DNA of 64,000 bases. Origin: a bacterium (GTDB lineage Bacteria; Bacillota_I; Bacilli_A; RFN20; CAG-826). Below the pieces are notes generated by a model. That model did not search any database. It saw nothing but the letters and a program-made list of their open reading frames with translations, and had not been told where the DNA came from. The stretch spans positions 9,178 to 73,177 of the forward strand of contig CAVDSY010000003.1 of assembly GCA_963611815.1 (NCBI GenBank). Reading direction: 5' to 3'. Positions 1-64,000 of the stretch are shown one piece after another (position 1 is the first letter of the stretch; every line of letters starts with the position of its first letter). The position numbers were made by a program, and so were the translations under genes.

Positions 1-52
1 CATCTGCGATGAGGTCGAGAAGAAAGTGAAAGAGGATTTCAAAAAAGAATGA
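1..52 (+). CDS. 3' end of upstream gene (partial, ...ICDEVEKKVKEDFKKE*); stop overlaps next start (ATGA)
   Basis: open frame from window edge to TGA at 50-52. Confidence 0.25.
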   Translation, partial: ICDEVEKKVKEDFKKE

Positions 53-882
53 AAGACGGTCTAATCGCTTTGGAAAACGAAGAACTTCTGGTGGAAGTCT
101 CGCCTTTCGGCTCGGAGCTTAAGCGCGTTTTTTTGAAAAGCGTCAGCCAAGATGTCCTCTACGACGGCAAAGGGAGCTGGGACCATTCCGATCACATCCT
201 TTTCCCAATCATCGGAAACAACCGCTCATTCGCCCTGGAAGGCCGGCAATATCTGATGCCGAACACCCATGGTTATGCGCGCGTCTCTGCTTTTGATGTC
301 GATAGCCAAAGCGAGGATTCTTTGACTTTGTCTCTTCTTCATCAAGGGGACGAGACTTATCCCTTCGATTGCAAGATATCCGTCACGACTAAATTGGAGA
401 AGAACCGCGTTGTGCGCGAGGCAAAGGTAATCTCGAATAGCGGGCAGGAAATGGCTTTCCAATATGGCTTGCATCCCGGCTTCATCAATGACTTCTCCGA
501 TTCGAGCTTGGAATTGGGCGAGGGCACAATCCTTTTGGAATTGGAAAACGGGATCATCCAAAGGAGGATTGCGTGGCCGCATCCTTTGGATTGGGAAATA
601 GAGCGTCCCTTTATAGAGAAACGCGACACCCTTGTGCTCACTAATCCAAAAGGGCGCATAACCCTCCATAACGGCCAAGGAAGAACGATAACCCTTCTTT
701 CGCCTTGTCCATATTTTGCGGTTTGGACGCCTCAAAAACGCTGCAAAAACGACTTTATTTGTCTTGAATCGTGGTATGGACTGTCCCCATATGCCGGGAT
801 GCCTAATGAACTTGGCGACAGGGACCACGTCCAAAAAACAAAAGACATCGCGGCTTATCGCGATGTCTTGATTATCGAATAG
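49..882 (+). CDS. aldose 1-epimerase family protein (galactose mutarotase-like)
   Basis: 277 aa ORF with HGYAR and beta-sandwich mutarotase-like motifs. Confidence 0.6.
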   Translation: MKDGLIALENEELLVEVSPFGSELKRVFLKSVSQDVLYDGKGSWDHSDHILFPIIGNNRSFALEGRQYLMPNTHGYARVSAFDVDSQSEDSLTLSLLHQGDETYPFDCKISVTTKLEKNRVVREAKVISNSGQEMAFQYGLHPGFINDFSDSSLELGEGTILLELENGIIQRRIAWPHPLDWEIERPFIEKRDTLVLTNPKGRITLHNGQGRTITLLSPCPYFAVWTPQKRCKNDFICLESWYGLSPYAGMPNELGDRDHVQKTKDIAAYRDVLIIE

Positions 883-884
883 GC

Positions 885-1652
885 TTACTTCGCCTTCAGG
901 TAATCCCTCATCCCATCGAAGATGATCTCGACGATTTTCTCGGCGCCCAAATCGCTTGGGTGGAGACCGTCGTAAGTCATGCCGATGGCTTCTTTTGGAT
1001 AAGGGTAAACGCCCGCTTCCGGATCGTAGATGCCTTGGCGGTAGTTGGGGTAGGGGAGGTCAACGAGCTTGCCATGCAAGTAGCAGCGCTTGAATTTGAC
1101 CGCATTCATGCAGGTGAAGCCAGCTTTGTCGTGGGTGTTGATGTTGACGACGCCTTGCTCCCTCGCGTAGAGGAAGATGGCGTTGGCGATATCGTTGAGG
1201 GTCCTGCCGTTGCGCGGTTCATAGCTCCCTTTCCCGTAGTTTTCAGGGTCGTTGATATTGACGCAGTCGCCTCTTTCCAAGGGATTGCAAAGGAAGATCA
1301 GGGCTTTTGGCGAAAGCTTTTTGATGCGCGCTATGATGCATCCGAGGTTGCCTAGAATAGTGCCTTGCTCTCTTTTGAGGTAATTTTCCCTTGTTCCAAT
1401 GGGAAGCGCTTTTTCGTCGCTCCAGTCGTTGGTGCCCAGCAAAATGAGGTAAATGCCACCTTTTTCGATCGGAGCTTCCAACCAAGTTTCGGTGGTGGCT
1501 CCGCTGATACCGAGATTCGTTATTTTGTAACCTGGCAGTCTGTCCCCGAGAAGCGTGAGGATGCCTCTGGTCAATCTGTAGCCAGTCTCTTGAAGATGGG
1601 AATCCAGATAGAAGAAAGAGTCTCCAATGGCGATGATTTGCTTTTCTTTCAT
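885..1652 (-). CDS. SGNH/GDSL family hydrolase
   Basis: 255 aa; N-terminal IAIGDSFF (GDS) block and C-terminal DGLHPS catalytic block. Confidence 0.6.
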   Translation of the reverse strand: MKEKQIIAIGDSFFYLDSHLQETGYRLTRGILTLLGDRLPGYKITNLGISGATTETWLEAPIEKGGIYLILLGTNDWSDEKALPIGTRENYLKREQGTILGNLGCIIARIKKLSPKALIFLCNPLERGDCVNINDPENYGKGSYEPRNGRTLNDIANAIFLYAREQGVVNINTHDKAGFTCMNAVKFKRCYLHGKLVDLPYPNYRQGIYDPEAGVYPYPKEAIGMTYDGLHPSDLGAEKIVEIIFDGMRDYLKAK

Positions 1653-2094
1653 AACAATTAATTATCGCATACGAAACGTCATTGAAAACTAGATTTTTGC
1701 TTCTATGTCGCTTTGAGTACGACCAAGACGACGCAAAACGGCAATTTCTATAATCTATGAAATTTCAAAAATAGGTTATAAAGCCAAAGGCACCACAACG
1801 AAAAGCAAGCCGACCTGCTCCATGCCCTTTATCGAGGCGCGAATGAGAGGTTTGAAAATAGGGTGTAATATCTTGGTCTTTTCGCTACGTCTTGCATCGG
1901 GCAAAACCTTTGGCTAAGACGCCTTCCTGTTTAATTAGCCAATAACCAAAACTTTATGAGAAAAGACTTTGGCGCTGCGACTTTCTAACGATTGGAGGAC
2001 TCACTCGTTCAACTACCTTTTTAGACGATTTCGATTAGAACCTGTGAAAAATATGGAAAAGAGTCTTCTCCTTCCCTCGTATAATGTTGAGGCT

Positions 2095-3759
2095 ATGCTC
2101 AAACGCCTTTCCATTATCAATCTTGCGATTCTAGAGAACGTCGACATCGTTTTTCAAAATGGCTTCACGGTCTTGATGGGCGGAACGGGCGCCGGCAAGA
2201 GCCTGATCATCGATTCCTTGTCTTTGCTTCTTGGCCAACGCGCCTCTAGCGAGCTTATCCGCCAAGGAGAAAACAAAGCAAGCATCCGCGGGGAATTCGA
2301 GGCAAAATCTCCAAAATTGGAAGCGCTCCTTGCTTCGCTGGACATCCCTTTCGATGGATTTCTGACCATTGAAAGGGTCATCGGCAAAACGAAGAGCTAT
2401 ATCAAAGCCAACGGGACCCTCATCTCCTTGGGCGACCTATCCCGTCTTGCTCCTCTTCTTGCTAACATCCATTCGCAATTCGATGCGATGAAGCTGCTCA
2501 ACCCCGAGAATTACCTTTCCCTCATCGATTCCTATCGTTCATCGATGGTCGCGCCATATCTAGAGAGCTACCGCTTTGCTTTGTCTTCTTACCGTGAGAA
2601 GCAAAGCCGTTACGAGGAGCTTGAGGAAAAGAAAAACAAGCTCGAGTCCGAACGCGACTTCTATGAGTATCAATACAATGAGCTCAAAGGCATGGGGCTA
2701 GAAGAAGGTGAACAAGAAAGGATCGAGAACGAGATATCCTTGCTTAGGAACTACGATTCCATTTATTCCCTTGTTCAAGATTCCTCGTCAATCGTGCATG
2801 GCGACGCCATAGAAAAACTCTACGATCTCAACAAAAACGTCGCAAAACTCGTTTCTTTGCAGTCCCAATATCAAGAATCGTCAAAGCGCCTTGATGAAGC
2901 TTATTACGAATTAGAGGACATCTTCTCCGCTTTGAAGGGTCTTTTCTCTTCCTTGGATTATGATCCTGCCAGACTTGAGGAGCTGGAGCAGCGCGACAGC
3001 GAGCTCTCATCCCTAGAGAGGAAGTACAGGAAATCGATTCCCGAGTTGATCGCTTACCAGGCTGAGCTTGAGTCTCTCCTTGGGAAGGGCTCCACCTTCG
3101 AGGATGATCTAGAAAAGGCAAAACTAGATGCCGGCAAGGCCTTTGACGAGGCTTATCAAAAAGGGATCGATCTTTCCAAGATCAGGCAAGAGGTCGCGTC
3201 TTTGATTGAAAAGAATATGAAGAAGAGCCTCAAGGATCTCTTGCTGCGCGATGAGTTCAAAATTGCCTTCTCCACATTCAAGAAAGAGCCATCTTCTCTA
3301 AAAGACGACGGGCTTGATGAGGTGCAGTTCCTTATCGAGACCAACGTGGGCGAAGGTCTTAAGCCGATGGAAAAGATCGTTTCAGGTGGCGAGACGAGCC
3401 GCATCATGCTCGCTTTCCATTCGATCTTCCTTTCCGCGAACAAAGTTGGGACGGCAATCTTCGATGAGATCGATACAGGCATATCCGGAGAAGCCTCGAA
3501 GGCCGTCGCGAGCAAGATTTACGAGATCTCCCTTTCCACCCAAGTTATTGCGATCACTCACGCGCCTCAAGTCGCCTGTTTGTCCGATCATGCGATCCTC
3601 ATCGAAAAAAGCGTCAAAGATGGCAGAACCAGCACCTCTATCCATGAGCTAGGATTGGAAGAGAAGATCGACGCGGTGGCAAGCCTCATCTCCAATGGCA
3701 GGATAACCGAAAAGCAAAGGGAATACGCGAAAGAGATGGTTTTGGAGAAGGGGAAATAG
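2095..3759 (+). CDS. recN: DNA repair protein RecN
   Basis: Start MLKRLSIINLAI is typical of RecN; Walker A GGTGAGKS; long coiled-coil; C-terminal ABC signature region. ORF track start 1969 is a TTG extension. Confidence 0.85.
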   Translation: MLKRLSIINLAILENVDIVFQNGFTVLMGGTGAGKSLIIDSLSLLLGQRASSELIRQGENKASIRGEFEAKSPKLEALLASLDIPFDGFLTIERVIGKTKSYIKANGTLISLGDLSRLAPLLANIHSQFDAMKLLNPENYLSLIDSYRSSMVAPYLESYRFALSSYREKQSRYEELEEKKNKLESERDFYEYQYNELKGMGLEEGEQERIENEISLLRNYDSIYSLVQDSSSIVHGDAIEKLYDLNKNVAKLVSLQSQYQESSKRLDEAYYELEDIFSALKGLFSSLDYDPARLEELEQRDSELSSLERKYRKSIPELIAYQAELESLLGKGSTFEDDLEKAKLDAGKAFDEAYQKGIDLSKIRQEVASLIEKNMKKSLKDLLLRDEFKIAFSTFKKEPSSLKDDGLDEVQFLIETNVGEGLKPMEKIVSGGETSRIMLAFHSIFLSANKVGTAIFDEIDTGISGEASKAVASKIYEISLSTQVIAITHAPQVACLSDHAILIEKSVKDGRTSTSIHELGLEEKIDAVASLISNGRITEKQREYAKEMVLEKGK

Positions 3760-3841
3760 TTTTGTCGCTTCTTTGCTGGCTTTTAGGAAACCAGGGAAGA
3801 ACGGCATCAGATGAACATGATGTCGTAAATTGGAATATAGA

Positions 3842-4320
3842 CTAGCTTTCCTTCTTCTCAAAGTATTCCTTCAAATGGGAAATCACATCCTCATCTATGG
3901 AATTGGCCAAAAGGAACTCTTCGAAATCCATCGGATGCATTCTTTTCTCAATAATCGATCCCATGGGGGTCAAAGTTGTTTTTTGCATCGCGATTCCTAA
4001 CTCCGATCCGCTGCAAATGTATTTGTAACGATTGTCTAGATTCAAAAGCTTAAGCAATGTGAAAAGCTTGGGGCAGACCTGTATTTCATCAAGAAAGACC
4101 AATGTGTTCTTTCTCTCTCAGCTTTCCGCCGGCGAAAGAACCAAAGGCTAAGTAAAATGATTCGAGGGTGCTCGCATGCTCAAAAAGCCTTGCCCCGGCT
4201 TTGTCGTCCGCCATGTTGATCTCGACATGGTTTGGAAAGTGTTTTTTCGCAAGCTCACCGATTATGGTAGTTTTGCCTATTTGCCTCGCTCCATCAATGC
4301 ACAGGATATAGTTCTATCAT
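3842..4320 (-). pseudogene. remnant of AAA+ ATPase (AAA_14/DUF4143 family), 5'- and 3'-truncated with internal frameshift
   Basis: Walker A ILCIDGARQIGKTTII in one frame (4130-4300) and LDEIQ...MHPMDFEEF block in another (3842-4102); homologous to the intact gene at 29116-30456. Confidence 0.5.
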
Positions 4321-4585
4321 CTGTTAGATATTCTTCGATATAGGCGCTTTTTTACGGTACATATATCTTTGTCCTTTTGGGTTTTCCAACAAAAATATAT
4401 TGAAAAACTGCACTTTTCCAACATCTGTTTTATTAATCGATAAGTGACATGAATAGCTGCAAGGAGTTTATGTTCCGACACGCAAAGACCGCGCTTAGAA
4501 GGTTAGGAAGGCAGCAAAAGAAAATTCAACCACGTCGCTGCCGTTATGATTTACAATTGTCCCCGATTAAGGAGGCCTATGTAAA

Positions 4586-5047
4586 ATGGCTAAATCTACA
4601 GCAGGACGAGTGTGGTATGCGCTAGCGTTGCTCGTCGCCGGCATTATGCTCATTGTCGGAGGGGTCGATGGCGCAAACTGGATTATGGGGATGATCGTCA
4701 CCGTTATCGGCGTTATCACGATCGTTCTCGGGGTGATGTCCATCTGCAGCCGCAATGTGATGTTCGGCATCATCGAAATCATCTTCGGCATATTGATGGT
4801 CTCGTTTGCTTGGACTATTGCCTGGGTGGCCTTCCTCGTTAACGGGGTCATGCTGATTGCTTATGGCATCTCTGGGCTAGTCTCCAGGAGAGGCATCTTT
4901 AGCAACATTATGAACATCCTCATCGGCGTCATGATCGTCTTCCTCGGCTGCGGGAATGCGGCGGCTTGGGATTTCATGAACATCTTCTTCTATGTCTCAG
5001 GAGGCTTCCTCATCGTCGATAGCATCCTGGTCTTGTTCAACGTCTGA
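4586..5047 (+). CDS. small 4-5 TM membrane protein (HdeD/DUF308-like)
   Basis: 153 aa, almost entirely hydrophobic helices, good RBS aaggaggcctatg. Confidence 0.5.
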   Translation: MAKSTAGRVWYALALLVAGIMLIVGGVDGANWIMGMIVTVIGVITIVLGVMSICSRNVMFGIIEIIFGILMVSFAWTIAWVAFLVNGVMLIAYGISGLVSRRGIFSNIMNILIGVMIVFLGCGNAAAWDFMNIFFYVSGGFLIVDSILVLFNV

Positions 5048-5069
5048 TTCAAAGTCAAATATAGCAAAA

Positions 5070-5106
5070 CAACCGCGGGGAATAACTCGCGGTTGTTTTT
5101 GTTTTG
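5070..5106. terminator. bidirectional rho-independent terminator (caaccgcg..cgcggttg + T-run)
   Basis: perfect 8-bp stem followed by tttttgttttg, between convergent genes. Confidence 0.6.
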
Positions 5107-5160
5107 CTTAGGTTTTGCGGGGTTTCTGCTTGCACTCTGCGATTGCAGTCAAACATTTGA

Positions 5161-6132
5161 TTAGTTGCTTGCGCTTGTGCTTTTCACGACGGAGAGCTCG
5201 GTCAAGTCGCTGTAAAGAGGGTAACTTATATTGATCCCTGAGCTGCCACCGGCGTCATTCATTTGGTCGATGAAAGCATTAATTAGGCCGTTTGTTGTGC
5301 CGCTGTATGTTGTGTTTTTGCCGTCATCGTAATCAATCCATACATAGACGATGCAGGTTTTGTCGCTCGCCGCTGCGTATGTAAGGTCAAAGCTAATGGA
5401 AGCGTTTTTTGTGGTCTCAGTGGCGCCGTTAACGGTCTTCAGCGTTTTCACAAAATACTTTTGCTCTACATTCTTAAACTCATTTTTCAGCGTCTGGAAG
5501 TTGGTCTCAGAGCTGCCGCTATCCCAAGTATAGGTATGTTCGCCTCCCGTTACGGGTTCCACCATTGCCTTCACTGAGATAACGGAGGAAATGTAATTTG
5601 AGAGATCGTATTTTTGCCCAGAAGCGCCAGACGCGTCTTCACTTACTGACTCAGATGAAGAACTGTCGGTTGTCACTGTTTTGATAGCATGATCTTTATC
5701 CGTATTGTGCGTGATCGCTAAAGAAAGCTTGTTATCAGTGGTGGTGTATGTTCCGCCGCTGAGCTTGAGCTTCAATAAAATGGGGGTGTAGTCGTTGTCT
5801 TCTTGGAAGACCTGGTCATAACGCAGCAAAGAAAGATCCATCTTGCCTGTGTCATTGCCATTCGCATCTTTGATTGTTGGGTTTTCTGCGAATTCGTGGC
5901 TTCCGTTATCGTTCTGGATGTATTTGTAGACGGTCATGTCTACTGAGGCATTCTCGTCCGTTTTAACCTGGATCGCCATGCCGCTTGCGTCTACTTCTTT
6001 GTTGGATGCGAACCAAGAGAAAGTGGAGGATGTGCTGAACCAAGCAAACAACGATACCGCAAGCGTGCCCAAAGAAAGGAAATAGGCAACGCTTGCCAAG
6101 CGGAATCCTTTTCTTCTGAAGAGCTTGCTCAT
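5161..6132 (-). CDS. TasA/camelysin-like secreted protein with SipW-cognate-type signal peptide (locus 1)
   Basis: N-terminus K/R-rich, hydrophobic core, then SLFAWFSTSSTFSWFASNKEVDASGMAIQV, which parallels TFAFFSDKEVSNNTFAAGTL of camelysin and TWAAFNDIKSKDATFASGTL of TasA; paralog of 23918-24877. Confidence 0.55.
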   Translation of the reverse strand: MSKLFRRKGFRLASVAYFLSLGTLAVSLFAWFSTSSTFSWFASNKEVDASGMAIQVKTDENASVDMTVYKYIQNDNGSHEFAENPTIKDANGNDTGKMDLSLLRYDQVFQEDNDYTPILLKLKLSGGTYTTTDNKLSLAITHNTDKDHAIKTVTTDSSSSESVSEDASGASGQKYDLSNYISSVISVKAMVEPVTGGEHTYTWDSGSSETNFQTLKNEFKNVEQKYFVKTLKTVNGATETTKNASISFDLTYAAASDKTCIVYVWIDYDDGKNTTYSGTTNGLINAFIDQMNDAGGSSGINISYPLYSDLTELSVVKSTSASN

Positions 6133-6189
6133 GGGCTAATTCTACACCTGATACTTCGATTGAGCCTCTCGCATAGGAACAAAATACAG

Positions 6190-6330
6190 CCCCTGCTAGA
6201 AACCCTTTCGGGTTGGCAGCTGGCTGTCTTAGGAAGACCCTTTAGCTTTGCGTCGCCAGATTGCCCTGGCTTTGCTTTTGACGAGGGGAATTATAAGGGA
6301 TACGCGCGTACGCGCAAGGGCTAATTCTTT
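6190..6330 (-). promoter_or_regulatory. conserved structured leader (copy 1) plus relic of the giant-gene start codon region, upstream of the TasA-like gene
   Basis: nucleotide similarity to 28797-28900; hairpins GUCUU-CCUA-AAGAC and GCCAGG-GCAA-UCUGGC on the minus-strand RNA. Confidence 0.5.
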
Positions 6331-6656
6331 CTTGGGCGTCCTTTCCCCAAAATGCAGACAGCTTCAAAAAAATGGCTTTTCCCATAATTCGTCGACTTTT
6401 GTATTTGAAAGCAAAATAGCGTGTCCCCATCGGAAGAATTAGATCTTTTTGGCTTTGCCAAATCGCAGAAAGCCAAAGGGGTCATTGTTGGCGAATTGCT
6501 TTTCTTGAGCAAATTTACGTTATCAAAAAACGATCATTTGCATTTACTGGCCCTTGCGTGGTCTGCGCGTTTGTTGAAATGAGAACGGAAAGCGTCAAAG
6601 TTCTTCTTTAGAAAGCCGTTTAAGACCATTCTTTTGGCGGGGACAAAAAGCCTGTC

Positions 6657-9214
6657 TTAGGCGCTCGAAGTCGTATCTTTAGGGGAATAGTCTTCTTTGC
6701 TGCCGGTGGCCGTTATGCCTGTTCCTGTTATGCTCGTTGTTCCGCCTGCGGTATCAACGTAATAGACCGTTATCGTTTCGTTTTCACCATCAACTGTTCT
6801 AACGCGGTAAAAATAGACTGTGGTAGGGTTGCCACTTATAGCGAAGGTTACTTTTGATGGGGTGTAATCGGATTCGGTGGTTATGTTGCCTTCGCTGTCC
6901 GTTGTTTCTTTCGTAGAGTTGATTGGCTTGATGGTTTTATCTGTAGTGTTGGAATAGTAGACGAAGTCGATGGGAGGAACTTCCTCTTCGCCCGTATCCT
7001 TTTTCCCGTCCGCTCCGTTGGCGCCGATATCGAAATACATGATGTAGGGGCAGTTGGTCGCGGAGGAATCCGCGCCGACGAAGTAATCTCCTGCGCTCAG
7101 AGGGATCTCCATGTAGTAGGCGCACCCATTTTTGAGAACGCCCTCCCCGCTCTTCCCACTGATTGGGTATATGGCGTTCAGGTCGAATATTTTCTCTGCG
7201 CCGTTAGGGATCGTCGCGGAGTCATCTGTGTATTGGTTGTAGTACTTGCCATCAAATTTGTAGATGGCGCTGATTTTCTTCGCGCTCTCGATTTGCTTCT
7301 TGTCCGTGGAACGGATAATTTCGTAAACGGAAGGCATGGCGTGCCCAGACGAGCTCGAGGCTGAGGTGTAAGTTCCGAGGATCATCTTCAGCGAGCCGGA
7401 ACTCGATAGTTCGAAGTTGAAGCCGGCTTTATACATCTCGTAGCCTGAATCGTAAGTGACACCGTTTATCTGTATATCACTGTAAGTCCCTTTTTCCAGG
7501 GCTCCGTAATTTTTAATGTCGTTAGAGCCGATTTTGTAGAGTTGGATTCCATCCAAACTGATTATGCCGCTGGCTAAGGTGTCGGGCTTGTTCTCACTCG
7601 AAATCATCTTCGCGAAATTGTGTTTAACCTTGTAGTAGCCATTCTCAATGTCACCGAAGCCGCAATCCGCGATGTCTTTGCTGTTTGAGGTCGTGCTCGT
7701 CGACCATGATTTGCCGCTGTTTTCCGTATCCGAGATGCGATAGGTGGCGTTTTCTAGATTGGTCGCCAGAGTGTCAATGTAGAAAAAAGAGAGGCTGTCG
7801 TATCCGAAAACTGGGTAAATTCCGGTGGCGTCTTTTGTCCTATCCGCTTCGGATATGGATGTAGCGCCTTTGTCTGATACGTATATCGAATAACGAATTC
7901 CGTTTTTTTAGTTTCGCTTGAACTATTCAAGTTCATCCCTTTGTTATAGAGACGCGGCGTTGCGTTGGATGATGAGATGGTGCCGTCGCCGCCTCTGCCG
8001 ACGAGATAGCCCGTATTGCTGTCTGAGACAGGCTCACCCGTATTGCTGCCTTTTGTGTAGTAGGTTCCGATGTCTTCAGTATCTATGTAAGAACTGGAGA
8101 TCGTCGCTTTATCCAAATCGATATTGAGTGGGAGGCAGGTTCCATTTTGCAAATTGACGCTTTGCCCGAGGTCCTTTGTTGTATCCCAGGTGAAAGGTGT
8201 GCTGTAGTAGTAAATGTTCGCCTTGAACCGCTCGGTCATATCGTATGCCTTCGTGGCTGATCCAGCCGTCATCCCTTTTGCCGCGGCTATGTAGGTGATT
8301 CGCTTGGCGAGGCTCGCGATGTCGATTGATCCGCCCCAGCTGCCGCTGGTGTCGCTGCCCGATCCTCCCGGCTTCCCTTTGTAGTCGAAGTGGTTTGAAT
8401 TATAAGCCCCGATCAAAGAGTGTTGGCTGAGCTTGTCGTTGTCAGCAAGTGCTCCACTGTTAATCACTGAAACATTCGCGTTTTGAAAATCGAAATAGCC
8501 TGATCTGACGCCACAATTGGTCAATTGGCCATTCGCATAGCCGGCGATTAGCCCGACGAGCGTTTGATCGGTATTGGTCTCGACGGTTAGATAGTCAAAG
8601 TAGAGGTCTTTTACTTCGTTTACTTCAACGGTGTAGCCTGTGACCTCGGCGTCGCTTTCGTATTCGCCGACGATGCCGAAGAAACCAACGATGGAGATGC
8701 TGCCTTTGACGTTGCTGTCAGCCCCGGAAGGCCAGCCGGTCTTTTTTAGATTGTCTTCGTTATTGCTGATCGTGAGGTTGCTTATTTTATAGCCCGCCCC
8801 ATTGAAGTTCCCTATGAAGGGGTATTTCGTGGTTCCTGCAGGAGGCAAATAATAACCGTCCGCGTCGATGTCGTTATTCAGTACGAAGTAGACCTGTTCG
8901 TAATCGCTGGTTTCGTTCCCGGAGGCGTCTTTTTTCTTTTTGTTGAAATACCCTGGGTCTTGCAGCCAGTTGAAATAGTAGAGCTGTTTTGGCGTTTCTA
9001 TTTGATATGCGGTTTCCGCGGTTTTCCCATCGCCTCCAGCGAAGTAGCTTCCGACGGCCGCTCCATCCACCCCATCCACTTTCTGAGTGGTCGTAGGTCT
9101 GATGAACCACGCGAGCGATGATACGCCCAAAGTGCAGCCGATGACGACGAAAGAGATCCCGAGGATCAGAATCGGTTTGTTGACGTTGCTGCGGCTTTTT
9201 TTCTCTTTCATGGG
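6657..9214 (-). pseudogene. giant GLUG-motif / beta-helix secreted protein (locus 1), reading frame broken by 1-nt shift at A7 tract (7903-7909); possibly phase-variable rather than dead
   Basis: ORFs 7754-9292 and 6657-7607 are N- and C-terminal parts of a paralog of the 1310-aa protein at 24882-28796. The frame of the second ORF stays open upstream to the A7 run, where the first frame leaves it. Start is MKEKKSRSNVNK at 9214. Confidence 0.55.
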
Positions 9215-9448
9215 CGTCCCTTTCTTAGGAACTAAGAAACGATACATCGATAGAAGGCAAAAGACAAAAGGAATAATCATGTATAAAGGCAAGGTCCGAT
9301 ATCACTATTTTCGATGCGCCGTTGTTATCAATGGTTTGCATTTCTTCTATGCTTTCAGGCCTTCTCGGCTTTGTTGATGGAAACAGATAACTTCGTTCCT
9401 AAAAGGGATGAGCAAATCCGTTAAAGCATGTAAGGAGGGAACAAACGC

Positions 9449-10357
9449 ATGCTTTACACCAAGATAAGAATGGATTTCAAATACGCGGATAAGGGCCGCT
9501 TCTACCGCGTCTTGCTCATAAAAGGAAATCAGGATTTGCTAACTTTAGGAGTGGCTTTGGGCGATGCGGTATCCGCCGAATTCGAGCATTGCTTCCTCAT
9601 CACGACTGGGAGGAAAGGCCCTTCTTACGTCATGGCCCCTTTCATGGAGGATCCCTTGCCTGGTTATTGCGCTTTAGCAAGGCATACGCTTGATGAGCTG
9701 CCTGAACACTTCGATTATGAATACGATACCGGGGATGGCTGGGACTTCGCCTGCAAACGCTACAAGAAAAAGGTGGAACTCGACTCAAAGCAAGACGTTA
9801 TCCTGCTTGAAGGAGCTGGCCAAGGCGTGTGGGAAGATAACATCGGCACCCTCTATGATTATTTCGCCGGTAGGATAAGCAAGGATTCCGGCGAAGAGGA
9901 TCCCGATAACGGCATTGCCAAACCATGGAATTTCTCCATCGACACCTATGACGAATTCGATTCGCCTTTGGACATCGACTCGCTCAACGACGACCTCGCT
10001 TCGAAGTTCCCCGCGGACTGCCGCCTCATCAAGAAGCAAGAGAACGACTACATCAAGAAGAACGAAATCAACATGGACGATTACACCCATGATGATGCAT
10101 CTGGCGATGTGCAGATCTTCCCTGAAAGCCTCTATTTGGACATCGAAGAGCAGATCTCTACCAAAAAACGCGCGGAGAAGGTCTTCGACGAGCTATCCGC
10201 CCTTTATAGCGGCGGCAAGGCCAGGAACATCATGGCCGCGGTCTATTACAAAACCGTGATAATCGCCTACATTACAAAGAAGATAGATATCGATGAGGAA
10301 AGCTATTTGACCGAGCTTGAAGAGCTGACGGCCAAGCTTAAAGAAGAGAAGAAATAA
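9449..10357 (+). CDS. pRiA4b ORF-3-like family protein (PF07929-like, YEYDTGDGWDF motif)
   Basis: 302 aa; conserved Y.YDxGDGW.F block and acidic C-terminal half. Confidence 0.5.
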   Translation: MLYTKIRMDFKYADKGRFYRVLLIKGNQDLLTLGVALGDAVSAEFEHCFLITTGRKGPSYVMAPFMEDPLPGYCALARHTLDELPEHFDYEYDTGDGWDFACKRYKKKVELDSKQDVILLEGAGQGVWEDNIGTLYDYFAGRISKDSGEEDPDNGIAKPWNFSIDTYDEFDSPLDIDSLNDDLASKFPADCRLIKKQENDYIKKNEINMDDYTHDDASGDVQIFPESLYLDIEEQISTKKRAEKVFDELSALYSGGKARNIMAAVYYKTVIIAYITKKIDIDEESYLTELEELTAKLKEEKK

Positions 10358-10621
10358 CAAAACTCGCATTCTTTTAGGCGCGTGGATGGCCCAGCGACCG
10401 CCGGCTTTTTCGCCTCATCCCTTAGCTGACCAATGGACTTTCCATCAAGCGTTTGGGAGAGTAGGGCTTTTAAGCGTTAGCTTGGGCGCCGTTGCGCGGC
10501 GTTAATTTCGCGTTTTAATTAGCTTTTGCGGCTTTTTTGAGGTGGTTTGGGATAAATGCGCTGAACCCAATTCTTTTCCTAACGCTGAAATGAGCGTAGA
10601 TTATGCGAGGTGGTACCAAGC

Positions 10622-11446
10622 ATGAGAAAACCCACTGTATTGCTGATGATTCCTTTGCTGCTCGGATGTTCAGGCGGACCCGATCCCAAAAAACTCGATG
10701 GATATAAGCTTGTTTTTGAAGATGATTTCGAAGGCAGCCGTCTCAATACCGATGTCTGGACGTATGAGAAAGGCAATCGTGGTGGCTGGGGAAACCAGGA
10801 ATTGGAGTACTACACGGAAGAAAATGCCTCAGTCAAAGACGGCATTCTCACCATCACTGCTAAAAGAGAAGAGAAGGAAGGCTTCCATTTCACGAGCAGC
10901 CGCATCAAAACGGCAGGGAAAGCCTACATCACCTATGGGCGCATTGAGGCCCGCATCAAATTGAGCGCCGGCAACGCGCTTTGGCCCGCTTTCTGGATGA
11001 TGCCTGAGAAAAATAACGGCTGGCCCAAAGACGGCGAGATCGACATCATGGAAAATAAGGGCAGCGATCCTTATTCGACTTCTAGCGCTCTTCATTACCT
11101 CAATTCTGCTAGCGAGCACGAATACCAAGTCGGCTCCTACTCATGGAACAAAAGAGCGAATGAAGGCTCGATTGAGGATTGGCACGTTTATGCGCTAGTT
11201 TGGGATGAGGAAGGGCTGACTTTCTACGTCGATGAGCACGAGAAACTTTATGTCCCAAAGAGAATTTATCACTCTAGAGGTGGGGTTTATGAAGGGGATG
11301 GGAATGAGCCCTTCAACAAGGATTTCTACGTCATTCTCAACCTTGCTGTCGGAGGCAATTTCGATTCGGAGCACGCGGAGCCAGACAAGGATTTCGTCTC
11401 TGCGACGATGGAAGTTGACTACGTCAGAATGTACGCATTTGAGTGA
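10622..11446 (+). CDS. glycoside hydrolase family 16 lipoprotein (laminarinase/beta-glucanase-like)
   Basis: lipobox LLLGC; GH16 catalytic motif EIDIME; WPAFWMM block. Confidence 0.7.
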   Translation: MRKPTVLLMIPLLLGCSGGPDPKKLDGYKLVFEDDFEGSRLNTDVWTYEKGNRGGWGNQELEYYTEENASVKDGILTITAKREEKEGFHFTSSRIKTAGKAYITYGRIEARIKLSAGNALWPAFWMMPEKNNGWPKDGEIDIMENKGSDPYSTSSALHYLNSASEHEYQVGSYSWNKRANEGSIEDWHVYALVWDEEGLTFYVDEHEKLYVPKRIYHSRGGVYEGDGNEPFNKDFYVILNLAVGGNFDSEHAEPDKDFVSATMEVDYVRMYAFE

Positions 11447-11802
11447 GAAGAAGCGCCTTGTTTTCGCGGAGGGCTGCGTGGAGACTTTACTTCCGATTCC
11501 TCGGGCGCAATCGGCTTATATAATCCTTTCTGCGTTGCCTTGAAAATTATTTGAGAGATATCGATAACGATTGCGCGGCTTTCTTCGTTTGGAAACTCCT
11601 CGTTGATTTGAAATGAGACCATAACCACGTTGGCAAATACTGCGAGCCCTTTACGATGGGTGAAGAGATAATGCTTATCGCATTTCATCAAAAGGACGCA
11701 AAAACCATATATTTGAATAGTCTTGCACTGTTTTTGATTGCTGATTGCGTCAATAATCCCGACCGCGGAAATGTCTGCGTCTTTATTAGCAAAGCCGAGC
11801 AT
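11419..11802 (-). CDS. hypothetical protein, possibly a gene remnant
   Basis: 127 aa ORF only, no recognisable family. Confidence 0.25.
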   Translation of the reverse strand: MLGFANKDADISAVGIIDAISNQKQCKTIQIYGFCVLLMKCDKHYLFTHRKGLAVFANVVMVSFQINEEFPNEESRAIVIDISQIIFKATQKGLYKPIAPEESEVKSPRSPPRKQGASSHSNAYILT

Positions 11803-12066
11803 GGCTGCATCGAGATCGATTGAGTCTCTCTTCGGACAGCCAAGATGCGGCGACGCTTGTTATCTGAAAAGCTTTATATAAGCACAAAAGCCCTTTTTCG
11901 GCGGCTTTTGTCTTCGGAGCCATTCCGCGGATCTTGAAGCTTTAGGCCCGCGAAACGGCTTGATGGCCCTAAGGGAATTGATGCTTGTAAGGGGATTCGC
12001 GTGTTTGTCCTTGGCTAGGTAACCTTCGGATGGAGGAAAAGCTTCTTTGATACTATACTTAGCCCC

Positions 12067-13086
12067 ATGGAAAACCTCGCCGAACCGACGAAAAGCTATC
12101 ATCCGATACTGTCGTATCAGGTGGTCAAATACATCGGCGCCGTCCTTTTGGTGCTCTCTCAGTTGGTGACCCTCAATAAGGTCTACTCCTTCTATTTCGG
12201 CACGGGCGGATTCCTTGATGAGACTTTGACCAATGTCCTTGGGACGATCGGGCAGATGGGCTTGCCTCTCATCATGATCGGCACGGTAGCGGGCATCATG
12301 AGGAACAGGAAACGGATCTTCCTATATCTCATTGCCTATGCGGTGGGGGCGGCCTCTTTCATCTTCATCGAGCAGATTGCCGTCACGGGTTATCTTTACT
12401 TTGTCTTGAAGACATGCGGAATCAATCTGAGTTTCGACGTCGTCGTGACGGCGAAGAACCTCATCGTCAACACCTTGAACCATTTCACGAGCCTTAATGT
12501 ATTCGTTGATTTGTTCTTGTGCGCCGCCTTCTATTTCTTCCTTTTTTACACCCCGAAGAAGCACGTGAATATCTTCCGGTGCTTCATCGCCGTTCCCGCG
12601 GCTTACTTAATCGTCGCCTACATTCTCACGGTCCTCAATAAGTTTGGGGCGGTCGATCTCAATATCTTCGTCCTTTACCTTCTTCCCAGCAAGAAATACT
12701 CGGCTTACGTCATCGTCCTCTCGATGCTTCTTTACCTGAAGATATTCAGCAAGAACAAAGAGGCCCCCAATTGCAGCAGCAAGTCCTTCGCGGTCTTCAT
12801 GTCGTTCGTGGTCGTCTTCATCTGCATCGCCGACGCTTTCTTAAGCTGCTTTCCTAACGCTTCTAAGTTCTGCGCGGGCGGGAGCTACATGCTTTTCACC
12901 TGCGTGCCCTTCGTGCTCCTCTTCGATTACAAAGCCCAAATCAAGCATCCTTGGATCTCCTGGACTTTGCCTGGCTTCTACCTCGTCGGCTATGGGACCT
13001 TGCTTTATTTCTATACGGCCGTTGTGGTGGATGTCTTGCAGCATTTCAGCGAGATAAGGGATCTTTTCTCTGCGATGACGGCATAA
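12067..13086 (+). CDS. polytopic membrane protein of unknown function (~9-10 TM)
   Basis: 339 aa hydrophobic ORF. Confidence 0.5.
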   Translation: MENLAEPTKSYHPILSYQVVKYIGAVLLVLSQLVTLNKVYSFYFGTGGFLDETLTNVLGTIGQMGLPLIMIGTVAGIMRNRKRIFLYLIAYAVGAASFIFIEQIAVTGYLYFVLKTCGINLSFDVVVTAKNLIVNTLNHFTSLNVFVDLFLCAAFYFFLFYTPKKHVNIFRCFIAVPAAYLIVAYILTVLNKFGAVDLNIFVLYLLPSKKYSAYVIVLSMLLYLKIFSKNKEAPNCSSKSFAVFMSFVVVFICIADAFLSCFPNASKFCAGGSYMLFTCVPFVLLFDYKAQIKHPWISWTLPGFYLVGYGTLLYFYTAVVVDVLQHFSEIRDLFSAMTA

Positions 13087-13136
13087 TGAAATAACTCGAT
13101 TCTGCATTGATTTAGAATGAAATAAAGGGGTTTTGC

Positions 13137-13784
13137 ATGGATAAAGCGGCATTGATATTCGATTTAGACGGGACTTTGTGGGACAGCACGGAGGTGGTCG
13201 CGGAGAGCTGGAGCGAATGCGGGAAGAAGTATTTCGGAGAGGGCTTCTCAATCTCCCAAGATAACGTCAGGGCTCAGATGGGTCTCCCAATGGAAGAGAT
13301 TGCCAGAAGAATCGCCTTGCTCACCCCTGATCCAGAACTCGGGAAAGCGTGGGCGAAAGAGGCTTTCGTCTATGAGGTGGAATACCTTGCCTCTCACCCG
13401 GGCAGCCTCTTCCCCAAAGAGGAAGAGACCCTGCTCGAATTAAAGCGAAGGGGCTATTCCTTATATATAATGTCCAATTGCCAAAAGGGCTACATCGAGG
13501 ACTATCTCAGATCGTTGAAGCATCCAGAGGTTTTCACCGATCATCTTTGCTATGGGGATACCTTGCTGCCGAAGCATGGCTCAATCAAACTTCTCATGGA
13601 GAAGCACCTCATAAAGAAAGCCGCCTACATCGGAGATACGGCGGGGGATGAAAAAGAGACCAAGATCCTTGGCCTCCCTTTCTTCTTCGCCTCTTATGGA
13701 TTTGGCAAAGCCGTTGCCCCAGATGAGACGTTATCTTGCTTCGAGGATACGCTCCTCGCGGCGAAGAAAACGTTTGGGGTGTGA
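13137..13784 (+). CDS. HAD superfamily hydrolase
   Basis: motif I FDLDGTLWDS; motif IV GDTAGDE. Confidence 0.65.
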   Translation: MDKAALIFDLDGTLWDSTEVVAESWSECGKKYFGEGFSISQDNVRAQMGLPMEEIARRIALLTPDPELGKAWAKEAFVYEVEYLASHPGSLFPKEEETLLELKRRGYSLYIMSNCQKGYIEDYLRSLKHPEVFTDHLCYGDTLLPKHGSIKLLMEKHLIKKAAYIGDTAGDEKETKILGLPFFFASYGFGKAVAPDETLSCFEDTLLAAKKTFGV

Positions 13785-13800
13785 AATTCTTGAGGCCCTG

Positions 13801-15916
13801 TTAGCTAATTTTCAGCTGGATGCAGGGACGGATTGCCGTTTTGATTCCCAAACCATTGTTTTGGGTGCCACGGTACTTGGCAATCGCGCTACTCGGCGAT
13901 AAGCCTGGGGAACGGGTCCACCATCCAAGCACATCGCCGTCCTCGTCCGTTAACGTGTCAGCACTGACGAAACCATTCTCGTGGTTCATTATTTGACTAT
14001 AACTTGGCAGATAAGCCATGTCGGTCGTGTCTTCGCATGCATATTCGCCGCCAGAGCTATCAGTCGTTTTTGAGGAATTGTCGACAACGGCTGTTTGAAC
14101 CAAGGATTGATCATAGTAAAAAGCACGGGTGACGAATTCATTGTTAAGCCACTCTCTAATGTCGGATTTTGCGTAGTTATTAGCATGTGAGCCATCTTCG
14201 TAATCCTCGTCAGACTCGTTCCAAGAACGACGATCTAACGCGCCGTCGGCGATAAACTCTTTTACCCCATTGCCTTTGTCGGACATATACCGCCACTTGA
14301 TGGGCTCGACCTTTTTATAGCGCCATTCAGAAAATTCGTAATATTTTTCCCCATTGTATTCATAATAGCCTTGCGCATCGGCGGTTGTTAGGTTGTCCAA
14401 TTTGCTGCATAGTTCCCAATCGTTCACATCTGCTTGTGGGTATTCTCCGTTCTGCTTTCTGCTAATCGTTTTAGTTTGCGCCGTGACGGTCATTGAGGAG
14501 GTCACGTTATCTAGGGATTTGTCCCATCCGACAAACATGGTCACGTTTTCAGCGTCATAGGAATAACACATGTCCACGATTTCCTTGTAACTTGTGGGGT
14601 AGGTGGCCGTTCCATTCTTGGGCGCGCCGGCGCTTGCGAGCTTGTTGCTGGCGAGATCATTAAAGGTCACGACGTAGCCTTCGTAGGTCTCTGAAGTGTA
14701 TTGCGCAGTAAACGTTGTTGGTGAACTTATGGTGAAATCGGCGTTCGTGTCCCAAGAGGAAAAAAGATAGTTCGTCCCCATGCTCCCATTGGTGACAGGC
14801 TCCCTTACCGGGACAGGAAGCGCGCAGGTTATCCACCTGTTTTTTTTGATGACAACTTCCTTGAGGAGAGTGGAATCCCAATCGAGGAACTTGCACACAT
14901 AGTACGTCGACTCCTCATATTGAGCTATGAAAGTAGTATCCGCTTGGATTCCTCTGAGAGTCTTATCCCATCCTTTGAAGGTGTAGCGCGTTATAGTCCC
15001 CTCGTTGTTCGCCTCGTCTTTGGTCGGGGTCTCTCCGCTGTAGACCGCCTTGCCCCCGACGCCGCAGTAGGAAATCCCAATTCCGTCCCGTCCTCGTTGA
15101 CGAAGGTGCACTTGATGGCGTTCGGTGAATTGAAGATTGCGGTGTAGGTCGTGTCCTCGTAGATCGGACCGAGGTCCTTGTCCCAGCGCTCGAATGTCCA
15201 TTCTATCGTCGAGGATCCGTCGGTCTCACTTGGCCTGGTCGGAGCCTCCCCTTCATAAGAAGGCGTCTCCCCGAAATTAACTGTGGTTGTGGATAGAATC
15301 GCCCCATCGTAGTTTTTGAACGTGACGTTCACCAGCGACTCGAATTTGGCGGTGAAGATCGTCGGTTTCTGGATGTTGTCCAGGGGTTTGTCCCAGCCGA
15401 CGAAAGTCCAATGGGCCGTGCGCCCGTCGATGGTCGTGTCTTCCTTCGCCGGCGTCGGGCCTTCGTATATCGCGGACGCGCCTTTCTCGAAGTAGAACTC
15501 ATAGAGCTTCGTGCCGTCCCAGTTGTTGAAGATGCACGGGATATAGTTATGGCGTCTTGGCCGTCCTTGCCGTCGGCACCATTTTTTCCATCAGCACCGT
15601 CCTTTCCCGCGTCGCCCTTGTCACCTTTCTCCCCCTTCTCGCCTTTGAGGTTATCGATGAGGGTCCATCCGTAGGCGTTTTTCTCGTAGACGTCGTAGTT
15701 GGCGGTGTTCACGTAGTAATCGCCTTCGTTACCTATCGCCTTATCCGGCTCTCCTATTCCAGAGAGGACTTTCGAACCTTCCTGCGCTTCCTGCCTATCC
15801 GTGTCAACCACGCTGTCTGAGCTGCTGTTATAGCCTCCTCCGATGACCGCGCAGGAGCTGATGCTCATCACGGCTGAAAGCATGGCCAAGGCCAGGATTT
15901 TCTTGCTTTTGTTCAT
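13801..15916 (-). pseudogene. surface lipoprotein with collagen-like G-x-x repeats, Listeria-Bacteroides repeats and C-terminal DUF6273-like domain; two frameshifts (near 15545 and at the G5/C5 tract near 15045)
   Basis: Three successive minus-strand ORFs (15329-15931, 14991-15332, 13801-15201) each carry part of one domain series. Lipobox MNKSKKILALAMLSAVMSISSC; GEKGEKGDKGDAGKDGADGKNGADGKDG; repeated TF.GWDK..........T.TA.F units; C-terminal domain homologous to 22728-23531. Confidence 0.5.
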
Positions 15917-16050
15917 GGGTGTGTCCTCCAAGGGATGCGGGCAAGTGAGGGGTGTTCTCTCGCCGCTTGCCTTGTTCGCGTTTGCGTTGAAAACTTTAGC
16001 GTGCGGATGCGCGATATGAAGCGTCCATGTTTATATTTGATATGGAGAAC

Positions 16051-17052
16051 TTAGTCTAGGCCGAGCTTCGAAAGGAGGGCGATCATCTCCTCTTCGTTTA
16101 AAAGGGTTGCGTTAGCGGAGGTGTAGGCCTCTTTCTCTTCCATCTTCCTCTCGCCTTCGGTGAAGTATTTCTCGTAATTGAGGGAGCGCTTGTCTGGGCG
16201 GATGAGGAAGAAGTCGCCTTTATCTACCGCGCGCAGCATCTCCTCTTGGGTGATGAGGGTCTCGAAGAGCTTCTCCCCGTGCCTTGTCCCGATGCATTCC
16301 GGTTCGATGGAGCAGCCTTTCATCTTAAGAAGGGCGTCTGCCAAGGTCTTGATGGTCGCGGAAGGGGCTTTCTTGACGAAGAGATCGCCTTGCTCGCCAT
16401 GCTCAAAAGCGTAGAGGACGAGCTCTACCGCCTCCTCTAGGCTCATCATGAAACGCGTCATGTTCGGATTGGTTATCGTCAATGGCTTATTGGCTTTTAT
16501 CTGCTCTAGAAACAAAGGGATGACCGACCCTCTGCTGCCCATGACGTTGCCGTAGCGGGTGAGGCAAAATACCGTGTCGCCTTCGCCTGATTGCCTGCTC
16601 CTGGCGACGACGTTCTTCTCCATCAGGGCCTTGCTCATGCCCATCGCGTTGACGGGATAGGCCGCTTTGTCGGTGGAGAGGAAGACGGCTTTCTTCACGC
16701 GGTGCGACAAACAGGCGGAGATGACGTTGTCGCTGCCGATGACGTTCGTCTTCACCGCCTCCATGGGGAAGAACTCGCAGCTTGGGACCTGCTTCAAGGC
16801 CGCGGCGTGGAAGAGGTAATCGACATTGGCGAAAGCCCCTTCGATGGCCCGGTAGTCCCTGACGTCGCCGATATAGAACTTCAGCTTGCCGCTGGAGTAC
16901 TCCTTCCTCATGTCGTCCTGCTTCTTCTCGTCCCTGGAGAGGATGCGGATCTCCCTGATGGGGGTGTTTATGAGGCGGTCGACCATCGCGTGGCCGAAGC
17001 TGCCGGTGCCTCCGGTGATGAGAAGGGTCTTGCCGTCCAATAAATTGCCCAT
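16051..17052 (-). CDS. UDP-N-acetylglucosamine 4,6-dehydratase (PseB/CapD/FlaA1-like, polysaccharide biosynthesis protein)
   Basis: TGGTGSFG Rossmann motif; SRDEKKQ; AAALKQVP; YGNVMGSRGSVIP, typical of inverting 4,6-dehydratases. Confidence 0.7.
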   Translation of the reverse strand: MGNLLDGKTLLITGGTGSFGHAMVDRLINTPIREIRILSRDEKKQDDMRKEYSSGKLKFYIGDVRDYRAIEGAFANVDYLFHAAALKQVPSCEFFPMEAVKTNVIGSDNVISACLSHRVKKAVFLSTDKAAYPVNAMGMSKALMEKNVVARSRQSGEGDTVFCLTRYGNVMGSRGSVIPLFLEQIKANKPLTITNPNMTRFMMSLEEAVELVLYAFEHGEQGDLFVKKAPSATIKTLADALLKMKGCSIEPECIGTRHGEKLFETLITQEEMLRAVDKGDFFLIRPDKRSLNYEKYFTEGERKMEEKEAYTSANATLLNEEEMIALLSKLGLD

Positions 17053-17352
17053 CGTGATTGTTCTCCCGCTTCGTTAAGGGGATTTTATCACAACCTTCCG
17101 TCTCTGAGCTTTGAAGCCCCATAGATATGGGCGTCCCTTTGCCATCAGGCTCATCTGATTGCTCTTTCGAACAGCCGATGGTGGTGACCGGCGCCCGCCC
17201 CCCTCTTATAGCCGTATTCCGTGGCGGTGATGATGAGTTTCAGATTGGGCGGCCTCAGCGGGGCTTGGCCTTCACCGGGGGCATCCTCGGCATCCCCCAT
17301 TATATGGTTTCCCTTCTTTTCCTCTGGTCGCCATCCCTCTTGAATAAGAATT

Positions 17353-17413
17353 TCCCCATTTTCGCCTTAACACCCCAAATTCGGGGAAAACCCTGAAAAT
17401 GGGGTGTTAAGCT
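17353..17413. promoter_or_regulatory. nested and overlapping inverted repeats (two mutually exclusive 10-11 bp stems sharing a GGGG tract), attenuator- or riboswitch-like
   Basis: ccccattttc(17355-64)/gaaaatgggg(17396-405); cttaacacccc(17367-77)/ggggtgttaag(17402-12), followed by cttttctg. Confidence 0.35.
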
Positions 17414-17484
17414 TTTCTGCCAAGGAACCTTTTCGCATCGCTTTTTTACGACAAACGCTTTCCGACGGCGACCCACTTAAAATG

Positions 17485-17533
17485 GTGTTTGTATGGTTCC
17501 CGTGCCGGGGGAGTAGATTCTCTATACGAACAC
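17485..17533. repeat. ~48-nt hairpin repeat, copy 1 (GTGTTTGTATGG-loop-CTATACGAACAC)
   Basis: near-identical to copy at 18482-18530; 12-bp stem with conserved 23-nt loop. Confidence 0.7.
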
Positions 17534-17788
17534 TTTCGCCCACTTTATCGCCCGCCTCGTGGATGAAACTTCACGGGATAGCCAGCAAGATTCCGCCCTC
17601 TTCGAACGTGCATGCTTTCTCGAAATATTTCAAATTGACAACGGGGGGCACCCCGATCGATTTTCTCGCTTATGTAAAGCTGAAGAAATATCTCCGAGGG
17701 CTTTTATTGGTTCTCGCCGAATGTCCTTCGAAGAAGCTGCCTTTCGTTTGAAGGGGCGCCAGGGGTGAGAAAAAGGACTCTTCCTATT

Positions 17789-18058
17789 TTATCTTTCATA
17801 ATGCGACCACATGGCGTGGATCACTACGGCATGCTCCTGAACGTGCACTCTGTAGACAAGGCGGTGCTGGATATTGATTCTGCGAGAGTAATACCCATTC
17901 AAATCGCCGAGCAGCTTTTCATAGGAGGGTGGGGTCTGGAATGGGTTTTCAGAAAGAAGGGCCAAAAGGGATTTCGCCTTTTTCTCGAGTCCGGCCGCCT
18001 TCAGCTTCCCTTTATCATTTTCGGCGTTTTTGGTGAAGAGCACTGTCCACATCACCAT
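17789..18058 (-). CDS. yoeB: YoeB/Txe family type II toxin
   Basis: GYYSRRINIQHRLVYRV and C-terminal HAMWSHYE; 7-nt overlap with upstream antitoxin gene. Confidence 0.75.
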   Translation of the reverse strand: MVMWTVLFTKNAENDKGKLKAAGLEKKAKSLLALLSENPFQTPPSYEKLLGDLNGYYSRRINIQHRLVYRVHVQEHAVVIHAMWSHYER

Positions 18059-18303
18059 TCCTCGTCCGGATCGAACTTCGACATCTCCGACGTTTTCTCT
18101 TTCTCACCTTCTTTGATCTTCGAGACCAAATTGGGCTGAGACATGAGATAAACCGTTTCCAAAAGCGCCTCATAATCCGCTTCACTCAAAAGGATCGCGT
18201 TGCCGTTTTTCGTCGTGACCTGGACGGGCTCGTTAAAGCGGATGACGGAGTCGATCGTATTGAACAAAGTCTTCCTTAGTTCTGTAATGTTTGTCGTGGA
18301 CAT
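18052..18303 (-). CDS. yefM: YefM/Phd family antitoxin
   Basis: MSTTNITELRKTLFNTIDSV...LLSEADYEALLETVYL; ORF track start 18351 is likely an extension. Confidence 0.7.
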   Translation of the reverse strand: MSTTNITELRKTLFNTIDSVIRFNEPVQVTTKNGNAILLSEADYEALLETVYLMSQPNLVSKIKEGEKEKTSEMSKFDPDEEW

Positions 18304-18481
18304 TGTTTTCTCCTCCGGGGTTATTATGGATGGGGATATGTACACAAACAAGTACGTTTTTTACCTAACGAACGTTTTCAGTATGAATCAAAGTCGAGGA
18401 ATCAAGCTGGTCTCCATGGCTTCTTGCTGCTTTTTCTCGAGCAGGAAGCAGCGACCTGACGCGTTGACAAAAAGCAATGAG

Positions 18482-18530
18482 GGGTTTGTATGGCTCCCGT
18501 GCCGGCTGAGTAGCTTCTCTATACGAACAC
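18482..18530. repeat. ~48-nt hairpin repeat, copy 2; on the minus strand it is followed by a U-rich run (terminator-like) and on the plus strand it is preceded by TTGACA
   Basis: GGGTTTGTATGGCTCCCGTGCCGGCTGAGTAGCTTCTCTATACGAACAC. Confidence 0.7.
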
Positions 18531-18651
18531 CTTTAGTGGTGCCGTTTGCGTTCCCAATTGTTGATTTTGCCTTAATGGCACCGTTGTTTATTCCGTCTTT
18601 GCAGGCGTAGGCTTGTTCGGAAAACGTCTCGAAAAATGCGCCTTTTGGCGT

Positions 18652-19986
18652 CTAGTCTTTTAAGCAGGCAAGCGGGATTTCGTAGACCCCGTCCTCTCTT
18701 CTCAAAGCGACCATCCCCATGGTGACGATCATAAGAAACGCCGGCTTGCCCGTTTTCTCCTCGTCGATGTCGCCAGAAAGGGCGAGAAGCTTTTCCGCGG
18801 CTTCGTCGATGTCTTCCCGGTCGCCCATCTTGACTTCGACGAGGGCGTAGCTTCCATCTGAATATTCAATCACCGCGTCTGCTTCGCGATCCGCTTTGTC
18901 GCGGTAGTGGTAGAGCCTCGCCCCAATGGAATCGCAATAGATGCGAAGGTCCCTGACGCAAAGCGATTCGAAGAGAAACCCGAAAGTCCTCATGTCCTTG
19001 AATAAGCTCTTTGGGGTGACGCCCAAGGCGCTTGAAGCGATGGAGGGGTCAACGAAATGGCGGGTCGGCTTGCTGCGAATCGCGATTTTGCTCCGCAGAT
19101 TCGGGTTCCAAGCCTCGAGCTCCTCCGTGACATAGAGCCTTTGGAGGGCGAGGAGATATTTGCCCAAAGTCCTTTCGTTGAAGGAACCCTCGCTTGCGGC
19201 TACGTCTGCTAGAAAGGTGGAATCTGGGCATTCCGAGGAGACGTTTCTCGCGTAGGAGCGCAGCAGCTTCTTTGCCCTCGCCACGTCTTTTCTCAGGGCG
19301 ACGTCCTTCAAAGAGAAAATGTCCTCGTTCACGGTGGCATCGTAGAAATCCTTGGCTTGCTGCAAAGCGACATCCTCTTCTTGTCCGATGGCCATCGGCC
19401 AGCCCCCGCGGCAGATGAAGAAGGCGTAATCCATGATTGTCTTAGAGCAAAAGCAAGGCTTGAATTCGCCTTCGGAAAGGCTCTTCAAAGAGACCCCTCC
19501 ATCGCTGTCGAGGCTCTCGAAAAGAGACATCGGCCTCATCATCTTTCTTACAATCCGCCCTGTTCCGGTGTGACGTTCCCCTCTTTTGACTTTCTCTTTT
19601 TCGCTGACGCTGCCCGTGAGGATAAACTGACCGAAGGAGCGGCTTTTGTCTACTTGGTCCTTGATGGAATTCCAGATGAAAGAGATTTCCTGCCATTCGT
19701 CAATCATCAAAGGTTTCTCCCCCTGCTGAAGGAACAAAGTGGGGGAGGCTTTCGCGAAAGCAACGTATTGTGACTTGGTTTCCTCGATTGTGAGATCGAT
19801 GATGGTTTTGGCTTGTCTAGCGGATGTCGTCGATTTGCCGCACCATTTCGGCCCGACGACAAGAACGGCGCCTTTCGAACGAAGTGCGAACTCCAAAGTT
19901 TTGTCAAACAATCGAGGGATATAGGTTTCTTTCATTGAAACTCCTCCAAGGCGATAATAGCCTATTTGCCGAAAGAAATCATCCAA
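18652..19986 (-). CDS. AAA+ ATPase (AAA_14/DUF4143 family)
   Basis: Walker A GPKWCGKST; C-terminus ...GVYEIPLACLKD shared with the remnant at 23557-23715. Confidence 0.65.
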   Translation of the reverse strand: MDDFFRQIGYYRLGGVSMKETYIPRLFDKTLEFALRSKGAVLVVGPKWCGKSTTSARQAKTIIDLTIEETKSQYVAFAKASPTLFLQQGEKPLMIDEWQEISFIWNSIKDQVDKSRSFGQFILTGSVSEKEKVKRGERHTGTGRIVRKMMRPMSLFESLDSDGGVSLKSLSEGEFKPCFCSKTIMDYAFFICRGGWPMAIGQEEDVALQQAKDFYDATVNEDIFSLKDVALRKDVARAKKLLRSYARNVSSECPDSTFLADVAASEGSFNERTLGKYLLALQRLYVTEELEAWNPNLRSKIAIRSKPTRHFVDPSIASSALGVTPKSLFKDMRTFGFLFESLCVRDLRIYCDSIGARLYHYRDKADREADAVIEYSDGSYALVEVKMGDREDIDEAAEKLLALSGDIDEEKTGKPAFLMIVTMGMVALRREDGVYEIPLACLKD

Positions 19987-20115
19987 AATACAACCTTTGG
20001 CTTCCTTTCAATACAGGGTTTGGCTTCTTTCCGATACCAAATTTGGCTCTTCTTTTGTGCTGACGACTTTGCTTGAAGCCAGTGCGGTGAAAACATTTTG
20101 ACGAAGATCGACGTG

Positions 20116-20172
20116 GTGTTCGTATGGCTCCCGCGCTGTGGCGGTGGGGTGGATCTCATTTATAGTGTTACC
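20116..20172. repeat. partial/diverged copy 3 of the hairpin repeat (GTGTTCGTATGGCTCCCG...)
   Basis: first 18 nt match copies 1/2; lies between the ATPase gene start and the FGGY kinase gene. Confidence 0.5.
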
Positions 20173-20335
20173 TGTCAAAGCCCTACTTTGTTTGCCTTTC
20201 TGAATCTTGGTTCATCCATAGGCGCGAATCAAACCCCACCCTTCCTTTTTTGAGGAAGAAGCGGACAATTGTATGTAGCTTGCCCTTTATTTGCTGCCAC
20301 ATTGCTAAGGGTTGTCTCGCTTGGAAGGAAAGACC

Positions 20336-21895
20336 ATGGATTTGAAGAAGACCTCAATCGGCATCGAGTTTGGCTCGACGCGGATAAAAGCGGTTTTGAT
20401 TGATTCGAAAGGAAACGTCCTTTCTAGCGGATCGTCATCTTGGGAGAACCGCCTTGAGAATGGGTATTGGACCTATTCATTGGACGACATAAAGAAAGGC
20501 CTGCAGGATTGCTTCGCTTCTCTCAAAAACGATTTCCATAAGGCGTATGGGCAGAAGCTGATTACCACAGGGGCCCTAGGGATCTCGGCGATGATGCACG
20601 GCTATCTCGTCTTCGACAAGGATGACGATCTGCTCGTCCCTTTCAGGACGTGGAGGAACGTCAACGCGGAGAAGGCGGCGAGCATCCTGACTGGCCTTTT
20701 CTCCTATCACATCCCCGCGAGATGGTCCATCGCCCACCTCTATCAGGCGATTATAGACAAAGAGAGCCATGTGAAGGACATCGCCTTCCAAACGACCCTT
20801 GAAGGCTATGTCCATTACCTTCTCACGGGCGAGAAGGTCATCGGGATAGGAGAGGCGAGCGGCATGTTCCCCATCGATCCCGAGAAGAAGGATTTCGATG
20901 CGCGCTGCATGTCCTTGTTCGACGGCTTGCTGAAAGACAATGGGTACGGATTCAGCTTAGAAGGCATCTTCCCCAAGGTCCTTCTCGCCGGCGAGGAAGC
21001 CGGGACTTTGACTGAGGAAGGAGCTTTGCTCCTCGATCCGTCTGGAGAATTCCTGCCAGGCGTCAAGCTCTGCCCTCCGGAAGGGGATGCGGAGACGGGG
21101 ATGGTCGCGACCAACTCTATCAAGAAGAACACCGGGAATGTCTCCGCGGGCACCTCTATCTTCGCCTCCATCGTCTTGGAAAGGAAACCCAAGGAGGCCT
21201 ACCCTGAAATAGACCTCGTGGCTACGCCTCTAGGCGATTTGGTCGCGATGGTCCACGCGAACAACTGCACTTCCGAAATCAACTCATGGATGTCCCTCTT
21301 CGATGAGCTTTTGCGGGCTTTTGAGAAAGAAATCGATTCAGGCGAGCTTTATTCCTCTCTCTTCAGGAAATCGTTGGAGGGGGATGATGACGCAGGTGGG
21401 GTCATCGCCTTCAATTACCTCTCGGGGGAATCGATCACGAAGGTAAAACATGGGCACCCGATGGTGGTGAGAGGAGCCTCATCTAAACTCAATCTTGCCA
21501 ACCTCGTGCGCTCGGAGATCTACAGCGCTTTCGCCACCCTCCGCATCGGATTCGAGATCTTCGAAAAAGAAGGGGTGAAGATAGAGAAAATCGCCGGACA
21601 TGGCGGTTTGTTCAAAACCTCGGGCGTGGCTGATCTTTATCTCGCTTCCGCGCTGAGGACTCCTGTTTCGATAGCCTGCAACGCTGGCGAAGGCGGGGCG
21701 TGGGGCATAGCCATCCTCGCCTCGTTGCTTGATTCCGGCATGGGGCTCGTGGAATACCTTGATGAGGTTATCTTCAAAGGGAGCGAGGAGAGCCTTGCCT
21801 TGCCCGATGAAGGAATCGCGCAAGGCTTCGACGAGTACATGTCTAGATACAAGAAAGTTTTGCAGGCTGAGCGGATGCTCGGGGAGGATTTGTGA
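20336..21895 (+). CDS. FGGY-family sugar kinase (probable ribulokinase-type, co-located with araD)
   Basis: N-terminal IGIEFGSTRIKAVL actin-fold ATPase motif; 520 aa; RBS ggaaggaaag before ATG 20336; stop abuts araD start. Confidence 0.7.
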   Translation: MDLKKTSIGIEFGSTRIKAVLIDSKGNVLSSGSSSWENRLENGYWTYSLDDIKKGLQDCFASLKNDFHKAYGQKLITTGALGISAMMHGYLVFDKDDDLLVPFRTWRNVNAEKAASILTGLFSYHIPARWSIAHLYQAIIDKESHVKDIAFQTTLEGYVHYLLTGEKVIGIGEASGMFPIDPEKKDFDARCMSLFDGLLKDNGYGFSLEGIFPKVLLAGEEAGTLTEEGALLLDPSGEFLPGVKLCPPEGDAETGMVATNSIKKNTGNVSAGTSIFASIVLERKPKEAYPEIDLVATPLGDLVAMVHANNCTSEINSWMSLFDELLRAFEKEIDSGELYSSLFRKSLEGDDDAGGVIAFNYLSGESITKVKHGHPMVVRGASSKLNLANLVRSEIYSAFATLRIGFEIFEKEGVKIEKIAGHGGLFKTSGVADLYLASALRTPVSIACNAGEGGAWGIAILASLLDSGMGLVEYLDEVIFKGSEESLALPDEGIAQGFDEYMSRYKKVLQAERMLGEDL

Positions 21896-22600
21896 ATGTT
21901 GGAAGAACTGAAGCAAAAGGTATGGGAGCAGAATCTCCGCCTCAAAGATAGCGGACTGGTGATTCTCACTTGGGGCAACGTCTCCGCGATCGATAGGGAA
22001 AAAGGGCTCGTCGTGATTAAGCCAAGCGGGGTGAGCTACGAGAATATGAAGCCTAGCGACATGGTCGTGACCGATATGGAAGGCCATGTGGTGGAGGGGG
22101 ATCTCCGCCCCTCAAGCGATCTGTTGACCCATCTTGAACTGTACAAGAGCTTCTCTCATGTCGGAGGGGTGGTGCACACCCATTCGACTTATGCGGTAGC
22201 CTTCGCGCAGGCGGGCGTTCCTTTAACTGCCTATGGGACCACCCACGCTGACGCTTTCTATGGGGACGTGCCTTGCTCCAGGGGGCTGAGCGAGAAGGAA
22301 ATAAAAGAAGATTATGAGCTCAATACGGGCAAGGTCATCACGGAGACCTTCAAAGGCAAGGACTACGAGGCGGTCCCGGCGATCCTTGTGAGGAGCCATG
22401 GGCCTTTCACATGGGGCAAGACGGCGGAAGAGGCCGTCACCAACGCGATCGTCCTCGAAGAGGTTGCTAAGATGGCCTCGATCAGCCGGACGGTCAACCC
22501 TGATATAGAGAGAGTCGATCAGTATCTGCTGGACAAGCATTACTTCAGAAAGCATGGGAAAAACGCCTATTACGGGCAGAAGAGCATCAAGAATCGGTGA
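21896..22600 (+). CDS. araD: L-ribulose-5-phosphate 4-epimerase (class II aldolase fold)
   Basis: TWGNVSAID; HTHSTYA; GHGPFTWG-like blocks; 234 aa. Confidence 0.8.
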
Positions 22601-22727
22601 GTGATTGCCTATTTGCGGCATTTAAGAAACGCCATTTTGGCTAAGCCGTCCCTATGCAGGCAAGGTTTTCAAAACATCCGGAGATATCAAAAGAAGCGTC
22701 TGTTGCTCTACTAAGTCGCGCGGCATC

Positions 22728-23531
22728 GTGGGTGGCGCAATATTCGGCGTCTTGACCCAAAAAGGCGCCTATCCCCAAAGCCGCGTCTGGGACGAGTCCA
22801 TCATCTCCTCTTTGGAATCGCTCTCCGGCCCGACGATCAACGACTGGTACCTTCTCGATGGCAATTACTATGCTCGTCTCAGCGCGACCCCACGTTCATC
22901 GAAAAGCAAATTCGATGATGGCGAGAAAATCGTAACAGGCCAAGAGTATTGGTTCAGATGCGAGCCGATCGAATGGAAGATCCTCTCTTCTTCAGGCGGT
23001 GAATACTCATTGGTTTCGAGCAAGCTTTTGGACACCGCTATGTTCAACGACATCTATGACGGCGAACAGGTGGATGGGCATTACGCGAACAATTACGCCT
23101 TTTCCTCGATCAGAAGTTGGCTCAACGGCGATTTCCTTACTACCGCCTTCCCGTATGAGAATGAGTATCTAGAGACCGTCGAGGTCGATAACTCCGCCGC
23201 CACGACCGATTCTTCTGAAAACGTCTATGCCTGCGAGAACACCTTCGACCAAGTCTATCTGCTGAGCTACCAGGATTACGCTAACGCTACTTACTTCCCT
23301 GACGACAACTCAAGGAGGTGTCAGACGAGCGAATGGGCGAGAGCGAAAGGAGCCAACGTCTACACCTCAAGCGGCCTCAACCACACCAATTATTACTACA
23401 CCCGCTCGCCTTATTCCGCTAACCCCGACTATGCGATCGCCATCTATCCGAATGGCAACTTCAGTTACGGCTCGCGGACCAATTACACCCAAGACTCACC
23501 GCGCCCTGGAATCACGATAAAAATCGCATAA
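22728..23531 (+). CDS. stand-alone DUF6273-like domain protein (no signal peptide; possible N-terminally truncated remnant of a surface protein)
   Basis: homologous to C-terminal 250 aa of the 13801-15916 gene (HYANNYAFSSIRSWLNGDF / SHANNYAKSDIREWLNNEF; VYACENT / EYACEDT; terminal RPGITIKIA / IRPCIQLKIS); GTG start, in-frame stop at 22623. Confidence 0.45.
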   Translation: MGGAIFGVLTQKGAYPQSRVWDESIISSLESLSGPTINDWYLLDGNYYARLSATPRSSKSKFDDGEKIVTGQEYWFRCEPIEWKILSSSGGEYSLVSSKLLDTAMFNDIYDGEQVDGHYANNYAFSSIRSWLNGDFLTTAFPYENEYLETVEVDNSAATTDSSENVYACENTFDQVYLLSYQDYANATYFPDDNSRRCQTSEWARAKGANVYTSSGLNHTNYYYTRSPYSANPDYAIAIYPNGNFSYGSRTNYTQDSPRPGITIKIA

Positions 23532-23556
23532 GGCAAGGTAAGACTGCTTTCGGCGT

Positions 23557-23715
23557 TTAGTTTTTCAGGCAAGCCAAAGGGACGACGAAAATGCCGCTTT
23601 CCCTTTTGAGACAGGTCCCATAGCTGGTGAGAATCATCTCGAACTTTGGAAGAGGCGGCTCGCTTTGCTGGAATTTCTTTTCGAGGATGTCTTCCATTAA
23701 TTTTTCGACATACAT
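23557..23715 (-). pseudogene. C-terminal remnant (52 codons) of a DUF4143-family AAA+ ATPase gene
   Basis: translation ...ILTSYGTCLKRESGIFVVPLACLKN* matches the C-terminus of 18652-19986 (…DGVYEIPLACLKD). Confidence 0.4.
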
Positions 23716-23917
23716 GCTTTTATAAAGAATTGACTTTTGGGGTTTGTTCTAACCAAGCTCGGCAGTAGGCAATCCACTTTCGATGTTTTGTGAAAAATAA
23801 CCGCGAAAAGCCATATGGCCCGCCTTTAGGCAAATAGCGGATTTCGATATTCGGTTAGGACGCCAAAATACAGGCTCGATTTGGCCGAATAATTAGCGGA
23901 CGTCGCTGCTTTTGGCT

Positions 23918-24877
23918 CTATTCGGAAACCTTGATGGTGAGCTCGGTGATGTCGCTGCCCAAAGGATAACCCGCGTCGACCGTCGTCAGTTTGGACTTCA
24001 TCTGATCGATGTAGGCGTTGATGAGGCCATGCCCCTTAGCCCCGTTGTCGTAAATGCTTTGGCTGACGTCGTAATCCATCCAGACGTAGGCCGTGCAGGT
24101 TTTGATGCCTTTTTCCGAGAGGACTTCCTCATACGCCAGATTGGCGTCGTTAGAGAAGTCGAGGTCGCTTTTGCTGGCCGCCCCGGTTGAGGGGATGCTG
24201 CTCACGAAACGCTGCGCATTGTCCGCGAAAGAATTTCGCATCTCTTCGAAGTCCGCCTCCAGGGCCGAAGAGTCGCTAGACAAAGCGTTGATTTCCGCCT
24301 CGGAGAAGATGGTCTCGTCGTTATGGACCATCGCCTTTACCGAGACGACGGATGATAGATAGCTTGAAAGATGATAGGTGGCGTCATCGTCCGCGATCGA
24401 GAAATTGTCCGCGTCGCTTTCCTCCAGAGTCCAGCTGACTTCTTTGTCCTTGCTTGAATCGTGGAAAATCTTCAGGGGGAGGATGTCCCCATTTTTGTAA
24501 CTGCCCCCGTAGAGGCGAAGCTGGATGAGCAGAGGGGCGTAGTCGTTATCGTCGGTGAAGATCTGATCGTAACGCGTCAGCGAAAGCTCATCGGGGTCTC
24601 TTTGGACATGGTAGACGCCCGTTCCTTTCTTGCCGCTTTCCCCATCGTCTTCCTGCTCCTCGACGTAGCGGTAATAATGGGCCTCGATATCGACGTCGTC
24701 TTCGCCTTTTATTGATATGGACATGCCGCTAGCCTCGACCTCTTTGTTCGAGGCGAACCAAGAGAAGGTTGAGGAGGTGCTGAAATAGGCAAAAAGCGAG
24801 GTCACCAAAGCCCCTAGGGAAAGGAAATAGGCAAGCGATGCGGCTTTGAAGCTTTTCTTTCTTAACGTCTTGCTCAT
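23918..24877 (-). CDS. TasA/camelysin-like secreted protein with SipW-cognate-type signal peptide (locus 2)
   Basis: N-terminus MSKTLRKKSFKAASLAYFLSLGALVTSLFAYFSTSSTFSWFASNKEVEASGMSISI; paralog of 5161-6132; start 5 nt after the giant gene stop. Confidence 0.55.
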   Translation of the reverse strand: MSKTLRKKSFKAASLAYFLSLGALVTSLFAYFSTSSTFSWFASNKEVEASGMSISIKGEDDVDIEAHYYRYVEEQEDDGESGKKGTGVYHVQRDPDELSLTRYDQIFTDDNDYAPLLIQLRLYGGSYKNGDILPLKIFHDSSKDKEVSWTLEESDADNFSIADDDATYHLSSYLSSVVSVKAMVHNDETIFSEAEINALSSDSSALEADFEEMRNSFADNAQRFVSSIPSTGAASKSDLDFSNDANLAYEEVLSEKGIKTCTAYVWMDYDVSQSIYDNGAKGHGLINAYIDQMKSKLTTVDAGYPLGSDITELTIKVSE

Positions 24878-24881
24878 CTTC

Positions 24882-27800
24882 TCACTCCGTGGCCTCGATG
24901 GCGATTACTTGGCCTGCGCCCGTGACCGCGTTCCCGTTTATCGTGATGGAATAGTTTGAATCGCTTGGCGTGGAAATGATGGTCGCATTGCATTTCTCGC
25001 TGCAATGGACCGTGACCACGTAAGTTTTGTTGGTCGCGTCGTAAACGTATTCGACGCTCGCCTCGCCATTGTCTAAGCTGATTTTGAACTCGCCGAAAGT
25101 CTCTTCTCTTATTATCGTTTCAGGGCCCTGCCATTCGGAGGAGGCGGTCTCGCTTGCGGTCCCTGTGGCGGTTATGGTGAGGCTACCGTCGCTTTGCATG
25201 GTGACAAGCCCGCTAGAAGAGACCGCTCCCACGCTTTCGTCACCGCTTTTCCAAGTTGCTTCATTGGCGAGGAAATAAAGCTGGATCTCATCCCCTTTGC
25301 TCGCTCCGCTTATCGTCCAGGTGCAGGAGTAGGTGAGGTTGAGCGAGGTGTTGACGGGGTTGTATTTCTCGCTGGTCTCTCTTTCCATGATGACGATTAG
25401 AGGGGTGTCGCTTTTCTTCGGTAGGGCGGTGCCGGCGCTGTCTTTCACGCTCACGCCTTCTTTGGAATAGACCACTTTGACCCCGGAACTCAGGCTGGAG
25501 GTGAGGACGTTGCTTTCGTAGGAATAGTCGATTCCCTTAGAGGGCGCAAGTAAAAGAGCCACGCAGGCCGAGCCTCCTCCGCTGAGCGAAGGGAGATCTT
25601 TGAAGGAAGAGGTGAAGTCCACTCCTTTGGGGTAGTTTTGCTTGATGATGTTGGAGGTGGTCTTCTCTTTGATGGTGACCGCCTCGTAGTCCGCGGCCCC
25701 GGTGCCGATGTCTAGGTAAAGCAGATAAGCCCCCGATTTGCCGGAGACCGACCCAAGGGCGTATTCGCCGGCGTTGACGGGGATCTCGAAATAGTAGAGG
25801 CAGTTGCTAATTATGTCGCCGTCGGTGCTGGCGATCCAGCTGACGTCAAAGACAAGCTGGGAGGAGGAGCTGTTCGCTGGTACGCTGCCATCGTATGAAT
25901 AGAGATAGGGCTTCTCTTTCTTATCGTCGCCCAGATTCGCGTAGATTTTGCTGATCTGCTTGATTTCGGAGATGCTGTTGTTCTCGTCGCGGACGACCTC
26001 GTTGAGACTGAAGAAGCAGGTGTTGTTGGTGAAATACGATCCCCCGAAGAAATTGATGTAGCCTTCGGTGGCGAGATTGAAGTCGATGGAGTCTTCGGGG
26101 ACGTCGTAATTTGAATAGACCGAGCCGCTTTGTGTTGGTTTCTCATCAGTCTTGCCGTCGAGATACTCCTGCAGTTTATCTTGGTAAACCTTTTCGGCGG
26201 CCTTGTCGTAGACGATGGCCTTGCCGACCTGGCATAGGTGGTCGGTGGAGATCTGAGCGTTCATGAAGTGAAGGCCATAGAGAGCGGTGCTTGAGCTCAC
26301 GCTGCCGCTGAAGATGGTGCTCTCGAGGTTGTATCTCGCGCTGTCATAGCGCTTGAGCTTTGAGCTCTCAACGGTGGTGGATGGGATTGAGGAGCTTTTG
26401 CTAGCGGAGGAGTTGTAGTTGTCGATAACCCTTGACCAGCCCGAATCCGAATAGGCTCCGTCCTCCTCGATGCAGGAACGGGTCACCACCTGCAGATTTG
26501 AACTGTTGTATGCGCTGTAAAAAGAGGTGCTCAGGCTCGACATCTTGTATGCTTTTGAGACGCGGATGTCGCCCGCGTAGTCGCTTGAATCGATAAAATT
26601 CGCTCCCCCGACGAGATAGCCGGTGTTCATTTCCGAGACCCCGTTTATGCCGGTTTTGCTGTCCTCATCGCTGTAGCTGTAGGCCAAGGGGACGTAGGTG
26701 GGATTGACGTAATAAGCGGCGTTCCTTTCACTCGTGGAGGACTCCTTCACGCCGGTTTGTGAGGAGTCGGAGAATGAAAGACCGGTGCTGATGTCCCCTC
26801 CGGTGCCGACCTTAGCGATTGTGAAGCTGTGGGAGCTCGTGCTGGTATCGGCGGCGAAAGAAGACGAACCGTAATATAGGTAAACCGTGTAGCTGGTTAT
26901 TGTGCCTCTGAGATAGGCGCTCATGGTGCCCGTTCCAGTGCCGTCGCTTTGGGCACCAGACAAAGTGTAGCGACTGATTGCGGTGCTCCCGGTATTTGTG
27001 CTTGCGGACATGATAACGTTGAAAGTGTTGGAAAAGCCGCTTCTGGTTCTTTGCGCGCAAAGATAGAGCGTTGATGAAGTCAGGGGTCGGTAGCCGTTCG
27101 ATGACGAGTCATAGGCCCATTTGAATTCGTCGCCGCTTACGGAATCCGAAGAAGAGATCGTGCCGGAGCTGGAAGAGCCGATGTACTTCTTTGAATAGGT
27201 GTCCAAGATGGTTAGATAGGTTTCGCTTATCTCGTCTTGGACTAGCGTCCAGGCACTGGAGGTTTCATCGTAATCCAAGTAATAGGAATACGAATCGTCT
27301 GAAGAATAGATATTTCCCTTGTCTGCCTCGTAAGTCCAAGTGGTGGAGGCGCTGGAAGTCAGATAAAGGGAGTTCGATGAGCTTCTGCTGAGGTAATAGG
27401 CGGTTTCTCCGACGTAAGTGTAAATATAGCCGGACCCTCCGGCGCTTGGCATGTTCCAGCCGCAGGCGCCGGAAGAAGAGACGTCGATTAGCGTGCCATC
27501 TTCAGAGACCGAGAGGAAGTGGCCGGATTTTGAAATGGTAGGAAGATAGCCATAGACATTGCGCTTGACGCTCATCTTCTCCGAACTTGAAGTCGGCACT
27601 TCGTCAGGGGTGCCGTATATGAAAACGTAGGTGTCATCGTACGTTGATGATGTGGTGATGCCATAGGAGGCGAGCACCCCTCCATCTTCATCCTTTCTTT
27701 GGCCGTTCTTGAAATAGTATTGGGTTCCGCCGCTTTCGCTTCTGGTCGCTTTCGTCGAGGAATAGACGATGTCTTTCGGCTGGCTTTCGTTGCCGCTTGG

Positions 27801-28796
27801 GTCGACGTCGATGGTCTCTGAGGCGACGTAGTAGACATCGCTGGTGATGCTCGAGTCGCTTTGCTCGCTTTTGATGTCGTTGTACATCTGCTCCATGTCG
27901 ACCGATCCGCCCCAGTTGGTGGAACCGTGGCTTGTATTGGGGTTCTCAACCTGGGGCATGCTCATGGTCTCATCGCTGACAAGCGTTTTGGCGAGATAGC
28001 TATCGGTTGCGTAGCCGACGAGAGAATACTCGGAGACATGCTCGACCCCGGTGATGTCGGTGATTGGGGACGCCCCTGATTTGGTGGCGATCGATGAACC
28101 GTTGACGCCCACCCCTGAAAGGGTCCCGTTGACATAGCCCGCGGCGAGGCCAACCAAAGTGGAGGAGGAAGCGGAGACGATCGAAAGGGAGGATAGGCCG
28201 AGATTCTTGATCTCGTTGGCGGAAGTGTCGTAGTTATATCCGTTGACTTTGCTCTCGTCGCTTGTCGAGCCGACCACGCCGAAGAAACCGACGATCTCGG
28301 CTTGCTTCAGATTGCCCTCGCTGTCCTCTTCGGCGCGGGCGGGGACGTTGGTAAGCTCTGAATAGTCGTTAGTGATCGTGAGGTTGCTGATGGTGTGCCC
28401 GTTCCCGTCGAAGGAGCCGACGAAAGGATATTGCTCCGTCCCTGCGGGAGGAAGGGAATAGCCTTCCCCGTCGATGTCGCTGGTGAGTTTGAAATAGATT
28501 TGCTTTATTGCGGTCTTTCCGTCGTTTGGGTCGTTGAATATGCCGAGGTCCTGCAGCCAGTTGAAGTAATAGAGCTGGCGGGCGTTATCGATTTCGAATG
28601 GAGCTTCTTTGGAGCCGTCCCCTCCGTTGAAATAAGAGCCGCTGCCCTTGCCTCCTATCCCTCTTAATGCGGCGCTGGTCTGAGCTTTGGAGAGCCAAGC
28701 GAGGCTAGGGATGGCGACCAGTCCGGCGCACGACAAAAAAGCGAGCCCTAAGAAAAACGCCGCCTTCTTTTTCTTGTCTGCTAGAAAACCTTTCAT
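24882..28796 (-). CDS. giant (~1305 aa) secreted GLUG-motif / beta-helix protein with SipW-type N-terminal signal and long S/T/Y-rich low-complexity middle region
   Basis: N-terminus MKGFLADKKKKAAFFLGLAFLSCAGLVAIPSLAWLSKAQTS; the YPFVGSFDGNGHTISNLTITN and LVGLAAGYVNGTLSGVGV (GLUG-like) motifs; RBS AGGCGG; ORF track start 28814 is a TTG extension. Confidence 0.65.
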   Translation of the reverse strand: MKGFLADKKKKAAFFLGLAFLSCAGLVAIPSLAWLSKAQTSAALRGIGGKGSGSYFNGGDGSKEAPFEIDNARQLYYFNWLQDLGIFNDPNDGKTAIKQIYFKLTSDIDGEGYSLPPAGTEQYPFVGSFDGNGHTISNLTITNDYSELTNVPARAEEDSEGNLKQAEIVGFFGVVGSTSDESKVNGYNYDTSANEIKNLGLSSLSIVSASSSTLVGLAAGYVNGTLSGVGVNGSSIATKSGASPITDITGVEHVSEYSLVGYATDSYLAKTLVSDETMSMPQVENPNTSHGSTNWGGSVDMEQMYNDIKSEQSDSSITSDVYYVASETIDVDPSGNESQPKDIVYSSTKATRSESGGTQYYFKNGQRKDEDGGVLASYGITTSSTYDDTYVFIYGTPDEVPTSSSEKMSVKRNVYGYLPTISKSGHFLSVSEDGTLIDVSSSGACGWNMPSAGGSGYIYTYVGETAYYLSRSSSNSLYLTSSASTTWTYEADKGNIYSSDDSYSYYLDYDETSSAWTLVQDEISETYLTILDTYSKKYIGSSSSGTISSSDSVSGDEFKWAYDSSSNGYRPLTSSTLYLCAQRTRSGFSNTFNVIMSASTNTGSTAISRYTLSGAQSDGTGTGTMSAYLRGTITSYTVYLYYGSSSFAADTSTSSHSFTIAKVGTGGDISTGLSFSDSSQTGVKESSTSERNAAYYVNPTYVPLAYSYSDEDSKTGINGVSEMNTGYLVGGANFIDSSDYAGDIRVSKAYKMSSLSTSFYSAYNSSNLQVVTRSCIEEDGAYSDSGWSRVIDNYNSSASKSSSIPSTTVESSKLKRYDSARYNLESTIFSGSVSSSTALYGLHFMNAQISTDHLCQVGKAIVYDKAAEKVYQDKLQEYLDGKTDEKPTQSGSVYSNYDVPEDSIDFNLATEGYINFFGGSYFTNNTCFFSLNEVVRDENNSISEIKQISKIYANLGDDKKEKPYLYSYDGSVPANSSSSQLVFDVSWIASTDGDIISNCLYYFEIPVNAGEYALGSVSGKSGAYLLYLDIGTGAADYEAVTIKEKTTSNIIKQNYPKGVDFTSSFKDLPSLSGGGSACVALLLAPSKGIDYSYESNVLTSSLSSGVKVVYSKEGVSVKDSAGTALPKKSDTPLIVIMERETSEKYNPVNTSLNLTYSCTWTISGASKGDEIQLYFLANEATWKSGDESVGAVSSSGLVTMQSDGSLTITATGTASETASSEWQGPETIIREETFGEFKISLDNGEASVEYVYDATNKTYVVTVHCSEKCNATIISTPSDSNYSITINGNAVTGAGQVIAIEATE

Positions 28797-28900
28797 CAGC
28801 CGCCTTGTTGGCAACCGGCTGTCTCCAAGAGACCCATGGCTTTGCGTCGCTAGGTCGCCCTAGCTTTGCTTTTGTCGGGTTGATGATACGCGAAATGTGT
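28797..28900 (-). promoter_or_regulatory. conserved structured 5' leader of the giant gene (copy 2): hairpins GUCUC-UUG-GAGAC and GCUAGG-GCGA-CCUAGC (GNRA loop)
   Basis: aligns with 6190-6330 with compensatory base changes in both stems. Confidence 0.55.
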
Positions 28901-28989
28901 TCGCTTTCAATAGTCCTTTTGGAGGGTTGGGCGCTTGTGGAAGCGATCTTGCCGACGCGAAGGAAGCGGTCCTGAGTCTTAGCCAATCA

Positions 28990-29086
28990 TTGATTTTCAT
29001 TTAGAAAATGCAACTAAACCGCTTGATTTTCATTTAGAAAATGCAACTAAAACTTTGATTTTTCATTTAGAAAATGCAATATTCAA
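28990..29086. repeat. three tandem direct repeats (period 33 bp) each containing the palindrome ATTTTC-ATTTA-GAAAAT; putative operator array in the divergent promoter region
   Basis: TTGATTTTCATTTAGAAAATGCAACTAAA at 28990 and 29023 (identical) and a 1-nt variant at 29055. Confidence 0.8.
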
Positions 29087-29115
29087 TTTGCTTTTTAATG
29101 ATTGATGGAGGTTTT

Positions 29116-30456
29116 ATGGAGTTTAAAAGGAAGGTATATAGCCAAATGAAGGAGTGGAAAGATGAAAGAAACAAGAATTCCGCTCTTTTGATTGAAGGAG
29201 CTAGGCGCGTGGGAAAAACGACGATCGTCAAGGAGTTTGCCAAAAACGAATACGACGGTTTCATTTATATAGATTTCACTTATGCTCCCGACGAAGTCAA
29301 AAGCCTTTTTAAGAAGATAAACCCGGCCAATCGGCTTTCCATGGACCAGTTCTTCTCAGATTTGTTTCTGCTTTTTGGAAAAACGCTGAAGAAAGGAGAT
29401 TTGATCATTTTCGATGAGGTTCAGCATTTCCCATTGGCAAGGCAAGCGATAAAGGCGCTCGTCTCCGATGCCAGATACGACTACATAGAGACAGGCTCTT
29501 TGATTTCCATCCGTGAGAATACGCAGGACATCCAAATCCCTTCCGAAGAAAGAAGGATCGAGATGCACCCCATGGATTTTGAGGAATTCTGCTGGGCTTT
29601 TGGCTGGAACGAGAAATGTGAGATGCTCCGCGCGATATGGGATCAGCGCAAGACGATCAGCGAAAGCGCCCACAGGCTTTTGATGGATGATTTCAGACTC
29701 TACTTGGCTTTGGGGGGGATGCCGAAAGTCGTCTCTTTGTATCAAGAGACCCACTCATTCATGCGCTGCGAGAAGGAAAAGCAGGACATATTGAAGCTAT
29801 ATGAGGACGATCTGAGAAAGCACGACAACAAATCGAGGACGCGGACATTGGATATCTATGATTCCATGCTTCCTTCACTCAAAACCTGGTCGAGGAGAGT
29901 GAAGACGAACAATCGGAGTTCCAGCATGGCCCTATCCTATCAAAGGTCGCTCAAAGATCTTGAGGACTCCAAAATAGTGAACGCGGTCTACCGCTGCCAA
30001 GATTTGAGTTTCGGCACTTTCATGAAGGAAGAGAACGATTTCAAACTTTATCCCCTCGATGTCGGGCTTATGCTCAGCTCTTTGATTGGCGATGCGAACG
30101 ACGATTGCGAGAAGACGTATCTCAAAATAAGGACTGGAAAGCTGGATGGGGCCAATTTCGGAGTTCTGTACGAATCGCTGGTTGCCCAAAGCTTGGCATG
30201 CAACGAAAGGAAGGTCTTCTATCACACCTTCGAGTACGGCGAGAAAAGATATGAGATCGACTTCGCCACCTTCATAAAAGGAAAGATGAATGTGATTGAG
30301 GTCAAATCGACGAAGCGTTTCACGACTTCTTCTTTGTCTTCTTTGAAAGCTAAATACCCGCAGCTGAAGTTCGATAAGTTAGTCGTCTCGCCCAAAACCC
30401 TCAGCTATGACGCCGAGACGACTTACCTTCCTATTTATATGACTTTCCTGCTCTAA
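29116..30456 (+). CDS. AAA+ ATPase (AAA_14/DUF4143 family)
   Basis: Walker A LIEGARRVGKTTIV; Walker B LIIFDEVQ; RBS gatggagg; intact paralog of the remnant at 3842-4320. Confidence 0.65.
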   Translation: MEFKRKVYSQMKEWKDERNKNSALLIEGARRVGKTTIVKEFAKNEYDGFIYIDFTYAPDEVKSLFKKINPANRLSMDQFFSDLFLLFGKTLKKGDLIIFDEVQHFPLARQAIKALVSDARYDYIETGSLISIRENTQDIQIPSEERRIEMHPMDFEEFCWAFGWNEKCEMLRAIWDQRKTISESAHRLLMDDFRLYLALGGMPKVVSLYQETHSFMRCEKEKQDILKLYEDDLRKHDNKSRTRTLDIYDSMLPSLKTWSRRVKTNNRSSSMALSYQRSLKDLEDSKIVNAVYRCQDLSFGTFMKEENDFKLYPLDVGLMLSSLIGDANDDCEKTYLKIRTGKLDGANFGVLYESLVAQSLACNERKVFYHTFEYGEKRYEIDFATFIKGKMNVIEVKSTKRFTTSSLSSLKAKYPQLKFDKLVVSPKTLSYDAETTYLPIYMTFLL

Positions 30457-30469
30457 AAGCGGGCGCCGC

Positions 30470-31957
30470 TTAACGGCGGTGGAAGAGCTTTTTGGTCTCG
30501 TAGATGGGGTCGCTTGTGTGGTCGATCCCAAGTTTTTTGAGCGTGCCGTTATCCATCTCGGAGAGGATGACGGTGCTGTGGGACTGGCAGCCTTTGAGCT
30601 TCGGCAGCTGCTCCAAAGCCATCTCGGCGAGGGGATTGGTGAGCGCGGAGATAGAGAGGGCGAGGAGGATCTCGTCTAAATGCAAACGGGGATTATGGCC
30701 TCCTAACGAATCGGTCTTGAGGCGGCAGATTGGCTCGAGGATTGATTTGGGGAGGATAGCGACGGAATCCTTGATGCCGGCGAGATATTTGAGGGCGTTG
30801 AGAATCATGGCGCTGTTGCAGCGGAGGAGGGGCGAGTTCTTGCCCGTGATGAGCGTCCCGTCATCAAGCTCGATGGCGGATGCGGGCTCGGCGGTTTTCT
30901 CTGCTTTGGCCCTGGCGGCGGCGATGGCGCGCCTTTCGGAGACGTCGATGCCGTTGTTCTTCATGATGGAGTCGATTTTGGCGATCTCCGCGTCGTTGCT
31001 CTTGCCTTGCCTTCTCTTCACCAAGGCGTTGAGGTAGCGTCTGATGATCTCTTGGCGGCTCGCCTGCTGGCAGGCCTCGTCGTCACTTATGCAGTAGCCG
31101 GCCATATTGACGCCCATGTCGGTCGGGGATTTGTAGGGGGAGGAGCCGAAGATCTTCTCGAAGACGCGGTTGAGGACGGGGAAGATTTCGATGTCGCGGT
31201 TGTAGTTGACCGTGCTCAATCCATAGGCCTCTAAATGATAGGGGTCGATCATGTTCACATCATCAAGATCGGCGGTGGCGGCTTCGTAAGCGAGGTTGAC
31301 GGGGTGCTTCAAAGGCAGGTTCCAGATCGGGAATGTCTCGAATTTGGCGTAGCCTGACTTGATGCCGTTTTTGTTGTCGTGATAAAGCTGGGAGAGGCAG
31401 GTGGCCATCTTGCCGCTTCCTGGGCCAGGGGCGGTCAAGACGACGAGGGGGCGGGTGGTCTCGATGTAATCGTTTTTGCCTAGGCCCTCCTCGGAGACGA
31501 TGTGCTCGACGTTGTAGGGATAGCCTTCGATGACGTAGTGACGGTAGGTCCTGATCTCTTGTTTTTGGAGGAGCTTCTCGAATTGCTTGGCCCCTTTCTG
31601 ATTCTGGAACTGGGTCAAGACGACGGAACTGACGTAAAGGCCAGCCGCGCGGAAAGCGTCGATGAGGCGGAGGACTTCCTGGTCGTAAGTGATGCCTAAG
31701 TCCCCGCGGGTCTTTGCCTGCTCGATGGTCTCGGAGTTTATCGCGATGACTATCTCCGCCTGATCTTTCATCTTGAGGAGCAGCTGAAGCTTGGAGGAGG
31801 GCTCGAAGCCAGGCAAAACGCGGGAAGCGTGGTAATCGTCGAAGAGCTTGCCGCCGAACTCGAGGTAGAGCTTGCCCCCGAACTGGGCGATCCTCTCCTG
31901 GATGTGCTCGCTTTGCAGCGCGAGATACTTCGCATTGTCGAAACCTATTTTGGCCAT
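30470..31957 (-). CDS. UPF0371/DUF1846 family protein
   Basis: MAKIGFDNAKYLALQSEHIQERIAQFGGKLYLEFGGKLFDDYHASRVLPGFEP is the hallmark N-terminus of this family; the ORF track extension upstream is arginine-rich junk. Confidence 0.7.
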   Translation of the reverse strand: MAKIGFDNAKYLALQSEHIQERIAQFGGKLYLEFGGKLFDDYHASRVLPGFEPSSKLQLLLKMKDQAEIVIAINSETIEQAKTRGDLGITYDQEVLRLIDAFRAAGLYVSSVVLTQFQNQKGAKQFEKLLQKQEIRTYRHYVIEGYPYNVEHIVSEEGLGKNDYIETTRPLVVLTAPGPGSGKMATCLSQLYHDNKNGIKSGYAKFETFPIWNLPLKHPVNLAYEAATADLDDVNMIDPYHLEAYGLSTVNYNRDIEIFPVLNRVFEKIFGSSPYKSPTDMGVNMAGYCISDDEACQQASRQEIIRRYLNALVKRRQGKSNDAEIAKIDSIMKNNGIDVSERRAIAAARAKAEKTAEPASAIELDDGTLITGKNSPLLRCNSAMILNALKYLAGIKDSVAILPKSILEPICRLKTDSLGGHNPRLHLDEILLALSISALTNPLAEMALEQLPKLKGCQSHSTVILSEMDNGTLKKLGIDHTSDPIYETKKLFHRR

Positions 31958-32126
31958 AAGAACCCCTTTGGTGTGGAATTTACCGCCCTTTATTGTACCG
32001 ACGGGACAGGGGGTCAGGCTAGCGGAAAAGGATGAAGAACGCCTGAAAGCGTTAACAAAGATAAAGTTGGCTTGATTCACGGCGAAAAAAGCCGCATTCT
32101 CAAGGAAGGCGGCTGCTGGTCGATGG

Positions 32127-33116
32127 TTATTCCTGAGGCTTTTCTGAAGCTTTTTCTTTCTGGGCTTCTTTTTTCTTCGAGAGGCGAAGCAAGAAGAAGA
32201 CAAAAGCGGCCCCGACAAGGAAGAGGACGGCCCCGACGATATAGTCCCAAGTTTTTATCGAGCCAGCGACGTACTTGGGATAGAGCTCGCTGTTGAAGAA
32301 CATTGAGATGAGAGAGCCGATGATGAGGCCAAGGATGCCGTAGAAAGTCGAGACGCGGCGCTTCTCCAAAAGTTTGCCCATGAATTTGCTGGAGAAGACG
32401 ATGCCCCCGAGGATGCCTATCAAGAGGAGAAGGGCCAGGACGAGACCGGTGGCGATGTAGCCTCCATCTGAGCTTGCCCAGATGCTTATCGTGCCTTCTT
32501 TATGCGAAGGGATGAATGTGTTGAGAATAGGCAGATAAAGCCCGAATACCATCATGGTCATCGATCCTGAGATGCCGGGGACGATGAGCGCGAAGGCAGC
32601 GATGAACCCAGCGAATGGAACGTAGATGTACATCCACCAGCTGCGGTCGACCAAAGCGCCTTGCAGGTCAATTTTGCACAAAGCCGTGACTACTCCTAAT
32701 CCTGCGGCGAGAATAAAACAAAGCAAGAAAGCAAGGGTGTGGGCGGCTTTCTCTTTGGAGGATGCGCCTTTCTTCAATTCGGCGAAAGTGACGGGCAAAG
32801 AGCCAAGTACCATGCCGCCGAATAGGCCAGTCAAGGAGAAGGGGGCCACCTCGTATCCTTTTTTGATGCCAAGGAACGCCGCGACCGCCCCTATCAATAG
32901 GCCCAAAATGAAAGGAAGGAGATAAAGGAAGGACTTCTTGAAATGTTTCCTTAAGGAGGAGATGCTGCCGATTATCGAATCATAGCAACCTTCCGCGACG
33001 GCAATGGTGCCACCGCTTAGACCAGGGATCGCCACGGAGATGCCCAAGGTTATCCCTTTTGCGCCGTCGAGGAAGAATCCGGCGGTGCTTCTTTTGCTTT
33101 GCTCGTTGTTTTCCAT
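32127..33116 (-). CDS. DUF368 family membrane protein
   Basis: duplicated AIPGLSGGT / VPGISGSMT motifs. Confidence 0.6.
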   Translation of the reverse strand: MENNEQSKRSTAGFFLDGAKGITLGISVAIPGLSGGTIAVAEGCYDSIIGSISSLRKHFKKSFLYLLPFILGLLIGAVAAFLGIKKGYEVAPFSLTGLFGGMVLGSLPVTFAELKKGASSKEKAAHTLAFLLCFILAAGLGVVTALCKIDLQGALVDRSWWMYIYVPFAGFIAAFALIVPGISGSMTMMVFGLYLPILNTFIPSHKEGTISIWASSDGGYIATGLVLALLLLIGILGGIVFSSKFMGKLLEKRRVSTFYGILGLIIGSLISMFFNSELYPKYVAGSIKTWDYIVGAVLFLVGAAFVFFLLRLSKKKEAQKEKASEKPQE

Positions 33117-33213
33117 ATCGAGAAGTCTACTTGTTTCGCCCCTTTCTGTACACAGCGAAGCCAATGCCTGTTTTGCCGAAAATAGGATTTTTGCGGGGAT
33201 TTCTGTTTCAAAA

Positions 33214-33942
33214 TTATTTGTCTTCGCCAAAAGCCAGCTTTCTTATTTTGCCGACGTTGCGGTTCATGAGCTTTCTGCCGATGTGTTGATACATCCATTT
33301 TTTCAAAGGGGACATATTCTGGTGATGCTCTTTAAGCAATGCATCCATCGAATCGTAGGTGCCTAGATCCTCGACGATCCCTTCTTTTTGGATATAGGTG
33401 TTGTTCCGATTGAATTCTATGGGCGGGTTTTTTAGATTTTTTGTGCCAACGCCATAGCCAAGGAGATACCCTTCTTCCTTCGGGAATTTGGTCCTGACTC
33501 CGTTCAGATAATCCTTGTCGAGGATGAAGCCTTCCAGGTCATACCAGACGCCATCTAAGAACACTTCGACGAAACTATGGAATATCTTTTCGGGAGCAAG
33601 ACTGTAAACGATGCCGGTCATGGCTCCGCGCTGAAGTTTTTTGGTAATGTAGAAGCCATGAACTCTGCATGGGATTTCCAAAGATCTTAGCAAAGCCATT
33701 AAAAGGGTTCCCTTCGTATTGCACTGGCCGAAGCCGTCTTTCAGAACATCGGTGGCTTTCAAAGAGTCGTCTTTGTTGTAGCCGAAGAGGATCTCATTTT
33801 GGACGAAATCATATGCTTCCTGGATTTTCCGAAGAGCGGTGAGGCCCTCCCATCCTTTATTTTTGATTAGGGCCTGGATTTCAGGCGACATGAAATTGAT
33901 CATCCTTGTTTGCGCGAGATAGTTTGGCGTCATTTCTTTCAT
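33214..33942 (-). CDS. transglutaminase-like superfamily protein (putative cysteine protease)
   Basis: GQCNTKGTLLMALLRSLEIPCRV core. Confidence 0.55.
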   Translation of the reverse strand: MKEMTPNYLAQTRMINFMSPEIQALIKNKGWEGLTALRKIQEAYDFVQNEILFGYNKDDSLKATDVLKDGFGQCNTKGTLLMALLRSLEIPCRVHGFYITKKLQRGAMTGIVYSLAPEKIFHSFVEVFLDGVWYDLEGFILDKDYLNGVRTKFPKEEGYLLGYGVGTKNLKNPPIEFNRNNTYIQKEGIVEDLGTYDSMDALLKEHHQNMSPLKKWMYQHIGRKLMNRNVGKIRKLAFGEDK

Positions 33943-34280
33943 GCCTTGATTGTAGCAAGAGGCGGCATTCGGATTCAAAAGCGAAAAACTGATGGGAAAT
34001 TCACCAGGCCGCGTCAAATAAATCACGCTGATTTTGTTAGCGCTTACAAAGTTGTTTCCTCAACCGCGAAAATCCCGTTTATAATAATCGCGTCAGGAGG
34101 AAACCCCTGACCGCCAAGAGGGAAAATTGCTCCCCCTACGTATTGATATATCCGGGAATTCTGATTGCGCTCCTCTGTTGTTGAAAGCCCGTTGCGGACG
34201 GGAATCCTGAAGGGAAGACAAGAATGCCCACCTCTTATAAAAGAGGGACCATATCAGCCTTCTTGGCAAGCAAGCTCCTA

Positions 34281-34319
34281 AACCTCCGGGCTTCTCCTCT
34301 CGGAGGTTTTCCTTTTTGG
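34281..34319 (+). terminator. intrinsic terminator inside the ~350-nt leader of the DUF1113 gene (attenuator or riboswitch expression platform)
   Basis: aacctccg-ggcttctcctct-cggaggtt then ttcctttttgg; 55 nt upstream of ATG 34375. Confidence 0.45.
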
Positions 34320-34374
34320 AGCAAAATCGCGCTACGGCTCCTTAACTTTGCTAAAATCGCCCTGAGGAAAAACG

Positions 34375-35316
34375 ATGTTTGCCAAAATGACCCCAACCGA
34401 AGCCTTCCTGCTCTATCTCTTTTTGTTTTTGATGGGCTCGGTTTTAGGCTATGGCCTTGAGGTGCTCTTCCGCAGGCTATTCACCGCCAAAAAATGGGTG
34501 AATCCCGGTTTCATGAGAGGCCCTTGGCTCCCATTGTACGGTTTCGGGACCATCATCATGTTCACCGTGGTCACTCTTCTTTTGACCTGTTTGCCATCTT
34601 GGTCTTTCTATAATCCATTCGGATCTTATGGCTTCTTGGATGAAGCAAGCGGCCCGAGCGTCGCCGATCTCCTGCCCATCTCCATCATGGCCATATCCAT
34701 GATCCTTCTCGAGTTCGTCGCCGGGCTGATCTTTGTTAAGGGCTTCAAGGTCAAGCTATGGGATTACACGAACATGAAAGGCAACATCATGGGCGTAATC
34801 TGCCCGCAGTTCAATCTGATTTGGCTCGCCTGCGCTGTCGTTTTCTATTACGGGATCAATCCCTTTCTCTATAAAGCCGCCCTCGCTTCGTTTGATTATA
34901 TGTTCGGCGGAGATGGCGGGGTGGCTCATTTCGGCTTCATCTTCTTCATGGGCCTTGTCTACGGCGTCATTCTCATAGATTTCATTGTCTCCGCTCAAGT
35001 GTTCACCCGCGTAAGGAGCTGGGCGAATAGAAGCGGACTCGCTTCCAGGTACGATGAGATGCGCCTCAAATATAAGGAAGGCGTGGTCGAAGCCAGGACA
35101 AAGTTCCAAAACGCCATCCCAGCAGAGATGAAGGTCGTCATCGAAAAAGGCAAAGAGAAAGCCAAGGAAGGCGAGGCCGTCTCCAAAAAAGCCGTTTCTT
35201 GGTTCGCCAAACTTGTCTTCATCGATCCCAACAAAGCCAAAGATACCGCAAATAATTACGACTCCAACGGTCGGCCGGTGTCGGAGGAGGGCAATCAAAA
35301 GGAGAAACAATCATGA
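34375..35316 (+). CDS. membrane protein, DUF1113 / putative ABC-transporter type IV family
   Basis: LEVLFRR...W.NPGFMRGPWLPLYGFG signature. Confidence 0.55.
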   Translation: MFAKMTPTEAFLLYLFLFLMGSVLGYGLEVLFRRLFTAKKWVNPGFMRGPWLPLYGFGTIIMFTVVTLLLTCLPSWSFYNPFGSYGFLDEASGPSVADLLPISIMAISMILLEFVAGLIFVKGFKVKLWDYTNMKGNIMGVICPQFNLIWLACAVVFYYGINPFLYKAALASFDYMFGGDGGVAHFGFIFFMGLVYGVILIDFIVSAQVFTRVRSWANRSGLASRYDEMRLKYKEGVVEARTKFQNAIPAEMKVVIEKGKEKAKEGEAVSKKAVSWFAKLVFIDPNKAKDTANNYDSNGRPVSEEGNQKEKQS

Positions 35317-35657
35317 AATTAGCAATTGCTTATGAGAACGGCGAGGTCTTCCAGCATTTCGGAGAGACCCCTTCTTACTTACTCGTCGACATTGAGGCAG
35401 GCAAAGTGGTGAGCAAGGCCGTCCACGATAACGGCGAAGCCTCCCACATTGCATTGATTGACGTTTTGGTTGGGCTTGGCGCGGATGCCGTCGTCGTCGG
35501 AGGGCTTGGCGGAGGCGCTTTCGTCCGTCTGCAGGCTGCGGGGATTAAAATCTATGCCCCATACTTCGGCAGCGCGGAGCAAGCGATAAGCGATTTCCTC
35601 GCAGGAAAGCTTGTCGAAGCAAATGCCCCGACGCATCAATGCTCCTGCCACCATTGA
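35313..35657 (+). CDS. NifB/NifX-like dinitrogenase FeMo-cofactor-binding fold protein (DUF134-like)
   Basis: MKLAIAYENGEVFQHFGETPSYLLVDIEAGKV...; overlaps preceding gene by 4 nt. Confidence 0.6.
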   Translation: MKLAIAYENGEVFQHFGETPSYLLVDIEAGKVVSKAVHDNGEASHIALIDVLVGLGADAVVVGGLGGGAFVRLQAAGIKIYAPYFGSAEQAISDFLAGKLVEANAPTHQCSCHH

Positions 35658-35712
35658 GACAGATTGCTGCGCAGAAGCCGCTTTATTTTTCTTTTTGCAG
35701 GCTTTTTGAACG

Positions 35713-35746
35713 AAAAAAGGCATCGCCTGTTGACGATGCCTTTTTG
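35713..35746. terminator. bidirectional rho-independent terminator (aaaaaggcatcg..cgatgccttttt)
   Basis: perfect inverted repeat flanked by A- and T-runs between convergent genes. Confidence 0.65.
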
Positions 35747-35757
35747 TTGATTTGGGC

Positions 35758-38031
35758 TTACCAAGCCGAGACGTAGAAGATCGTGTTCCCGTCTTTGGTG
35801 TAGACGTGGTACTTCAGCATGGCGCTGGTGCCGTCGTCATTATCGATATAATAGACGGCTCTTTGGCAGATCGCCCCATCGTCGGAGCACTCCTGCCACT
35901 CCTCGAACTCGGTGAAGCCGACGGGGATCAAATCGGCAATTACCATGTCCTTAACTTCGCTCTCGCTCATGCTTGTTCCAAGATTGAGCTCGAAACGGTA
36001 GATGCCGAATTCGCTTTCGATGTTTATCTCATGGCCTTTTTCGCGGAGGACGGAAGCGACGGCGTTGATGGCGCTTTCCGGGGTGTAATTGGTCCCGTTT
36101 TTGACAACCACTTTGCAAGTTACCTCTCTCTTGCCTTCGCCGGGGATTTCAATCGAAGCCGTGATGGTCGCTGTGGTGCCGACGGCAGTGCCTTCGGCGA
36201 CCTCGACGAGGCCGTTATTGTCGACGGTGATTTTGCCTGTTGAGTCATCGCAGGTGTAGGTGACTTCGTATGGGAGCATCTTCTTGATGAGGTTCAAAAA
36301 TTTGCTTGAGCCGGCGTAGATTCTTACTTCCTCGTCCCAGAAGGCGAACTCGGGCTGATGCTCATAGCCGTTGCCTGCTTTGACGATGATCGAAGTGGTG
36401 CCTAGCCCGCCGATTTCAAAGACGTCAGCCGCTATGGTAACGGAAATCTTGCCGTCTGGATCTTCGTAGACGATGTTGTAGTCGGAATCGATGGTGTCGT
36501 ACCAGCCCATCTTGTAGAGAAGATCTGAATATGTCTCCAAAGCCATGTTGTCGCTGTCGAGAATCGAGATAGTCATGCCCATGTCTGCTTTGGCGAGATC
36601 TTCTGCGCGGGCTTTTATTTGGTTTTCGTTGGGCTTGTCGGCGAAGTACTCTTCCCAGTTGCTCGCGATTTCTTCTTGATAGGAGAGACAAGCCTCTTTG
36701 TAATATTCCTCGCCCCTTACGGCGTATTTAATCTGTTCGCCGTTATCGGGGATGGCGCTGCTAGGCAAAGTTGGCAGGGTGATTCCTTCGATTCCCAAAG
36801 TCGTCTTCACGGTGTTTGCGACCACTTCGCTGGGCCAAGCGGAAACAAAGGTGCTCGTTGGGGTAGAGGCGGTGATTCCGATTTTGAAGCCGACCGGATC
36901 CTCGCCGTCCATGATGAAGCCGCTGGCGATCGAATAGGTCTCATCCCAGCCCAAAGACGGGTTCTTCAGCTGGCCGTAGATGTAGTTGGTGTAACTATAG
37001 GTGTCGGACAAGGCGAGGGTATAGATGTAGTAGGTGTCGTTCTTTTTGTAGACTTGGTATTTGCCGCCGTCGGCAACGTCGAACTTTGGAAGGCTGATCC
37101 CAAACCTCTCGTTGATTTCGGAAACGAATTCATTGTCCCAGGAGGTGTAGGCCTTCTCGCTTGGGGTGTAATAGGCATCGATCACGTTGCCTCCGATGTA
37201 GTAGAGAGCGACGTCGATTATCGACCCGTCAGAGAGTTTCTTGCTCAGGACGTATTTATCATTTTTTTCACTGAGCTCCTCGTCGAGGGCGAATCCGTCA
37301 TTCTTTAATATGGATATATAGTCGTTTGTGAGGTTCAAGGCGTAGGTGTCGTAGATCTCACAGGCATCATAGGCGATCTGAACCGCTTTGTAATCGTCGC
37401 CCATTTTGATGAAGGGCAAAGAGGAGGTTAGGGCCTCTTTCATGACGTCTTGTGCGTCTTCATTCCAAGAAACATCCGCGCTTTTGCTGCTGGAAAGATC
37501 GTTGAAGCAGCGAATCAGATTTCCTGCGCTGCAAAACTTCCCGTAGGCGTCATAATAGGATGGCTGATAGAGATAGAAGATGTCGTAACCTGTTTTTCCA
37601 TCGGAAGAGAGTTTGGTCACCTCGACGTATTTGCTGGTGCCGTTGGATTGTGCCGTCTCTCCGCTATAGGTGGTGACGACGTTCCAGCCCGCTTCTTCAA
37701 GATCTTGGAAGTAAGGCTGCAAGGAGAACTCGCGCGACTCGTCTTTTATCTCCAAATACGTGTAACCCTCGACATCTTCGCTTTCGACGACATTGAAGGT
37801 GGTTTTCCCGGAGAAGTAACGGGATGGATAAGGCAAAACCTCGCCGCAGTATTGCTTGAGGAGTTCTTTTTGATCGTCTTCCCAACCAAGCCCGCTATCG
37901 TCTGAACTGGACTCATCTATTGAAGAGGAGGGCTGGCTTCCGCCACATGAGGCAATGGTTCCGATCATCCCTAGAGTGGCTAAGGACGAGAGGCAAAGGT
38001 TGATTATTCTTTTTCTTTTCATATGTTTCAC
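35758..38031 (-). CDS. large secreted lipoprotein of unknown function with C-terminal Ig-like (Big_2-like) region
   Basis: MKHMKRKRIINLCLSSLATLGMIGTIASC lipobox; 757 aa. Confidence 0.6.
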   Translation of the reverse strand: MKHMKRKRIINLCLSSLATLGMIGTIASCGGSQPSSSIDESSSDDSGLGWEDDQKELLKQYCGEVLPYPSRYFSGKTTFNVVESEDVEGYTYLEIKDESREFSLQPYFQDLEEAGWNVVTTYSGETAQSNGTSKYVEVTKLSSDGKTGYDIFYLYQPSYYDAYGKFCSAGNLIRCFNDLSSSKSADVSWNEDAQDVMKEALTSSLPFIKMGDDYKAVQIAYDACEIYDTYALNLTNDYISILKNDGFALDEELSEKNDKYVLSKKLSDGSIIDVALYYIGGNVIDAYYTPSEKAYTSWDNEFVSEINERFGISLPKFDVADGGKYQVYKKNDTYYIYTLALSDTYSYTNYIYGQLKNPSLGWDETYSIASGFIMDGEDPVGFKIGITASTPTSTFVSAWPSEVVANTVKTTLGIEGITLPTLPSSAIPDNGEQIKYAVRGEEYYKEACLSYQEEIASNWEEYFADKPNENQIKARAEDLAKADMGMTISILDSDNMALETYSDLLYKMGWYDTIDSDYNIVYEDPDGKISVTIAADVFEIGGLGTTSIIVKAGNGYEHQPEFAFWDEEVRIYAGSSKFLNLIKKMLPYEVTYTCDDSTGKITVDNNGLVEVAEGTAVGTTATITASIEIPGEGKREVTCKVVVKNGTNYTPESAINAVASVLREKGHEINIESEFGIYRFELNLGTSMSESEVKDMVIADLIPVGFTEFEEWQECSDDGAICQRAVYYIDNDDGTSAMLKYHVYTKDGNTIFYVSAW

Positions 38032-38391
38032 CTGTTTATTAGCAGTGGCTATTATGTTGGATGTAATTCAAAAGTAAAGTCTTTGGAACCCTGACATTTG
38101 CTGGCGCTTTTCTTGAAAACTTCGTTGCTTTATAAGAAAAAACAAAACTTTTGCGGAGTTTTTAAGGCTGTTTGGGCGACAATTTCCTAGACGTAAAGAG
38201 AAACAAATAAAATGCCTGGCCATTCCTGATGTTTTGTTTTAGGGCAGCAAGGGCGCTTTTACCTATAAGCCCCCCTGCGGGGGCGATTATCGGCATTTTA
38301 CTCATGAAGAAAGCGCTTTAATGAAAACCTCTCTCGTTTTGGGAAACCCAATAGATTAGACTTTACTGAAATATTGAGGAGGAAGTTTTCC

Positions 38392-39384
38392 ATGCTCGAC
38401 AACGCACTCATCTTCTCTCTTTCTGCGAACCAGAAACTCGCCGAAGCCATCGCCAAGAAACTTGGCGTTAGGTTGGGCGAGAGGATCGTCAAGAAGTTCC
38501 CTTCCGGGGAAACTCTTGTCGAACCGATCGATTCGGTCCGCGGGAAGCAGATTTTCATCATCGAATCCACCTGCCCGCCGGTCAACGAGAACCTGATGGA
38601 GACATTGATCTTCATCGATTCACTCAAAAGGTCTTCCGCGAAGGAAATAAACCTCGTCTGCCCCTATTTTGGCTACGCTAGGCAAGACCGAAAGGCTCAT
38701 GCGCGCCAGCCGATCACCGCTTCCTTGGTGGCTCATTTATTCGATGTCGCCGGGCTCAACCGCGTGATTACCGTCAACCTCCATGCCGCCCAGATTCAAG
38801 GCTTCTTCTCTTGCCTTGCCGACGACCTCACCGCCGTCCCGCTTCTTGGAGGCGCTTTCCTTCAGCACAATCCAGACATCTCCAACCTCGTCGTTGTCTC
38901 GCCAGACCATGGCGGCGTAGGACGCGCGAGGGATCTTGCCGAGCAGTTTAACAATTGCCCCATCGCGATAATCGACAAAAGGCGCAACGCCACCGGGGCG
39001 CCTGAAGTCATGAATATCATCGGCGACGTCAATGGCAAAGATTGCATCCTCGTCGACGACATGATTGACACGGGCAGAAGCGCGGTTAACGCCGCCAACG
39101 CCATCCGCAAGATGGGCGCGGCGTCCGTGAGGATGGTCTCCGTCCATGCCGTTTTCTCCGATCCTTGCTACGATCTCATCAAGGACGGCAAGGCCTTCGA
39201 CGAAATCATCGTCACCGATTCCATCCCGCTCGATGAGCGTTTCTCCGCCCTCCCTTTCGTGAAGGTGATTTCGCTTTCCGATATGCTCGGCGAATGCATT
39301 TTGCGCATCGTTCACAATGCGCCTCTATCTTCCGTCTACACTGCCTTCAATGACTCGCATACGTTGATGGTCAAATATAAGTAA
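38392..39384 (+). CDS. prs: ribose-phosphate pyrophosphokinase
   Basis: NLVCPYFGYARQDRK; DLHA.QIQGFF; PRPP-binding loop VDDMIDTG. Confidence 0.85.
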   Translation: MLDNALIFSLSANQKLAEAIAKKLGVRLGERIVKKFPSGETLVEPIDSVRGKQIFIIESTCPPVNENLMETLIFIDSLKRSSAKEINLVCPYFGYARQDRKAHARQPITASLVAHLFDVAGLNRVITVNLHAAQIQGFFSCLADDLTAVPLLGGAFLQHNPDISNLVVVSPDHGGVGRARDLAEQFNNCPIAIIDKRRNATGAPEVMNIIGDVNGKDCILVDDMIDTGRSAVNAANAIRKMGAASVRMVSVHAVFSDPCYDLIKDGKAFDEIIVTDSIPLDERFSALPFVKVISLSDMLGECILRIVHNAPLSSVYTAFNDSHTLMVKYK

Positions 39385-39409
39385 AACGGCATTTACAGGT
39401 GTAACTAAA

Positions 39410-39459
39410 CCCCGATGTCGTCCAACCTTTTCTCGGTTGAGGGCATCGGGGATTTTTTG
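39410..39459 (+). terminator. rho-independent terminator after prs
   Basis: ccccgatg...catcgggg then attttttg. Confidence 0.6.
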
Positions 39460-39537
39460 TTAGCGCTTTCTTTATCATATCACTTGTTAACCTTTGTTTA
39501 TTTTTCTTTAATCTCTTCGTAAGCAAAGGAGAGAAAG

Positions 39538-41781
39538 ATGACTGACAACGAATCTTGGTCCGGCTTTGCCGGGCGCAAATGGAAGGAAGACTGCGATGTG
39601 CGCGACTTCATCCAAAATAACTACAAGCCCTATGATGGGGACGAGGCTTTTTTAGCTGGTCCGACGGAAGCGACTTCCAAACTTTGGGATGAGCTGCAAA
39701 AGCTTCAAAAGGAAGAAAGGGCCAAAGGGGGCGTCCTCGATATGGAGACCAAAGTCGTCTCTTCCCTCACTTCCTATGGTCCTGGCTACCTCGATAAGGA
39801 TTTGGAGAAAGTGGTGGGCCTTCAGACTGATAAGCCGTTGAAGAGGGCTTTCATGCCTTTCGGCGGAATCAAGATGGCCGAAAGCGCCTGCTCTACTTAT
39901 GGATATGCTGTCGATCCAGAGATCCATAAAGCTTTTTCTTTATATAAAAAGACCCACAACGACGGTGTCTTCGACGCCTATACGCCCGAGATGATGAAAT
40001 GCCGTCACAATAAAATCCTCACTGGCCTTCCCGATACCTATGGCCGCGGACGCATCGTTGGTGATTACCGCCGCGTCGCGCTCTATGGCATCGACCGCCT
40101 CATCGCTTGGAAAGAAGAAGACAAAGCCAATTGCGGCGACGGCACGATGACTGATGAGGTCATCCGCCTTCGCGAGGAGCTCTCCGAACAGATCAGAGCC
40201 CTCAAAGGCATGAAGGAAATGGCTCTTTCTTATGGCTTTGATATCTCTCAGCCAGCGAAGAACGCCAAAGAAGCCGTGCAGTGGCTCTATTTCGGCTATC
40301 TCGCCGCCATCAAGACCCAAAACGGAGCCGCGATGAGCGTTGGCCGTATCTCAACGTTCCTCGACATCTATATTCAAAGGGATATTAGCAACGGAATCCT
40401 TGACGAAAGCCAGGCCCAAGAGCTCATCGACCACCTCGTCATGAAGTTCCGCATGGTCAAATTCGCCCGCATTCCTTCCTATAATGCTTTGTTCTCCGGC
40501 GATCCTGTCTGGGCGACGCTGGAAGTGGCGGGCCTGGGGCAAGACGGCAGAAGCATGGTCACCAAAACCGATTACCGCTTCCTCCACACCCTTGAGAACA
40601 TGGGCCCCTCTCCTGAGCCCAATCTCACCGTGCTTTGGAGCTCGAGGCTTCCAGAGAACTTCAAGAAGTACGCCTCCAAAATCTCCATCGATACTTCCTC
40701 CATCCAATATGAGAACGATGACGTCATGCGCCCGATATGGACCGATGACTATTCTATCTGCTGCTGCGTGTCCGCCACCCAAACCGGCAAAGAGATGCAG
40801 TTCTTCGGCGCAAGGGCCAATCTCGCCAAATGCCTCCTTTACGCGATAAACGGAGGCAAAGACGAGAAAAGCGGCGACCAGGTCGGCCCTGAGTATTCGC
40901 CTATCACCTCCGAATATCTCGACTATGACGAGGTGGTCGCGAAATTCGACAAGATGATGGATTGGCTCGCCGGGATCTATGTGAATACCCTTAACCTCAT
41001 CCAATACATGCATGATAAGTACTATTACGAAGCCGCGGAGATGGCCCTCATCGACACCGATGTCAGAAGGACCTTCGCGACCGGCATCGCCGGCTTCTCC
41101 CACGTCGTTGATTCCCTTTCTGCGATCAAATACGCGAAGGTGAAGGTGCTGCGCGACGAGAATGGAATCGCTAAAGACTTTGAGATTTCCGGCTCCTTCC
41201 CTCGCTATGGGAATGATGACGACAGGGCGGATGAAATCGCCGTGACGCTCCTCAGAGCCTTCATGAACAAGCTCAAGAAGCGCCATACCTACCGCGATTC
41301 TGAGCCGACAACCTCGATCCTCACCATCACCTCGAACGTCGTCTACGGCAAAGCCACCGGGGCTCTTCCCGACGGGCGCAAAGCCGGCGAGCCGCTCTCT
41401 CCTGGGGCCAACCCCGCCTATGGGGCGGAGCAAAACGGCCTTCTCGCCTCGCTCAATTCCGTTGCCAAGCTCCCTTATGAGTATGCCCTTGACGGCATCT
41501 CGAACACCCAAACTATCTCCCCTGAGGCCCTTGGCCACAACGAGGAGGAGAAGAAGAACAACCTCGCCCAGGTGCTTGACGGCTACTTCGATCAAGGCGC
41601 CCATCACCTGAACGTCAACGTCTTTGGAACCGAGAAGCTAATCGATGCGATGAACCATCCTGAGAAACCGGAATACGCGAACTTCACCATCCGCGTCTCG
41701 GGCTATGCGGTCAAATTCATCGACCTCACCAAAGAGCAGCAGATGGACGTCATCTCGCGCACCTGCCACCACGCTCTATAA
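39538..41781 (+). CDS. pflB: formate C-acetyltransferase (pyruvate formate-lyase)
   Basis: 747 aa; catalytic CCVS; C-terminal glycyl radical motif RVSGYAVKF. Confidence 0.9.
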
Positions 41782-41791
41782 TTGGAAAGCA

Positions 41792-42547
41792 ATGGGGACG
41801 CTAGGCTACTATCAATCCATAGAATCCTTCGCCCTGGTGGACGGACCTGGGGTCAGGTCCGTCCTTTTCCTTCAGGGCTGCCCTTATCGTTGCTTGTTTT
41901 GCCATAACCCAGATACCTGGCCTTTTCTGAAAACTAACCCAATCAGCGCCGAAGAGGCTTTCAAAAAGCTTTATCGCTTCAAGCCTTATTGGAAGGACAA
42001 CGGAGGGATAACCATCTCCGGAGGCGAGCCTCTTTCCCAAATAGACTTTCTGATTGAATTAGGGGAGATCTGCAAAAAAAACGGGGTTTCATTCATTGTT
42101 GACACAGCCGGCGGGCCTTTTAATAAAAACCCGCAATTCTTGGCTAAGTTCGACCGTTTGCTTGAGCTTTGCGACCTTTTTCTTCTTGATATGAAGGTGA
42201 TTGATCCTGAACGGCATCAAAAACTTGTGGGGGCCGGCAATCAGAATGTTTTGGAACTCTACGAATACCTTGCTTTGAAGAATTTCCCCATATGGGTGAG
42301 GCGCGTTTTGGTGCCGGGGTGGAACGATAAGGAAGAATGGCTCGCTAAAGAAGGCGAATTCCTTTTGGGCTTAGGAAACGTCCAAAGAATCGAAGTCCTT
42401 CCCTATCATACTTTAGGGACTTTCAAGTATAAGAAGCTTGGGATCCCCTATCCTTTGGAAGGCGTCAATCCTCCTGACCAAGAGCAAATTAAGCGCGCGA
42501 AAGAGCTTTTGAGGGTAGCTGATTGCCCTTATGAGAAGGCACATTAA
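41792..42547 (+). CDS. pflA: pyruvate formate-lyase activating enzyme (radical SAM)
   Basis: GCPYRCLFCHNPDTW radical-SAM cluster motif directly downstream of pflB. Confidence 0.85.
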   Translation: MGTLGYYQSIESFALVDGPGVRSVLFLQGCPYRCLFCHNPDTWPFLKTNPISAEEAFKKLYRFKPYWKDNGGITISGGEPLSQIDFLIELGEICKKNGVSFIVDTAGGPFNKNPQFLAKFDRLLELCDLFLLDMKVIDPERHQKLVGAGNQNVLELYEYLALKNFPIWVRRVLVPGWNDKEEWLAKEGEFLLGLGNVQRIEVLPYHTLGTFKYKKLGIPYPLEGVNPPDQEQIKRAKELLRVADCPYEKAH

Positions 42548-42651
42548 ACGGCCTAAAACTTTCAAGAATCGTTTGCTTTGATGGATATTGAAGCCGCTAT
42601 AAATAAACGGACGCCCGAAGACCGCGAATGATTTGATTTTAGTTGGAATAT

Positions 42652-42975
42652 TCAGTCGGTCCAGATTTCTTTTGCCATTTTGAAAGCGGCCCAGGCTTTT
42701 GGCCATCCGCAGTAGAAGGCTGCATGGGTTAGGATTTCCGCGATTTCCTCTTTTGTGATCCCGTTTTTCTTGGCGGTCATCAAATGGTAACGGAATGAAT
42801 CGTCGGTCAATCCCTGAGCCAATAAAGCCACCACGGTCACCAAAGAGCGGTCGCGGAGGGAGAGCTTGTCCTCCCTGCTCCAGACTTCTCCGAATAAGAC
42901 GTCGTCGTTGAGCTCGGCGAATTTCGGGGCGAATTCCCCCAAGGCTTCGCGGCCTGCTGTTTGCTTTGTTGCCAT
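42652..42975 (-). CDS. carboxymuconolactone decarboxylase family protein (AhpD-like)
   Basis: 107 aa CMD fold motifs. Confidence 0.6.
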   Translation of the reverse strand: MATKQTAGREALGEFAPKFAELNDDVLFGEVWSREDKLSLRDRSLVTVVALLAQGLTDDSFRYHLMTAKKNGITKEEIAEILTHAAFYCGWPKAWAAFKMAKEIWTD

Positions 42976-42986
42976 GTTCGGCCTCC

Positions 42987-43421
42987 TTATTTCAGTTTCG
43001 CGTATTCCTCATCCGTGACCGGCTCGCACCATTCGTTGGAGGTTCCTTCTCCGGGAAGCTCGAAAGCGATGTGGGAGAAGTAGCTGTCTTTCTTAGCCCC
43101 GTGCCAATGCTTGACCTCGGCTGGAATCACGATGACGCTGCCTTCCTTGAGACTGATCGCTTCTTTGCCTTCTTCTTGGTACCAGCCCTCTCCTGCCGTG
43201 CATAGAAGCAGCTGTCCGCCTCCTTTTTTGGCGTGGTGGATGTGCCAGTTGTTGCGGCAGCTAGGCTCGAAAGTGACGTTGGCCAAGAAAAGGCCACAGC
43301 TAGGACTTGTCAGCGCGTTGAGGTAGGAGTTTCCTATGAAATATCGGGAGTAGGCCGTATTTGGCTCTCCTTCCCCAAACATATTGGCATTCGCGAATTC
43401 TTCTTTATCAAGGTACTTCAT
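42987..43421 (-). CDS. cupin domain protein
   Basis: 144 aa, HIHH.....G metal-binding cupin motif. Confidence 0.55.
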   Translation of the reverse strand: MKYLDKEEFANANMFGEGEPNTAYSRYFIGNSYLNALTSPSCGLFLANVTFEPSCRNNWHIHHAKKGGGQLLLCTAGEGWYQEEGKEAISLKEGSVIVIPAEVKHWHGAKKDSYFSHIAFELPGEGTSNEWCEPVTDEEYAKLK

Positions 43422-43644
43422 AATCGCCCCCTATATATTAGGAATAATCTAGAAGCTAAAGTTGGGTTTAAGTCAATATTGGGCCTTATTTTTAGAAAGC
43501 GCTTCCAAAATTTAATTCCCCTCTTCCGCGATTCTTCTCTCGCCCTTAGACTAAAGACCCGGAGCTAGAACGAATGAGACAGTCCCGGAAGAGAAAAGCT
43601 AACCCCATCATGGGGTCATTGTTCTCTCATCGGTGTTTGTTTTA

Positions 43645-43668
43645 AGGCCTTTAGGGCCTATTTTTTTT
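43645..43668 (+). terminator. intrinsic terminator within the 5' leader of the uracil permease gene (attenuator)
   Basis: aggcc-tttag-ggcct then T8, 32 nt before ATG 43700. Confidence 0.5.
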
Positions 43669-43699
43669 GCCTAGTTACCAGGAAAGGAAGGTTCCCAAT

Positions 43700-45211
43700 A
43701 TGTTTGGAAACAAAAAAGGCGCCGAAGAAGCGCTGACACCCCACTCAAACGGAATGCTGCTTGAGGTAGACGAAGCCCCCAAGAAGCCAGGAAAATGGAT
43801 CATCCTGGCCATCCAGCACGTTTTGGCCATGTTCGTGGCCTGCATCACGGTCCCTTTAATCGTCTTCTCTGGTACGGAGGTCGAACTTGGCGGGGAGTTG
43901 GTGAATCTCGCCTCCATCATGATTGCCCCGACCCTCTTCAGCGCCGGCATCGGCACCATCTTCTATCTCTTCGCGACGAAGTTCAAATCACCGATGTTCC
44001 TCGCCTCGAGCTTCGCTTACATGTCCGCGATGAGCGCGGCCATCAAAATCGACTGCGAATCCACTGGCCAAGTCAACCTTTGGGTCCTTCCCATCGGCAT
44101 GGCGATGGTTGGTTTGGTCTATTGCCTTGTCGCCCTTCTTATTAAACTCTTCGGCGTAAAATGGCTGAACAAACTTCTTCCGACCATCGTCGTTGGACCG
44201 GTCATTATTGTCATCGGCTTGGGACTTGCTTCCAGCGCGATCAGCAACCTCACTACCGGCGCCGTCGCTGGCGGGTACAACTGGTGCGCGATCCTTTCCG
44301 GCCTTGTCGCTATGATCGTCACCGCGGTTTGCGCGCACTATGGCAAAGGCACAATCTCCCTTGTCCCGTTCATCCTCGGAATGGCTAGTGGCTATGTCTT
44401 CGCGATGATCATCACCCTTATTGGCTATTACGGCTGCGGGAACGATTACTGCCACGTTATCGATTTCAGTTCGATCGTAAATCTCTTCGCCAAACAAAAC
44501 TCCGACGGCAGCTGGGTGGCAAATATCCGCTTCCAGTCCTTCCTCGACTATCCTAAATTCCTCTTCCTTGCCGCCCAAAGCAGCAATGTCGTGCCTCTTT
44601 CTGGCTCGGCTGTCGGCCAAGCGGCGCTCATCTTCATCCCCGTCTCACTCGTCACCATCTGCGAGCACATCGGCGACCACAAGAACATGTCTGGACTTCT
44701 CCAGCGCGACCTTCTTGAAGATCCTGGCCTCTCCAGAACCCTCATCGGCGACGGCGTTGCCACGGCTATCTCCGGCATCTTCTGCGGCGCTGCCAACACC
44801 ACCTATGGCGAGAACGTCGCGGTCGTTGGCGTTACCAAAATCGCTTCTACCAAAGTCATTTTCTTGGCTTGCCTCTTCTCCATCCTCCTCGGATTCTTCG
44901 CTCCTTTGATGGCTGTGGTTCAGACCATTCCTGCCTGCGTCACTGGCGGAGTCAGCCTCATCCTTTACGGTTTCATCGCCTCCTCCGGCGTCAAGATGCT
45001 CATCAACGAGAGGGTCGACATGAGCAAGACGAAGAACATCTTCGTCGCCTCGGTTATCCTTGTTGCCGGCATCGGCGGCCTCGCCTTCAACTTCATCTTC
45101 CCGGACGTGACCCTTCAGATCACCTCCGTCTCGGTCGCGATGATCCTCGGCATCATCATGAACGTCATCCTTCGCGACAAAAAGGAAGACGCGTCTACGA
45201 AAGCTGAGTAA
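43700..45211 (+). CDS. NCS2 family nucleobase permease (uracil/xanthine permease type)
   Basis: ~500 aa, 12-14 TM, good RBS ggaaaggaagg; SLC23/UraA-like blocks. Confidence 0.7.
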   Translation: MFGNKKGAEEALTPHSNGMLLEVDEAPKKPGKWIILAIQHVLAMFVACITVPLIVFSGTEVELGGELVNLASIMIAPTLFSAGIGTIFYLFATKFKSPMFLASSFAYMSAMSAAIKIDCESTGQVNLWVLPIGMAMVGLVYCLVALLIKLFGVKWLNKLLPTIVVGPVIIVIGLGLASSAISNLTTGAVAGGYNWCAILSGLVAMIVTAVCAHYGKGTISLVPFILGMASGYVFAMIITLIGYYGCGNDYCHVIDFSSIVNLFAKQNSDGSWVANIRFQSFLDYPKFLFLAAQSSNVVPLSGSAVGQAALIFIPVSLVTICEHIGDHKNMSGLLQRDLLEDPGLSRTLIGDGVATAISGIFCGAANTTYGENVAVVGVTKIASTKVIFLACLFSILLGFFAPLMAVVQTIPACVTGGVSLILYGFIASSGVKMLINERVDMSKTKNIFVASVILVAGIGGLAFNFIFPDVTLQITSVSVAMILGIIMNVILRDKKEDASTKAE

Positions 45212-45235
45212 ATTTCCTGAGTAACATCTAAAAAT

Positions 45236-45272
45236 GACCGCTCCAAGGCATGGCCAAAGGGCGGTCTTTTTT
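45236..45272 (+). terminator. rho-independent terminator after permease gene
   Basis: gaccgc..gcggtc then T6. Confidence 0.5.
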
Positions 45273-45330
45273 GTGGCCGAGCACATAAAAAGCGCCTTGG
45301 CTTTCGTCAAGACGCTGAATTGGTCGATGC

Positions 45331-46248
45331 TTATTTCGAGAGATCGGCGAGGCGATTCACGAAGCCGTTCACGCCTTTGATCTTGATCTTCGCTCCATCG
45401 GGGTCTTGCTTATCGACGATGGATGCGATCTGAGCGAGAAGATTGAGGGAGGACATGATGGAGAGAACGCCTTTGAGATTGGTCTTCTTCTCTTCGTCAT
45501 TCCATTCTTTCTTCTCTTCTTGGAGAAGTACGGATTTGATGGCCATGGTGGCATAGTAGGAATCCTTGTCCATGCCAAGGAAAGCCTCTTTTGCTTTATC
45601 CTCGTCGTTGCAATAAGGGAGGCCGTTCTTGCCGGCCAAAAGAAGGGCGAGCAAGGGCGCGGCTTTGCTATCGTCCCCGAGGACGGCTTTGGCCGTGCAT
45701 AGAGCGCATTTCTCGTCTCTAGTCTCGCTAAGAGAGAGATAGTAAGCGTTAAGCGCATCGATCACGAGATCGTTGGCTTTGATGGAAGAGAAAAGAGACT
45801 CAGAGATGAAGCGGAAGTCCGCGTCGAGTTCTTTGCTCAAAGTGGATAGGGCTTCTTTGCTGCCGTAGATAGCCTCGCTCAAAGAAGAGAGGGTTTCCTC
45901 TTTGCTGTCGTATTCGTTGGTGTCTGAAAGAAGATAGAGCAGACCGAAAGCGGCTTTCTTGGCCTGGCTGTCCAAAGCCTTTTTTGTTTCGGAAGCGAAC
46001 GCCTCGCCTTCAAATAGGCCATCTTTTTTTATTTTGGCGATTTCTTCCTGGTCTTTGGCTAGGGCTTTTTCGAAGGACTCGGTGCGGTTTTTCTTAACGG
46101 AGTTAGAGACCGATTTCCCGAACTTCTTGAAGATGTTATCCTTTTCGTCTTTGGCGACTTCTTTGTTGTCCTCGATGCCTTTGTTGATGAGGGCGACGTC
46201 TTGGTTAAGGCGATAGAGCTTAGCGGATTGAATTAGATTGTTTTCCAT
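45331..46248 (-). CDS. hypothetical cytoplasmic alpha-helical protein
   Basis: 305 aa ORF, K/E-rich, no recognisable family. Confidence 0.45.
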   Translation of the reverse strand: MENNLIQSAKLYRLNQDVALINKGIEDNKEVAKDEKDNIFKKFGKSVSNSVKKNRTESFEKALAKDQEEIAKIKKDGLFEGEAFASETKKALDSQAKKAAFGLLYLLSDTNEYDSKEETLSSLSEAIYGSKEALSTLSKELDADFRFISESLFSSIKANDLVIDALNAYYLSLSETRDEKCALCTAKAVLGDDSKAAPLLALLLAGKNGLPYCNDEDKAKEAFLGMDKDSYYATMAIKSVLLQEEKKEWNDEEKKTNLKGVLSIMSSLNLLAQIASIVDKQDPDGAKIKIKGVNGFVNRLADLSK

Positions 46249-46510
46249 TGGTATTTCTCCTCGCGGCGTATTGTACGCTTCTGGAAAATAAGGGGAGTGG
46301 GAAATTAGTTATTGCGGCTTTGACATATGAGGCGGTTTCTTGCTTTTGAGAATAAAAAGGATTTAAAAATGAGAATGTAAGTGAGGATTGTCGAATTTGA
46401 TGCTTTAAACCGAGCAAAAACGGTACTTTAAATTTAATGCTTGTTTGCTTTCGTCTCGCCAATGAAAAAGAACCAAAGAAAGGCTCCTTTGCATGGATTT
46501 TGGAGACTGC

Positions 46511-47038
46511 TTAGATTTTGAAAATCCTGCCTTCTGAAGTCTTTAAATGGGGTTTTGCGTCGTTTTCGGCTTCATAGCCAACGATAATGTTAGCTATCCC
46601 CTCAACATCGTCTTTTATGCCCGCTCTTTTAAGGATGTTTTTGCCTTCTAGCGTGCTGAAGCTTTCTTTCGCGCGGTGAATCCAACACGCCCCTAAGCCA
46701 AGGGCTTCCGCTTCAAGCAGCATATACGCCGCGGCGATTGCCCCATCGTAGACATAAGTTCTGGCCTGTTTCTTAGCGAGGACGACGATGACTGCTTTCG
46801 CCCCGTAAAAAGGATCGCCTTGCCTTCCCATGATCGAGGCATTGAGCCTAGAGAGCTCCTCAACGGTTTTTGGGTCGGTAATGGTTAAGAAGATGGTTTC
46901 TTGCTTATTCATCCCCGTTGGGGCGTTCACGCCAGCTTCGAGTATTTGGTCGATTTTTTCCTGCTCGACGCATCTATCGCTGTAATTCCGGCAGGAGTGG
47001 CGCTTCTTGACGAGGTTTAATAATTCATTGCTGTCCAT
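46511..47038 (-). CDS. nitroreductase family protein
   Basis: KKRHSCRNY N-terminal motif and NADH-oxidase fold blocks. Confidence 0.65.
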   Translation of the reverse strand: MDSNELLNLVKKRHSCRNYSDRCVEQEKIDQILEAGVNAPTGMNKQETIFLTITDPKTVEELSRLNASIMGRQGDPFYGAKAVIVVLAKKQARTYVYDGAIAAAYMLLEAEALGLGACWIHRAKESFSTLEGKNILKRAGIKDDVEGIANIIVGYEAENDAKPHLKTSEGRIFKI

Positions 47039-47131
47039 GATGGTCTCCTCTTGGGTATAGTCTATGCCCAATGGGCAATAAACCCAAAAGAAAAAGGCCT
47101 AGTTTCCTAGGCCGGAGGAGCCAAAAGACCC

Positions 47132-47653
47132 TTAATGTGAATCTGAAAGGTTCATCAAGGACTCGCAAGGAAGTCCGACTGCTTTCTCGCCGTGGAGCTC
47201 TTCGAGATTGATGACGGTAAGGCACGCGACTGGGGTGCCTCCCGCGAGGGTGATGAGCTCTTTTAAGGCCGAGAACGTGCCTCCTGTGGCCATCAGGTCA
47301 TCGATCATGAGGACCTTGTCACCTTTTTTAAAGGAGGCGGCGGGGATCTCCATTGTCGCGGTGCCATATTCAAGCTGATAGGAGACCTTCATGGTCACGC
47401 CAGGGAGCTTGCCGGCTTTTCTGGCCATCACGAAGCCGATGCCCATTTTGTAGGCAAGCGCGCAGCCGAATGTGAAGCCTCTCGATTCAGGCCCGATAAT
47501 GACGTCGGGATGATATTTCTCCGCCATCTTGGCGAGCCTGTCGACAGCTTCCTTGAAAGCCGCGGGATCACGCAGAAGCGGCGATACGTCTTTGAATGAG
47601 ATGCCTTTTTTGGGGAAGTCTGGGGTGACTCCGATGTATTTTTCTAAATCCAT
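47132..47653 (-). CDS. apt: adenine phosphoribosyltransferase
   Basis: MDLEKYIGVTPDFPKKGISFKD; PRPP motif LMIDDLMATGGT. Confidence 0.8.
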   Translation of the reverse strand: MDLEKYIGVTPDFPKKGISFKDVSPLLRDPAAFKEAVDRLAKMAEKYHPDVIIGPESRGFTFGCALAYKMGIGFVMARKAGKLPGVTMKVSYQLEYGTATMEIPAASFKKGDKVLMIDDLMATGGTFSALKELITLAGGTPVACLTVINLEELHGEKAVGLPCESLMNLSDSH

Positions 47654-47735
47654 GATGAGATGAAATCCTTTCCGAGAAATTATAAACGGGAGCGGCGAGA
47701 ATGCCGCTCCCGTTTGAAAGAAATTTGGATGGAAA

Positions 47736-49289
47736 TCACTTGGCGATGCCAGTCGCATACTTGACGATGTAAATCGCAAGGAAGGCAGCGGAGCAAGCGG
47801 CGACGGCGATGTCGTCTTTCTTGAAGCGCCCGGCGACGAGGGTCATGATCGTGTAAGTGATGAAGCCCCAAGCAATGCCATCAGAGATGGAGTAGGCGAC
47901 GCACATGACGATGACAGTGATGAAACCGGAGCCGACGGCAATCCAATCTTTCCACTCGAGATGCTCAAGGTTTTTGAACATGCAGATGCCGACGTAGACG
48001 AGAGCGAGCCCGGTGACTGCGCTGGTGGAGAAGGCACTCAAGGCAGGATAGACGAGGAGGCTGAGCCCAAAGAGAAGGCCGGTGACAACGGCGGCAAGGC
48101 CGGTGCGAGCGCCGGCGGCGACGCCAGTGGTGGACTCGACGAAGGAGGTGACGGTGGTGGTGCCGCAGATGGAGCCGAAGACGGTGCCGACGGCATCGAC
48201 GATCATCGCGGGTTTGTCGTTAACGGTGATGTTGCCATCGGCGTCAACCATGCCAGCGCCAGCTTCGACTCCGACCAAAGTGCCGGTGGTGTCGAAGAAG
48301 TCAACGAAGAGAAGGGAGAAAGTGAATGCGTAAGCCATCGGCTGAGCAAAGACATCGAAGCCCATGAAGCAAGATCCGAAGATTTTGCCGATGTTTCCAA
48401 CGGAAGTGATGCTGTAGCTGCTGTCGTAGAAAGGGGCGAATCCGGAAACGCCAGCAGAACCCATGGAGCCGCAGACGATGGCCATGACGACGATGGCGAT
48501 GATGACGGAGAATTTGTTGATCCAGAAGCAGACTTTGCTCTTTTGGGGCAAGGCGGAAAGGGCGATGACGATGATCACTCCGAGAAGGCCCATGAGGACG
48601 GTCGGCTCTTTGAAACTGCCAAGGGCGACGAGGGTCGGGCCATCGGCGATGATGCCCATGTTCTGGAAGCCGATGAAGCAGATGAAGAATCCGATACCTG
48701 CGGAGATGGCAAATTTAAGCGACTTCGGGATGTGGCGGACAATCCAGCCACGGAGAGGGGTGATCGAGATGATTAAGAAGAGGATGCCATCGACCATGAC
48801 GAGGCACATCGACTGAGCGAAGTTATAGCCAAGGCCGAGCATGACATTGTAGGCAATCAATGAGTTGAGGCCAAGACCAGAAGCAAGCCCGACGGGGAGT
48901 TTGCCGTAGAATCCCATGAAGATTGTGGTAACGGCGGCCGAGATGGCGGTGGCGGCGAAGACGGCGGCGCGGACATCGCTGACGGTGGCCCAAGTGTCAC
49001 CATAAATAAGGATGTAGGTGATGTCGCCAATGATTTTGGTGTTCGAATTGCCAATTGCGGCGGCGGTTCCGGCCCATTCGGTGGAGAGCATGTTCGCGTT
49101 AAGCGGCAAGATGTAGAACATCGCAAGGAAGATGACGAGTCCGCCAATGAGTTCCTTTATGATGCTGCTCCCGCGGTTGCTGATCTGGAAATAGTTGTCA
49201 AGCCAACTTCCGAATTTGGTTTTCGGTGACCAGCCTTTGGGGTTGTTGCTCTCGGGTGAAGTTTCAACAGTTGAAACAGCTTCAGCCAT
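47736..49289 (-). CDS. NCS2 family purine permease (AzgA/PbuG-like guanine/hypoxanthine permease)
   Basis: 517 aa polytopic protein with AzgA-type blocks; preceded by a guanine riboswitch-like leader. Confidence 0.75.
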   Translation of the reverse strand: MAEAVSTVETSPESNNPKGWSPKTKFGSWLDNYFQISNRGSSIIKELIGGLVIFLAMFYILPLNANMLSTEWAGTAAAIGNSNTKIIGDITYILIYGDTWATVSDVRAAVFAATAISAAVTTIFMGFYGKLPVGLASGLGLNSLIAYNVMLGLGYNFAQSMCLVMVDGILFLIISITPLRGWIVRHIPKSLKFAISAGIGFFICFIGFQNMGIIADGPTLVALGSFKEPTVLMGLLGVIIVIALSALPQKSKVCFWINKFSVIIAIVVMAIVCGSMGSAGVSGFAPFYDSSYSITSVGNIGKIFGSCFMGFDVFAQPMAYAFTFSLLFVDFFDTTGTLVGVEAGAGMVDADGNITVNDKPAMIVDAVGTVFGSICGTTTVTSFVESTTGVAAGARTGLAAVVTGLLFGLSLLVYPALSAFSTSAVTGLALVYVGICMFKNLEHLEWKDWIAVGSGFITVIVMCVAYSISDGIAWGFITYTIMTLVAGRFKKDDIAVAACSAAFLAIYIVKYATGIAK

Positions 49290-49424
49290 AGTCTTTTCCT
49301 CCTATTCAATATAAGTAAGACTTGTCTTTAGGAGGTAATGACGTCGGGAGCTTTGGTGCAAACAAGGAAGAAAAACGCAAAAGGAGAGCAGTTCTTTCGG
49401 CGATGTTTTCTTCTTTGTTTCCTT

Positions 49425-49502
49425 TCTTAGCTCGTAGTGCCTGACTTCATGGATCAAGCGTAGAGACTGCCGGACCATATCCCCGACATATACGACCTAT
49501 CG
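49425..49502 (-). promoter_or_regulatory. purine riboswitch (guanine type, C at the specificity position) in the 5' UTR of the purine permease gene; expression platform sequesters the SD
   Basis: Minus-strand RNA has P1 (AGGUCGUA), J1/2 (UAU), P2 (GUCGGG / UCCGGC) with L2 (GAUAUGG), J2/3 (AGUCUCUAC), P3 (GCUUGA / UCAGGC) with L3 (UCCAUGAAG), J3/1 (AC), and P1 3' strand (UACGAGCU). Anti-SD CCUCCU (49330-35) can pair with SD AGGAGG (49300-05). Confidence 0.55.
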
Positions 49503-49635
49503 ACGTTAAGTAACTATATATAAAGAAAACGGTTTGCAAACATGAAAGCGGTTTAACGCTAAATTATCTTCCTAGCCCCTTTTTTGCCTTTCTCCCTATG
49601 TTACAATAATCGGCTAGAAAGAAGGTACCCAATCC

Positions 49636-50283
49636 ATGGATATATCCGCCTACAAGAACGTCGTTTTGCTTGAGCACCCCTTGCTTAAACACAAAATTTC
49701 CATTCTCCGCAACAAAAACACGCCGACCAGCGAATTCCGCCCCGTCGTCAAGGAAATCGCGATGATGGAAGCCTATGAAGCGCTCAAGGATCTCCCCACC
49801 GTCCCAACTGAAATCGAGACGCCTATCGAGAAGACTGTTCAGCCGATGGTCGCGGGACACAATCTCTGCTTCGTCCCGATCCTCCGCGCTGGCATGGGAA
49901 TGGTCGACGGCTTCACCGAGCTTATCCCGACCGCGCATGTCGGCCATATCGGGCTTTACCGCGACGAAGTCACCCATGAGCCTCATGAGTATTATTGCAA
50001 ATTGCCTAAGGGCCTTGAGGATATGGAAATCTACCTTCTCGACCCGATGCTCGCCACAGGCGGCAGCGGCATCGACGCCATCAAGATGCTTCGCAAGCAC
50101 GGTGCCAAGCATCTCCACTTCGTCTGCATCATCGCTGCTCCAGAAGGCGTCAAAGCCTTCTGCGAAGCCAACCCAGATGTTCCTCTCTACGTCGGCTCAC
50201 TTGACCGCGAACTTAATGAGAACGCCTATATCTGCCCAGGCCTTGGCGATGCCGGCGACCGCATCTTCGGGACTCAGAACTAA
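49636..50283 (+). CDS. upp: uracil phosphoribosyltransferase
   Basis: LEHPLLKHKISILR; YLLDPMLATGGS. Confidence 0.8.
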   Translation: MDISAYKNVVLLEHPLLKHKISILRNKNTPTSEFRPVVKEIAMMEAYEALKDLPTVPTEIETPIEKTVQPMVAGHNLCFVPILRAGMGMVDGFTELIPTAHVGHIGLYRDEVTHEPHEYYCKLPKGLEDMEIYLLDPMLATGGSGIDAIKMLRKHGAKHLHFVCIIAAPEGVKAFCEANPDVPLYVGSLDRELNENAYICPGLGDAGDRIFGTQN

Positions 50284-50299
50284 GGGAAAACAAATATTT

Positions 50300-50326
50300 A
50301 AAAACCTCGCAAAAGCGAGGTTTTTT
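50300..50326. terminator. bidirectional terminator (aaaacctcgc-aaaa-gcgaggtttttt) between upp and hpt
   Basis: perfect palindrome with A/T runs. Confidence 0.7.
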
Positions 50327-50343
50327 CATATATTGCAGGGTTT

Positions 50344-50922
50344 TTACATCAATCCTAGGGCGTTGTCGTGATCTAGCATTGCGTCCATTTCCTGAATGTC
50401 TTTCTCCTCGGGGACATAGACATAGGGGACTTGGCGATCAAGCTCGCGGTAATCGAGCCCGAAACCGATGAGGAATTTGTTCTCGGTGAGGACTTTGCCC
50501 GCATAATCGACGGTGATGTTCTCTTTGCGCATCGCTTGCTTGTCAAAGAGGGCGCAGAGGATGATGCGCTTTGGCTTGTAATGGGTGTTCAGGTATTGGA
50601 TGAGGAACTTCATGGAGAGGCCGGTGTCGATGACGTCCTCGACGATTACGAGAGTCCTGCCATTAGGGGAGAAGGTGAGATCCTTCACCAAATTGACGGT
50701 GCCTGTGGACTGAGTGCCTTCGTAAGAGGAGGTCTCCACGAAATCGATGTTGATCTTCCTTTTGACGTTTGGAATGAGCGAATAGAAGAAGTTTAAGGCC
50801 CCTTTCATGACGCCGACGAAAAGGGGGATCTTCTCCTCGTGGGCGAGCTCTTGAGTCAGCTGATTGCCTAAACGCGCGCAGGTGGCTTGAATCTCTTCTT
50901 GCGACATCACCAATTCTTTCAT
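50344..50922 (-). CDS. hpt: hypoxanthine phosphoribosyltransferase
   Basis: LVIVEDVIDTGLS PRPP motif; 192 aa. Confidence 0.85.
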   Translation of the reverse strand: MKELVMSQEEIQATCARLGNQLTQELAHEEKIPLFVGVMKGALNFFYSLIPNVKRKINIDFVETSSYEGTQSTGTVNLVKDLTFSPNGRTLVIVEDVIDTGLSMKFLIQYLNTHYKPKRIILCALFDKQAMRKENITVDYAGKVLTENKFLIGFGLDYRELDRQVPYVYVPEEKDIQEMDAMLDHDNALGLM

Positions 50923-51094
50923 GGGTGCTTCCTCCGGTGAGTTGGAACTATATTTGCCTATCGTACCAATTGGCGCTGCCTACGGCAATTGCAAAAAATG
51001 AGGTTCCCGAAAGAAAGCGCTATGATTTCAACTTTGAGGGGATTTCGTATATTCTATATTGAATTAAATAAAGGGCTTTCCCGAAGGAGACAAG

Positions 51095-52228
51095 ATGACA
51101 CTCGACAACATCCGCTTAGGCTTAACGTATGACGATTTGCTTTTGATTCCGCAGAAATCCGAGGTCGTTCCGGCTGAGGTCGAGCTTGGCGCTTGGCTCA
51201 CCAAGAAGATCCATCTCAACGTCCCTATCGTCTCCGCGGCGATGGATACGGTCACTGAGCATGCCCTCGCCACCGCCCTTGCCCGCGTTGGCGGCATCGG
51301 CATGATTCACAAGAACATGTCGATTGAATCCCAAGCCAATGAAGTCGCCTTGGTCAAGGCGGCCGAGGTAGGCGATAACCCCGGCGCCGTCACTGACGAT
51401 AAAGGTCGTTTGCTTTGTGGAGCGGCGGTCGGCGTGGGCGCCAACACGATGGAGCGCGTGGCGGCTTTGCTCAAAGAAGGAGCGGATGTCATTACCGTCG
51501 ATTCGGCTCACGGCCACTCTGCCAATATTCTTCGCGTCGTCAAGCAACTGCGCGATACTTATCCTGAACTTCAGATCGTCGCTGGCAACATCGTCACGAA
51601 AGAAGCCGCCGAAGACCTTATCAAAGCCGGGGCCAACGCAGTCAAAGTCGGCATCGGCCCGGGTTCGATTTGCACCACCCGCGTCGTTTCCGGCGTCGGG
51701 ATGCCTCAAGCCAGCGCCGTCGATGAGGTTGCGACCTATTGCAAAGGCAAAGGGATCTGCGTCATTGCCGACGGCGGGCTTAAGTACTCCGGCGACATCG
51801 TCAAGGCCCTTGCTCTTGGCGCGGACACCGTTATGCTCGGCTCTTTGCTTGCCGGCTGCGAAGAAGCCCCTGGCGAAGTTATAGAAATCAATGGCAAGAA
51901 AGTTAAATCCTACGTCGGCATGGGTTCTTTGGCCGCGATGAAGAGAGGCTCCGCCGATCGTTATTTCCAGAAATCAACGTCCGCTGTTGAGAAGCTTGTC
52001 CCCGAAGGGGTCGAAGCCAGGGTCGCTTGCAGTGGCACCGTCGCTTCGACGATTTATCAGCTTTGCGGCGGGCTTAGAAGCGGCATGGGCTATTGTGGCG
52101 CCAAAGACCTCATGAAGCTTCGCGAGAACGCGCACTTCGTCCAAATCACGAACGCCGGATTGAAGGAATCCCATCCTCACGACGTCAGCATCGCCGTCGC
52201 CGCTCCGAATTACACCCACGGCTGCTAA
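51095..52228 (+). CDS. guaB: IMP dehydrogenase lacking the CBS subdomain pair
   Basis: Has the IHKNMSIE and [11 protein letters not shown] (catalytic Cys) blocks and ends ...[18 protein letters not shown]. Only 377 aa because the ~115-aa CBS insert between IHKN.. and ..GAAVG is absent. Confidence 0.75.
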
Positions 52229-52229
52229 G

Positions 52230-52865
52230 ATGAAGAAAGTCGTTTTGATCAATGGCTCGAGCCACGAGCATGGCTGCACATACAGAGCGCTTTTGGAAGT
52301 GCAGAACCAATTGAAGGTCAATGGCGTCGAATCGGACATCATCTTCTTGAACAACAAGCCTTTGGCAGACTGCATGGATTGCGGCTTTTGCTACAAAAAC
52401 CATAGATGCGTCATGGACGATCTCGTCAATGAGATCGGAGGGAAGATGGGGAGCGTCTACGGCGGAATCGTCGCCGGGAGCCCTGTTTACTACTCTGGCG
52501 CGACGGGTCGAATCACTTCTTTCCTCGACCGCCTTTTCTACAGCCATGGCCGCGATATGAGAGGACTAGTCGGAGCTTCCGTGGTCTCCTGCAGAAGGGG
52601 AGGCAACTCCGCTACTTTCGAGCGGCTCAATCAGTATTACCTAATCAATGACATCATCGTCCCTGGCTCCCAGTATTGGAACATGATCCATGGCTTCACA
52701 TACGAAGACGCGGATAAGGATCTTGAGGGCCTGCAGACGATGAGGCGCTTAGCCGACAACATCGCTTATGTCCTGAAACTCCAAGAACTCGGCGAGTCCA
52801 ATGGAATCTCTTTCCCCAAAAGAGAAGAAAAGCATCAAACGACCAATTTTATGGATGGGAAATAA
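52230..52865 (+). CDS. NADPH-dependent FMN reductase / iron-sulfur flavoprotein (Isf-like)
   Basis: flavodoxin-like fold with CMDCGFC cluster motif. Confidence 0.6.
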   Translation: MKKVVLINGSSHEHGCTYRALLEVQNQLKVNGVESDIIFLNNKPLADCMDCGFCYKNHRCVMDDLVNEIGGKMGSVYGGIVAGSPVYYSGATGRITSFLDRLFYSHGRDMRGLVGASVVSCRRGGNSATFERLNQYYLINDIIVPGSQYWNMIHGFTYEDADKDLEGLQTMRRLADNIAYVLKLQELGESNGISFPKREEKHQTTNFMDGK

Positions 52866-52939
52866 GCGTCCCCCCATTTTTTCAAATGCGCACGCAGAAT
52901 TTTAAAATTGCGTGCAGAAAGTTTGCGATAGCGCGAATA

Positions 52940-53550
52940 AGAAGCACGATGCTGTGACCAAACATTTAGCACTGTTGAGAAAGTCGCAAAGAAATCGGAT
53001 TTCATTTCTGACGGCTTGAAAACCGCGATATATGCTTTGCAAGCAGGGGTACATCAAACGCGTTATGTGCAGAACTCTATTTTCGACTTGGGAAAACAAC
53101 TTGCCACTTCAACGGAGTAACGCTTCCAGTCTACGACCGCGGACGCACAATCTGCGACTGCTTCAAGTACCGGACGAAACTGGACAGCGAAACATTCAAC
53201 AAGGCCGTTAATGCTTATGCGGCGGACGAACAGAAAAAACCTTTCCAAGTACGCAAAGGAGATGGGTGTTAATAAGAGAATGATGAACGTTATGGAGGTG
53301 CTGCTAAATGGCTGATGTGGCTCCCGCCATGCTTGTGGCTTTTTTGCCAAAAAGAATTTCTGCGCCGCCTGAAAAGCCTAAATACACAGAAAACCTTATT
53401 CTGAAAGGTGGATCATTTCTTTATCCCCTTACGGATTTCGATAGCCGGGTTACAACTGATGTTGATTTTCTGCTCAGAAAGATGCCCAACACGCCAGAAC
53501 GCATTTATTCCAGTTCGATAGTCGCGGGCGGTTTGGAGGTGAAATCGTAA
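52940..53550 (+). pseudogene. decayed AbiEi antitoxin / AbiEii nucleotidyltransferase toxin (type IV TA / abortive infection) remnant
   Basis: frame fragments ...NGVTLPVYDRGRTICDCFKYRTKLD... (AbiEi-like) then NLILKGGSFLYPLTDFDSRVTTDVDFLL (AbiEii N-terminus), truncated by the guaA 3' end. Confidence 0.35.
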
Positions 53551-55040
53551 AGGACGCGGTTCACTCCGTCGACCTCGTTGACGATGCGGTCGGCGATCTT
53601 GGTTATAAGCTCATAAGGGAGTTCGACTGGCTTGGCGGTCATGAAGTCATCGGTCGAGACGGCACGAAGGACGATTGCGTAATCGTAAGTGCGGCTGTCT
53701 CCCATGACTCCGACTGAACGCATATTGGATAAAGCGGCAAAGAATTGCGATGCTTTTTTCTCATAACCGCTGCTTTTCATTTCCTCACGGAAGATCGCGT
53801 CGGCCTCTTGGACGATTTTGATTTTCTCCTCGGTGATCTCGCCGATGATGCGGATGGCTAAACCCGGCCCAGGGAAGGGCTGACGGTAAATGAGGTCCGC
53901 AGGCAGGCCAAGCAAAAGGCCGACTTCCCTGACTTCGTCCTTAAAAAGATCCTTAAGCGGTTCAACGATGCCTTCAAACCCTGTGTCCTTAGGGAGGCCT
54001 CCGACGTTATGGTGGGACTTGATGGTCGCGGAGATTCCCAAGCCTGATTCGATGCGGTCAGGATAGATGGTGCCTTGAGCCAAGAAGTCGCAGTGGGGGA
54101 TGTTTTTTTGCGACTCGTTGAAAACGTCGATGAATGATTTCCCGATTATCTTGCGCTTCCGCTCGGGTTCGGTGACGCCAGCAAGACGTTCCAAGAAAAG
54201 CTTGGAGGCATCGACGGGGATGAAATTGAGATGGTATTTGTCTTTGTCACCGAAGATTGATTTGACTTGGGCTGCTTCGTTTTTGCGGAGCAAGCCGTGG
54301 TCGACGAAGACGCAGGTGAGCTTCTCGCCGATTGCTTTGTCGAGAATCGCCGCGGTGACGGAAGAGTCAACCCCGCCGGAGAGGGCACAAAGGACGCGCT
54401 TGTCCCCGACTTGCTCCCTTATTTCCTTTATCTTGGTTTCGATGAATGATTTTGGCTGCCAAGAGGCGGAGCATTTGCAGATGCTCAAAACGAAGTTCTC
54501 AATGATTTTTTGACCATATTCACTGTGCTCGACTTCGGGATGAAATTGGGTGGCATACAGGGATTTTGCGGGGTTTTCGAACATTGCATTCTCGCAATTA
54601 TCGCTTTTTCCGAGAACCGAAAAGCCTTCTGGAAGCTTGGTGACTTTGTCGTTATGCGACATAAAGACGGAATTGGGGGAAGGAACGCCTTTAGTTAGTT
54701 CACTGTCTTTGCAAAGGGTGATTTCAATGCGGCCGTATTCGGATTTGACGTTGGGCTCGACTTTGCCTCCCAAGGTATAAGCCATGAGCTGGGCGCCATA
54801 GCAAATGCCGAGGATCGGCTTGCCTAGTTCAAAGATTTTGGGATCGATATGAGGGGAGGAGGGGTCGTAGACGCTATTGGGTCCTCCAGTGAAGATGATG
54901 CCTTTGATCTCATCACCCTTCAAATTGTCGATTGAGGTGGTGAAGGGCAATACCTCGGAGTAGACGCGGCATTGGCGCACGCGCCTTGCGATCAGCTGGT
55001 TGTACTGCCCGCCAAAGTCTAGAACGACGATCTTTTCCAT
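53505..55040 (-). CDS. guaA: GMP synthase (glutamine-hydrolysing)
   Basis: GATase GICYGAQL; ATP-PPase SGGVDSSV; C-terminal dimerisation domain ending ...PPATIELE. Confidence 0.9.
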   Translation of the reverse strand: MEKIVVLDFGGQYNQLIARRVRQCRVYSEVLPFTTSIDNLKGDEIKGIIFTGGPNSVYDPSSPHIDPKIFELGKPILGICYGAQLMAYTLGGKVEPNVKSEYGRIEITLCKDSELTKGVPSPNSVFMSHNDKVTKLPEGFSVLGKSDNCENAMFENPAKSLYATQFHPEVEHSEYGQKIIENFVLSICKCSASWQPKSFIETKIKEIREQVGDKRVLCALSGGVDSSVTAAILDKAIGEKLTCVFVDHGLLRKNEAAQVKSIFGDKDKYHLNFIPVDASKLFLERLAGVTEPERKRKIIGKSFIDVFNESQKNIPHCDFLAQGTIYPDRIESGLGISATIKSHHNVGGLPKDTGFEGIVEPLKDLFKDEVREVGLLLGLPADLIYRQPFPGPGLAIRIIGEITEEKIKIVQEADAIFREEMKSSGYEKKASQFFAALSNMRSVGVMGDSRTYDYAIVLRAVSTDDFMTAKPVELPYELITKIADRIVNEVDGVNRVLYDFTSKPPATIELE

Positions 55041-55231
55041 AATGTTTCCCTTTGTTTGTGAAATTGTGGTTCATTTTCGCTCCCATTGGTAGAGCGAAAA
55101 CGCTTACTTTGGGAATTCTTTGAGGCTAAAGACGTCATTTGGATCTTTTTCGCGTCTCTCGGCCTTTCTTTCACCTTCATTTCTCGTTTTGCTTAAAGAA
55201 AACTCCTCCCTTGGATGGTAGGATTGTTCCT

Positions 55232-56554
55232 ATGGAACAGGGCAACCTTTTTAGCAAAGACGTCAAAGAGCCTCTCGCCGCGAGGCTCCGTCCGCAGGAT
55301 CTGAACGAATTCGTTGGGCAGGAGCACCTTTTGGGCGAGGGCAAAGTCCTGCGAAAGCTGATAGAGAACGATCAGGTCTCCTCTTTGATCTTTTGGGGGC
55401 CGCCGGGGGTGGGCAAAACAACCCTCGCCCAGATAATTGCCCATCGAACCAAAGCGACTTTCATCAATTTCTCCGCCGTCACTTCAGGCATCAAAGAGAT
55501 CAAAGAAGTAATGGAACAGGCCGAGAAGAATAGACAATATGGCGAAAAGACAATTCTATTCGTCGACGAAATCCATCGGTTCAACAAAGCGCAGCAAGAC
55601 GCTTTTTTGCCTTATGTGGAGAAAGGCTCGATCATCCTGATCGGAGCGACGACCGAGAACCCTTCTTTTGAGGTCAACTCCGCTCTTCTCTCGCGCTGCA
55701 AAGTCTTCGTTTTAAAGGCCCTTGAGACAGATGACCTCGTCAAATTGATGAGGAACGCTTTGTCGTCACCCAAAGGCTTTGGCGACCAAAATATCCAAAT
55801 CAGCGATGACAATCTTGCTCTCATCGCGAATTTCGCAAATGGCGACGCGAGAAAAGCCCTCTCGACTTTGGAAATGGTCATTTTAAACGGCGATGCTAGG
55901 GCTGACGGCTCGGTCGAGGTGAGCGAGGATGACATAGTTCAATGCACCGCCAAAAAGTCTTTGCTCTACGACAAAAAAGGCGAGGAACATTACAATCTCA
56001 TCTCCGCCTTGCATAAATCGATGAGGAACAGCGATCCTGACGCCGCCATATATTGGCTGGCGAGGATGCTTGAAGCGGGGGAGGATCCGCTATATATCGC
56101 CAGAAGAGTCATTCGCTTCGCTTCGGAAGACGTCGGCATGGCGGATCCACGTGCTCTAGAAATCGCCGTTGCCGCCTACCAAGCTTGCCATTTCATCGGG
56201 GTTCCTGAATGCAACGTCAATCTTACTGAAGCGGTGGTCTACATGAGCCTTGCTCCGAAATCCAATTCGATGGAAGTGGCCTATGACGCGGCCGCCTTGG
56301 ACGCCGAGAAGACCTTCGCGGAGCCAGTTCCTCTCGATATCCGGAATGCCCCGACCAAGCTGATGAAGGAGCTTGGCTACAACAAAGGCTACCAATATGC
56401 TCAAGATGCTCCAGAGAAGCTGACTAATGAGGTCTGCTTGCCGTCGAAACTCGCTGGCAAGGAATATTACCGGCCTAGCACGCAGGGTTTGGAAGCAAAG
56501 TGCAAAGCGCGCCTAGACCAAATCAAACAATGGAAAGCGGAACACCGGAAATGA
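55232..56554 (+). CDS. rarA: replication-associated recombination protein A (RarA/MgsA AAA+ ATPase)
   Basis: GPPGVGKTTLA Walker A; DEIHRFNK; MgsA C-terminal blocks. Confidence 0.8.
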   Translation: MEQGNLFSKDVKEPLAARLRPQDLNEFVGQEHLLGEGKVLRKLIENDQVSSLIFWGPPGVGKTTLAQIIAHRTKATFINFSAVTSGIKEIKEVMEQAEKNRQYGEKTILFVDEIHRFNKAQQDAFLPYVEKGSIILIGATTENPSFEVNSALLSRCKVFVLKALETDDLVKLMRNALSSPKGFGDQNIQISDDNLALIANFANGDARKALSTLEMVILNGDARADGSVEVSEDDIVQCTAKKSLLYDKKGEEHYNLISALHKSMRNSDPDAAIYWLARMLEAGEDPLYIARRVIRFASEDVGMADPRALEIAVAAYQACHFIGVPECNVNLTEAVVYMSLAPKSNSMEVAYDAAALDAEKTFAEPVPLDIRNAPTKLMKELGYNKGYQYAQDAPEKLTNEVCLPSKLAGKEYYRPSTQGLEAKCKARLDQIKQWKAEHRK

Positions 56555-56589
56555 GCTTAAGTGCTAAAATTTAACGAGCGAGAACGATT

Positions 56590-57744
56590 ATGGAAGAAGA
56601 AAAGAAAATCCCCCAGGTTATGCTTACTGGCGACCGTCCGACTGGTCGTCTTCACATTGGGCATTATGTGGGTTCATTGAGAAGAAGGGTCGAACTGCAG
56701 AACAAAGGTGGGTTCGACGAGATGTATGTGATGATTGCCGACACTCAGGCCCTCACCGACAATGCCGGGAATCCCCAAAAGGTGCGCGACAACGTTATCG
56801 AGGTCGCTTTGGATTATCTGGCGGCGGGCATCGATCCCAACAAGGTCACCATTTTTGTTCAATCGCGAGTCCCTGAGCTTTTTGAGTTCACCTCTTATTT
56901 CCTCGACCTTGTCACCTATTCGCGCCTTGTGAGAAATCCAACTGTTAAAAATGAGCTTGCCATGCGCAAGTTCGGAGACTCAATCCCCGTCGGTTTCATG
57001 ACTTATCCCATCTCTCAAGCCGCGGACATATTGATGTTTGGGACGACTATCGTCCCCGTCGGCGAAGATCAGGAGCCGATGATTGAGCAAGCCAATGAGA
57101 TTGGCAGGAAATTCAACTCGATTTATGGGAATGTTTTCCAAGAAGCCAAGATCATGCTTCCGGACAACGATGCCTCGCGTCGCCTTCCCGGAACGGATGG
57201 CAAAGCCAAAATGAGCAAGTCACTCGGCAATTGCATCTATCTTTCAGACGATGCGAAAACGGTGGAAAAGCAGGTTATGTCTATGTTTACCGATCCAACT
57301 CATTTGCAGGTGAACGATCCTGGGCACACCGAGGGCAATCCGGTCTTCACTTATTTGGATGCCTTTGCAAAAGACGAGCATTTTGCGGAGTTTTTACCTC
57401 AATACAAGAATTTGGAAGAACTTAAGGACCACTATAGAAAGGGCGGGCTTGGCGATGTTACGGTCAAGCGTTTCCTCGTTAACGTGATCAATGGCACTCT
57501 TGAGCCGATGAGGCAAAAAAGGCATGAGCTTGAGAAGGATATCCCCGGCGTATATAAGATTCTTGAAGAAGGATCGAAGAGAGCGGAGGCCAAAGCGAGT
57601 TACATCGCTATGCGCGCGAGGAGAGCCATGGGCATCAATTATTTCGAAAATCAAAAGCTCATCGAGAAACAGCAAAAAGCCTATAACAGGCTGCATGAGC
57701 AGCAAAAAGCGTTGGCTGAGTATCAGGCAAAATCCAAAAAGTGA
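56590..57744 (+). CDS. trpS: tryptophan--tRNA ligase
   Basis: TGRLHIGH (HIGH) and KMSKS motifs. Confidence 0.85.
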   Translation: MEEEKKIPQVMLTGDRPTGRLHIGHYVGSLRRRVELQNKGGFDEMYVMIADTQALTDNAGNPQKVRDNVIEVALDYLAAGIDPNKVTIFVQSRVPELFEFTSYFLDLVTYSRLVRNPTVKNELAMRKFGDSIPVGFMTYPISQAADILMFGTTIVPVGEDQEPMIEQANEIGRKFNSIYGNVFQEAKIMLPDNDASRRLPGTDGKAKMSKSLGNCIYLSDDAKTVEKQVMSMFTDPTHLQVNDPGHTEGNPVFTYLDAFAKDEHFAEFLPQYKNLEELKDHYRKGGLGDVTVKRFLVNVINGTLEPMRQKRHELEKDIPGVYKILEEGSKRAEAKASYIAMRARRAMGINYFENQKLIEKQQKAYNRLHEQQKALAEYQAKSKK

Positions 57745-57747
57745 ATC

Positions 57748-57770
57748 AGGGGGCTTCTCCCCCTTTTTCT
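57748..57770 (+). terminator. rho-independent terminator after trpS (aggggg-cttct-ccccct + T5)
   Basis: GC stem plus T-run. Confidence 0.6.
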
Positions 57771-57811
57771 TACCCGTGCTATCATTCTAGCGCTGAGCCA
57801 TCAGCGAGCTT

Positions 57812-57902
57812 TCTAGAGTAGAGAAGTCGCGTTAAGTGCCTGAGGATGGGAGGTCGCCTCTGGACGAAGGAGCAATCCGCGGTGCCTTCTCGCTGCCGCT
57901 AT
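57812..57902 (+). promoter_or_regulatory. THF (tetrahydrofolate) riboswitch upstream of an ECF transporter S-component gene
   Basis: AGAGUAG...CGCGUUAAGUG...AUGGGAGGUCG...ACGAAGGAG...CGCGGUG...GCUGCCGCU matches the conserved blocks of the Eubacterium siraeum THF aptamer almost position for position. Confidence 0.6.
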
Positions 57903-57939
57903 AAAAAGCTTACCTCCCTGCCGTGGAAGGAATTTTGGC

Positions 57940-58506
57940 ATGGGGAAAAGAGATTCTTTGATTCGCCGCATGTGCGCTGACGGGATGCTTGTCGGCCTTT
58001 TTGTGGTCCTGACGCTAGTAAACGTCAAAATCGGTCCGATGGTGAGAATCAGCTTCGGCTCTTTGCCGGTGGTTTTCTCCGCTCTTCTCTTTGGACCAGT
58101 CGATGGCCTAATAGTTGCCGTGCTTGGCGAGTTCATCTGTCAAACGATTAATTACGGCTTCTCACTGACTACTCCTTTATGGATTCTGGTCCCGGGAATA
58201 AGGGCTTTGGTCATCGGTTTTGTTTCATCTCTTTTCAAAAAGAAAGGGATGGCCCTTGAAAGACATCCGCTTCCTTATTTCGCGACATTGGTCATCGCCG
58301 CTCTTTGTGTTACCGCGCTCAATACCCTTGTCTCTTTCTTGGACGCTTTGATCTTCGATTACTCATTCACCATCGTTTGGCTGACGACGCTTATCCGCCT
58401 TGGCATAAGCATAGCCACCTCGATTGCCATCGGCCTAGTTTGCATTCCCCTAACAAAATCAATCGGTTCATTGGTTTTCCCGGGTAGTAAAGACAAATAT
58501 CATTAA
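57940..58506 (+). CDS. folT: ECF transporter S component (folate-family, FolT-like)
   Basis: 188 aa, 5-6 TM; follows a THF riboswitch. Confidence 0.55.
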   Translation: MGKRDSLIRRMCADGMLVGLFVVLTLVNVKIGPMVRISFGSLPVVFSALLFGPVDGLIVAVLGEFICQTINYGFSLTTPLWILVPGIRALVIGFVSSLFKKKGMALERHPLPYFATLVIAALCVTALNTLVSFLDALIFDYSFTIVWLTTLIRLGISIATSIAIGLVCIPLTKSIGSLVFPGSKDKYH

Positions 58507-59075
58507 TCTGAGAAATCCGCTTCTTTCGTTTTGAAATCTTTGAGTTTTGCGGCGAAATCATCCTTAGAAAGGCGAAAGCAAACGACGTCTATCGTTGTGT
58601 TTTTCTTGGCGATCGCCACGCCTTTCTTTTCTTCCGTTTTGCGGAACCCCAAGGCCCCCAGCAGATGATGCGACCTTAGGTTCCTCGCATCGCTTTCCGC
58701 GTACCCATAGTCATATTCGCCGGAGGAGAATAGATATTCGATTGCTTTGAAGGATGCCTCTTTCACGTAGCCTTTTCCCCATGAACTCCTTTTGGAAGTG
58801 ATGCCGAATTCGAACCCTTTGTCTTCCAAGTCTTTGATAACCTGGACTTCCCCGATTACTTCCCCTTCCCTAACGATGGCCCATGAATAGTTTCTTTTGT
58901 TCCTTATCCATTTCCTGAGAATTGCTTTCGTCGTCTCTAAATCGCGGTTTGGATACCACCAAAGAAATTCGGTGACCTCCCAAGAGCCGGTCCATTCATA
59001 GACGTCTTCTGCATCTTCTATCCCAAACTCCCGCAAAGTAAGACGATTCGTTGACAGTGTGGGCGTTTCTTTCAT
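58503..59075 (-). CDS. GNAT family N-acetyltransferase (RimJ/RimL-like)
   Basis: LTLREF...acetyl-CoA binding blocks. Confidence 0.6.
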   Translation of the reverse strand: MKETPTLSTNRLTLREFGIEDAEDVYEWTGSWEVTEFLWWYPNRDLETTKAILRKWIRNKRNYSWAIVREGEVIGEVQVIKDLEDKGFEFGITSKRSSWGKGYVKEASFKAIEYLFSSGEYDYGYAESDARNLRSHHLLGALGFRKTEEKKGVAIAKKNTTIDVVCFRLSKDDFAAKLKDFKTKEADFSD

Positions 59076-59124
59076 AGCAATCCAAAACCAAGCATTTATA
59101 ATTTTAGGTACTTTGGAGTCTCTT

Positions 59125-60345
59125 ATGAACACGAAAGAACTCGCTTCCTATTGCTTAAGCTGCCCTAAGCCTCGCTGTCAGAGCGCCTGTCCTAGCGGAA
59201 ATCTGATCCGTGATTGGATCGCCTGTTGCAAAAGAGAGGACTATCAGACGGCATCGAGGATACTTCACGACGTCAATCCCTTCCCTGAGCTAACTTCTTT
59301 GCTCTGCGACCATAAAAGGCAATGCCAAGGGAATTGCGTAAGGGCAATCAAAGGCGAAGCGGTGGCCATTCCGCAGATCGAATACGAGCTTTCGAAAATT
59401 GGCGGAAGGGATTTGAACAAAGGAAAGCCAAATGGCGAAACCGTCGCTTTGGTTGGCGCGGGCATCGCTAATCTTTCCGCGGCTTATTTCTTGCTTAAAG
59501 CCGGTTTTGAGGTGGAATTCTTCGAAAAAGAGAACTTTATCGGTGGGGCTATCCGCACTGGAATACCTGATTTCCGGTTCGACAAAAGCCCCTTGGACAA
59601 GATTTATGACGACTTGGCTAGGATGGGGGCGACATTCCATTTCAATGCGTCCATCGATACTAATGCGTCTTTGGGAGACCTCCAACAAAGGTTCGATTAT
59701 GTGATTCTTGGAATAGGGGCTAGCAAGAATAATTCCGTTGGATTTGAAGCCAGAAGCGGACTCGTCTCCGGCTTAGATATCCTTCGCGAAATAAATATTG
59801 GAGAAGGGAAAAGGAAATACTCCAAATACAAATCGTCATTGGTGTGGGGCGGAGGAAACGTCGCGCTTGATTGCGCCCGCAGCCTCATTCGCCTCGGCGG
59901 CAAGGTGACGATCGTCTACCGTCGTTCCTTGAAAGAAATGCCGGCAAGCGAGGTTGAGATTCAAGAAGCCATAAAAGAAGGGATAAATGTCTCTTTCCTC
60001 ACGAATGTTAAAGATCTCATTAAAAACGATAAGGAAGAGGTCACTGGCGTCAAGCTCGTCAAAATGGAACTTGGCGAGGCCGATTCTTCAGGCAGGGCCT
60101 CTTGCCACGAGATTCCGGGCTCGGAATATCTTCTCAACTGCGATTTGCTGGTTTCCGCGATTGGGCAGAAAGTCGATTTCACCAAACTTGCCGCTGATTT
60201 AATGCTCGAAAATGGGCACCATACCTCATACAAAGACGTATACGCGACTGGGGATTGCTTCCTCGGCGCGAAAAACATTGCCTCCTGCATTGCCGATGGA
60301 AGGGAATGCGCGAAAGAGATTATTTTGCTTTCTCAGAGCCGCTGA
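59125..60345 (+). CDS. GltD-family NAD(P)-dependent oxidoreductase (glutamate synthase small-subunit-like, Fe-S + FAD/NAD)
   Basis: N-terminal CxxC...C cluster; VALVGAGIANLSAAYFL dinucleotide fold; ATGDC. Confidence 0.6.
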   Translation: MNTKELASYCLSCPKPRCQSACPSGNLIRDWIACCKREDYQTASRILHDVNPFPELTSLLCDHKRQCQGNCVRAIKGEAVAIPQIEYELSKIGGRDLNKGKPNGETVALVGAGIANLSAAYFLLKAGFEVEFFEKENFIGGAIRTGIPDFRFDKSPLDKIYDDLARMGATFHFNASIDTNASLGDLQQRFDYVILGIGASKNNSVGFEARSGLVSGLDILREINIGEGKRKYSKYKSSLVWGGGNVALDCARSLIRLGGKVTIVYRRSLKEMPASEVEIQEAIKEGINVSFLTNVKDLIKNDKEEVTGVKLVKMELGEADSSGRASCHEIPGSEYLLNCDLLVSAIGQKVDFTKLAADLMLENGHHTSYKDVYATGDCFLGAKNIASCIADGRECAKEIILLSQSR

Positions 60346-61081
60346 GAAGCTCTTTGACTTCTTTTGGTTCGATGAACTGATAGGTCATCGTGTCGACGTA
60401 AGGCAATAAATCCTTTGCTTGCTCCATCGTTTCAATTGTCCAAACATTGACGATGCCGCCGTTTTTCCTGTATCTGATGACTTCCTTGCGTTTTGACATA
60501 TTGGCTTCGATGTCGACGGAGTCGTAGAAGCCGCGGAGTTTCCACACCCAATCGTGCTCTGGGGTGATCAACAATTGACGTTTGAAACGCTTGCCAATAT
60601 GAAGCAGTGCCCTGGGATCGAAGGAGATGATGACGATTTTCTTGTCGTCTTTTATTTGCGCGAGGGCTTCCATCGCCTTTTTTCTCAAAGCCTTGTAGTT
60701 GTCTTTGTAGACCTTGAGCTCGACGACAATCAAAGAACGTTCCTTGTTGAGGTCCAACACCTCTTGGAATGTTGGGATTTTCTGGCCATCCAAGAGCTTG
60801 TAGGAAGAGATTTCCTCCAAGGTCATGTTTTCGATTATTCCTTCTTTGCCGGTGACTCTCTTGAGGTCATGGTCGTGGCAAACGACGAGCTCGCCGTCTT
60901 TCGTTAGATGGATGTCAAGTTCAAAGGCGCTTCCGGCGTTGATGGCTTTCTCAAACGCGAGAAGGCTGTTCTCACTGACGCCGTTCCCATGTAGGCCGCG
61001 GTGGGCGATCCCCTCAAAGAACGAAGGGTGGTAATTGGATTTTTTGTTTTTCTTGCTCATGAATCCTATTATGCGCTTCAT
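60320..61081 (-). CDS. glycerophosphodiester phosphodiesterase family protein
   Basis: IAHRGL (HRG) and ELDIHLTKDGELVVCHD blocks. Confidence 0.65.
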   Translation of the reverse strand: MKRIIGFMSKKNKKSNYHPSFFEGIAHRGLHGNGVSENSLLAFEKAINAGSAFELDIHLTKDGELVVCHDHDLKRVTGKEGIIENMTLEEISSYKLLDGQKIPTFQEVLDLNKERSLIVVELKVYKDNYKALRKKAMEALAQIKDDKKIVIISFDPRALLHIGKRFKRQLLITPEHDWVWKLRGFYDSVDIEANMSKRKEVIRYRKNGGIVNVWTIETMEQAKDLLPYVDTMTYQFIEPKEVKELLSGSEKAK

Positions 61082-61240
61082 AAAGAAAACGGAGGCGCGA
61101 TTCTTTCTTTTGCTTGAACATTATTTCAGCACCTAATATTTGGGATTTTGATTATTTTTGGAGTGTTAAAGATTTGGTGGCGCAGACTTGCCGCATTCAT
61201 GTTTTCTTGCAATGCCCAGCAAAAAAGGCGCAAAAAGCCC

Positions 61241-63436
61241 TTATTTTCTTAATATGGTCCTATTCCTTTGGTCAACAAGGCGAATTTGTTCATCGTCATG
61301 AAGGCCATTAAGCAAGACCCGGTCGTTTTCGGAGATTACCTCAATTTCCCGATAGGCATTGCTCAATGAGCTGTCGTCATCGTAATAATGGTACGTCGCT
61401 TTGCCTTCTTGCAAAGGATAGATCTCAAATACGGTTTTGCCTTCCTCTTCAAGGGGGATGAGGCTTCCTTCCTTGACGAAGAAGACAGGCAAATCGCCAG
61501 GAGCGTTTTCGATGGTTTGCCTTCCCTTGACTTGTTTGCCTTGGAAATACCAATTGCCTTTAGGAAGATCGACGGTGACTTTTTTTGAGCCTTTATCGAA
61601 GATGGGGACGCTTAAGATGCTGCTCCCGCAGAAGAAAGCATCCGCTTCTTCGTCGTAGTCCGGGCATTTCAAGAATACGGGGTAAATCAGGGGGTGGTAG
61701 TTTTCGACCGCGTTCATGGCCTCGCTATATAAGTAAGGAAGAAGCTTCTTTCTCAGTGCGAAAAGCTTCATGACTTTCTCTTTGAGCTCTGGATACAGCC
61801 AAGGCATCGTCGAAGAGCCATCTGGATTCCAAGAATGCAAAGTGAAGCGTGGGGTGAAAACACCGTAGGCTATCCAGCGCAAGAAAAGCTCTTCGCTTGG
61901 CTTGCCGCCGGCGAATCCTCCGATGTCTTGACCAATGAAGGCAAAACCAGTCAAAGCGGCGGTCATCGCCATCTTGTGGTTGCCTCTGAAATCCTCAAAC
62001 GAAGTGTTATTGTCCCCTGTCCAGGTTTGGCAGACCCTTTGGAAGCCGGCCGCGGCTGAGCGCGTCACGGCCATGTGTCTTCTTTCGTTAGGAACCGCTT
62101 CGTTGGAAGCGTTGGCCATCAGTAAGGAGAACAAAGGCCTGATGAGCTTGGCTTTGATGGGGTGGCCGAAGCCGTCAGCGTATACATCTTCATCGTGGAT
62201 GTCGTATTCGTTGTTGTCGTTCCAAATGGAGTCATAGCCCAAATCCACGAGATTTTCCTTCACGCATCTGGTCCAGAAGGCATATGCCCCGTCATTGGTG
62301 AAATCCAAGTAACTGCCCATTCCTCCCCAGAAAGGAAAAACATAAGGTGCTCCGTTTTTGTAATGGAGGAACCACCCTTTCTCTTTGATGTATTCGTACA
62401 ATGGATGGGTGGTTAAAAAGGCCGGTTTGATGTTGGGGAGGAAAGAGATGCCTTCCGCCTTGAATTCGTCGGCAAATGATTTTGGGTCAGGAAATTTCTC
62501 TTTGTTCCAATGGAAGACGCAACGTTTGTTTCCTATTTGAGTGTAGCCGCTGGAGAGGTAGAAACCTCCGCAGTCAATCTTGTAATCCTTGCATTTGCAT
62601 AGAAACTCGCGCAAAGCCTCCTCGGGGTGGTCGGAATCGGTGTAAGCCATCGTTGAACCGCAATATTTGAAACTCCATTTTGGAGGCAGGAACGACTTGC
62701 CGGTGAGAAAGGCGAAGCGCTCGACAATCTCTTCCACGCTGCCGAAAATCACATAGTAGACGAGCGCTTCTTCCTCACAGCGGAAGCGTTTGTAAGGCTC
62801 GTAGTAGTTGTTGTGCTCGCGCCCGAAATCGATCTCGCCGTTGGAATAAGTGTCGTAATAGATCCCATATGAGCCAACGCTGTTGCGACAGATGTAGAAG
62901 GGGATTTGCTTATACAAAGGATCGCTTTCATTCGCGTTGAAGCCCATGGCGTCGAAGGTTTCGAGCTTAAAGGAGCGGAGGTTCTTGTTGACGGGCCCTG
63001 TTTTGTCGCCAAGGCCGTAAATATGCTCGTCTCGCTCCCTGGAGAGATAATGGTAGCTTCCCCGCCCCATCTCGCCTTCGAAGTTATAAGCGAGGATCCC
63101 CCTATCGGAGAAGAAGCTTTTTTCGCCCTTGTAATAATGGATGAAGAAGTTGTGAGGCTCCACTTTGATGGAGACGTCGTCTATTTGGAACTCGTCGTCT
63201 TCTCCCTGGGGAAGGCTCTGTAAACCGTCCTTTGAAAGGCGCTCCCTGCCGTGCTTAGGCATTTTTGAGGTGCCAGGGCAGACGGAGAAAGTGGGAAAGA
63301 GAGACGCTTTGTCCTTGTAGATGGCGACGCGCATCATATGCGCGAAAAAATCAAGCTGGACATAGTTGCCATCAGCGAAATAAAGGCGGCTGGATGGACT
63401 TTTTTCAACAATGGAGAATTCATGGTCGTATTTCAT
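61241..63436 (-). CDS. glycoside hydrolase family 31 (alpha-glucosidase/alpha-xylosidase-like)
   Basis: 731 aa; catalytic WNDNNE and GGF blocks. Confidence 0.75.
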   Translation of the reverse strand: MKYDHEFSIVEKSPSSRLYFADGNYVQLDFFAHMMRVAIYKDKASLFPTFSVCPGTSKMPKHGRERLSKDGLQSLPQGEDDEFQIDDVSIKVEPHNFFIHYYKGEKSFFSDRGILAYNFEGEMGRGSYHYLSRERDEHIYGLGDKTGPVNKNLRSFKLETFDAMGFNANESDPLYKQIPFYICRNSVGSYGIYYDTYSNGEIDFGREHNNYYEPYKRFRCEEEALVYYVIFGSVEEIVERFAFLTGKSFLPPKWSFKYCGSTMAYTDSDHPEEALREFLCKCKDYKIDCGGFYLSSGYTQIGNKRCVFHWNKEKFPDPKSFADEFKAEGISFLPNIKPAFLTTHPLYEYIKEKGWFLHYKNGAPYVFPFWGGMGSYLDFTNDGAYAFWTRCVKENLVDLGYDSIWNDNNEYDIHDEDVYADGFGHPIKAKLIRPLFSLLMANASNEAVPNERRHMAVTRSAAAGFQRVCQTWTGDNNTSFEDFRGNHKMAMTAALTGFAFIGQDIGGFAGGKPSEELFLRWIAYGVFTPRFTLHSWNPDGSSTMPWLYPELKEKVMKLFALRKKLLPYLYSEAMNAVENYHPLIYPVFLKCPDYDEEADAFFCGSSILSVPIFDKGSKKVTVDLPKGNWYFQGKQVKGRQTIENAPGDLPVFFVKEGSLIPLEEEGKTVFEIYPLQEGKATYHYYDDDSSLSNAYREIEVISENDRVLLNGLHDDEQIRLVDQRNRTILRK

Positions 63437-64000
63437 TTCGGATCACCTAGGAACGTGTTTCTCAATAGTTTCCATTTGTTTGGACGGCCCATTTTCGTAT
63501 TCCTTGGTCTGATGCAAAGCGCCTTGCCGTGCTTCTTTTCCCAAAGAGGCAAACAACCTCCGTTGGGATTGCCTGTTTTGGCAAAATTTGCGAAATAGGC
63601 AATGAGCATGCTCGAGATTTTTCTGTCCTCCTCATCATAAGGTCTCCAAGAGCTATCGAGCGTTCCAAAGGCGTAACGGATGTCGCAGGAATGGAAAGCC
63701 TTGTTGGCGTCTCCTTTCGCATCGACGTCGAAATAATAAAGATAGGTATTGTTCTTTTTCGCATAGGAGAGGGCCATCAATGCCAAGATTAGCGTGTACA
63801 TATCGTTATTGGTGAAACCGACGATGGTTGGCACATCGACTTCGCCTTTGAATAGTTCCTCTTCGCTTTTTTCGAGATAATAATGGTCGACCATCGTCAT
63901 CGTGGAAATCATGTTGTCTTTTCGCCTCGCTTTTACTTTCTCCAAAGCGTCGAAGATTTTCTTTGGCTCGACTGTCCTGAATTCCTCGAGAGTTGCGCAG
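63433..64000 (-). CDS. type-B carboxylesterase/lipase family protein (partial, runs off window)
   Basis: C-terminal esterase blocks HSCDIRYAFG; N-terminus beyond the window edge. Confidence 0.5.
   Translation of the reverse strand, partial: CATLEEFRTVEPKKIFDALEKVKARRKDNMISTMTMVDHYYLEKSEEELFKGEVDVPTIVGFTNNDMYTLILALMALSYAKKNNTYLYYFDVDAKGDANKAFHSCDIRYAFGTLDSSWRPYDEEDRKISSMLIAYFANFAKTGNPNGGCLPLWEKKHGKALCIRPRNTKMGRPNKWKLLRNTFLGDPK

Follow-up and report, generated by a model that had tools for sequence, protein, structure and literature searches.

Short homopolymers within coding sequences vary in length in two known bacterial genes. In Listeria monocytogenes inlA, a run of seven adenines (A7) is in frame, A6 is frameshifted, and A2GA4 alleles also occur (Orsi et al. 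2010, PMC2831843), with reversion from A6 to A7 measured at 5.5e-7 (PMC2831843). In M. tuberculosis glpK, phase variation by homopolymer takes place at a 7-base run (PMC10334774). Here we analyzed a 64-kb stretch of DNA from an uncultured gut bacterium (hereafter, the window), in which a gene that breaks frame at an A7 run encodes G1, one of a large family of proteins that are secreted or located at the cell surface. The features of this gene are as follows.

7910–9211, minus strand: 5′ part of G1, codons 1–434 up to the tract
8954–8956, minus strand: codon 86 of G1, which is CCA (Pro) in the window; the related assembly L001 has CTA (Leu)
7903–7909, minus strand: A7 run, the frameshift site (the plus strand reads T7)
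7754–7902, minus strand: out-of-frame tail of 50 aberrant codons (TEFVIRYTYQ...LWRPI), with a premature stop at 7754–7756
6657–7902, minus strand: 3′ part of G1, read in the −1 frame (native codons 437–851)

G1 is an 851-codon gene on the minus strand that starts at ATG 9211, downstream of the ribosome-binding site AAGGGA, and ends at the stop at 6657; at 851 amino acids, its product is not the giant protein of the original prediction. Translation in the zero frame from ATG 9211 runs through ...SSETKK into the 50 aberrant codons and ends with the stop at 7754, yielding a truncated 485-residue protein (P0002). The same bases (7754–7902) read in the −1 frame give native G1 sequence. Specifically, the −1 frame contains a TAA overlapping the first adenines of the run; from KNGIRYSIYVSD... 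onward it stays open until the stop at 6657, which bears out the proposal that the protein continues in this frame and aligns with the intact paralog. Against a hidden Markov model of the family, the open reading frame at 7754–9301 matches profile positions 1–432 and that at 6657–7907 matches positions 422–797; the two are thus co-linear with the profile and represent one gene split exactly at the tract, as had been predicted. Insertion of a single A restores an 851-residue protein that differs at two residues (P86L and I537L) from P0122, an intact 851-residue database protein coded in assembly GCA_963628075.1 (99.2% identical). The tract aside, the 2.5 kb of G1 are free of stops and indels, and only six synonymous and two non-synonymous changes separate the window from L001 across the gene, which indicates that the frame break is recent.

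The G1 protein combines a hydrophobic anchor or signal at the N-terminus with a β-helix and with C-terminal β-sandwiches resembling carbohydrate-binding modules (CBMs). The 5′ part of the gene codes for the hydrophobic segment, which carries an AWF motif, followed by the β-helix domain, and the A7 allele yields a product without the CBM-like β-sandwiches encoded by the 3′ part. A second, larger copy of the same arrangement lies elsewhere in the window. Repaired G1 aligns with its 1310-residue product G2 (24882–28814, minus strand) at 37% identity over 314 residues (E 4e-51), and the similarity extends past the frameshift point (27% over 162 residues, E 6e-11). The small proteins encoded beside them, T1 and T2 (23918–24877), are 39% identical (E 1e-63), so that the predicted paralogous two-gene architecture stands. 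The two large proteins differ in length by 459 residues. This gap had been ascribed to a ~450-residue S/T-rich middle region, an assignment we revise: ~280 residues are scattered S/T-rich insertions (28–34% Ser + Thr) and 180 residues extend the C-terminus and include a Big_2 domain.

The partner gene and the regulatory elements around it comprise the following features.

5161–6132, minus strand: small partner gene T1, 323 residues, intact
6212–6286, minus strand: c-di-GMP-I riboswitch aptamer between G1 and T1 (Rfam RF01051, 58.1 bits)
6178–6226, minus strand: terminator-like hairpin (6226–6187) followed by UAUUUUGUU, from folding
28807–28880, minus strand: second RF01051 aptamer, upstream of G2 (57.4 bits)

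T1 contains a hydrophobic segment at its N-terminus, the motif FSWFASNK, and a β-sandwich, in a predicted model with a mean pLDDT of 73. It matches its own family profile with an E-value of 1e-128 and is identical in an independent Logan contig of the same strain, L002. An (A/S)WF N-terminal motif is common to both proteins of the module, the β-helix/CBM protein and the small β-sandwich protein. The label "TasA-like" given to the small protein does not survive: as a TasA or camelysin (Peptidase_M73) homolog, T1 failed every sequence and fold test run. Profiles from Pfam, NCBIfam, and the PDB returned no match to T1 at lenient E-value thresholds, Peptidase_M73 included, and the TasA-type jelly-roll fold was not found in it. 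The 64-kb window contains no sipW; a SipW-like signal peptidase gene is present in 7 of the 80 related loci (E 6e-16, below the NCBIfam cut-off).

Both aptamers in the window score well above the RF01051 gathering threshold of 35, and the one at 6212–6286 (minus strand) reaches 93.6 bits with a covariance model that we built ourselves. The terminator-like hairpin shares the 3′ strand of this aptamer, and the hairpin with the U-run behind it forms a putative expression platform; the U-run varies between strains (T4/T5 at 6184). Because of the shared strand, the leader at 6178–6286 is predicted to behave as an ON switch in response to c-di-GMP. A search upstream of G1 itself found no riboswitch. 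A scan of GTDB species genomes identified 261 relatives. Among the 80 related loci that we examined, 49 have c-di-GMP-I aptamers on the gene strand, and EAL-domain genes are located close by in 17 loci. The module is a widespread, uncharacterized protein pair controlled by predicted c-di-GMP-I riboswitches. A literature search for a link between a c-di-GMP riboswitch and TasA/SipW, or this protein family, yielded nothing relevant.

The tract differs in length between strains, which the original prediction had proposed to check. Two relatives at ~99.2% DNA identity, L001 and L003, read GAAACT-A8-CGGAATTC at the site, with the A8 coding Lys-Lys-Asn (AAA AAA AAC). The site is covered by three assemblies, all probably metagenome bins, and within the species the run is A7 in the window and A8 in the two others, a polymorphism among close strains in which one base toggles the frame: A7 breaks and A8 restores the 851-residue reading frame. 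The tract is not conserved in the nearest ortholog, L083 (67% identical), which reads AAAAAGAAC at this position, encoding the same residues with the run interrupted. Moreover, 56% of Lys codons are AAA and AAA-AAA pairs are common, so that chance alone can produce a run of A8. The run is therefore neither kept in related lineages nor in excess of codon-usage expectation.

Wider searches turned up no further assembly that spans the tract. JGI metagenome contigs gave no match to the exact pattern with variable tract length and no relative of G1 in a protein-guided scan; a scan of the genome collection with the single G1 protein likewise found no relative. In an alignment-based scan of the same collection, the best match to G1 is only 51% identical, and the species representative therefore lacks G1. 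The taxonomic labels of related MAGs conflict with one another, ranging over Erysipelotrichaceae, Lachnospiraceae, Clostridia, and Bacilli/'Mollicutes' and extending even to E. coli and Bacteroides. Neither the 485-residue nor the 316-residue fragment is on record in an exact-protein look-up, and no G1 copy is on record for GCA_963593235.1, the fourth assembly of the species. L002 is 100% identical to the window at 3575–6222 and ends before the tract; over 3575–6222, the sequencing run SRR13434654 represents the window strain.

The window allele carries two private amino acid changes, L86P and L537I, and linked SNPs at 8955, 7761, and 7604 mark its strain background. Codon 86 sits in the most conserved motif of the family, LYYFNWLQD[L]GYFN, where Leu, Met, Ile, or Val occupies the position in 82 of 88 family open reading frames from the loci and in 114 of 116 database proteins. 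Among ~200 family members examined, proline is found in the window allele alone, which suggests relaxed constraint. From the sequence, L86P looks like decay rather than a clean switch, though it could also be neutral or older than the frameshift.

The reading that we favor, and consider reasonably probable, is a recent slippage deletion that left a truncated or null G1 allele capable of reverting, that is, a strain-specific polymorphism at a mutational hot spot. One A would have been lost from an A8 run in the window strain; the sequence difference is observed, and replication slippage is the presumed cause. Translation would then leave the native frame after Lys-435, add 50 wrong residues, and terminate, and the sequence and the structural model together predict a product that keeps the β-helix and lacks the C-terminal half. 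Reversion from A7 to A8 might occur at ~1e-7 to 1e-6 per generation, by analogy with Listeria inlA. T1 should still be expressed because its gene is untouched and has its own c-di-GMP riboswitch. Against the recent-slippage reading, one broken allele in three, in a surface protein of a multi-paralog family, would also be seen with a genuine phase-variable gene. The original prediction had offered ON/OFF switching or a recent pseudogenization. The latter fits the data; the former does not sit well with an unconserved tract and a unique L86P. We consider it unlikely that G1 is a genuine contingency locus, in which slipped-strand mispairing at a maintained A7/A8 run would switch this surface protein reversibly between OFF and ON, and frequently so within populations, for purposes such as immune or phage evasion or the tuning of adhesion. 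Strains of one species do vary in tract length, G1 is otherwise without stops, it encodes a surface or secreted protein with several paralogs per genome, and a second A7 run lies in codons 3–5 (9196–9202); tracts of 7–8 bases also suffice for reversible switching in inlA and glpK. However, the closest ortholog lacks the tract, the run is located mid-gene and not at the 5′ end, and L86P is confined to the OFF allele. Two runs of at least 7 bases in the 2.5 kb of G1 are no significant excess over the window background (12 in 64 kb), and ~100 family genes in 80 loci yielded one other frameshift split (L021), which is not at a homopolymer. Overall, the sequences give no sign that the tract would be a selected contingency locus, and a working ON/OFF switch, with stochastic switching of G1 atop second-messenger control of the small partner, appears doubtful.

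An artefact of sequencing or assembly, with an organism that is truly A8 and a consensus that dropped one A or took up a minority variant, would also explain the break, and we rate it as improbable. Consensus indels are commonest at homopolymers, the window probably comes from a contig assembled out of metagenomic reads, and the sole frame-breaking difference from the relatives falls at such a site. Yet two other 8-base runs in the window (14840–14847 and 42074–42081, the latter in the PFL activase gene) and six further 7-base runs all lie within intact open reading frames, so that systematic homopolymer error is unlikely, as had been argued before. PFL, GMP synthase, and GH31 give full-length Pfam profile matches, and we saw no other broken housekeeping gene in the 64-kb window. 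Five indels separate the window from both relatives. Four of them fall in non-coding or degraded DNA, and three of these four, which are neighboring and window-specific, are reproduced in the independent assembly L002, a distribution that fits real mutations filtered by selection and not random read errors. The private changes L86P and L537I likewise mark the window allele as a distinct haplotype. Finally, the A7 allele might still make the full-length protein by recoding, either through −1 slippage of tRNA-Lys on AAA-AAA or through an A added on the run by RNA polymerase, which we regard as very improbable. Runs of the Lys codon AAA are known to be prone to shifting, as in dnaX and in poly(A) rescue in endosymbionts, and −1 slippage at the second AAA would yield exactly the native ...TKKNGIRY... 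sequence. But seven adenines are short for efficient transcriptional slippage, and the shift is not conserved because the relatives have a plain in-frame A8. A programmed −1 frameshift of the dnaX type was rejected on these grounds: there is no in-frame X XXY YYZ heptamer (the zero frame reads ACU AAA AAA ACG), no stimulatory stem 5–9 nt downstream (the nearest is ~34 nt away, with a z-score of only −2.4), and no conservation.

The frameshift itself is routine strain-level variation. For annotators, the two open reading frames at 6657–9211 are one gene, and one surface protein of the window strain is probably missing its C-terminal half, which likely binds glycans. Of more lasting interest is the module, which suggests that gut Firmicutes have a major surface structure under c-di-GMP control that is as yet unstudied.

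Several known systems resemble parts of this locus. G1 has an N-terminal β-helix domain like that of the IgA1 proteases of family M26 (PDB 3n6z, 7uvk, 7jgj). These enzymes have an HExxH metalloprotease domain, whereas the 851-residue G1 sequence contains no HExxH motif and has no peptidase Pfam match, and its C-terminus folds into CBM-like sandwiches. The small protein resembles TasA in the succession of an N-terminal hydrophobic segment, an aromatic motif (SWFASNK...ASG), and a β-sandwich, and its gene adjoins that of a larger partner, as in the TasA/TapA/SipW system of Bacillus. The partner here is a β-helix protein of 851–1310 residues, and TapA in Bacillus; unlike TasA/TapA/SipW, the present module is under a c-di-GMP riboswitch. 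The RF01051 aptamers upstream of T1 and G2 recall the c-di-GMP-I-controlled adhesin and surface genes of Firmicutes; unlike those, the families described here are without a Pfam or NCBIfam model, and no characterized member was found.

The tract itself has its closest parallels in glpK and inlA. G1 shares with glpK a short coding homopolymer of 7–8 bases in which slippage by one base in either direction would toggle the frame. Frameshift alleles of glpK are scattered among strains, and its variants are homoplasic, reversible, and of known phenotype; the G1 comparison covers three assemblies. From inlA, G1 differs in the position of the run (A8/A7 mid-gene, at codons 434–436 of 851, versus A7/A6 at codons 3–8) and in the evidence at hand, with three genomes for G1 and a measured slippage frequency for inlA; the two proteins are unrelated. 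Nevertheless, both are surface-protein genes of Firmicutes in which A(n) is in frame and A(n−1) is frameshifted to a truncated product, and in related lineages of both a G interrupts the run, as A2GA4 in inlA and A5GA2 at G1.

The large surface-protein gene of locus 1, G1 (6657–9211, minus strand, as are all genes of the locus at 5161–9214), is broken at positions 7903–7909, a T7 on the plus strand that reads as A7 on the coding strand. The frame opened by the ATG at 9211, which is preceded by the ribosome-binding site AAGGGA, runs through ...NSSSETKK into 50 unrelated codons and stops at 7754. In the −1 frame, a TAA is formed in part by the run's first A's, and the sequence is then open from KNGIRYSIYVSD until a stop at 6657. 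On a G1-family profile HMM made from 22 full-length homologues, ORF 7754–9301 matches positions 1–432 and ORF 6657–7907 positions 422–797; these are consecutive halves of the profile, and the ORFs therefore represent one gene whose parts meet at the run. Inserting one A yields a G1 of 851 aa with the run at codons 434–436, which bears out the original prediction that the gene is split exactly at this tract. A second A7 run in G1 (9196–9202, codons 3–5, MKEKKS) is in frame and is also A7 in the sister strain L001.

A database search with the repaired G1 returned many single-ORF homologues of 735–876 aa. The same search recovered the truncated product of the window's own G1 (P0002, 485 aa), which shares its 90% cluster with P0122, an intact 851-aa protein differing from repaired G1 only by P86L and I537L. 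P0122 is encoded by L001 (GCA_963628075.1), whose DNA is 99.2–99.3% identical to window 4254–10426 and reads GAAACT-A8-CGGAATTC at the tract; within G1, the two differ by six synonymous and two non-synonymous changes, with no other stop or indel. The sister assembly L003 (GCA_963610675.1), 99.2% identical across 8.4 kb, also carries A8, with the frame open as far as the contig edge. The Logan contig L002 (SRR13434654) matches window 3575–6222 with 100% identity and ends before the tract. Exact-protein look-ups, scans of JGI metagenomes and genome collections, and GCA_963593235.1 gave no further G1 copies. In the nearest orthologue, L083 (67% identity), Lys-Lys-Asn is encoded too, but as AAAAAGAAC; the long A run is therefore specific to the window's species.

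Locus 1 is a paralogous copy of the locus-2 module, as had been proposed. Repaired G1 aligns with the 1310-aa locus-2 protein G2 (24882–28814, minus strand) at 37% identity over 314 aa (E = 4e-51), and past the frameshift point at 27% over 162 aa (E = 6e-11); the small partner proteins T1 (5161–6132) and T2 (23918–24877) are 39% identical (E = 1e-63). The 459-aa length gap between G2 and G1 had been ascribed to a ~450-aa S/T-rich middle region absent from locus 1, but it is not a single block: scattered S/T-rich insertions account for ~280 aa of it, and a C-terminal extension with a Big_2 domain for 180 aa. G1 has no Pfam or NCBIfam match, and its sequence lacks an HExxH motif. Its AlphaFold model (22-sequence alignment) has a mean pLDDT of 79, and the frameshift site, after residue 435, lies within confidently modelled structure; on this model the A7 product retains the beta-helix and loses the C-terminal beta-sandwiches. 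The T1 model (mean pLDDT 73) has a disordered N-terminal 50 residues. In both G1 and T1, (A/S)WF comes after a hydrophobic N-terminus.

Rfam identifies a riboswitch aptamer in each locus; none was found upstream of G1.
6212–6286, minus strand: c-di-GMP-I aptamer between G1 and T1
28807–28880, minus strand: c-di-GMP-I aptamer, 11 nt before the start codon of G2

Past the locus-1 aptamer, a hairpin (6226–6187) is built in part from the 3′ strand of the aptamer, and UAUUUUGUU comes after it. Binding of c-di-GMP would block this terminator hairpin, making an ON switch. With a leader of its own, T1 should not be silenced by the frameshift in G1. In the terminator-like region (6178–6226, minus strand), the U-run is T4 in the window versus T5 in both sister strains (variable base 6184), a difference that could alter riboswitch read-through. 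A covariance model that we built from eight aptamers detected 65 aptamers on the gene strand, spread over 49 of the 80 related loci; 42 of them lie no more than 400 nt upstream of a T-family (small-protein) gene and 12 upstream of a G (large-protein) gene. The G/T module is a major c-di-GMP-I riboswitch regulon, and the proteins under its control belong to no Pfam or NCBIfam family. This riboswitch-controlled module is a more novel object than the G1 frameshift.

T precedes G in 49 of the 80 related loci. EAL-domain genes lie near the module in 17, AAA_14/DUF4143 ATPases in 12, and a SipW-like signal peptidase, below the NCBIfam cut-off, in seven; examples of these recurrent neighbours are at L017 12726–14024, L026 12248–13114 and L060 1536–2915. 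No SipW occurs within the 64-kb window. Beside locus 2 the window carries an AAA_14/DUF4143 gene that is intact (29074–30456), and beside locus 1 a degraded fragment (3842–4102). In the PRiA4_ORF3-like gene at 9449–10357, 13 nt (10190–10202) are missing from L001 at position 226, splitting the gene into 265-aa and 41-aa products; this gap may be an assembly artefact because it lies near the L001 contig end. MAGs of the 'H07xxx-L1 cleanbin' project that contain the Firmicute-type module (within L004–L082) bear taxonomic labels such as E. coli, Bacteroides uniformis and Prevotellaceae, which look unreliable. The window also contains the following features.
13801–15201, minus strand, and 22728–23531, plus strand: DUF6273-domain protein genes, between and beside loci 1 and 2
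49415–49515, minus strand: purine riboswitch upstream of a xanthine/uracil-family permease (47736–49289)
57812–57903, plus strand: THF riboswitch upstream of a 188-aa ORF

The A7 could be a sequencing or assembly artefact, which we consider improbable. The window holds 12 homopolymer runs of at least seven bases, including two of eight bases.
14840–14847: T8 in the intact DUF6273-protein ORF 13801–15201 (minus strand)
42074–42081: 8-base run in the intact pyruvate formate-lyase activase ORF

Six other 7-base runs also lie within intact ORFs, and Pfam matches are full-length for PFL, GMP synthase, GH31 and others, in agreement with the original view that systematic homopolymer error is less likely. 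Five single-base indels separate the window from both L001 and L003, four of them in non-coding or degraded DNA (6649, 6184, 4349, 4313), and those at 6184, 4349 and 4313 recur exactly in the independent contig L002. Because the indels spare intact coding sequence, a pattern that random consensus errors would lack, they point to real mutations under selection. The broken allele is moreover a distinct haplotype carrying private substitutions.

The reading we lean towards is that the A7 allele arose by a recent slippage deletion, is mechanistically revertible and gives a truncated or null product. In favour of a switch are a tract that varies among strains (A7 in the window, A8 in L001 and L003), a G1 otherwise free of stops and indels, and a product that is a surface protein whose family has several members in each genome. 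Against an evolved contingency locus, the run is absent from L083 and lies mid-gene, far from the 5′ end, and AAA accounts for 56% of Lys codons, so an A8 may occur by chance. Among ~100 family genes in the 80 loci, the sole other clear frameshift split (L021, 5968–8417) is a 1-nt change outside a homopolymer, GAAATTC versus the expected GAATATTC, and genes of this family therefore decay occasionally elsewhere; L059 holds a second apparent split. The broken allele also carries Pro at residue 86 (codon 8954–8956), in the family's most conserved motif, LYYFNWLQD-L-GYFN (LYYFNWLQDLGYFN). Of 88 family ORFs in the loci, 82 have L/M/I/V here, as do 114 of the 116 proteins from the database, and Pro occurs nowhere else among ~200 members. 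Pro86 is a second change on the allele, probably damaging and possibly itself inactivating, and its presence suggests relaxed constraint. The original interpretation, slipped-strand switching or recent pseudogenisation, is supported in part: recent pseudogenisation fits the data, but the run is probably not a phase-variation device. Programmed frameshifting on the A7 allele is unlikely, since the relatives read straight through in frame, no X XXY YYZ heptamer lies in frame, and the closest downstream stem begins ~34 nt off.

A recent slippage deletion places G1 in a well-known class, surface-protein genes with a frameshift polymorphism that stems from homopolymer slippage. Among precedents, Listeria monocytogenes inlA fits best: its lineages between them carry an in-frame A7, a frameshifted A6 and an A2GA4 allele, and the rate of A6→A7 reversion was found to be 5.5e-7 (PMC2831843). 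In M. tuberculosis, glpK is another gene in which 7-base homopolymers toggle (PMC10334774).

Follow-up and report, generated by a model that had tools for sequence, protein, structure and literature searches.

Two c-di-GMP-I riboswitch aptamers, probably with different expression platforms, precede paralogous gene modules in an uncultured gut Firmicute

Two related minus-strand segments in a 64,000-nucleotide stretch of DNA from an uncultured gut Firmicute (the window) are aptamers of the known c-di-GMP-I (GEMM-I) riboswitch class, and do not represent a new kind of leader RNA. The Rfam covariance model RF01051 matches both on the minus strand and over its full length, with 58.1 bits (E = 9e-9) for copy 1 (6212..6286) and 57.4 bits (E = 1.3e-8) for copy 2 (28807..28880). 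The gathering score of the family is 35 bits, and the E-values refer to the whole window searched against 4227 Rfam families. Our own covariance model (R1) assigns 98.5 bits to copy 1 and 91.5 bits to copy 2. Copy 1, of class A, precedes the minus-strand gene for a 323-aa protein (5161..6132), and copy 2, of class B, precedes the giant minus-strand gene for a 1304-aa protein (24882..28796). Each aptamer has the orientation of the gene under its control, and would form the extreme 5' end of a separate transcript. Taken together, the data are very probably best explained by two c-di-GMP-I riboswitches with ON platforms, c-di-GMP as the likely ligand, and an exchange between the two leaders as the origin of a 17-mer that they share. 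What had appeared to be a new leader RNA can now be annotated as two cyclic-dinucleotide riboswitches, with a second messenger of biofilm formation and sessility as the likely input for two protein families that lack annotation.

The sequence-only reading had described the two segments as related, and as structured RNA maintained by covariation, and this is borne out by the RF01051 matches and by the comparison of the copies with each other. Alignment of the two aptamer cores (6286-6212 and 28880-28807) gives 75 columns, 58 of them identical (77%). An alignment over most of the length of the segments had also been proposed. This holds for the cores and for the 17-mer, but in the flanks of the similar blocks (114 nt upstream, 92 nt downstream), the two loci resemble each other only to the level of shuffled sequences, so that 6330-6287 has no alignment to locus 2. 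Between the copies, three base pairs are changed in a fully compensatory manner, two more are exchanged between G-C and G-U, and none is broken. Both hairpins that had been named exist, one as GCCAGG-GCAA-UCUGGC in copy 1 and GCUAGG-GCGA-CCUAGC in copy 2, the other as GUCUU/AAGAC and GUCUC/GAGAC, with compensatory changes from C-G to U-A and, in the second hairpin, from U-A to C-G. A third compensatory change, AGCU/AGCU in copy 1 versus AGCC/GGUU in copy 2, had been missed.

The fold is kept in 18 distinct copies on related metagenome contigs. In this set, 95.9% of the cells are paired and six pairs are changed on both sides, compared to 21-43% paired when the partners are slid, and the observed covariation score was reached by none of 500 shuffles. 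The related loci score 50-60 bits with RF01051. A match is found about 85 nt upstream of the homologue of the 323-aa gene in all 13 distinct loci, and at four further homologues of the giant gene. Across the 18 loci, the aptamer is always upstream of, and co-oriented with, members of the same two gene families. A search of the window and 14 loci with our own covariance model detected no copies beyond the Rfam matches.

The aptamers share with RF01051 and its representative Vc2 from Vibrio cholerae the GNRA-looped P2, the P3 helix, the conserved GCAAA and GACGCAAAG junctions, and a 5' leader position in front of genes of the surface or "environment-membrane-motility" type, in addition to the full-length match above threshold. 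In copy 1, P2 is the hairpin GCCAGG-GCAA-UCUGGC at 6255..6270. Among the 18 sequences, this helix is 97% paired, with compensatory changes in three of its six pairs, and its loop variants (GCAA, GCGA and GUGA) all conform to GNRA. P3 (6218..6247 in copy 1, from the Rfam alignment and pair counts) is built from AGCU...AGCU, GG...CC and a GUCUU-CCU-AAGAC tip. Unlike in Vc2, it falls short of the Rfam consensus by about 11 nt and lacks a conserved tetraloop-receptor motif of the kind that docks P2 to P3 in type 1 GEMM RNAs. The columns equivalent to the ligand contacts A47 and C92 (Vc2 numbering) are invariant in 18 of 18 sequences, and correspond to A6249 and C6216 of copy 1 in the Rfam consensus alignments.

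In class A, a candidate promoter can be read directly at 6290..6317 of the minus strand, with a -35 box TTGCGC (6317-6312), a 16-nt spacer, and a -10 box TATAAT (6295-6290). The spacer holds the perfect palindrome GCGCGTACGCGC at 6315-6304, and the layout of -35 box, GC-palindrome and TATAAT is kept at equal distance in all class A loci. The site was not listed by a consensus promoter scan, because its -35 box matches the consensus in just three of six positions. Transcription would start at around 6283-6282, so that only 3-4 nt precede the ligand pocket. Given the conserved -10 box, this start would fall inside the 5' strand of a would-be P1, which is left with no room, in contrast to the situation in Vc2. 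We considered a P1 in which the 5' pentamer C(C/U)UCG pairs with CG(A/C)(A/G)GG of the terminator tip, and dropped it since the pattern is inconsistent and conflicts with the start; the candidate pairings CUUCG/CGAAG, CCUCG/CGAGG and CCCG/CGGG are suggestive, yet do not follow a consistent scheme. Either the short P3 or, if the promoter assignment is right, the loss of P1 could lower the affinity for the ligand.

The class A expression platform is an intrinsic terminator, located by minimum-energy folding at 6178..6227 of the minus strand. It is composed of the stems ACAGCC/GGCUGU, CUGC/GCAG and AACCC-GAAA-GGGUU, with AUUUUGUU behind them. As expected of a Rho-independent terminator, the stem is G+C-rich and runs directly into a U stretch. 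The 5' arm (6227-6216) consists of the 3' strand of P3 and the C92 equivalent, and since this arm lies within the aptamer, aptamer and terminator are mutually exclusive. The terminator is present in the minimum-energy fold of 13 of 13 class A leaders, always with use of the P3 3' strand. Enforcing the aptamer costs the fold about 0.7-12 kcal/mol of stability in 12 leaders, and leaves it approximately equal in the remaining one (L013). In the class A alignment, 92% of the terminator cells are paired, versus 26-46% when the partners are slid. Three loci (L011, L013 and L022) have differing terminator sequences, and use the same aptamer 5' arm. Compensatory changes are absent from the terminator, as the aptamer constrains the sequence of the 5' arm; the case for it is therefore built on conservation and alternative designs, and not on covariation.

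In the absence of ligand, 6227-6216 of copy 1 would pair with 6196-6186, so that the terminator at 6227-6178 would form and transcription would stop before the 323-aa gene. In the ligand-bound state, the 3' strand of P3 would be held in the aptamer, no terminator would form, and the 323-aa gene would be transcribed. Copy 1 is thus most likely a transcriptional ON switch that acts via termination, and we infer the same ON polarity in vivo. The same logic is known from the pilM cGAMP riboswitch of Geobacter, an experimentally established ON switch in which aptamer and terminator exclude each other, and the terminator sequesters the ligand-pairing C (PMC9262584). An additional translational layer in class A was dropped, as enforcing the aptamer did not consistently change how accessible the 22 nt ahead of the ATG are. 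In class A leaders, alternative pairings are open to a repeated GGGUUUCUAG element and to a central GCUAG(A/G)A element, though we could not demonstrate that they play a role.

The class B leader appears to be organized differently. A promoter-like site with TTGAAA, a 16-nt spacer and TATCAT is found at 28883..28910 of the minus strand (10 of 12 consensus matches), and the other four class B leaders have -10-like hexamers at equal distance. From this site, transcription would be predicted to start at about 28876. In copy 2, 10 nt separate the aptamer from the ATG of the 1304-aa gene, and there is no terminator. Minimum-energy folds contain instead a hairpin, CGGUUGCC-AACAA-GGCGGCUG, at 28797..28817 of the minus strand, which we propose as a translational platform. 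It ties the 3' strand of the aptamer to the Shine-Dalgarno-like AAGGCGG, and extends up to the ATG. Complementarity to the aptamer 3' strand just 5' of the ATG is seen in the window and in L004, L006 and L019, and is absent in L020. For copy 2, the accessibility computed for the ribosome-binding region shifts only slightly, from 0.38 to 0.46. In the proposed mechanism, the 3' strand would pair with AAGGCGG and the bases abutting the ATG, and ligand binding would free the ribosome-binding site. The folding models suggest, less firmly than in class A, that copy 2 is a translational ON switch.

Binding of the second messenger to either copy most likely turns on the expression of secreted or surface proteins. 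The 323-aa protein has an N-terminal hydrophobic helix and a beta-sandwich body. Its family comprises only 26 clusters, belongs to no Pfam or NCBIfam family, and has an almost invariant N-terminal segment, RKGFRLASVAYFLSLGTLA..FSTSSTFSWF. The gene had been called TasA-like, a designation that sequence and fold searches do not support. At E <= 1, Peptidase_M73 (TasA/camelysin) matches neither the window proteins nor the 27 family members examined, the 323-aa protein has no NCBIfam match, the family profile has no match among PDB sequences, and similarity to the solved fold of TasA was not found. The 1304-aa protein carries a membrane or signal segment at its N-terminus and, close to the C-terminus, one Big_2 domain; its start at ATG 28796 is backed by a conserved N-terminus, MK....DKKK, in the homologues. 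Four nt after the giant gene begins a gene for a 319-aa paralogue of the 323-aa protein (23918..24877, minus strand, 43% identity). It has no riboswitch of its own and adjoins the giant gene, and is thus presumably co-transcribed under copy 2, whose switch would then govern it as well. A further paralogue of the giant gene, encoding about 850 aa, lies directly upstream of copy 1 (6657..9211, minus strand, identified by tblastn with 820-852-aa homologues), and is split by a frame change near 7940-7907. Neither R1 nor Rfam models place a riboswitch in front of it, and the same is true for the paralogues of about 830-850 aa in the loci searched. A motif scan of the 64-kb window identified no genes for GGDEF, EAL or HD-GYP proteins. 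All known members of both regulated families come from metagenome assemblies of uncultured gut bacteria, and the data suggest that they are surface or matrix components made at high c-di-GMP.

The equivalent of position 20 bears on which cyclic dinucleotide is sensed. The G that forms the canonical pair with one guanine of c-di-GMP is replaced by A in both window copies (A6276 in copy 1, A28870 in copy 2), in difference to Vc2 and in common with the GEMM-Ib riboswitches of Geobacter (Gs1761, pilM/Gmet_0970) and the bispecific Cbe 1-2 of Clostridium beijerinckii. Among the 18 homologues, 16 have A, and two have G (L014 of class A and L006 of class B). As A defines the cGAMP-binding GEMM-Ib riboswitches (PMC6140456, PMC6456294), the leaders might be sensors of this type, with either 3',3'-cGAMP or both cGAMP and c-di-GMP as physiological ligand and with unchanged platforms. 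Such a role is made conceivable by the finding that both ligands are bound by Vc2 after a G20A exchange and by Cbe 1-2, a clostridial riboswitch with A20 (PMC6140456), and by the switch of a Geobacter riboswitch from cGAMP to c-di-GMP upon A20G exchange (PMC6456294). However, A20 RNAs bind c-di-GMP at nanomolar Kd, and the clostridial example binds it more tightly than cGAMP (30 nM versus 463 nM; PMC6140456), so that the A bears on the assignment of the ligand, and not on membership in the fold family. Moreover, strict cGAMP sensing is hard to reconcile with the two G20 orthologues, which are otherwise near-identical RNAs in front of the same genes. The leaders also differ from the Geobacter riboswitches in their host, an uncultured gut Firmicute. 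No cGAMP synthase was detected by a motif scan, which covered the 64-kb window, and no such enzyme is known from this uncultured lineage. We therefore consider a physiological role of cGAMP to be unlikely. In view of the G20 orthologues and the c-di-GMP binding of A20 RNAs, the ligand sensed by all copies is most likely c-di-GMP, although an A in place of G at position 20 might admit 3',3'-cGAMP as well. A bolder proposal, to which we give a low probability, is that these compact, apparently P1-less GEMM-I RNAs with A20 sense 3',3'-cGAMP, or integrate it with c-di-GMP, and drive an undescribed extracellular fibre or adhesin system made of the 323-aa family and the giant proteins. If true, it would extend cGAMP riboswitch signalling beyond Geobacter-like bacteria, and reveal a new family of matrix proteins.

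The shared 17-mer invites a different historical account. The sequence GAAAGG(G/T)TTTCTAGCAG occurs at 6209-6193 and 28794-28778, two matches in the window where 0.03 are expected. At locus 2 it reads GAAAGGTTTTCTAGCAG (28778..28794, minus strand), lies inside codons 1-7 of the giant gene, and shares 16 of its 17 letters with the core of the class A terminator. At locus 1, it is part of ccgaaagggtttctagcagg (6192..6211, minus strand), which is indeed located 60 nt before the ATG at 6132, as had been noticed. This string had been interpreted as the degenerate start of a giant gene, the decaying remnant of an ancestral unit of leader, giant gene and tasA-like gene from which the giant-gene body was deleted. 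The match is real and far above chance, and recombination between two 77%-identical aptamers with a giant gene between them would yield such a fusion. By eye, the giant-gene start of L004 also has a weak likeness to the class A core (12 of 17), but the local alignment score is 6-8, within about 2 sd of shuffles. The segment itself is not degenerate. It forms the apical hairpin and the 3' inner arm of the terminator, and is the best conserved part of the class A platform, near-invariant in 11 of 13 loci. Class A leaders that contain it are found downstream of intact giant genes in L004, L006 and L011, and at locus 1 the giant-gene paralogue is still immediately upstream. Among the five class B leaders, the 17-mer is present only in the giant gene of this genome. 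The four other giant-gene starts and leaders lack the motif, which does not favour the copying of a giant-gene start into locus 1, and the post-aptamer region of class B in the window is otherwise orthologous to that of L004 (score 28 versus 7.6 +/- 1.6). With the core conserved, intact giant genes upstream, and other giant genes free of the motif, a recent deletion of a giant gene at this locus is unsupported, and we regard this scenario as quite improbable. The 17-mer in the giant-gene codons most likely reflects an exchange of sequence, within this lineage, between the two leaders, with older shared ancestry as an alternative source.

The function of the leaders could also be sought elsewhere. 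A conserved structure in the 5' leader of what may be a module for matrix or surface proteins had been likened to EAR of the Bacillales, a leader or intra-operon RNA tied to biofilm-matrix genes that has no known small-molecule ligand. The part of this proposal that a cis-regulatory structured RNA controls the module has held up. A new protein-dependent or processive antiterminator is, however, very improbable, since the conservation is explained by the full-length aptamer match above threshold, and since the nearby terminator or ribosome-binding hairpin provides a complete local switch, in contrast to the processive antitermination element EAR. Moreover, at E <= 1 the leaders are matched by Rfam models of the c-di-GMP-I clan only, and the EAR covariance model has no match in the window at gathering scores. 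On the plus strand, a consensus scan listed a terminator-like site at both loci, made up of the reverse-complemented P2 hairpin with TTTGCTTTTG after it, which might indicate an incidental repeat or plus-strand terminators, with no function on the minus strand. Yet the two intergenic leaders contain no plus-strand ORFs of at least 80 aa, and those nearby overlap minus-strand genes. As the aptamer model matches the minus strand in full length, and the aptamer keeps its position and orientation relative to its genes throughout the 18 loci, this reading is scarcely credible.

Among the related Rfam families, c-di-GMP-I-UAU (RF03168) is similar in overall scaffold and short P3. Its scores, 63.5 bits for copy 2 and 55.0 bits for copy 1, are comparable to or better than those of RF01051 at an E-value threshold, and stay below its gathering score of 65.9. 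The columns with U in the UAU consensus, before GCAAA and in UGUC, are A and C in the copies described here. The biological setting has precedents in Firmicutes. In Bacillus thuringiensis, the riboswitch Bc2 precedes the collagen adhesion gene cap, which encodes a large surface protein, and ligand raises expression (PMC4933901), and Clostridioides difficile has multiple c-di-GMP riboswitches in front of adhesin and pilus genes (PMC6200980). Activation of adhesin and surface-protein genes by c-di-GMP riboswitches is thus known in this group, which fits the preferred explanation. In contrast to Bc2 and the C. difficile riboswitches, the regulated proteins belong to small unannotated families, and two platforms, one transcriptional and one apparently translational, serve paralogous modules in one genome. 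The copies leave the existing knowledge of the mechanism of this riboswitch class unchanged. They provide a natural example of one aptamer type joined to two differing platforms, and the A20/G20 polymorphism among orthologous riboswitches should be useful for studies of ligand selectivity. In JGI metagenomes, a protein-based scan for related loci found none, and a DNA-pattern scan identified one related riboswitch, with another terminator and another downstream gene.

The two similar minus-strand segments of the window, one in front of a 323-aa gene (copy 1, at locus 1) and one in front of a 1304-aa giant gene (copy 2, at locus 2), belong to the family of c-di-GMP-I riboswitches and carry the A20 signature, which GEMM-Ib has as well. 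An Rfam scan of the window at curated thresholds placed RF01051, the c-di-GMP-I aptamer, at exactly both segments, with 58.1 and 57.4 bits (gathering score 35, E ~1e-8), and no family outside the c-di-GMP-I clan matched. The related variant model c-di-GMP-I-UAU (RF03168), run at an E-value threshold, reached similar scores (63.5 and 55.0 bits), but these stay under the 65.9 that this model itself demands, and where RF03168 has U in two columns of the pocket, the window copies have A and C. The hairpins described in the sequence-only reading are P2, which bears the GNRA loop, and the tip of P3. The strings 'ctttgcgtcgc' and 'ctttgcttttg' quoted there are the reverse complements of the ligand-pocket junctions GACGCAAAG and CAAAAGCAAAG.

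Between 6286-6212 and 28880-28807 (minus strand), 58 of 75 aligned columns are identical, and pairing is kept at all eight differing helix positions. Three changes from copy 1 to copy 2 are compensatory, namely C-G/U-A in the first hairpin and U-A/C-G at both the tip and the base of the second; two G-C/G-U changes come in addition. Both covarying hairpins of the sequence-only reading are present with their pairs kept, and it had caught two of the three compensatory changes. A second shared block, the 17-mer GAAAGG(G/T)TTTCTAGCAG, lies 3' of the aptamers (6209-6193 and 28794-28778; two matches in the window against 0.03 expected). Beyond these blocks, the loci are no more alike than shuffled controls. 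Therefore, the stretch upstream of 6286, which had been included in the earlier alignment, is a promoter part that does not align with locus 2.

The claimed RNA structure has homologues with structure-preserving variation. An RF01051 match is found ~85 nt upstream of the small gene in all 13 distinct loci homologous to the 323-aa gene, which come from genome bins and metagenome assemblies (class A leaders). A second kind of leader (class B) precedes giant-gene homologues in the loci L004, L006, L019 and L020; in L004 and L006, the serial order is class B leader, giant gene, class A leader, small gene. The fold is kept over the 18 distinct aptamers, with standard pairs in 95.9% of pair cells and six pairs altered on both sides. 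The covariation score of their alignment was reached by none of 500 shuffles, and slid controls pair at 21-43%. Our own covariance model found no further copy in the window and the loci, and none before the ~830-850-aa giant-gene paralogues.

With respect to the ligand, the columns that we assign to A47 and C92 in the numbering of the Vc2 riboswitch, using Rfam alignments, are invariant in the 18 aptamers. The presumed G20 column holds A in both window copies and in 16 of the 18, and G in two (L014:9948-10022 and L006:2249-2323), a natural polymorphism among orthologous riboswitches of the same genes. An A at position 20 defines the GEMM-Ib, cGAMP-binding riboswitches (PMC6140456, PMC6456294), and the prevalence of A20 would fit sensing of cGAMP, or of cGAMP and c-di-GMP alike. 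The G20A exchange turns Vc2 bispecific, and a clostridial A20 riboswitch binds both ligands, c-di-GMP more tightly (PMC6140456); in a Geobacter riboswitch, A20G converts to c-di-GMP selectivity (PMC6456294). Since G20 orthologues exist, c-di-GMP is the ligand that all copies could sense. It is therefore favoured, and cGAMP or dual sensing appears rather improbable.

Class A leaders, including copy 1, have four common elements: a promoter, the aptamer, a hairpin with a U run, and GUAGAAUUA. The promoter (TTGCGC, 16 nt with a GC palindrome, TATAAT) ends 3 nt before the Rfam match, and the conserved GUAGAAUUA lies 5-7 nt before the ATG (11 nt in L013). The terminator hairpin of copy 1 (6227-6178) is built from ACAGCC/GGCUGU, CUGC/GCAG and AACCC-GAAA-GGGUU, and AUUUUGUU comes next. 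The P3 3' strand and the pocket C together make up the 5' arm of the hairpin, so that aptamer and terminator are mutually exclusive. The terminator is present in the unconstrained minimum-energy fold of all 13 class A leaders; enforcing the aptamer costs ~0.7-12 kcal/mol in 12 of them, and the two states are about equal in L013. Across the alignment the terminator is 92% paired (26-46% when slid), without compensatory changes because the aptamer fixes one arm. In L011, L013 and L022, the last a JGI metagenome contig, other terminator sequences pair with the same aptamer strand. Experiments have established this arrangement in the cGAMP riboswitch of pilM, which is an ON switch (PMC9262584). 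Copy 1 is therefore read as a predicted transcriptional ON switch.

In every class A promoter, a perfect 12-nt palindrome fills the spacer from -35 to -10 (GCGCGTACGCGC, 6304-6315 on the minus strand of the window and in the same place in L001-L015; alternating GC in other loci). It may serve as an operator, bound by a repressor that would add a second control to the riboswitch. Class A leaders hold two copies of GGGUUUCUAG, one within the terminator and one immediately ahead of GUAGAAUUA and the ATG (e.g. L005:9918-10000; window 6205-6135). A central GCUAGAA element can pair with either copy, and pairs with the terminator 3' arm when the aptamer is enforced; no consistent effect of this pairing on start-codon accessibility was seen in class A leaders. 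The related A20 aptamer of L022 (60-180, minus strand) directly follows a TATAAT box and precedes a different signal-peptide protein; the terminator there is of another, simpler design (AGCCAGCU/AGCUGGCU, then UUUUU).

In class B leaders, copy 2 among them, a -10-like hexamer with the same spacing precedes the aptamer, and the giant-gene ATG lies only 10-18 nt further on. In copy 2, the hairpin CGGUUGCC-AACAA-GGCGGCUG (28817-28797) joins the aptamer 3' strand to a Shine-Dalgarno-like AAGGCGG and ends at the ATG. Analogous complementarity in other sequences (CAGCCG/CGGCUG, AUCGCC/GGCGAU, CAGC/GCUG, UGGCUGCC/GGGAGCCA) is present in L004, L006 and L019; L020 is without it. From the modelled pairing we infer that copy 2 would be a translational ON switch, less securely than for the class A mechanism, because the computed accessibility gain for copy 2 is small. 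A 319-aa paralogue begins 4 nt after the giant gene and has no riboswitch of its own, so copy 2 should govern it too. Between the class B promoter and a divergent AAA_14/DUF4143 ATPase gene, about three tandem copies of the 33-bp unit TTGATTTTCATTTAGAAAATGCAACTAAAACC (28990-29096, 93% matches), each containing CATTT..AAATG, could be candidate repeated binding sites.

The string ccgaaagggtttctagcagg at 6211-6192 had been taken for a relic of the giant-gene start, left at locus 1 by deletion of the giant-gene body. Instead, the class A terminator has its tip hairpin and its 3' inner arm here. The string hardly varies in 11 of 13 class A leaders, and the small proteins of the genomes concerned share only ~45-55% identity. 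The proposed deletion is not supported: the motif also occurs downstream of an intact giant gene in L004, L006 and L011, and an ~850-aa giant-gene paralogue (9211-6657, minus strand) still lies directly upstream of copy 1. This paralogue, which no riboswitch precedes, has full-length homologues in other contigs, each a single protein of 820-852 aa; its reading-frame change near 7940-7907 suggests either a pseudogene with a frameshift or a mistake in the assembly.

The first codons of the giant genes vary (MKGFLADKKKK, MKRLFEDKKKR, MKRIVRDKKKA, MKLSEIMKDKKRK, MSDTRLTKRKK), and among these starts the 17-mer is confined to that of the window and to L018, a near-identical copy of it. The window's giant-gene start aligns locally to class A leaders with scores of 15-16 (shuffles 6 +/- 1), and the other four class B leaders do so at chance. 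Conservation in class A and absence from other class B leaders thus assign the motif to class A. Exchange between the two leaders, within this lineage, best accounts for its occurrence in the window's giant-gene start; apart from the 17-mer, the window's class B region after the aptamer is a clear orthologue of that in L004 (28 vs 7.6 +/- 1.6). Deep shared ancestry is conceivable.

The 323-aa and 319-aa proteins (43% identity) match no Pfam or NCBIfam family, have no PDB sequence relative, and gave no significant Foldseek match. The 323-aa family comprises just 26 clusters among 5.8 billion. Its N-terminal ~45 residues (MSKLFRRKGFRLASVAYFLSLGTLAVSLFAWFSTSSTFSWFASNK; window 5998-6132, minus strand; columns 36-85 of alignment A2) are almost invariant, the remainder ~45% identical. 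Ahead of the hydrophobic helix, an RKG-F motif is similar to a prepilin-type cleavage site, but without Glu at +5. The 1304-aa protein carries a single Big_2 domain and, at its N terminus, a membrane or signal segment, and giant proteins have a common ...PSLAW(L/F) motif after the hydrophobic segment. The N-terminal region of the giant gene has a more distant homologue, without riboswitch, at L021:1855-4107; the gene row there includes a 750-aa protein with an EAL domain (c-di-GMP phosphodiesterase family). In Bacillus thuringiensis and Clostridioides difficile, c-di-GMP riboswitches are established regulators of large surface or adhesin genes (PMC4933901, PMC6200980). The novelty is modest and lies in the regulated protein families; also new are the coupling of one aptamer, within a single genome, to a transcriptional and an apparently translational platform, a compact, apparently P1-less aptamer form, and the A20/G20 polymorphism.

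The window is chromosomal (pflB, guaA, recN and rarA are present; 50% G+C). Its GuaA has its nearest named relatives, at 67-73% identity, under the label 'MAG: Bacilli bacterium'; with the THF and purine riboswitches described below, this is consistent with an uncultured Firmicute of the gut. Both modules lie among AAA_14/DUF4143 ATPase genes, as in the related loci L007-L017, which additionally have SMC_N/AAA_15, AAA_21 and HipA_C-like genes; this neighbourhood suggests a variable genomic region. The window also holds a purine riboswitch (49415-49515, minus strand; RF00167, 59.7 bits) upstream of a 517-aa ORF (49289-47736) without NCBIfam match at 1e-5, and a THF riboswitch (57812-57903, plus strand; RF01831, 64.8 bits) directly upstream of a 188-aa ORF (57940-58506).

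Follow-up and report, generated by a model that had tools for sequence, protein, structure and literature searches.

The window, as we call the whole 64-kb stretch of DNA analyzed here, harbors a 2.7-kb islet of minus-strand genes that are separated by copies of a short imperfect palindrome. One unit of this islet is a toxin-antitoxin (TA) pair consisting of the antitoxin gene yefM (18052–18303, minus strand; PF02604, E = 1.3e-12), with homologs of 80–94% identity in Bacilli MAGs, and the toxin gene yoeB (17789–18058, minus strand; PF06769, E = 3.7e-10). A second unit holds a single gene (18652–19935, minus strand), hereafter ATPase-A, whose product has an AAA_14 plus DUF4143 architecture (PF13635, 5.4e-29; PF13173, 4.9e-12) and matches the PADLOC candidate defense family PDC-S01 (1.8e-58). 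Members of the DUF4143 family combine an ATPase with a PD-(D/E)XK nuclease domain; PDC-S01 is very common across prokaryotes and is annotated as candidate defense, not as a mobility gene. The upstream region of ATPase-A contains three 23-nt direct repeats (AATACAnnnnTTGGCTTCyTTyC; 19987–20055, plus strand), and the same threefold array also precedes the ATPase-A homologs of two other loci (L023 and L024) and travels with the gene. The third unit, module X, is represented by its non-coding end, a remnant of approximately 215 nt (17537–17752, minus strand) between the boundary of the yoeB module and the first copy of the palindrome. This remnant has no Pfam match, and the other loci match just the 20 nt at its end beside that copy; the junction of module end and repeat recurs in locus L043. 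A second ATPase encoded in the window (29074–30456) is not accompanied by the repeat.

Repeat Copies in the Window

Two full copies and one half copy of the palindrome exist in the 64 kb, all inside the islet and all at module boundaries. The full copies c1 (17484–17536, plus strand; core palindrome 17485–17533; covariance model score 86.5 bits) and c2 (18481–18533, plus strand; 88.2 bits), the latter forming the junction between the ATPase and TA modules, were recovered by a repeat search of the window as a 53-nt direct pair with 89% identity, in agreement with the original prediction of two copies about 90 percent identical. A diverged third copy had been proposed for 20116–20172. Its left half, c3 (GGTGTTCGTATGGCTCCCGCGCTG; 20115–20138, plus strand; 20.5 bits), indeed belongs to the family, but at the central GCYG it gives way to unrelated DNA (20139–20172 and beyond), and the remainder of the proposed copy aligns to the repeat consensus no better than shuffled sequence does. 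All three copies share the 19-mer GTTYGTATGGNTCCCGNGC (at 17487, 18484, and 20118, each time on the plus strand), for which shuffled sequences yielded an expectation of 0.21 occurrences, with three occurrences reached in 0 of 100 shuffles.

To the left of c2 a conserved tail of about 35 nt (“ext”; 18447–18480, plus strand) with a GTTGAC-A-rich motif adjoins the palindrome and, viewed along the minus strand, lies between the latter and the yefM promoter. The tail of c3 (20080–20114, plus strand), delimited by alignment, is part of the ATPase-A module and falls inside the block 18483–20136 that is common to L023. According to the alignments the tail is also kept in L006, at both copies of L023 (L023a and L023b), and in L040, L043, and L044. 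The left side of c1 lacks it; on the right, the flank of c1 up to approximately position 17553 is the conserved end of the remnant module X and is homologous to positions 91–141 of L043. A plus-strand promoter composed of the tail motif TTGACA and a TATGGY was considered and dropped, as the spacer measures 19 nt and a promoter scan was empty.

Architecture of the Palindrome

The predicted 12-bp stem GTGTTTGTATGG/CTATACGAACAC is real and comprises, on the plus strand, 10 Watson–Crick and two G·T pairs around a loop measured at 25 nt. This geometry is fixed: the arms lie 25 nt apart in every copy, and the distance from GTT to AAC is exactly 45 nt in 7/7 distinct full copies, with zero indels. 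The arms read GTGTT(C/T)G on the 5′ side and CGAACAC on the 3′ side, which holds for either strand. Among the seven distinct full copies the central GCYGG is invariant, and the 25-nt interior is of fixed length and conserved in sequence (GCYGGGGGAG). The loop was also considered as a rolling-circle nick site, an idea rejected because the TACT motif is not conserved. A tRNA-derived arm, suggested by the resemblance of GAGTTCGTAT to the T-arm GAGTTCGAAT, was likewise dropped: a T-stem is lacking, and ARAGORN detected zero tRNAs in the window, L006, L023, L040, and L043.

The two half copies are independent hybrids and break at the same central tetranucleotide GCYG, 2–5 nt from the dyad centre. 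In c3 the left half is retained up to …CGCGC(TG), and in L043 the right half from GCTGGGGGAG onward, with unrelated DNA beyond. The partial copies of L040 have different break points, which counts against the recombination-site reading proposed below.

Recurrence of Modules and Repeat in Other Genomes

The copies relocate together with the modules they bound. Assembly GCA_963643485.1 (L023) contains ATPase-A with 95% amino acid identity directly downstream of rpoB-rpoC, flanked on both sides by full copies (7825–7872 and 9451–9501), and nucleotide homology between this locus and the window is confined to 18483–20136, beginning with the first base of c2 and ending midway through c3. An ATPase homolog in L024 (83% identity) has no repeat, which indicates that the repeat is not simply part of the ATPase gene. 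The yefM-yoeB pair is found in five contexts, the window and four further ones (L043, L044/L045, and, with a degenerate copy, L040), each time with a c2-type copy and the 35-nt tail as its upstream partner and each time with different neighbors. On the downstream side homology of the TA module ends 20–35 nt past the yoeB stop codon, at 17770 in the comparison with L040 and at 17753 in that with L043; on the upstream side it ends inside c2 or at its end (at 18528 versus L043). L040 additionally encodes a DUF4143 ATPase that is 22% identical to ATPase-A and has a degenerate copy with tail upstream, and its order repeat–ATPase–repeat–TA is the same as in the window. Repeats and the TA pair occur in L043 with zero ATPases in 2.1 kb, and altogether a DUF4143 ATPase or a fragment thereof is present in four of the five cargo-holding arrays (window, L023, L040, and L044/L045). 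In every locus the copies are direct repeats, and the cargo genes share their orientation.

Both modules, together with their bounding repeats, recur at non-homologous loci, ATPase-A in the window and L023 and the TA pair in the window, L040, L043, and L044. Such recurrence in several contexts is the generic hallmark of a mobile cassette. The association with module boundaries, for which other strains had been named as a check, was confirmed insofar as copies in other genomes edge these modules at several chromosomal locations. The cassette-like order of the islet perceived initially is supported as well, with the exception that a repeat does not follow each cassette: the conserved partner of the TA module is the upstream c2 with its tail, whereas c1 belongs to the module X remnant. 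The flanks beyond the modules have zero similarity between loci, hence no common target site emerged, and neither an empty site nor an excised circle was seen for this repeat family among the loci compared. Relatives sharing an FGGY kinase (76% identity) were considered as a source of an empty site and set aside as uninformative, because their synteny differs (GH43 upstream). In the near-identical strains L021, L022, and L047 the array is the same or the sequence breaks off inside it, and no variation was observed.

A sister species (L030–L039) carries both kinds of module after a tRNA-Ser gene, with another short hairpin repeat, one that has the canonical stem and T-run of a terminator, at their boundaries. 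Its strains differ in the presence or absence of an ATPase module, on whose flanks direct repeats of about 40 bp are found; such a polymorphism was seen only in this species, whose repeat is not that of the window.

Search for Further Copies and a Recombinase

Applied to 196 kb (the window and the related loci), the covariance model detected zero copies elsewhere; over this amount of sequence, the repeat does not appear to be dispersed as in the alternative raised at the outset, the three copies in the 64 kb all lying in the islet. About six independent genomes carry the repeat. A scan of species-representative genomes for the 19-mer returned nine loci, among which L006 alone is real and the rest are chance matches (L003, for example, lies inside an 854-aa ORF). 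The 11 loci returned from JGI metagenome contigs by the same scan include no real copy, and several are coding DNA for Leu-Tyr-Gly-Ser-Arg-Ala. Nothing was found in two scans of viral contigs, and blastn searches of plasmids and phages with a copy plus its tail gave no match.

In accordance with the integrase reported as absent, recombinase and transposase Pfam families had 0 matches among the window ORFs scanned, which included almost every non-nested ORF of 150 aa or more. No recombinase gene adjoins any copy in the window or the related loci, and no tyrosine recombinase was detected in the 64-kb window or any related locus.

A Putative Cassette Recombination Site

As the same modules and the same repeat are found at unrelated chromosomal places, the repeat is best read as marking a cassette recombination site. 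More specifically, we propose, at slightly less than even odds (a probability of roughly 45%), that a non-integron cassette array uses it for site-specific recombination, or as its junction site, with the help of a recombinase encoded at an unlinked place. The islet would then be a small mosaic of mobile accessory modules arranged as an array, every module being a self-promoted gene unit, with ATPase-A and yefM-yoeB as the kinds represented here and another DUF4143 ATPase and other fragments as those of the relatives. In gene orientation, a module would start in the middle part of a 49-bp imperfect palindrome, continue through the proximal arm, the 35-nt tail, and the promoter into the gene or genes, and end in the distal arm of the palindrome that follows. 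At their fixed spacing, the two inverted 10–12-bp arms might serve as recombinase binding sites, and strands would be exchanged close to the dyad centre, within the invariant GCYGGGGG. With every copy in direct orientation, recombination of two neighboring copies would release the module between them as a circle bearing one site, and this circle could integrate again at a different copy or a secondary site. Not being encoded in the array, the enzyme would act in trans. The repeats, their restriction to module boundaries, their relocation with the modules between genomes, the fixed geometry, and the shared break point of the half copies are observed; the participation of a dedicated site-specific recombinase, its type, and the choice between duplex DNA and a folded single strand as its substrate are inferences. 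Against this proposal stand the lack of a recombinase gene beside any copy and of an observed empty site or excised circle, the small number of genomes that carry the repeat, and the 25-bp spacing of the arms, for which the well-studied tyrosine-recombinase cores offer no counterpart.

To our knowledge, no system besides integrons that stockpiles single-gene cassettes is well understood. If the proposal is true, a second, sequence-unrelated family of sites in uncultured gut Bacilli would imply more than one evolutionary origin of cassette arrays, and it would explain how PDC-S01 ATPases and TA pairs change loci without a visible mobile element; the 49-bp site, together with its partner enzyme, might in addition be attractive as a recombination tool. 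The further-reaching notion of an undescribed cassette-capture system of gut Bacilli, which would use the 49-bp palindrome of fixed geometry plus its tail as recombination site and build small arrays of TA and anti-phage defense genes at varied chromosomal sites by means of an unlinked recombinase or of the DUF4143/PDC-S01 proteins themselves, the commonest cargo, is speculative and, in our estimate, unlikely.

Exchange of modules could also proceed without any dedicated recombinase if the repeat is a passive, portable stretch of homology, such as a shared leader or insulator, used by RecA or during transformation. The 50–90-nt repeats at 85–94% identity could suffice for such exchange, homology blocks ending at repeats are expected from it as well, the tail and the proximal arm accompany the promoter region of the downstream module in every case, and no recombinase is located nearby. 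This mechanism leaves unexplained how modules arrived at unrelated loci, after rpoC or in a pseB-araB gap, without prior homology, why the 45-nt geometry is strict and the centre conserved, and why two half copies have the same GCYG break with unrelated DNA beyond; moreover, a module on the tail side is missing at c1, L023b, and L006. We regard it as improbable, though worth serious consideration, and were portable homology all that the repeat provides, the islet would merit a small note on mosaic defense islets. The cargo itself might drive the process by homing or transposition, with the DUF4143 protein recognizing and cutting the palindrome, perhaps as a cruciform, and repair copying adjacent modules in. 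The fusion of an AAA+ ATPase to a PD-(D/E)XK nuclease fold, the frequency of the ATPase in the arrays, and the ATPase-only modules that vary among strains of the sister species are in line with this idea. It is nonetheless difficult to reconcile with the repeat-adjoining ATPases, which are mutually just 22% identical, with the 83% homolog in L024 and the ATPase at 29074–30456 that lack the repeat, with the ATPase-free array of L043, and with the wide distribution and defense annotation of PDC-S01, and its likelihood appears low. Slightly lower still is that of a selfish REP/REPIN- or MITE-like palindrome, moved for instance by a RAYT-type enzyme and gathering in a permissive, gene-poor accessory region. 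The repeat resembles such elements as a short, intergenic, imperfect palindrome without coding capacity that is conserved in sequence within a lineage. It differs in its very low copy number, with three copies gathered in a single 2.7-kb islet and no further ones in the window's remaining intergenic regions or in 130 kb of related loci, in being tied exclusively to variable modules with which it moves jointly, and in the absence of target-site duplications and inverted doublets.

A function as transcription terminators or other RNA-level elements separating modules would suit the position of the copies between co-oriented transcription units, and the bounding repeat of the sister species is of this type. 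The U-rich run reported to follow each copy on the minus strand does exist a few nucleotides past c1 and c2, yet it is detached from the stem (TTTT 2 nt past c1, TTTTT 9 nt past c2). Beyond a loop of 25 nt, the minimum-energy fold of the minus-strand RNA does not contain the hairpin (z-scores −0.2 and −0.07) and a terminator scan found none at the repeat copies, so that the suggested double role as minus-strand terminators finds no support. The paired fraction of the stem equals that of shuffles, the better-folding strand varies among copies, and Rfam has zero matches at the repeat locus at the gathering threshold or E ≤ 5; compensatory changes are absent, with 0 pairs altered on both sides (10 pairs in six sequences), which is weak negative evidence because sequence diversity is low. 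Taken as a whole, an RNA-level role seems very improbable. Hardly credible at all are true integron attC sites, left behind by an integron as a CALIN (attC sites clustered without an integron integrase). Both arrangements have imperfect palindromes as direct repeats between co-oriented, mostly single-gene and self-promoted modules with TA and defense cargo, modules that recur in different arrays of different genomes, a hybrid site at one array end, and a recombinase that is not adjacent; the 25-nt loop is of attC-like size, and the would-be “bottom” strand folds slightly better as single-stranded DNA in 5/6 copies. Known attC boxes, however, are ordered RYYYAAC (R″, 5′) … GTTRRRY (R′, 3′) (PMC4889954), while on either strand of the repeat the 5′ arm carries GTT and the 3′ arm AAC, which bears out the early remark that the stems fail to match attC core sites. 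Further differences are the single continuous 10–12-bp stem without R/L box pair, unpaired spacer, or extrahelical bases, the conserved centre of fixed length in place of a variable terminal structure, the break at the dyad centre and not at the R′ box at one end, the additional 35-nt tail, and the lack of an IntI in the window and related loci. Also, the host belongs to the Bacilli, and the survey by Cury et al. (2016; PMC4889954) found no complete integrons in Firmicutes.

Comparison with Known Recombination Systems

The proposed cassette site shares traits with several known recombination systems. Its modules resemble those of pdif sites in that short sites bound small, often TA-bearing units in varied contexts and a chromosomal enzyme works in trans. 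In Acinetobacter plasmids, these XerC/XerD sites of 28 bp (11-6-11) flank TA and resistance modules in alternating orientation. The arms of the repeat, in contrast, are 25 bp apart instead of 6 and all copies are direct; compared by eye, the XerD arm agrees with the repeat arms at 6/11 positions. CIME accretion, known from Firmicutes, stacks non-autonomous att-bounded modules in tandem at one site, from which the integrase of a related element can mobilize them in trans. Stacked, repeat-bounded modules are common to both, and the tRNA-Ser arrays of the sister species fit this scheme closely. The repeat of the window differs in that neither a tRNA nor the end of any other conserved gene is part of it, and its modules measure just 0.8–1.7 kb and are separated by full palindromic sites, not by attL/attR hybrids.

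With the att sites of large serine recombinases the match is architectural only: 49 bp in length, outer arms of 10–12 bp, and a break near the centre. The attP of Bxb1 (GGTTTGTCTGG…GGTACAAACC), whose sequence was confirmed as the published one, similarly has a length of approximately 48–50 bp, outer inverted motifs of 8–11 bp, a non-symmetric interior, and a central crossover. Integration by attP × attB would leave only hybrid attL and attR sites, whereas here tandem full sites are present in chromosomes, and full sites at internal and distal junctions with a half site at one end only are not predicted by simple integration of this kind. No resolvase or recombinase domain was found near the copies, and the invariant GC at the shared break would constitute a palindromic and thus direction-less central dinucleotide. 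The outer arm GGTTTGTATGG of the repeat agrees with the Bxb1 arm at 10/11 positions, a similarity that concerns the arms only and may be due to chance.

Repeat copies and genes of the islet

The finding is real and exceeds a chance repeat: the copies form a rare and new repeat family at the junctions of small defence and toxin–antitoxin (TA) modules. In agreement with the original prediction of two copies about 90% identical, a repeat search of the window paired 17484–17536 (copy c1) with 18481–18533 (copy c2) as 53-nt stretches of 89% identity. A 19-mer common to these and a third copy, c3, occurs in the window only at 17487, 18484 and 20118, always on the plus strand, with 0.21 matches expected by shuffling. 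The predicted 12-bp stem was recovered in c1 by the hairpin search, with a 25-nt loop. Of the diverged third copy proposed at 20116–20172, the left half (GGTGTTCGTATGGCTCCCGCGCTG, 20115–20138) is a family member; right of 20138, alignment to the consensus is no better than for shuffled sequence, and c3 is thus a half copy only.

The predicted cargo was confirmed by Pfam as YoeB (17789–18058), YefM (18052–18303) and an AAA_14+DUF4143 ATPase (18652–19935; ATPase-A), all on the minus strand. ATPase-A has its PADLOC match in PDC-S01, a very common candidate defence family in which an ATPase is fused to a PD-(D/E)XK domain. Flanking the islet are a PseB-like dehydratase gene (16051–17052, minus strand) and an FGGY kinase–AraD pair (20336 onward, plus strand). 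Pfam scans that covered the ORFs near the islet and, over the 64 kb, almost every non-nested ORF of at least 150 aa yielded ordinary chromosomal functions only and no recombinase or transposase, in line with the predicted lack of an integrase. The array was also found in the NCBI metagenome-assembled genome (MAG) GCA_963610675.1 and in one Logan contig, and a second NCBI MAG, GCA_963628075.1, matches up to its contig end just beyond the ATPase stop codon; being reproduced in independent assemblies, the array is not an assembly artefact. Three independent assemblies break in or beside the islet (L006 ends at 7861, and the near-identical strains L021 and L047 start at window positions 17870 and ~18635), which is consistent with fragmentation caused by repeats or by strain variation.

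Three tandem 23-nt direct repeats (AATACAnnnnTTGGCTTCyTTyC; 19987–20055) between the repeat tail and the start of ATPase-A look like iterons or operators, and the same array is kept upstream of a 95% (L023, 7930–8001) and an 83% identical homologue (L024, 871–938). A second AAA_14/DUF4143 (PDC-S01) ATPase gene at 29074–30456 has no repeat on either side.

Module relocation between genomes

The 95% identical (amino acids) homologue of ATPase-A, P0001, is located directly downstream of rpoB-rpoC in GCA_963643485.1 and is flanked by full repeat copies (L023, 7825–7872 and 9451–9501). Nucleotide homology between this locus and the window is limited to 18483–20136; it begins with the first base of c2, ends midway through c3 and takes in the gene, the upstream 23-nt repeats and the tail. 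Bounded in this way at c2 and c3, the block shows that the module and its flanking repeats have travelled together from one chromosomal site to another, unrelated one. The L024 locus encodes the 83% identical ATPase and lacks the repeat, which is therefore not simply part of the gene.

The predicted alternation of repeats and cassettes holds upstream of the TA module: in L040, L043 and L044/L045 (YefM 88–94% identical) the repeat and its conserved tail of ~35 nt precede yefM in differing surroundings. The TA pair follows a DUF4143 ATPase (22% identical) with a degenerate copy upstream of it in L040, a fragment of a winged-HTH gene with a half copy ahead of it in L043, and an AAA_14 pseudogene fragment in L044. 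Homology of the TA modules reaches into c2 or to its end on one side, and on the other it stops 20–35 nt past the yoeB stop codon; c1 is therefore not part of the TA module. A further module seems to be represented by a remnant, the 215 nt separating yoeB from c1, and the end of this remnant beside c1 recurs in L043 as a junction, together with c1 and its right flank. In L040, two tandem 62-nt repeats (3853–3976, 84% identical) are placed between the degenerate copy and the start of the divergent ATPase, a position analogous to that of the 23-nt repeats of ATPase-A.

Distribution of the repeat

Species-representative genomes and JGI metagenome contigs were each scanned once with the 19-mer, and viral contigs twice, with the 19-mer and with a gapped arm-and-centre pattern. 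All scans together gave one genuine extra copy, in L006 (94% identical to c1), after an unrelated membrane-protein gene and 76 nt from the contig end; plasmid and phage collections contained no match. These results mark the family as rare and restricted to a lineage, and homologous proteins bear the names of uncultured "Bacilli bacterium" MAGs. Six copies were used to build a covariance model, which recovered the known full and partial copies, and none further, in 196 kb of window and related loci, and a later search with it added the full copy in L044/L045.

Anatomy and possible function of the repeat

The distance from GTT to AAC is exactly 45 nt in all seven distinct full copies, without insertion or deletion. 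The outer 8–10 nt form inverted arms (GTTCGTATGG / CTATACGAAC), and conservation is highest in the centre, GCYGGGGGAG. The tail, a GTTGAC motif followed by an A-run, is on the side facing the downstream module in gene orientation. Within an array all copies point the same way, as direct repeats, and the cargo genes without exception share their orientation. Two half copies are independent of each other: c3 retains the left half as far as ...CGCGC(TG), and that of L043 the right half from GCTGGGGGAG. Both pass into unrelated DNA at the same central GCYG, 2–5 nt off the dyad centre; the two L040 copies, being more scrambled, add nothing on the breakpoint.

Plus-strand RNA folds into a hairpin (−21 kcal/mol, using two G·U pairs). 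The copies had also been proposed to double as terminators on the minus strand, from which the genes are transcribed, but there the hairpin is absent from the minimum-energy structure, with z-scores near 0; a terminator and promoter scan found nothing at the copies, and Rfam gave no match to them even at E ≤ 5. Terminator function is accordingly highly improbable. The ten core pairs are 93% paired across six full copies, but these show no compensatory changes and column shuffles pair equally well; substitutions in the L023 copy at 7825–7872 (L023a) favour the opposite strand, and single-stranded DNA hairpins are weak (−4 to −9 kcal/mol, the window's plus strand being modestly preferred in five of six copies). 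Taken together, these results give no positive evidence of selected pairing as opposed to inverted-arm sequence.

In the region upstream of the pseB-like gene, 75 nt to the left of c1, a perfect inverted repeat of 12 bp encloses a 7-bp stem (CTTAACACCCCA ... TGGGGTGTTAAG, 17366–17411; RNA −30.8 kcal/mol, z −5). Its architecture, a 12-bp stem and inner stem-loop, resembles that of the junction repeat, and its sequence is unrelated; its 3′ arm, GTTAAGC, fits the attC R′ consensus GTTRRRY, and it was found elsewhere only in the same strain (L022).

We tentatively regard the repeat as a site-specific recombination site common to a set of mobile cassettes (probability about 0.45), on the grounds of its location at joints only, co-mobility, direct orientation, fixed geometry with arms, conserved centre and hybrids broken at the centre. 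The enzyme would be encoded outside every array and so act in trans; its nature, and whether its substrate is duplex or folded single-stranded DNA, we can only infer. Against this reading count the few genomes that carry the family, the lack of any empty site or circle among the loci seen, the 25-bp arm spacing, which fits no classical tyrosine-recombinase core, and the arrays of full sites, which are unlike the product of a simple attP × attB integration. Homologous recombination on portable leader repeats, in favour of which the tail travels with the downstream module, is unlikely, since it would not account for the constant arm distance or the central breakpoints. Homing by the DUF4143 ATPase-nuclease appears improbable: such genes accompany the repeat in several loci, but L043 combines repeats and the TA pair with no ATPase in its 2.1 kb. 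A REP- or MITE-like element, suggested by the palindromic form, is very unlikely, as the dispersal at many unrelated intergenic sites named in the original prediction was not seen in the 196 kb searched with the covariance model.

In function the arrays come closest to a CALIN, an integron cassette array that has no integrase in its vicinity. True attC sites are nevertheless scarcely credible, since the repeat has the conserved AAC/GTT triplets in reversed order, no R/L box architecture (as predicted, the stems miss the attC core sites), a conserved rather than variable interior and a central breakpoint. Complete integrons were absent from all Firmicutes surveyed (Cury et al., PMC4889954). The Xer/pdif system resembles the arrays in its small TA-bearing modules and trans-acting recombinase, but the repeat's geometry and orientation do not fit. 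Outer-arm architecture and length recall attP sites of large serine recombinases, a lead resting on a short match: of 11 positions in arm GGTTTGTATGG, 10 agree with the Bxb1 attP arm, and the Bxb1 sequence used is the published one. The occurrence of full sites in chromosomal arrays speaks against an ordinary att site of the phage type. The repeat thus seems to work like cassette recombination sites, by a presumed mechanism, while apparently standing outside the attC and dif families and, as judged from the 196 kb searched, probably outside the REP family.

Modules of a sister species

A second Bacilli species, with an 87% identical yefM, has its TA pair immediately behind tRNA-Ile and tRNA-Ser. 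The pair is bounded by copies of another hairpin, ACACGGAGAAATCCGTGTTTT, which is 21 nt long and terminator-like; the positions concerned are 5894–5939 and 6558–6582 in L030 and 4387–4439, 5894–5944 and 6558–6595 in L039. One strain has an extra 1.46-kb DUF4143 ATPase module, inserted next to the tRNA genes between direct repeats of ~40 bp (CCGCCA ... hairpin), and another carries a 4.65-kb insertion with ATPase, Dcm and MutH-like genes (L036, 6776–11429). Cargo of the same types hence acts as insertable modules here under another boundary repeat, which supports module shuffling as a probable general picture and shows the boundary sequence to be specific to the lineage. L030 contains, downstream of its TA module, three tandem 40-nt units with the palindrome TTTTTGACTTCGAAGTCAAAAA (6731–6850), and the L036 insertion replaces 46 bp inside that array.

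Other features of the window

Two c-di-GMP-I riboswitches on the minus strand (6212–6286 and 28807–28880) are each located upstream of genes of paralogous c-di-GMP-controlled surface-protein loci. In these genes, stretches at 5972–6089 and 5313–5362 are repeated 18.7 kb away at 24717–24834 and 24055–24104, respectively, with 76–78% identity. A purine riboswitch is found at 49415–49515 and a THF riboswitch at 57812–57903.

Follow-up and report, generated by a model that had tools for sequence, protein, structure and literature searches.

A c-di-GMP-I family aptamer abuts the start codon of a gene for a giant, apparently secreted protein and probably acts as a translational ON switch

The DNA analyzed was a 64,000-nt stretch of a bacterial contig (the window). 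Its minus strand encodes a 1304-residue protein (the giant gene), followed after 4 nt by a gene for a 319-residue protein that is probably co-transcribed with it (Table 1). The start of the giant gene was placed at the ATG at 28796, where the N-terminus MKGFLADKKKK aligns with the starts of the orthologues. The mechanical open reading frame (24882..28814) begins at a TTG at 28814, which lies inside the RNA aptamer described below and was rejected as a start. The giant protein has an N-terminal hydrophobic (membrane or signal) helix, a domain modelled with confidence (residues 60–265) and, near the C-terminus, a Big_2 domain, the sole Pfam domain detected. In the PDB, the modelled domain significantly matched a single entry, 3n6z, a beta-helix-like 'putative IgA1 protease' domain (E = 8e-4, TM ~0.25), and NCBIfam contained no family for the giant protein. 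A paralogue of the 319-residue protein, 323 residues long, is encoded at a second locus in the window. For these two proteins, nothing significant was found in Pfam and nothing in NCBIfam; the 319-residue protein also gave no significant PDB fold match, and its family is small (26 clusters). The giant and 319-residue proteins look secreted or surface-exposed and may serve in adhesion.

Table 1. Coordinates of the genes and RNA features at the two aptamer loci of the window
Feature	Position	Strand	Basis and details
Giant gene, 1304-residue protein (apparently secreted or surface)	24882..28796	-	ORF list, orthologue starts
319-residue protein gene, 4 nt downstream of the giant gene	23918..24877	-	Paralogue of the gene at copy 1; 39% identity to 5161..6132
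Promoter-like site of copy 2	28883..28910	-	-35 TTGAAA (28910-28905), 16-nt spacer, -10 TATCAT (28888-28883); 10/12 consensus matches
Copy 2 c-di-GMP-I aptamer, key bases	28807..28880	-	Predicted +1 G 28876; position 20 = A 28870; A47 = 28843; C92 = 28811
Copy 2 P2 hairpin GCUAGG-GCGA-CCUAGC, GNRA-type tetraloop	28849..28864	-	Sequence and Rfam alignment
Copy 2 P3 helix: base AGCC/GGUU, GG/CC, tip GUCUC-UUG-GAGAC (28833-28821)	28813..28841	-	Sequence and Rfam alignment
Copy 2 predicted RBS-sequestering hairpin, loop AACAA	28797..28817	-	Minimum-free-energy folds
Shine-Dalgarno-like AAGGCGG	28800..28806	-	Sequence; AAGG core 6 nt before AUG
Copy 1 c-di-GMP-I aptamer	6212..6286	-	RF01051, 58.1 bits; A at position 20
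Copy 1 terminator platform	6178..6227	-	42-nt stem ACAGCC...GGCUGU (6227-6186) and AUUUUGUU (6185-6178); minimum-free-energy and centroid folds
323-residue protein gene, predicted target of copy 1	5161..6132	-	ORF list; 39% identity to the 319-residue paralogue

Scanning the whole window at the curated thresholds of Rfam yielded four riboswitches: two of the c-di-GMP-I type, one for THF and one for purine. The leader of the giant gene (copy 2) was one of the c-di-GMP-I (GEMM-I, RF01051) aptamers, at 28880-28807 on the minus strand, with a score of 57.4 bits, the gathering score of RF01051 being 35 bits, and covariance-model E values of 6e-11 in a 301-nt stretch and 1.3e-8 in the whole window. 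The matches of both copies were full-length (model positions 1–87 of 87) and lay on the strand of the downstream genes, and no match to a class II c-di-GMP riboswitch was found in the window. When the scan was run in permissive mode, the top-scoring member of the clan was c-di-GMP-I-UAU (RF03168; 63.5 bits for copy 2 and 55.0 bits for copy 1); membership of this family was rejected, since both scores lie below its gathering score of 65.9 and positions 20/47/92 are A/A/C, not U/A/U. The class of riboswitch is already known, and annotation with Rfam by standard means would label copy 2.

After alignment of copy 2 to the RF01051 consensus, the hairpins GCUAGG-GCGA-CCUAGC and GUCUC-UUG-GAGAC corresponded to the P2 and P3 stems, and the junction GCAAA...GACGCAAAGC...GCC was intact. 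Positions in Vc2 numbering (20, 47 and 92) were assigned by reading this alignment. The initial annotation had given both hairpin sequences correctly, as they are present on the minus strand, but had placed them 20 nt too low, the first at 28829-28844 instead of 28864..28849 and the second at 28801-28813 instead of 28833..28821. The ribosome-binding site that it implied is where expected, with AAGGCGG at 28806..28800 and ATG at 28796..28794, and it was right to see here a structured 5′ leader that acts in cis on the giant gene, although it did not recognize the element as a c-di-GMP-I aptamer with the two hairpins as P2 and P3. The counterpart copy to which it referred was recovered at 6286..6212 both by Rfam and by a repeat finder, which matched 28839-28877 to 6245-6283 at 87% identity; exact and 3-mismatch searches of the window with the copy 2 leader returned nothing but copy 2 itself, copy 1 being too diverged. 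Folding of copy 2 as a single sequence was unremarkable (z = -1.6, with 12 of 200 shuffled sequences folding equally well), and the case for copy 2 therefore rests on the covariance model and the comparative data, not on folding energy.

To collect relatives, one genome per species was scanned using the 319-residue protein gene and its paralogue in the window, which gave four loci (L001–L004), all four with a c-di-GMP-I aptamer ~80 nt upstream of the homologous gene. Although the loci are clearly homologous, their contigs carry the labels Paludibacteraceae, Parasutterella excrementihominis, 'bacterium' and Erysipelotrichaceae, and at least some of the MAG bins or labels must be wrong. A search with the giant protein returned full-length homologues with 35–58% identity, plus one that is 99% identical (GCA_963628075.1), and the contexts of eight giant-gene homologues were fetched (L005–L012). 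A c-di-GMP-I aptamer was present in front of the giant gene in all eight. Among the seven more distant loci (35–58% identity), the aptamer lies directly before the giant start in six, while in L012 it precedes a 390-residue protein gene that itself precedes the giant gene. Five giant-gene loci contain a second aptamer, located before a downstream gene of ~300 residues. JGI metagenome contigs were also scanned with an IUPAC pattern of the aptamer subtype, and none matched. Two public gene calls swallow the riboswitch: in L005 (3001-6933) the call for the 99% identical homologue starts at a TTG inside the aptamer (1310 residues), and in L011 (2264-6550) the call for a 1428-residue homologue starts upstream of the whole aptamer at 2415-2491.

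From these sequence comparisons, two arrangements are conserved, one with the aptamer abutting the giant gene and the other with an aptamer and terminator before a gene of ~320 residues. Since both were found in other genomes, neither arrangement in the window is a recent accident. The two copies are indeed placed differently relative to their genes, as had been proposed, with copy 1 ~80 nt upstream and followed by a terminator and copy 2 abutting the start codon; the accompanying implication, that copy 2 is the normal copy and copy 1 precedes a damaged locus, is not supported, because both arrangements are conserved elsewhere. An origin of the giant-gene leader by recent duplication of copy 1 was also rejected, as the aptamers of orthologues with 48–58% protein identity already abut the start codon.

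Covariation was analyzed by imposing the Rfam structure on 18 related aptamers. Predicted pairs were formed in 96.3% of cells, compared with 16–40% when the pairing partners were slid by 1–3 columns, and double (compensatory) changes were found in 9 of 20 pairs; none of 500 column shuffles reached the observed values. Compensatory double changes occurred in five of the six P2 pairs and compensatory changes in four of the 12 P3 pairs, with 95.6% of P3 cells paired. C92 and the GCAAA core were invariant in all 18 aptamers, and A47 and the GACGCAAAGC stretch were nearly so, L006b having A at the C46 position (GACGAAAAGC). By the covariance model, the covariation and the presence of the aptamer before homologous genes in 11 other loci, copy 2 is far above chance. 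It belongs to the c-di-GMP-I family by every sequence and structure criterion applied, the one exception being G20A, a variation already known.

A conserved promoter geometry was found upstream of these leaders (n = 18). In the 17 leaders scored by script, a -10-like hexamer ends 6–8 nt ahead of the invariant G with which the aptamer opens, and in the remaining one, L009a, a TATACT box 6 nt before this G was read by eye. A -35 element of the form TTGnnn or TTTnnn lies a further 16–18 nt upstream of the -10 element in 16 of the 17 scored leaders; the exception is L006a, for which the best candidate, TGCCCC, has two of six matches. From this -35/-10 geometry we infer a probable transcription start at, or directly beside, G 28876, which is the first nucleotide of the aptamer. 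The true 5′ UTR would then be ~80 nt, not 104 nt: the span of 28797-28900 assigned earlier is too long at its 5′ end, where 28883-28910 is promoter-like and the leader probably begins at ~28876. The related aptamers likewise seem, from their sequences, to begin at +1, with essentially no conventional 5′ strand of P1.

The base just before the G-C pair that opens P2 (position 20) is G in the consensus and A in copy 2 (28870). G20 is the Hoogsteen partner of one guanine of c-di-GMP. Both copies in the window have A20, as do 17 of the 18 related aptamers; only the most distant, L012, has G. Copy 2 has the base seen in GEMM-Ib where the c-di-GMP-I consensus has G20. Rules for ligand specificity were taken from two studies (PMC6140456, PMC9262584). 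That the same fold instead recognizes 3′,3′-cGAMP, or is truly bispecific, is considered fairly unlikely. A20, shared by nearly all relatives, is typical of cGAMP riboswitches, in which A replaces G20, and the Vc2 G20A mutant binds both c-di-GMP (53 nM) and cGAMP (120 nM) tightly (PMC6140456). Position 20 is described as contributing to selectivity, not as an absolute filter (PMC9262584). However, A20 by itself does not give cGAMP selectivity: G20A is a known natural variation in the family with which c-di-GMP binding survives, and Cbe 1-2, a natural A20 aptamer of Clostridium beijerinckii, favors c-di-GMP (30 nM) over cGAMP (463 nM) (PMC6140456). The highly cGAMP-selective examples are from Geobacter, where the ligand is made by a Hypr GGDEF enzyme (PMC8835794, PMC6456294), and the surface-protein gene context of copy 2 suits c-di-GMP biology, as c-di-GMP riboswitches often control adhesion and surface proteins (PMC11477304). 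c-di-GMP is considered the likely physiological ligand of copy 2. No cyclase of any kind was seen, and no GGDEF, EAL or HD-GYP motif was found, in 193 kb (window and related loci), which is uninformative for the rest of the genome. The substitution of A for G20 throughout the lineage bears on selectivity between c-di-GMP and cGAMP, and a broader proposal, for which the probability is judged to be low, is that this clade of gut-Bacillota leaders forms a cGAMP-responsive or dual c-di-GMP/cGAMP-responsive surface-protein regulon outside the Deltaproteobacteria, on P1-less aptamers that start at +1.

The expression platform of copy 2 was predicted from the 10 nt between the aptamer end and the ATG together with the 3′ part of the aptamer. 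A consensus scan of 28700-29150, which covers the aptamer-to-AUG stretch, found no terminator-like site on the minus strand. CGGUUGCC (28817-28810), made up of the 3′ side of the P3 base followed by G91, C92 and C93, can pair with GGCGGCUG (28804-28797), which extends from the Shine-Dalgarno core through the last base before the AUG. The resulting hairpin was present in the minimum-free-energy folds of copy 2, and in the ligand-free ensemble the eight bases of GGCGGCUG were paired with probabilities of 0.86–1.00. The calculated energies were -33.2 kcal/mol for the free state and -28.3 kcal/mol for the aptamer-constrained state, and on this model the gap of 5 kcal/mol can be paid by nanomolar ligand binding. 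Analogous, differently spelled helices were found in orthologous leaders (CUGGUUGCC/GGUAGUCAG in L007, UGGCUGCC/GGCAGUCA in L008a, and also in L006a and L011a). When duplex energies were compared with those of shuffled RBS windows, the combined p value was 0.0075 (individual p = 0.02–0.83), with the sequestering helix not evident in two of the seven orthologous leaders (L009a and L010a). Sequestration of the ribosome-binding site is thus the likely mechanism as modelled, with copy 2 located in the 5′ UTR, sense to the downstream gene, and carrying a predicted platform that competes with the aptamer.

The proposed mechanism is as follows. RNA synthesis would start at G 28876. Without ligand, CGGUUGCC would pair with GGCGGCUG, burying the Shine-Dalgarno sequence up to the AUG and keeping translation off. 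When the cyclic dinucleotide is bound, the full P3 helix would form and the ligand would capture C92; the sequestering hairpin could then not form, the ribosome-binding site would be freed and the giant protein made, probably along with the co-transcribed 319-residue protein. Because the aptamer and the sequestrator cannot form together, ligand should free the ribosome-binding site, which predicts a translational ON switch. A c-di-GMP riboswitch that turns on translation of the giant gene is, taken as a whole, a probable explanation of the locus. Copy 1 would follow the same logic, with an intrinsic terminator replacing the RBS sequestrator. The 5′ arm of its terminator is the 3′ strand of P3 plus C92 of the aptamer, and because of this overlap copy 1 is predicted by folding to be a transcriptional ON switch; terminators of this type are conserved in L001–L004 and L006b.

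The opposite polarity is judged to be quite improbable. The Shine-Dalgarno sequence directly adjoins the aptamer, only 4 nt past it, and once folded around its ligand the aptamer could stand in the way of the ribosome; an OFF switch could thus arise if the compact bound aptamer occludes the ribosome-binding site, or if an extended P1 (UCAUCA 28887-28882 with UGAUGA 28798-28793) buries the AUG, for which the 6-nt upstream complement exists, and class I c-di-GMP riboswitches of Clostridioides difficile are OFF switches (PMC11477304). However, UCAUCA overlaps the predicted -10 box TATCAT and is probably not transcribed, the complement to the AUG region is not kept in orthologues whose -10 boxes lack CAT, and a large asymmetric loop would part the extended P1 from the aptamer core. 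The extended P1 was rejected: its complementarity arises incidentally from the -10 box TATCAT and the start ATGA. In addition, the Shine-Dalgarno sequence is already sequestered in the ligand-free fold, leaving nothing to turn off, and the paralogous copy 1 shows clear anti-terminator (ON) logic.

It is scarcely credible that the hairpins arose by chance or are remnants of decay and regulate nothing, or that they form an intrinsic terminator of the plus strand (GCTAGGTCGCCCTAGC then TTTGCTTTTG): a consensus scan did return a plus-strand terminator-like site at 28849-28864, and the z-score for single-sequence folding is modest, but chance and decay are effectively ruled out by the full-length covariance match, well over the curated threshold, and by conservation of the element, with compensatory changes, before orthologous genes down to 35% protein identity, and the plus-strand site is an antisense artefact, as no plus-strand gene ends upstream of it, the plus strand there is antisense to the giant ORF, and its T-run is simply AAAAGCAAAGC, a conserved stretch of the aptamer, read on the opposite strand.

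Well-known c-di-GMP-I riboswitches include Vc2 of Vibrio cholerae and Cd1 of C. difficile. Copy 2 resembles this class in its two-hairpin architecture, conserved junction, A47 and C92, 5′ UTR location and association with surface/adhesion-type genes (PMC11477304). It differs from the consensus in having A20 and, apparently, essentially no 5′ strand of P1, and is predicted to act as an ON switch at the level of translation, whereas its class I counterparts in C. difficile turn expression off at transcription (PMC11477304). An A at the equivalent of Vc2 G20 is shared with GEMM-Ib riboswitches (Geobacter Gs1761, Gm0970 and pilM) and with the bispecific Cbe 1-2 (PMC6140456), and copy 1 resembles the pilM ON switch, where either the aptamer or the terminator can form but not both (PMC9262584). 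Unlike GEMM-Ib, the host here is an uncultured, gut Bacillota-like bacterium, not Geobacter, and the genes appear to encode surface proteins instead of exoelectrogenesis functions; in Cbe 1-2, the precedent from Firmicutes, c-di-GMP is the preferred ligand (PMC6140456). A short P3 and similar spacing throughout are shared with c-di-GMP-I-UAU (RF03168), but copy 2 lacks the name-giving U at positions 20 and 92 and its score is below threshold. As with the c-di-GMP-II riboswitches of C. difficile (adhesins, type IV pili), high c-di-GMP is predicted to switch surface proteins on (PMC11477304), although the RNA folds are unrelated.

Platforms of c-di-GMP riboswitches in Gram-positive bacteria are mostly transcriptional (PMC11477304). 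The predicted ON polarity, the predicted translational platform in a genome of Gram-positive type (PMC11477304) and the apparent position of the aptamer at +1 are mildly unusual; none of these three traits is a new kind of mechanism, and what is known of the riboswitch class is unchanged by copy 2. The giant and ~320-residue protein genes probably belong to a surface/adhesion program controlled by c-di-GMP. For a family of very large secreted proteins that lack annotation, and for their 320-residue companions, the riboswitch provides a regulator and a likely signal in uncultured gut bacteria. The two copies also provide a natural comparison of RBS-sequestrator and terminator platforms on one aptamer lineage in one genome.

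Several further sequence features were noted around the two leaders. The first codons of the giant ORF, GAAAGGTTTTCTAGCAG (28794-28778), are identical at 16 of 17 positions to part of the copy 1 terminator, GAAAGGGTTTCTAGCAG (6209-6193), with an estimated chance expectation of ~1e-5; in the orthologue L006a the identity is 12 of 17. This suggests either ectopic conversion between the leaders or an ancient origin shared by the coding start and the terminator. Upstream of copy 1 (6657-9292, minus strand), two ORFs of 512 and 316 residues match the giant protein, the first its N-terminal part (40% identity) and the second residues 895–1036 (27% identity). The same two-ORF layout is found in L004 (6830-9810), while other genomes contain single paralogues of ~770–820 residues; the pair represents either two genes or a single one whose split is conserved, and Rfam detected no riboswitch ahead of them.

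Fragments of AAA_14/DUF4143 ATPase genes adjoin both c-di-GMP-I riboswitch loci (3890-4313 and 23560-23649, both on the minus strand), and a link with rearrangement of the two loci is possible. Intact copies are located at 18652..19986 and 29074..30456, and the giant gene of L007 also has an AAA_14 neighbor. Just upstream of the plus-strand copy at 29074..30456, in the divergent intergenic region, 28990-29088 consists of three tandem 33-nt units (TTGATTTTCATTTAGAAAATGCAACTAAA...), each with the small palindrome TTTTC-ATTTA-GAAAA, which look operator-like. A ~50-nt repeat occurs at 17484-17536, 18481-18533 and 20098-20136, with copies 77–89% identical and containing a long inverted repeat (GTGTTTGTATGG ... 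CTCTATACGAACAC); it gave no Rfam match at gathering thresholds and is not an AAA_14 gene fragment. The remaining two riboswitches from the Rfam scan were a purine riboswitch at 49415-49515 on the minus strand (59.7 bits), upstream of a xanthine/uracil-family permease gene (47736..49289), and a THF riboswitch at 57812-57903 on the plus strand (64.8 bits), upstream of an ORF at 57940..58506.
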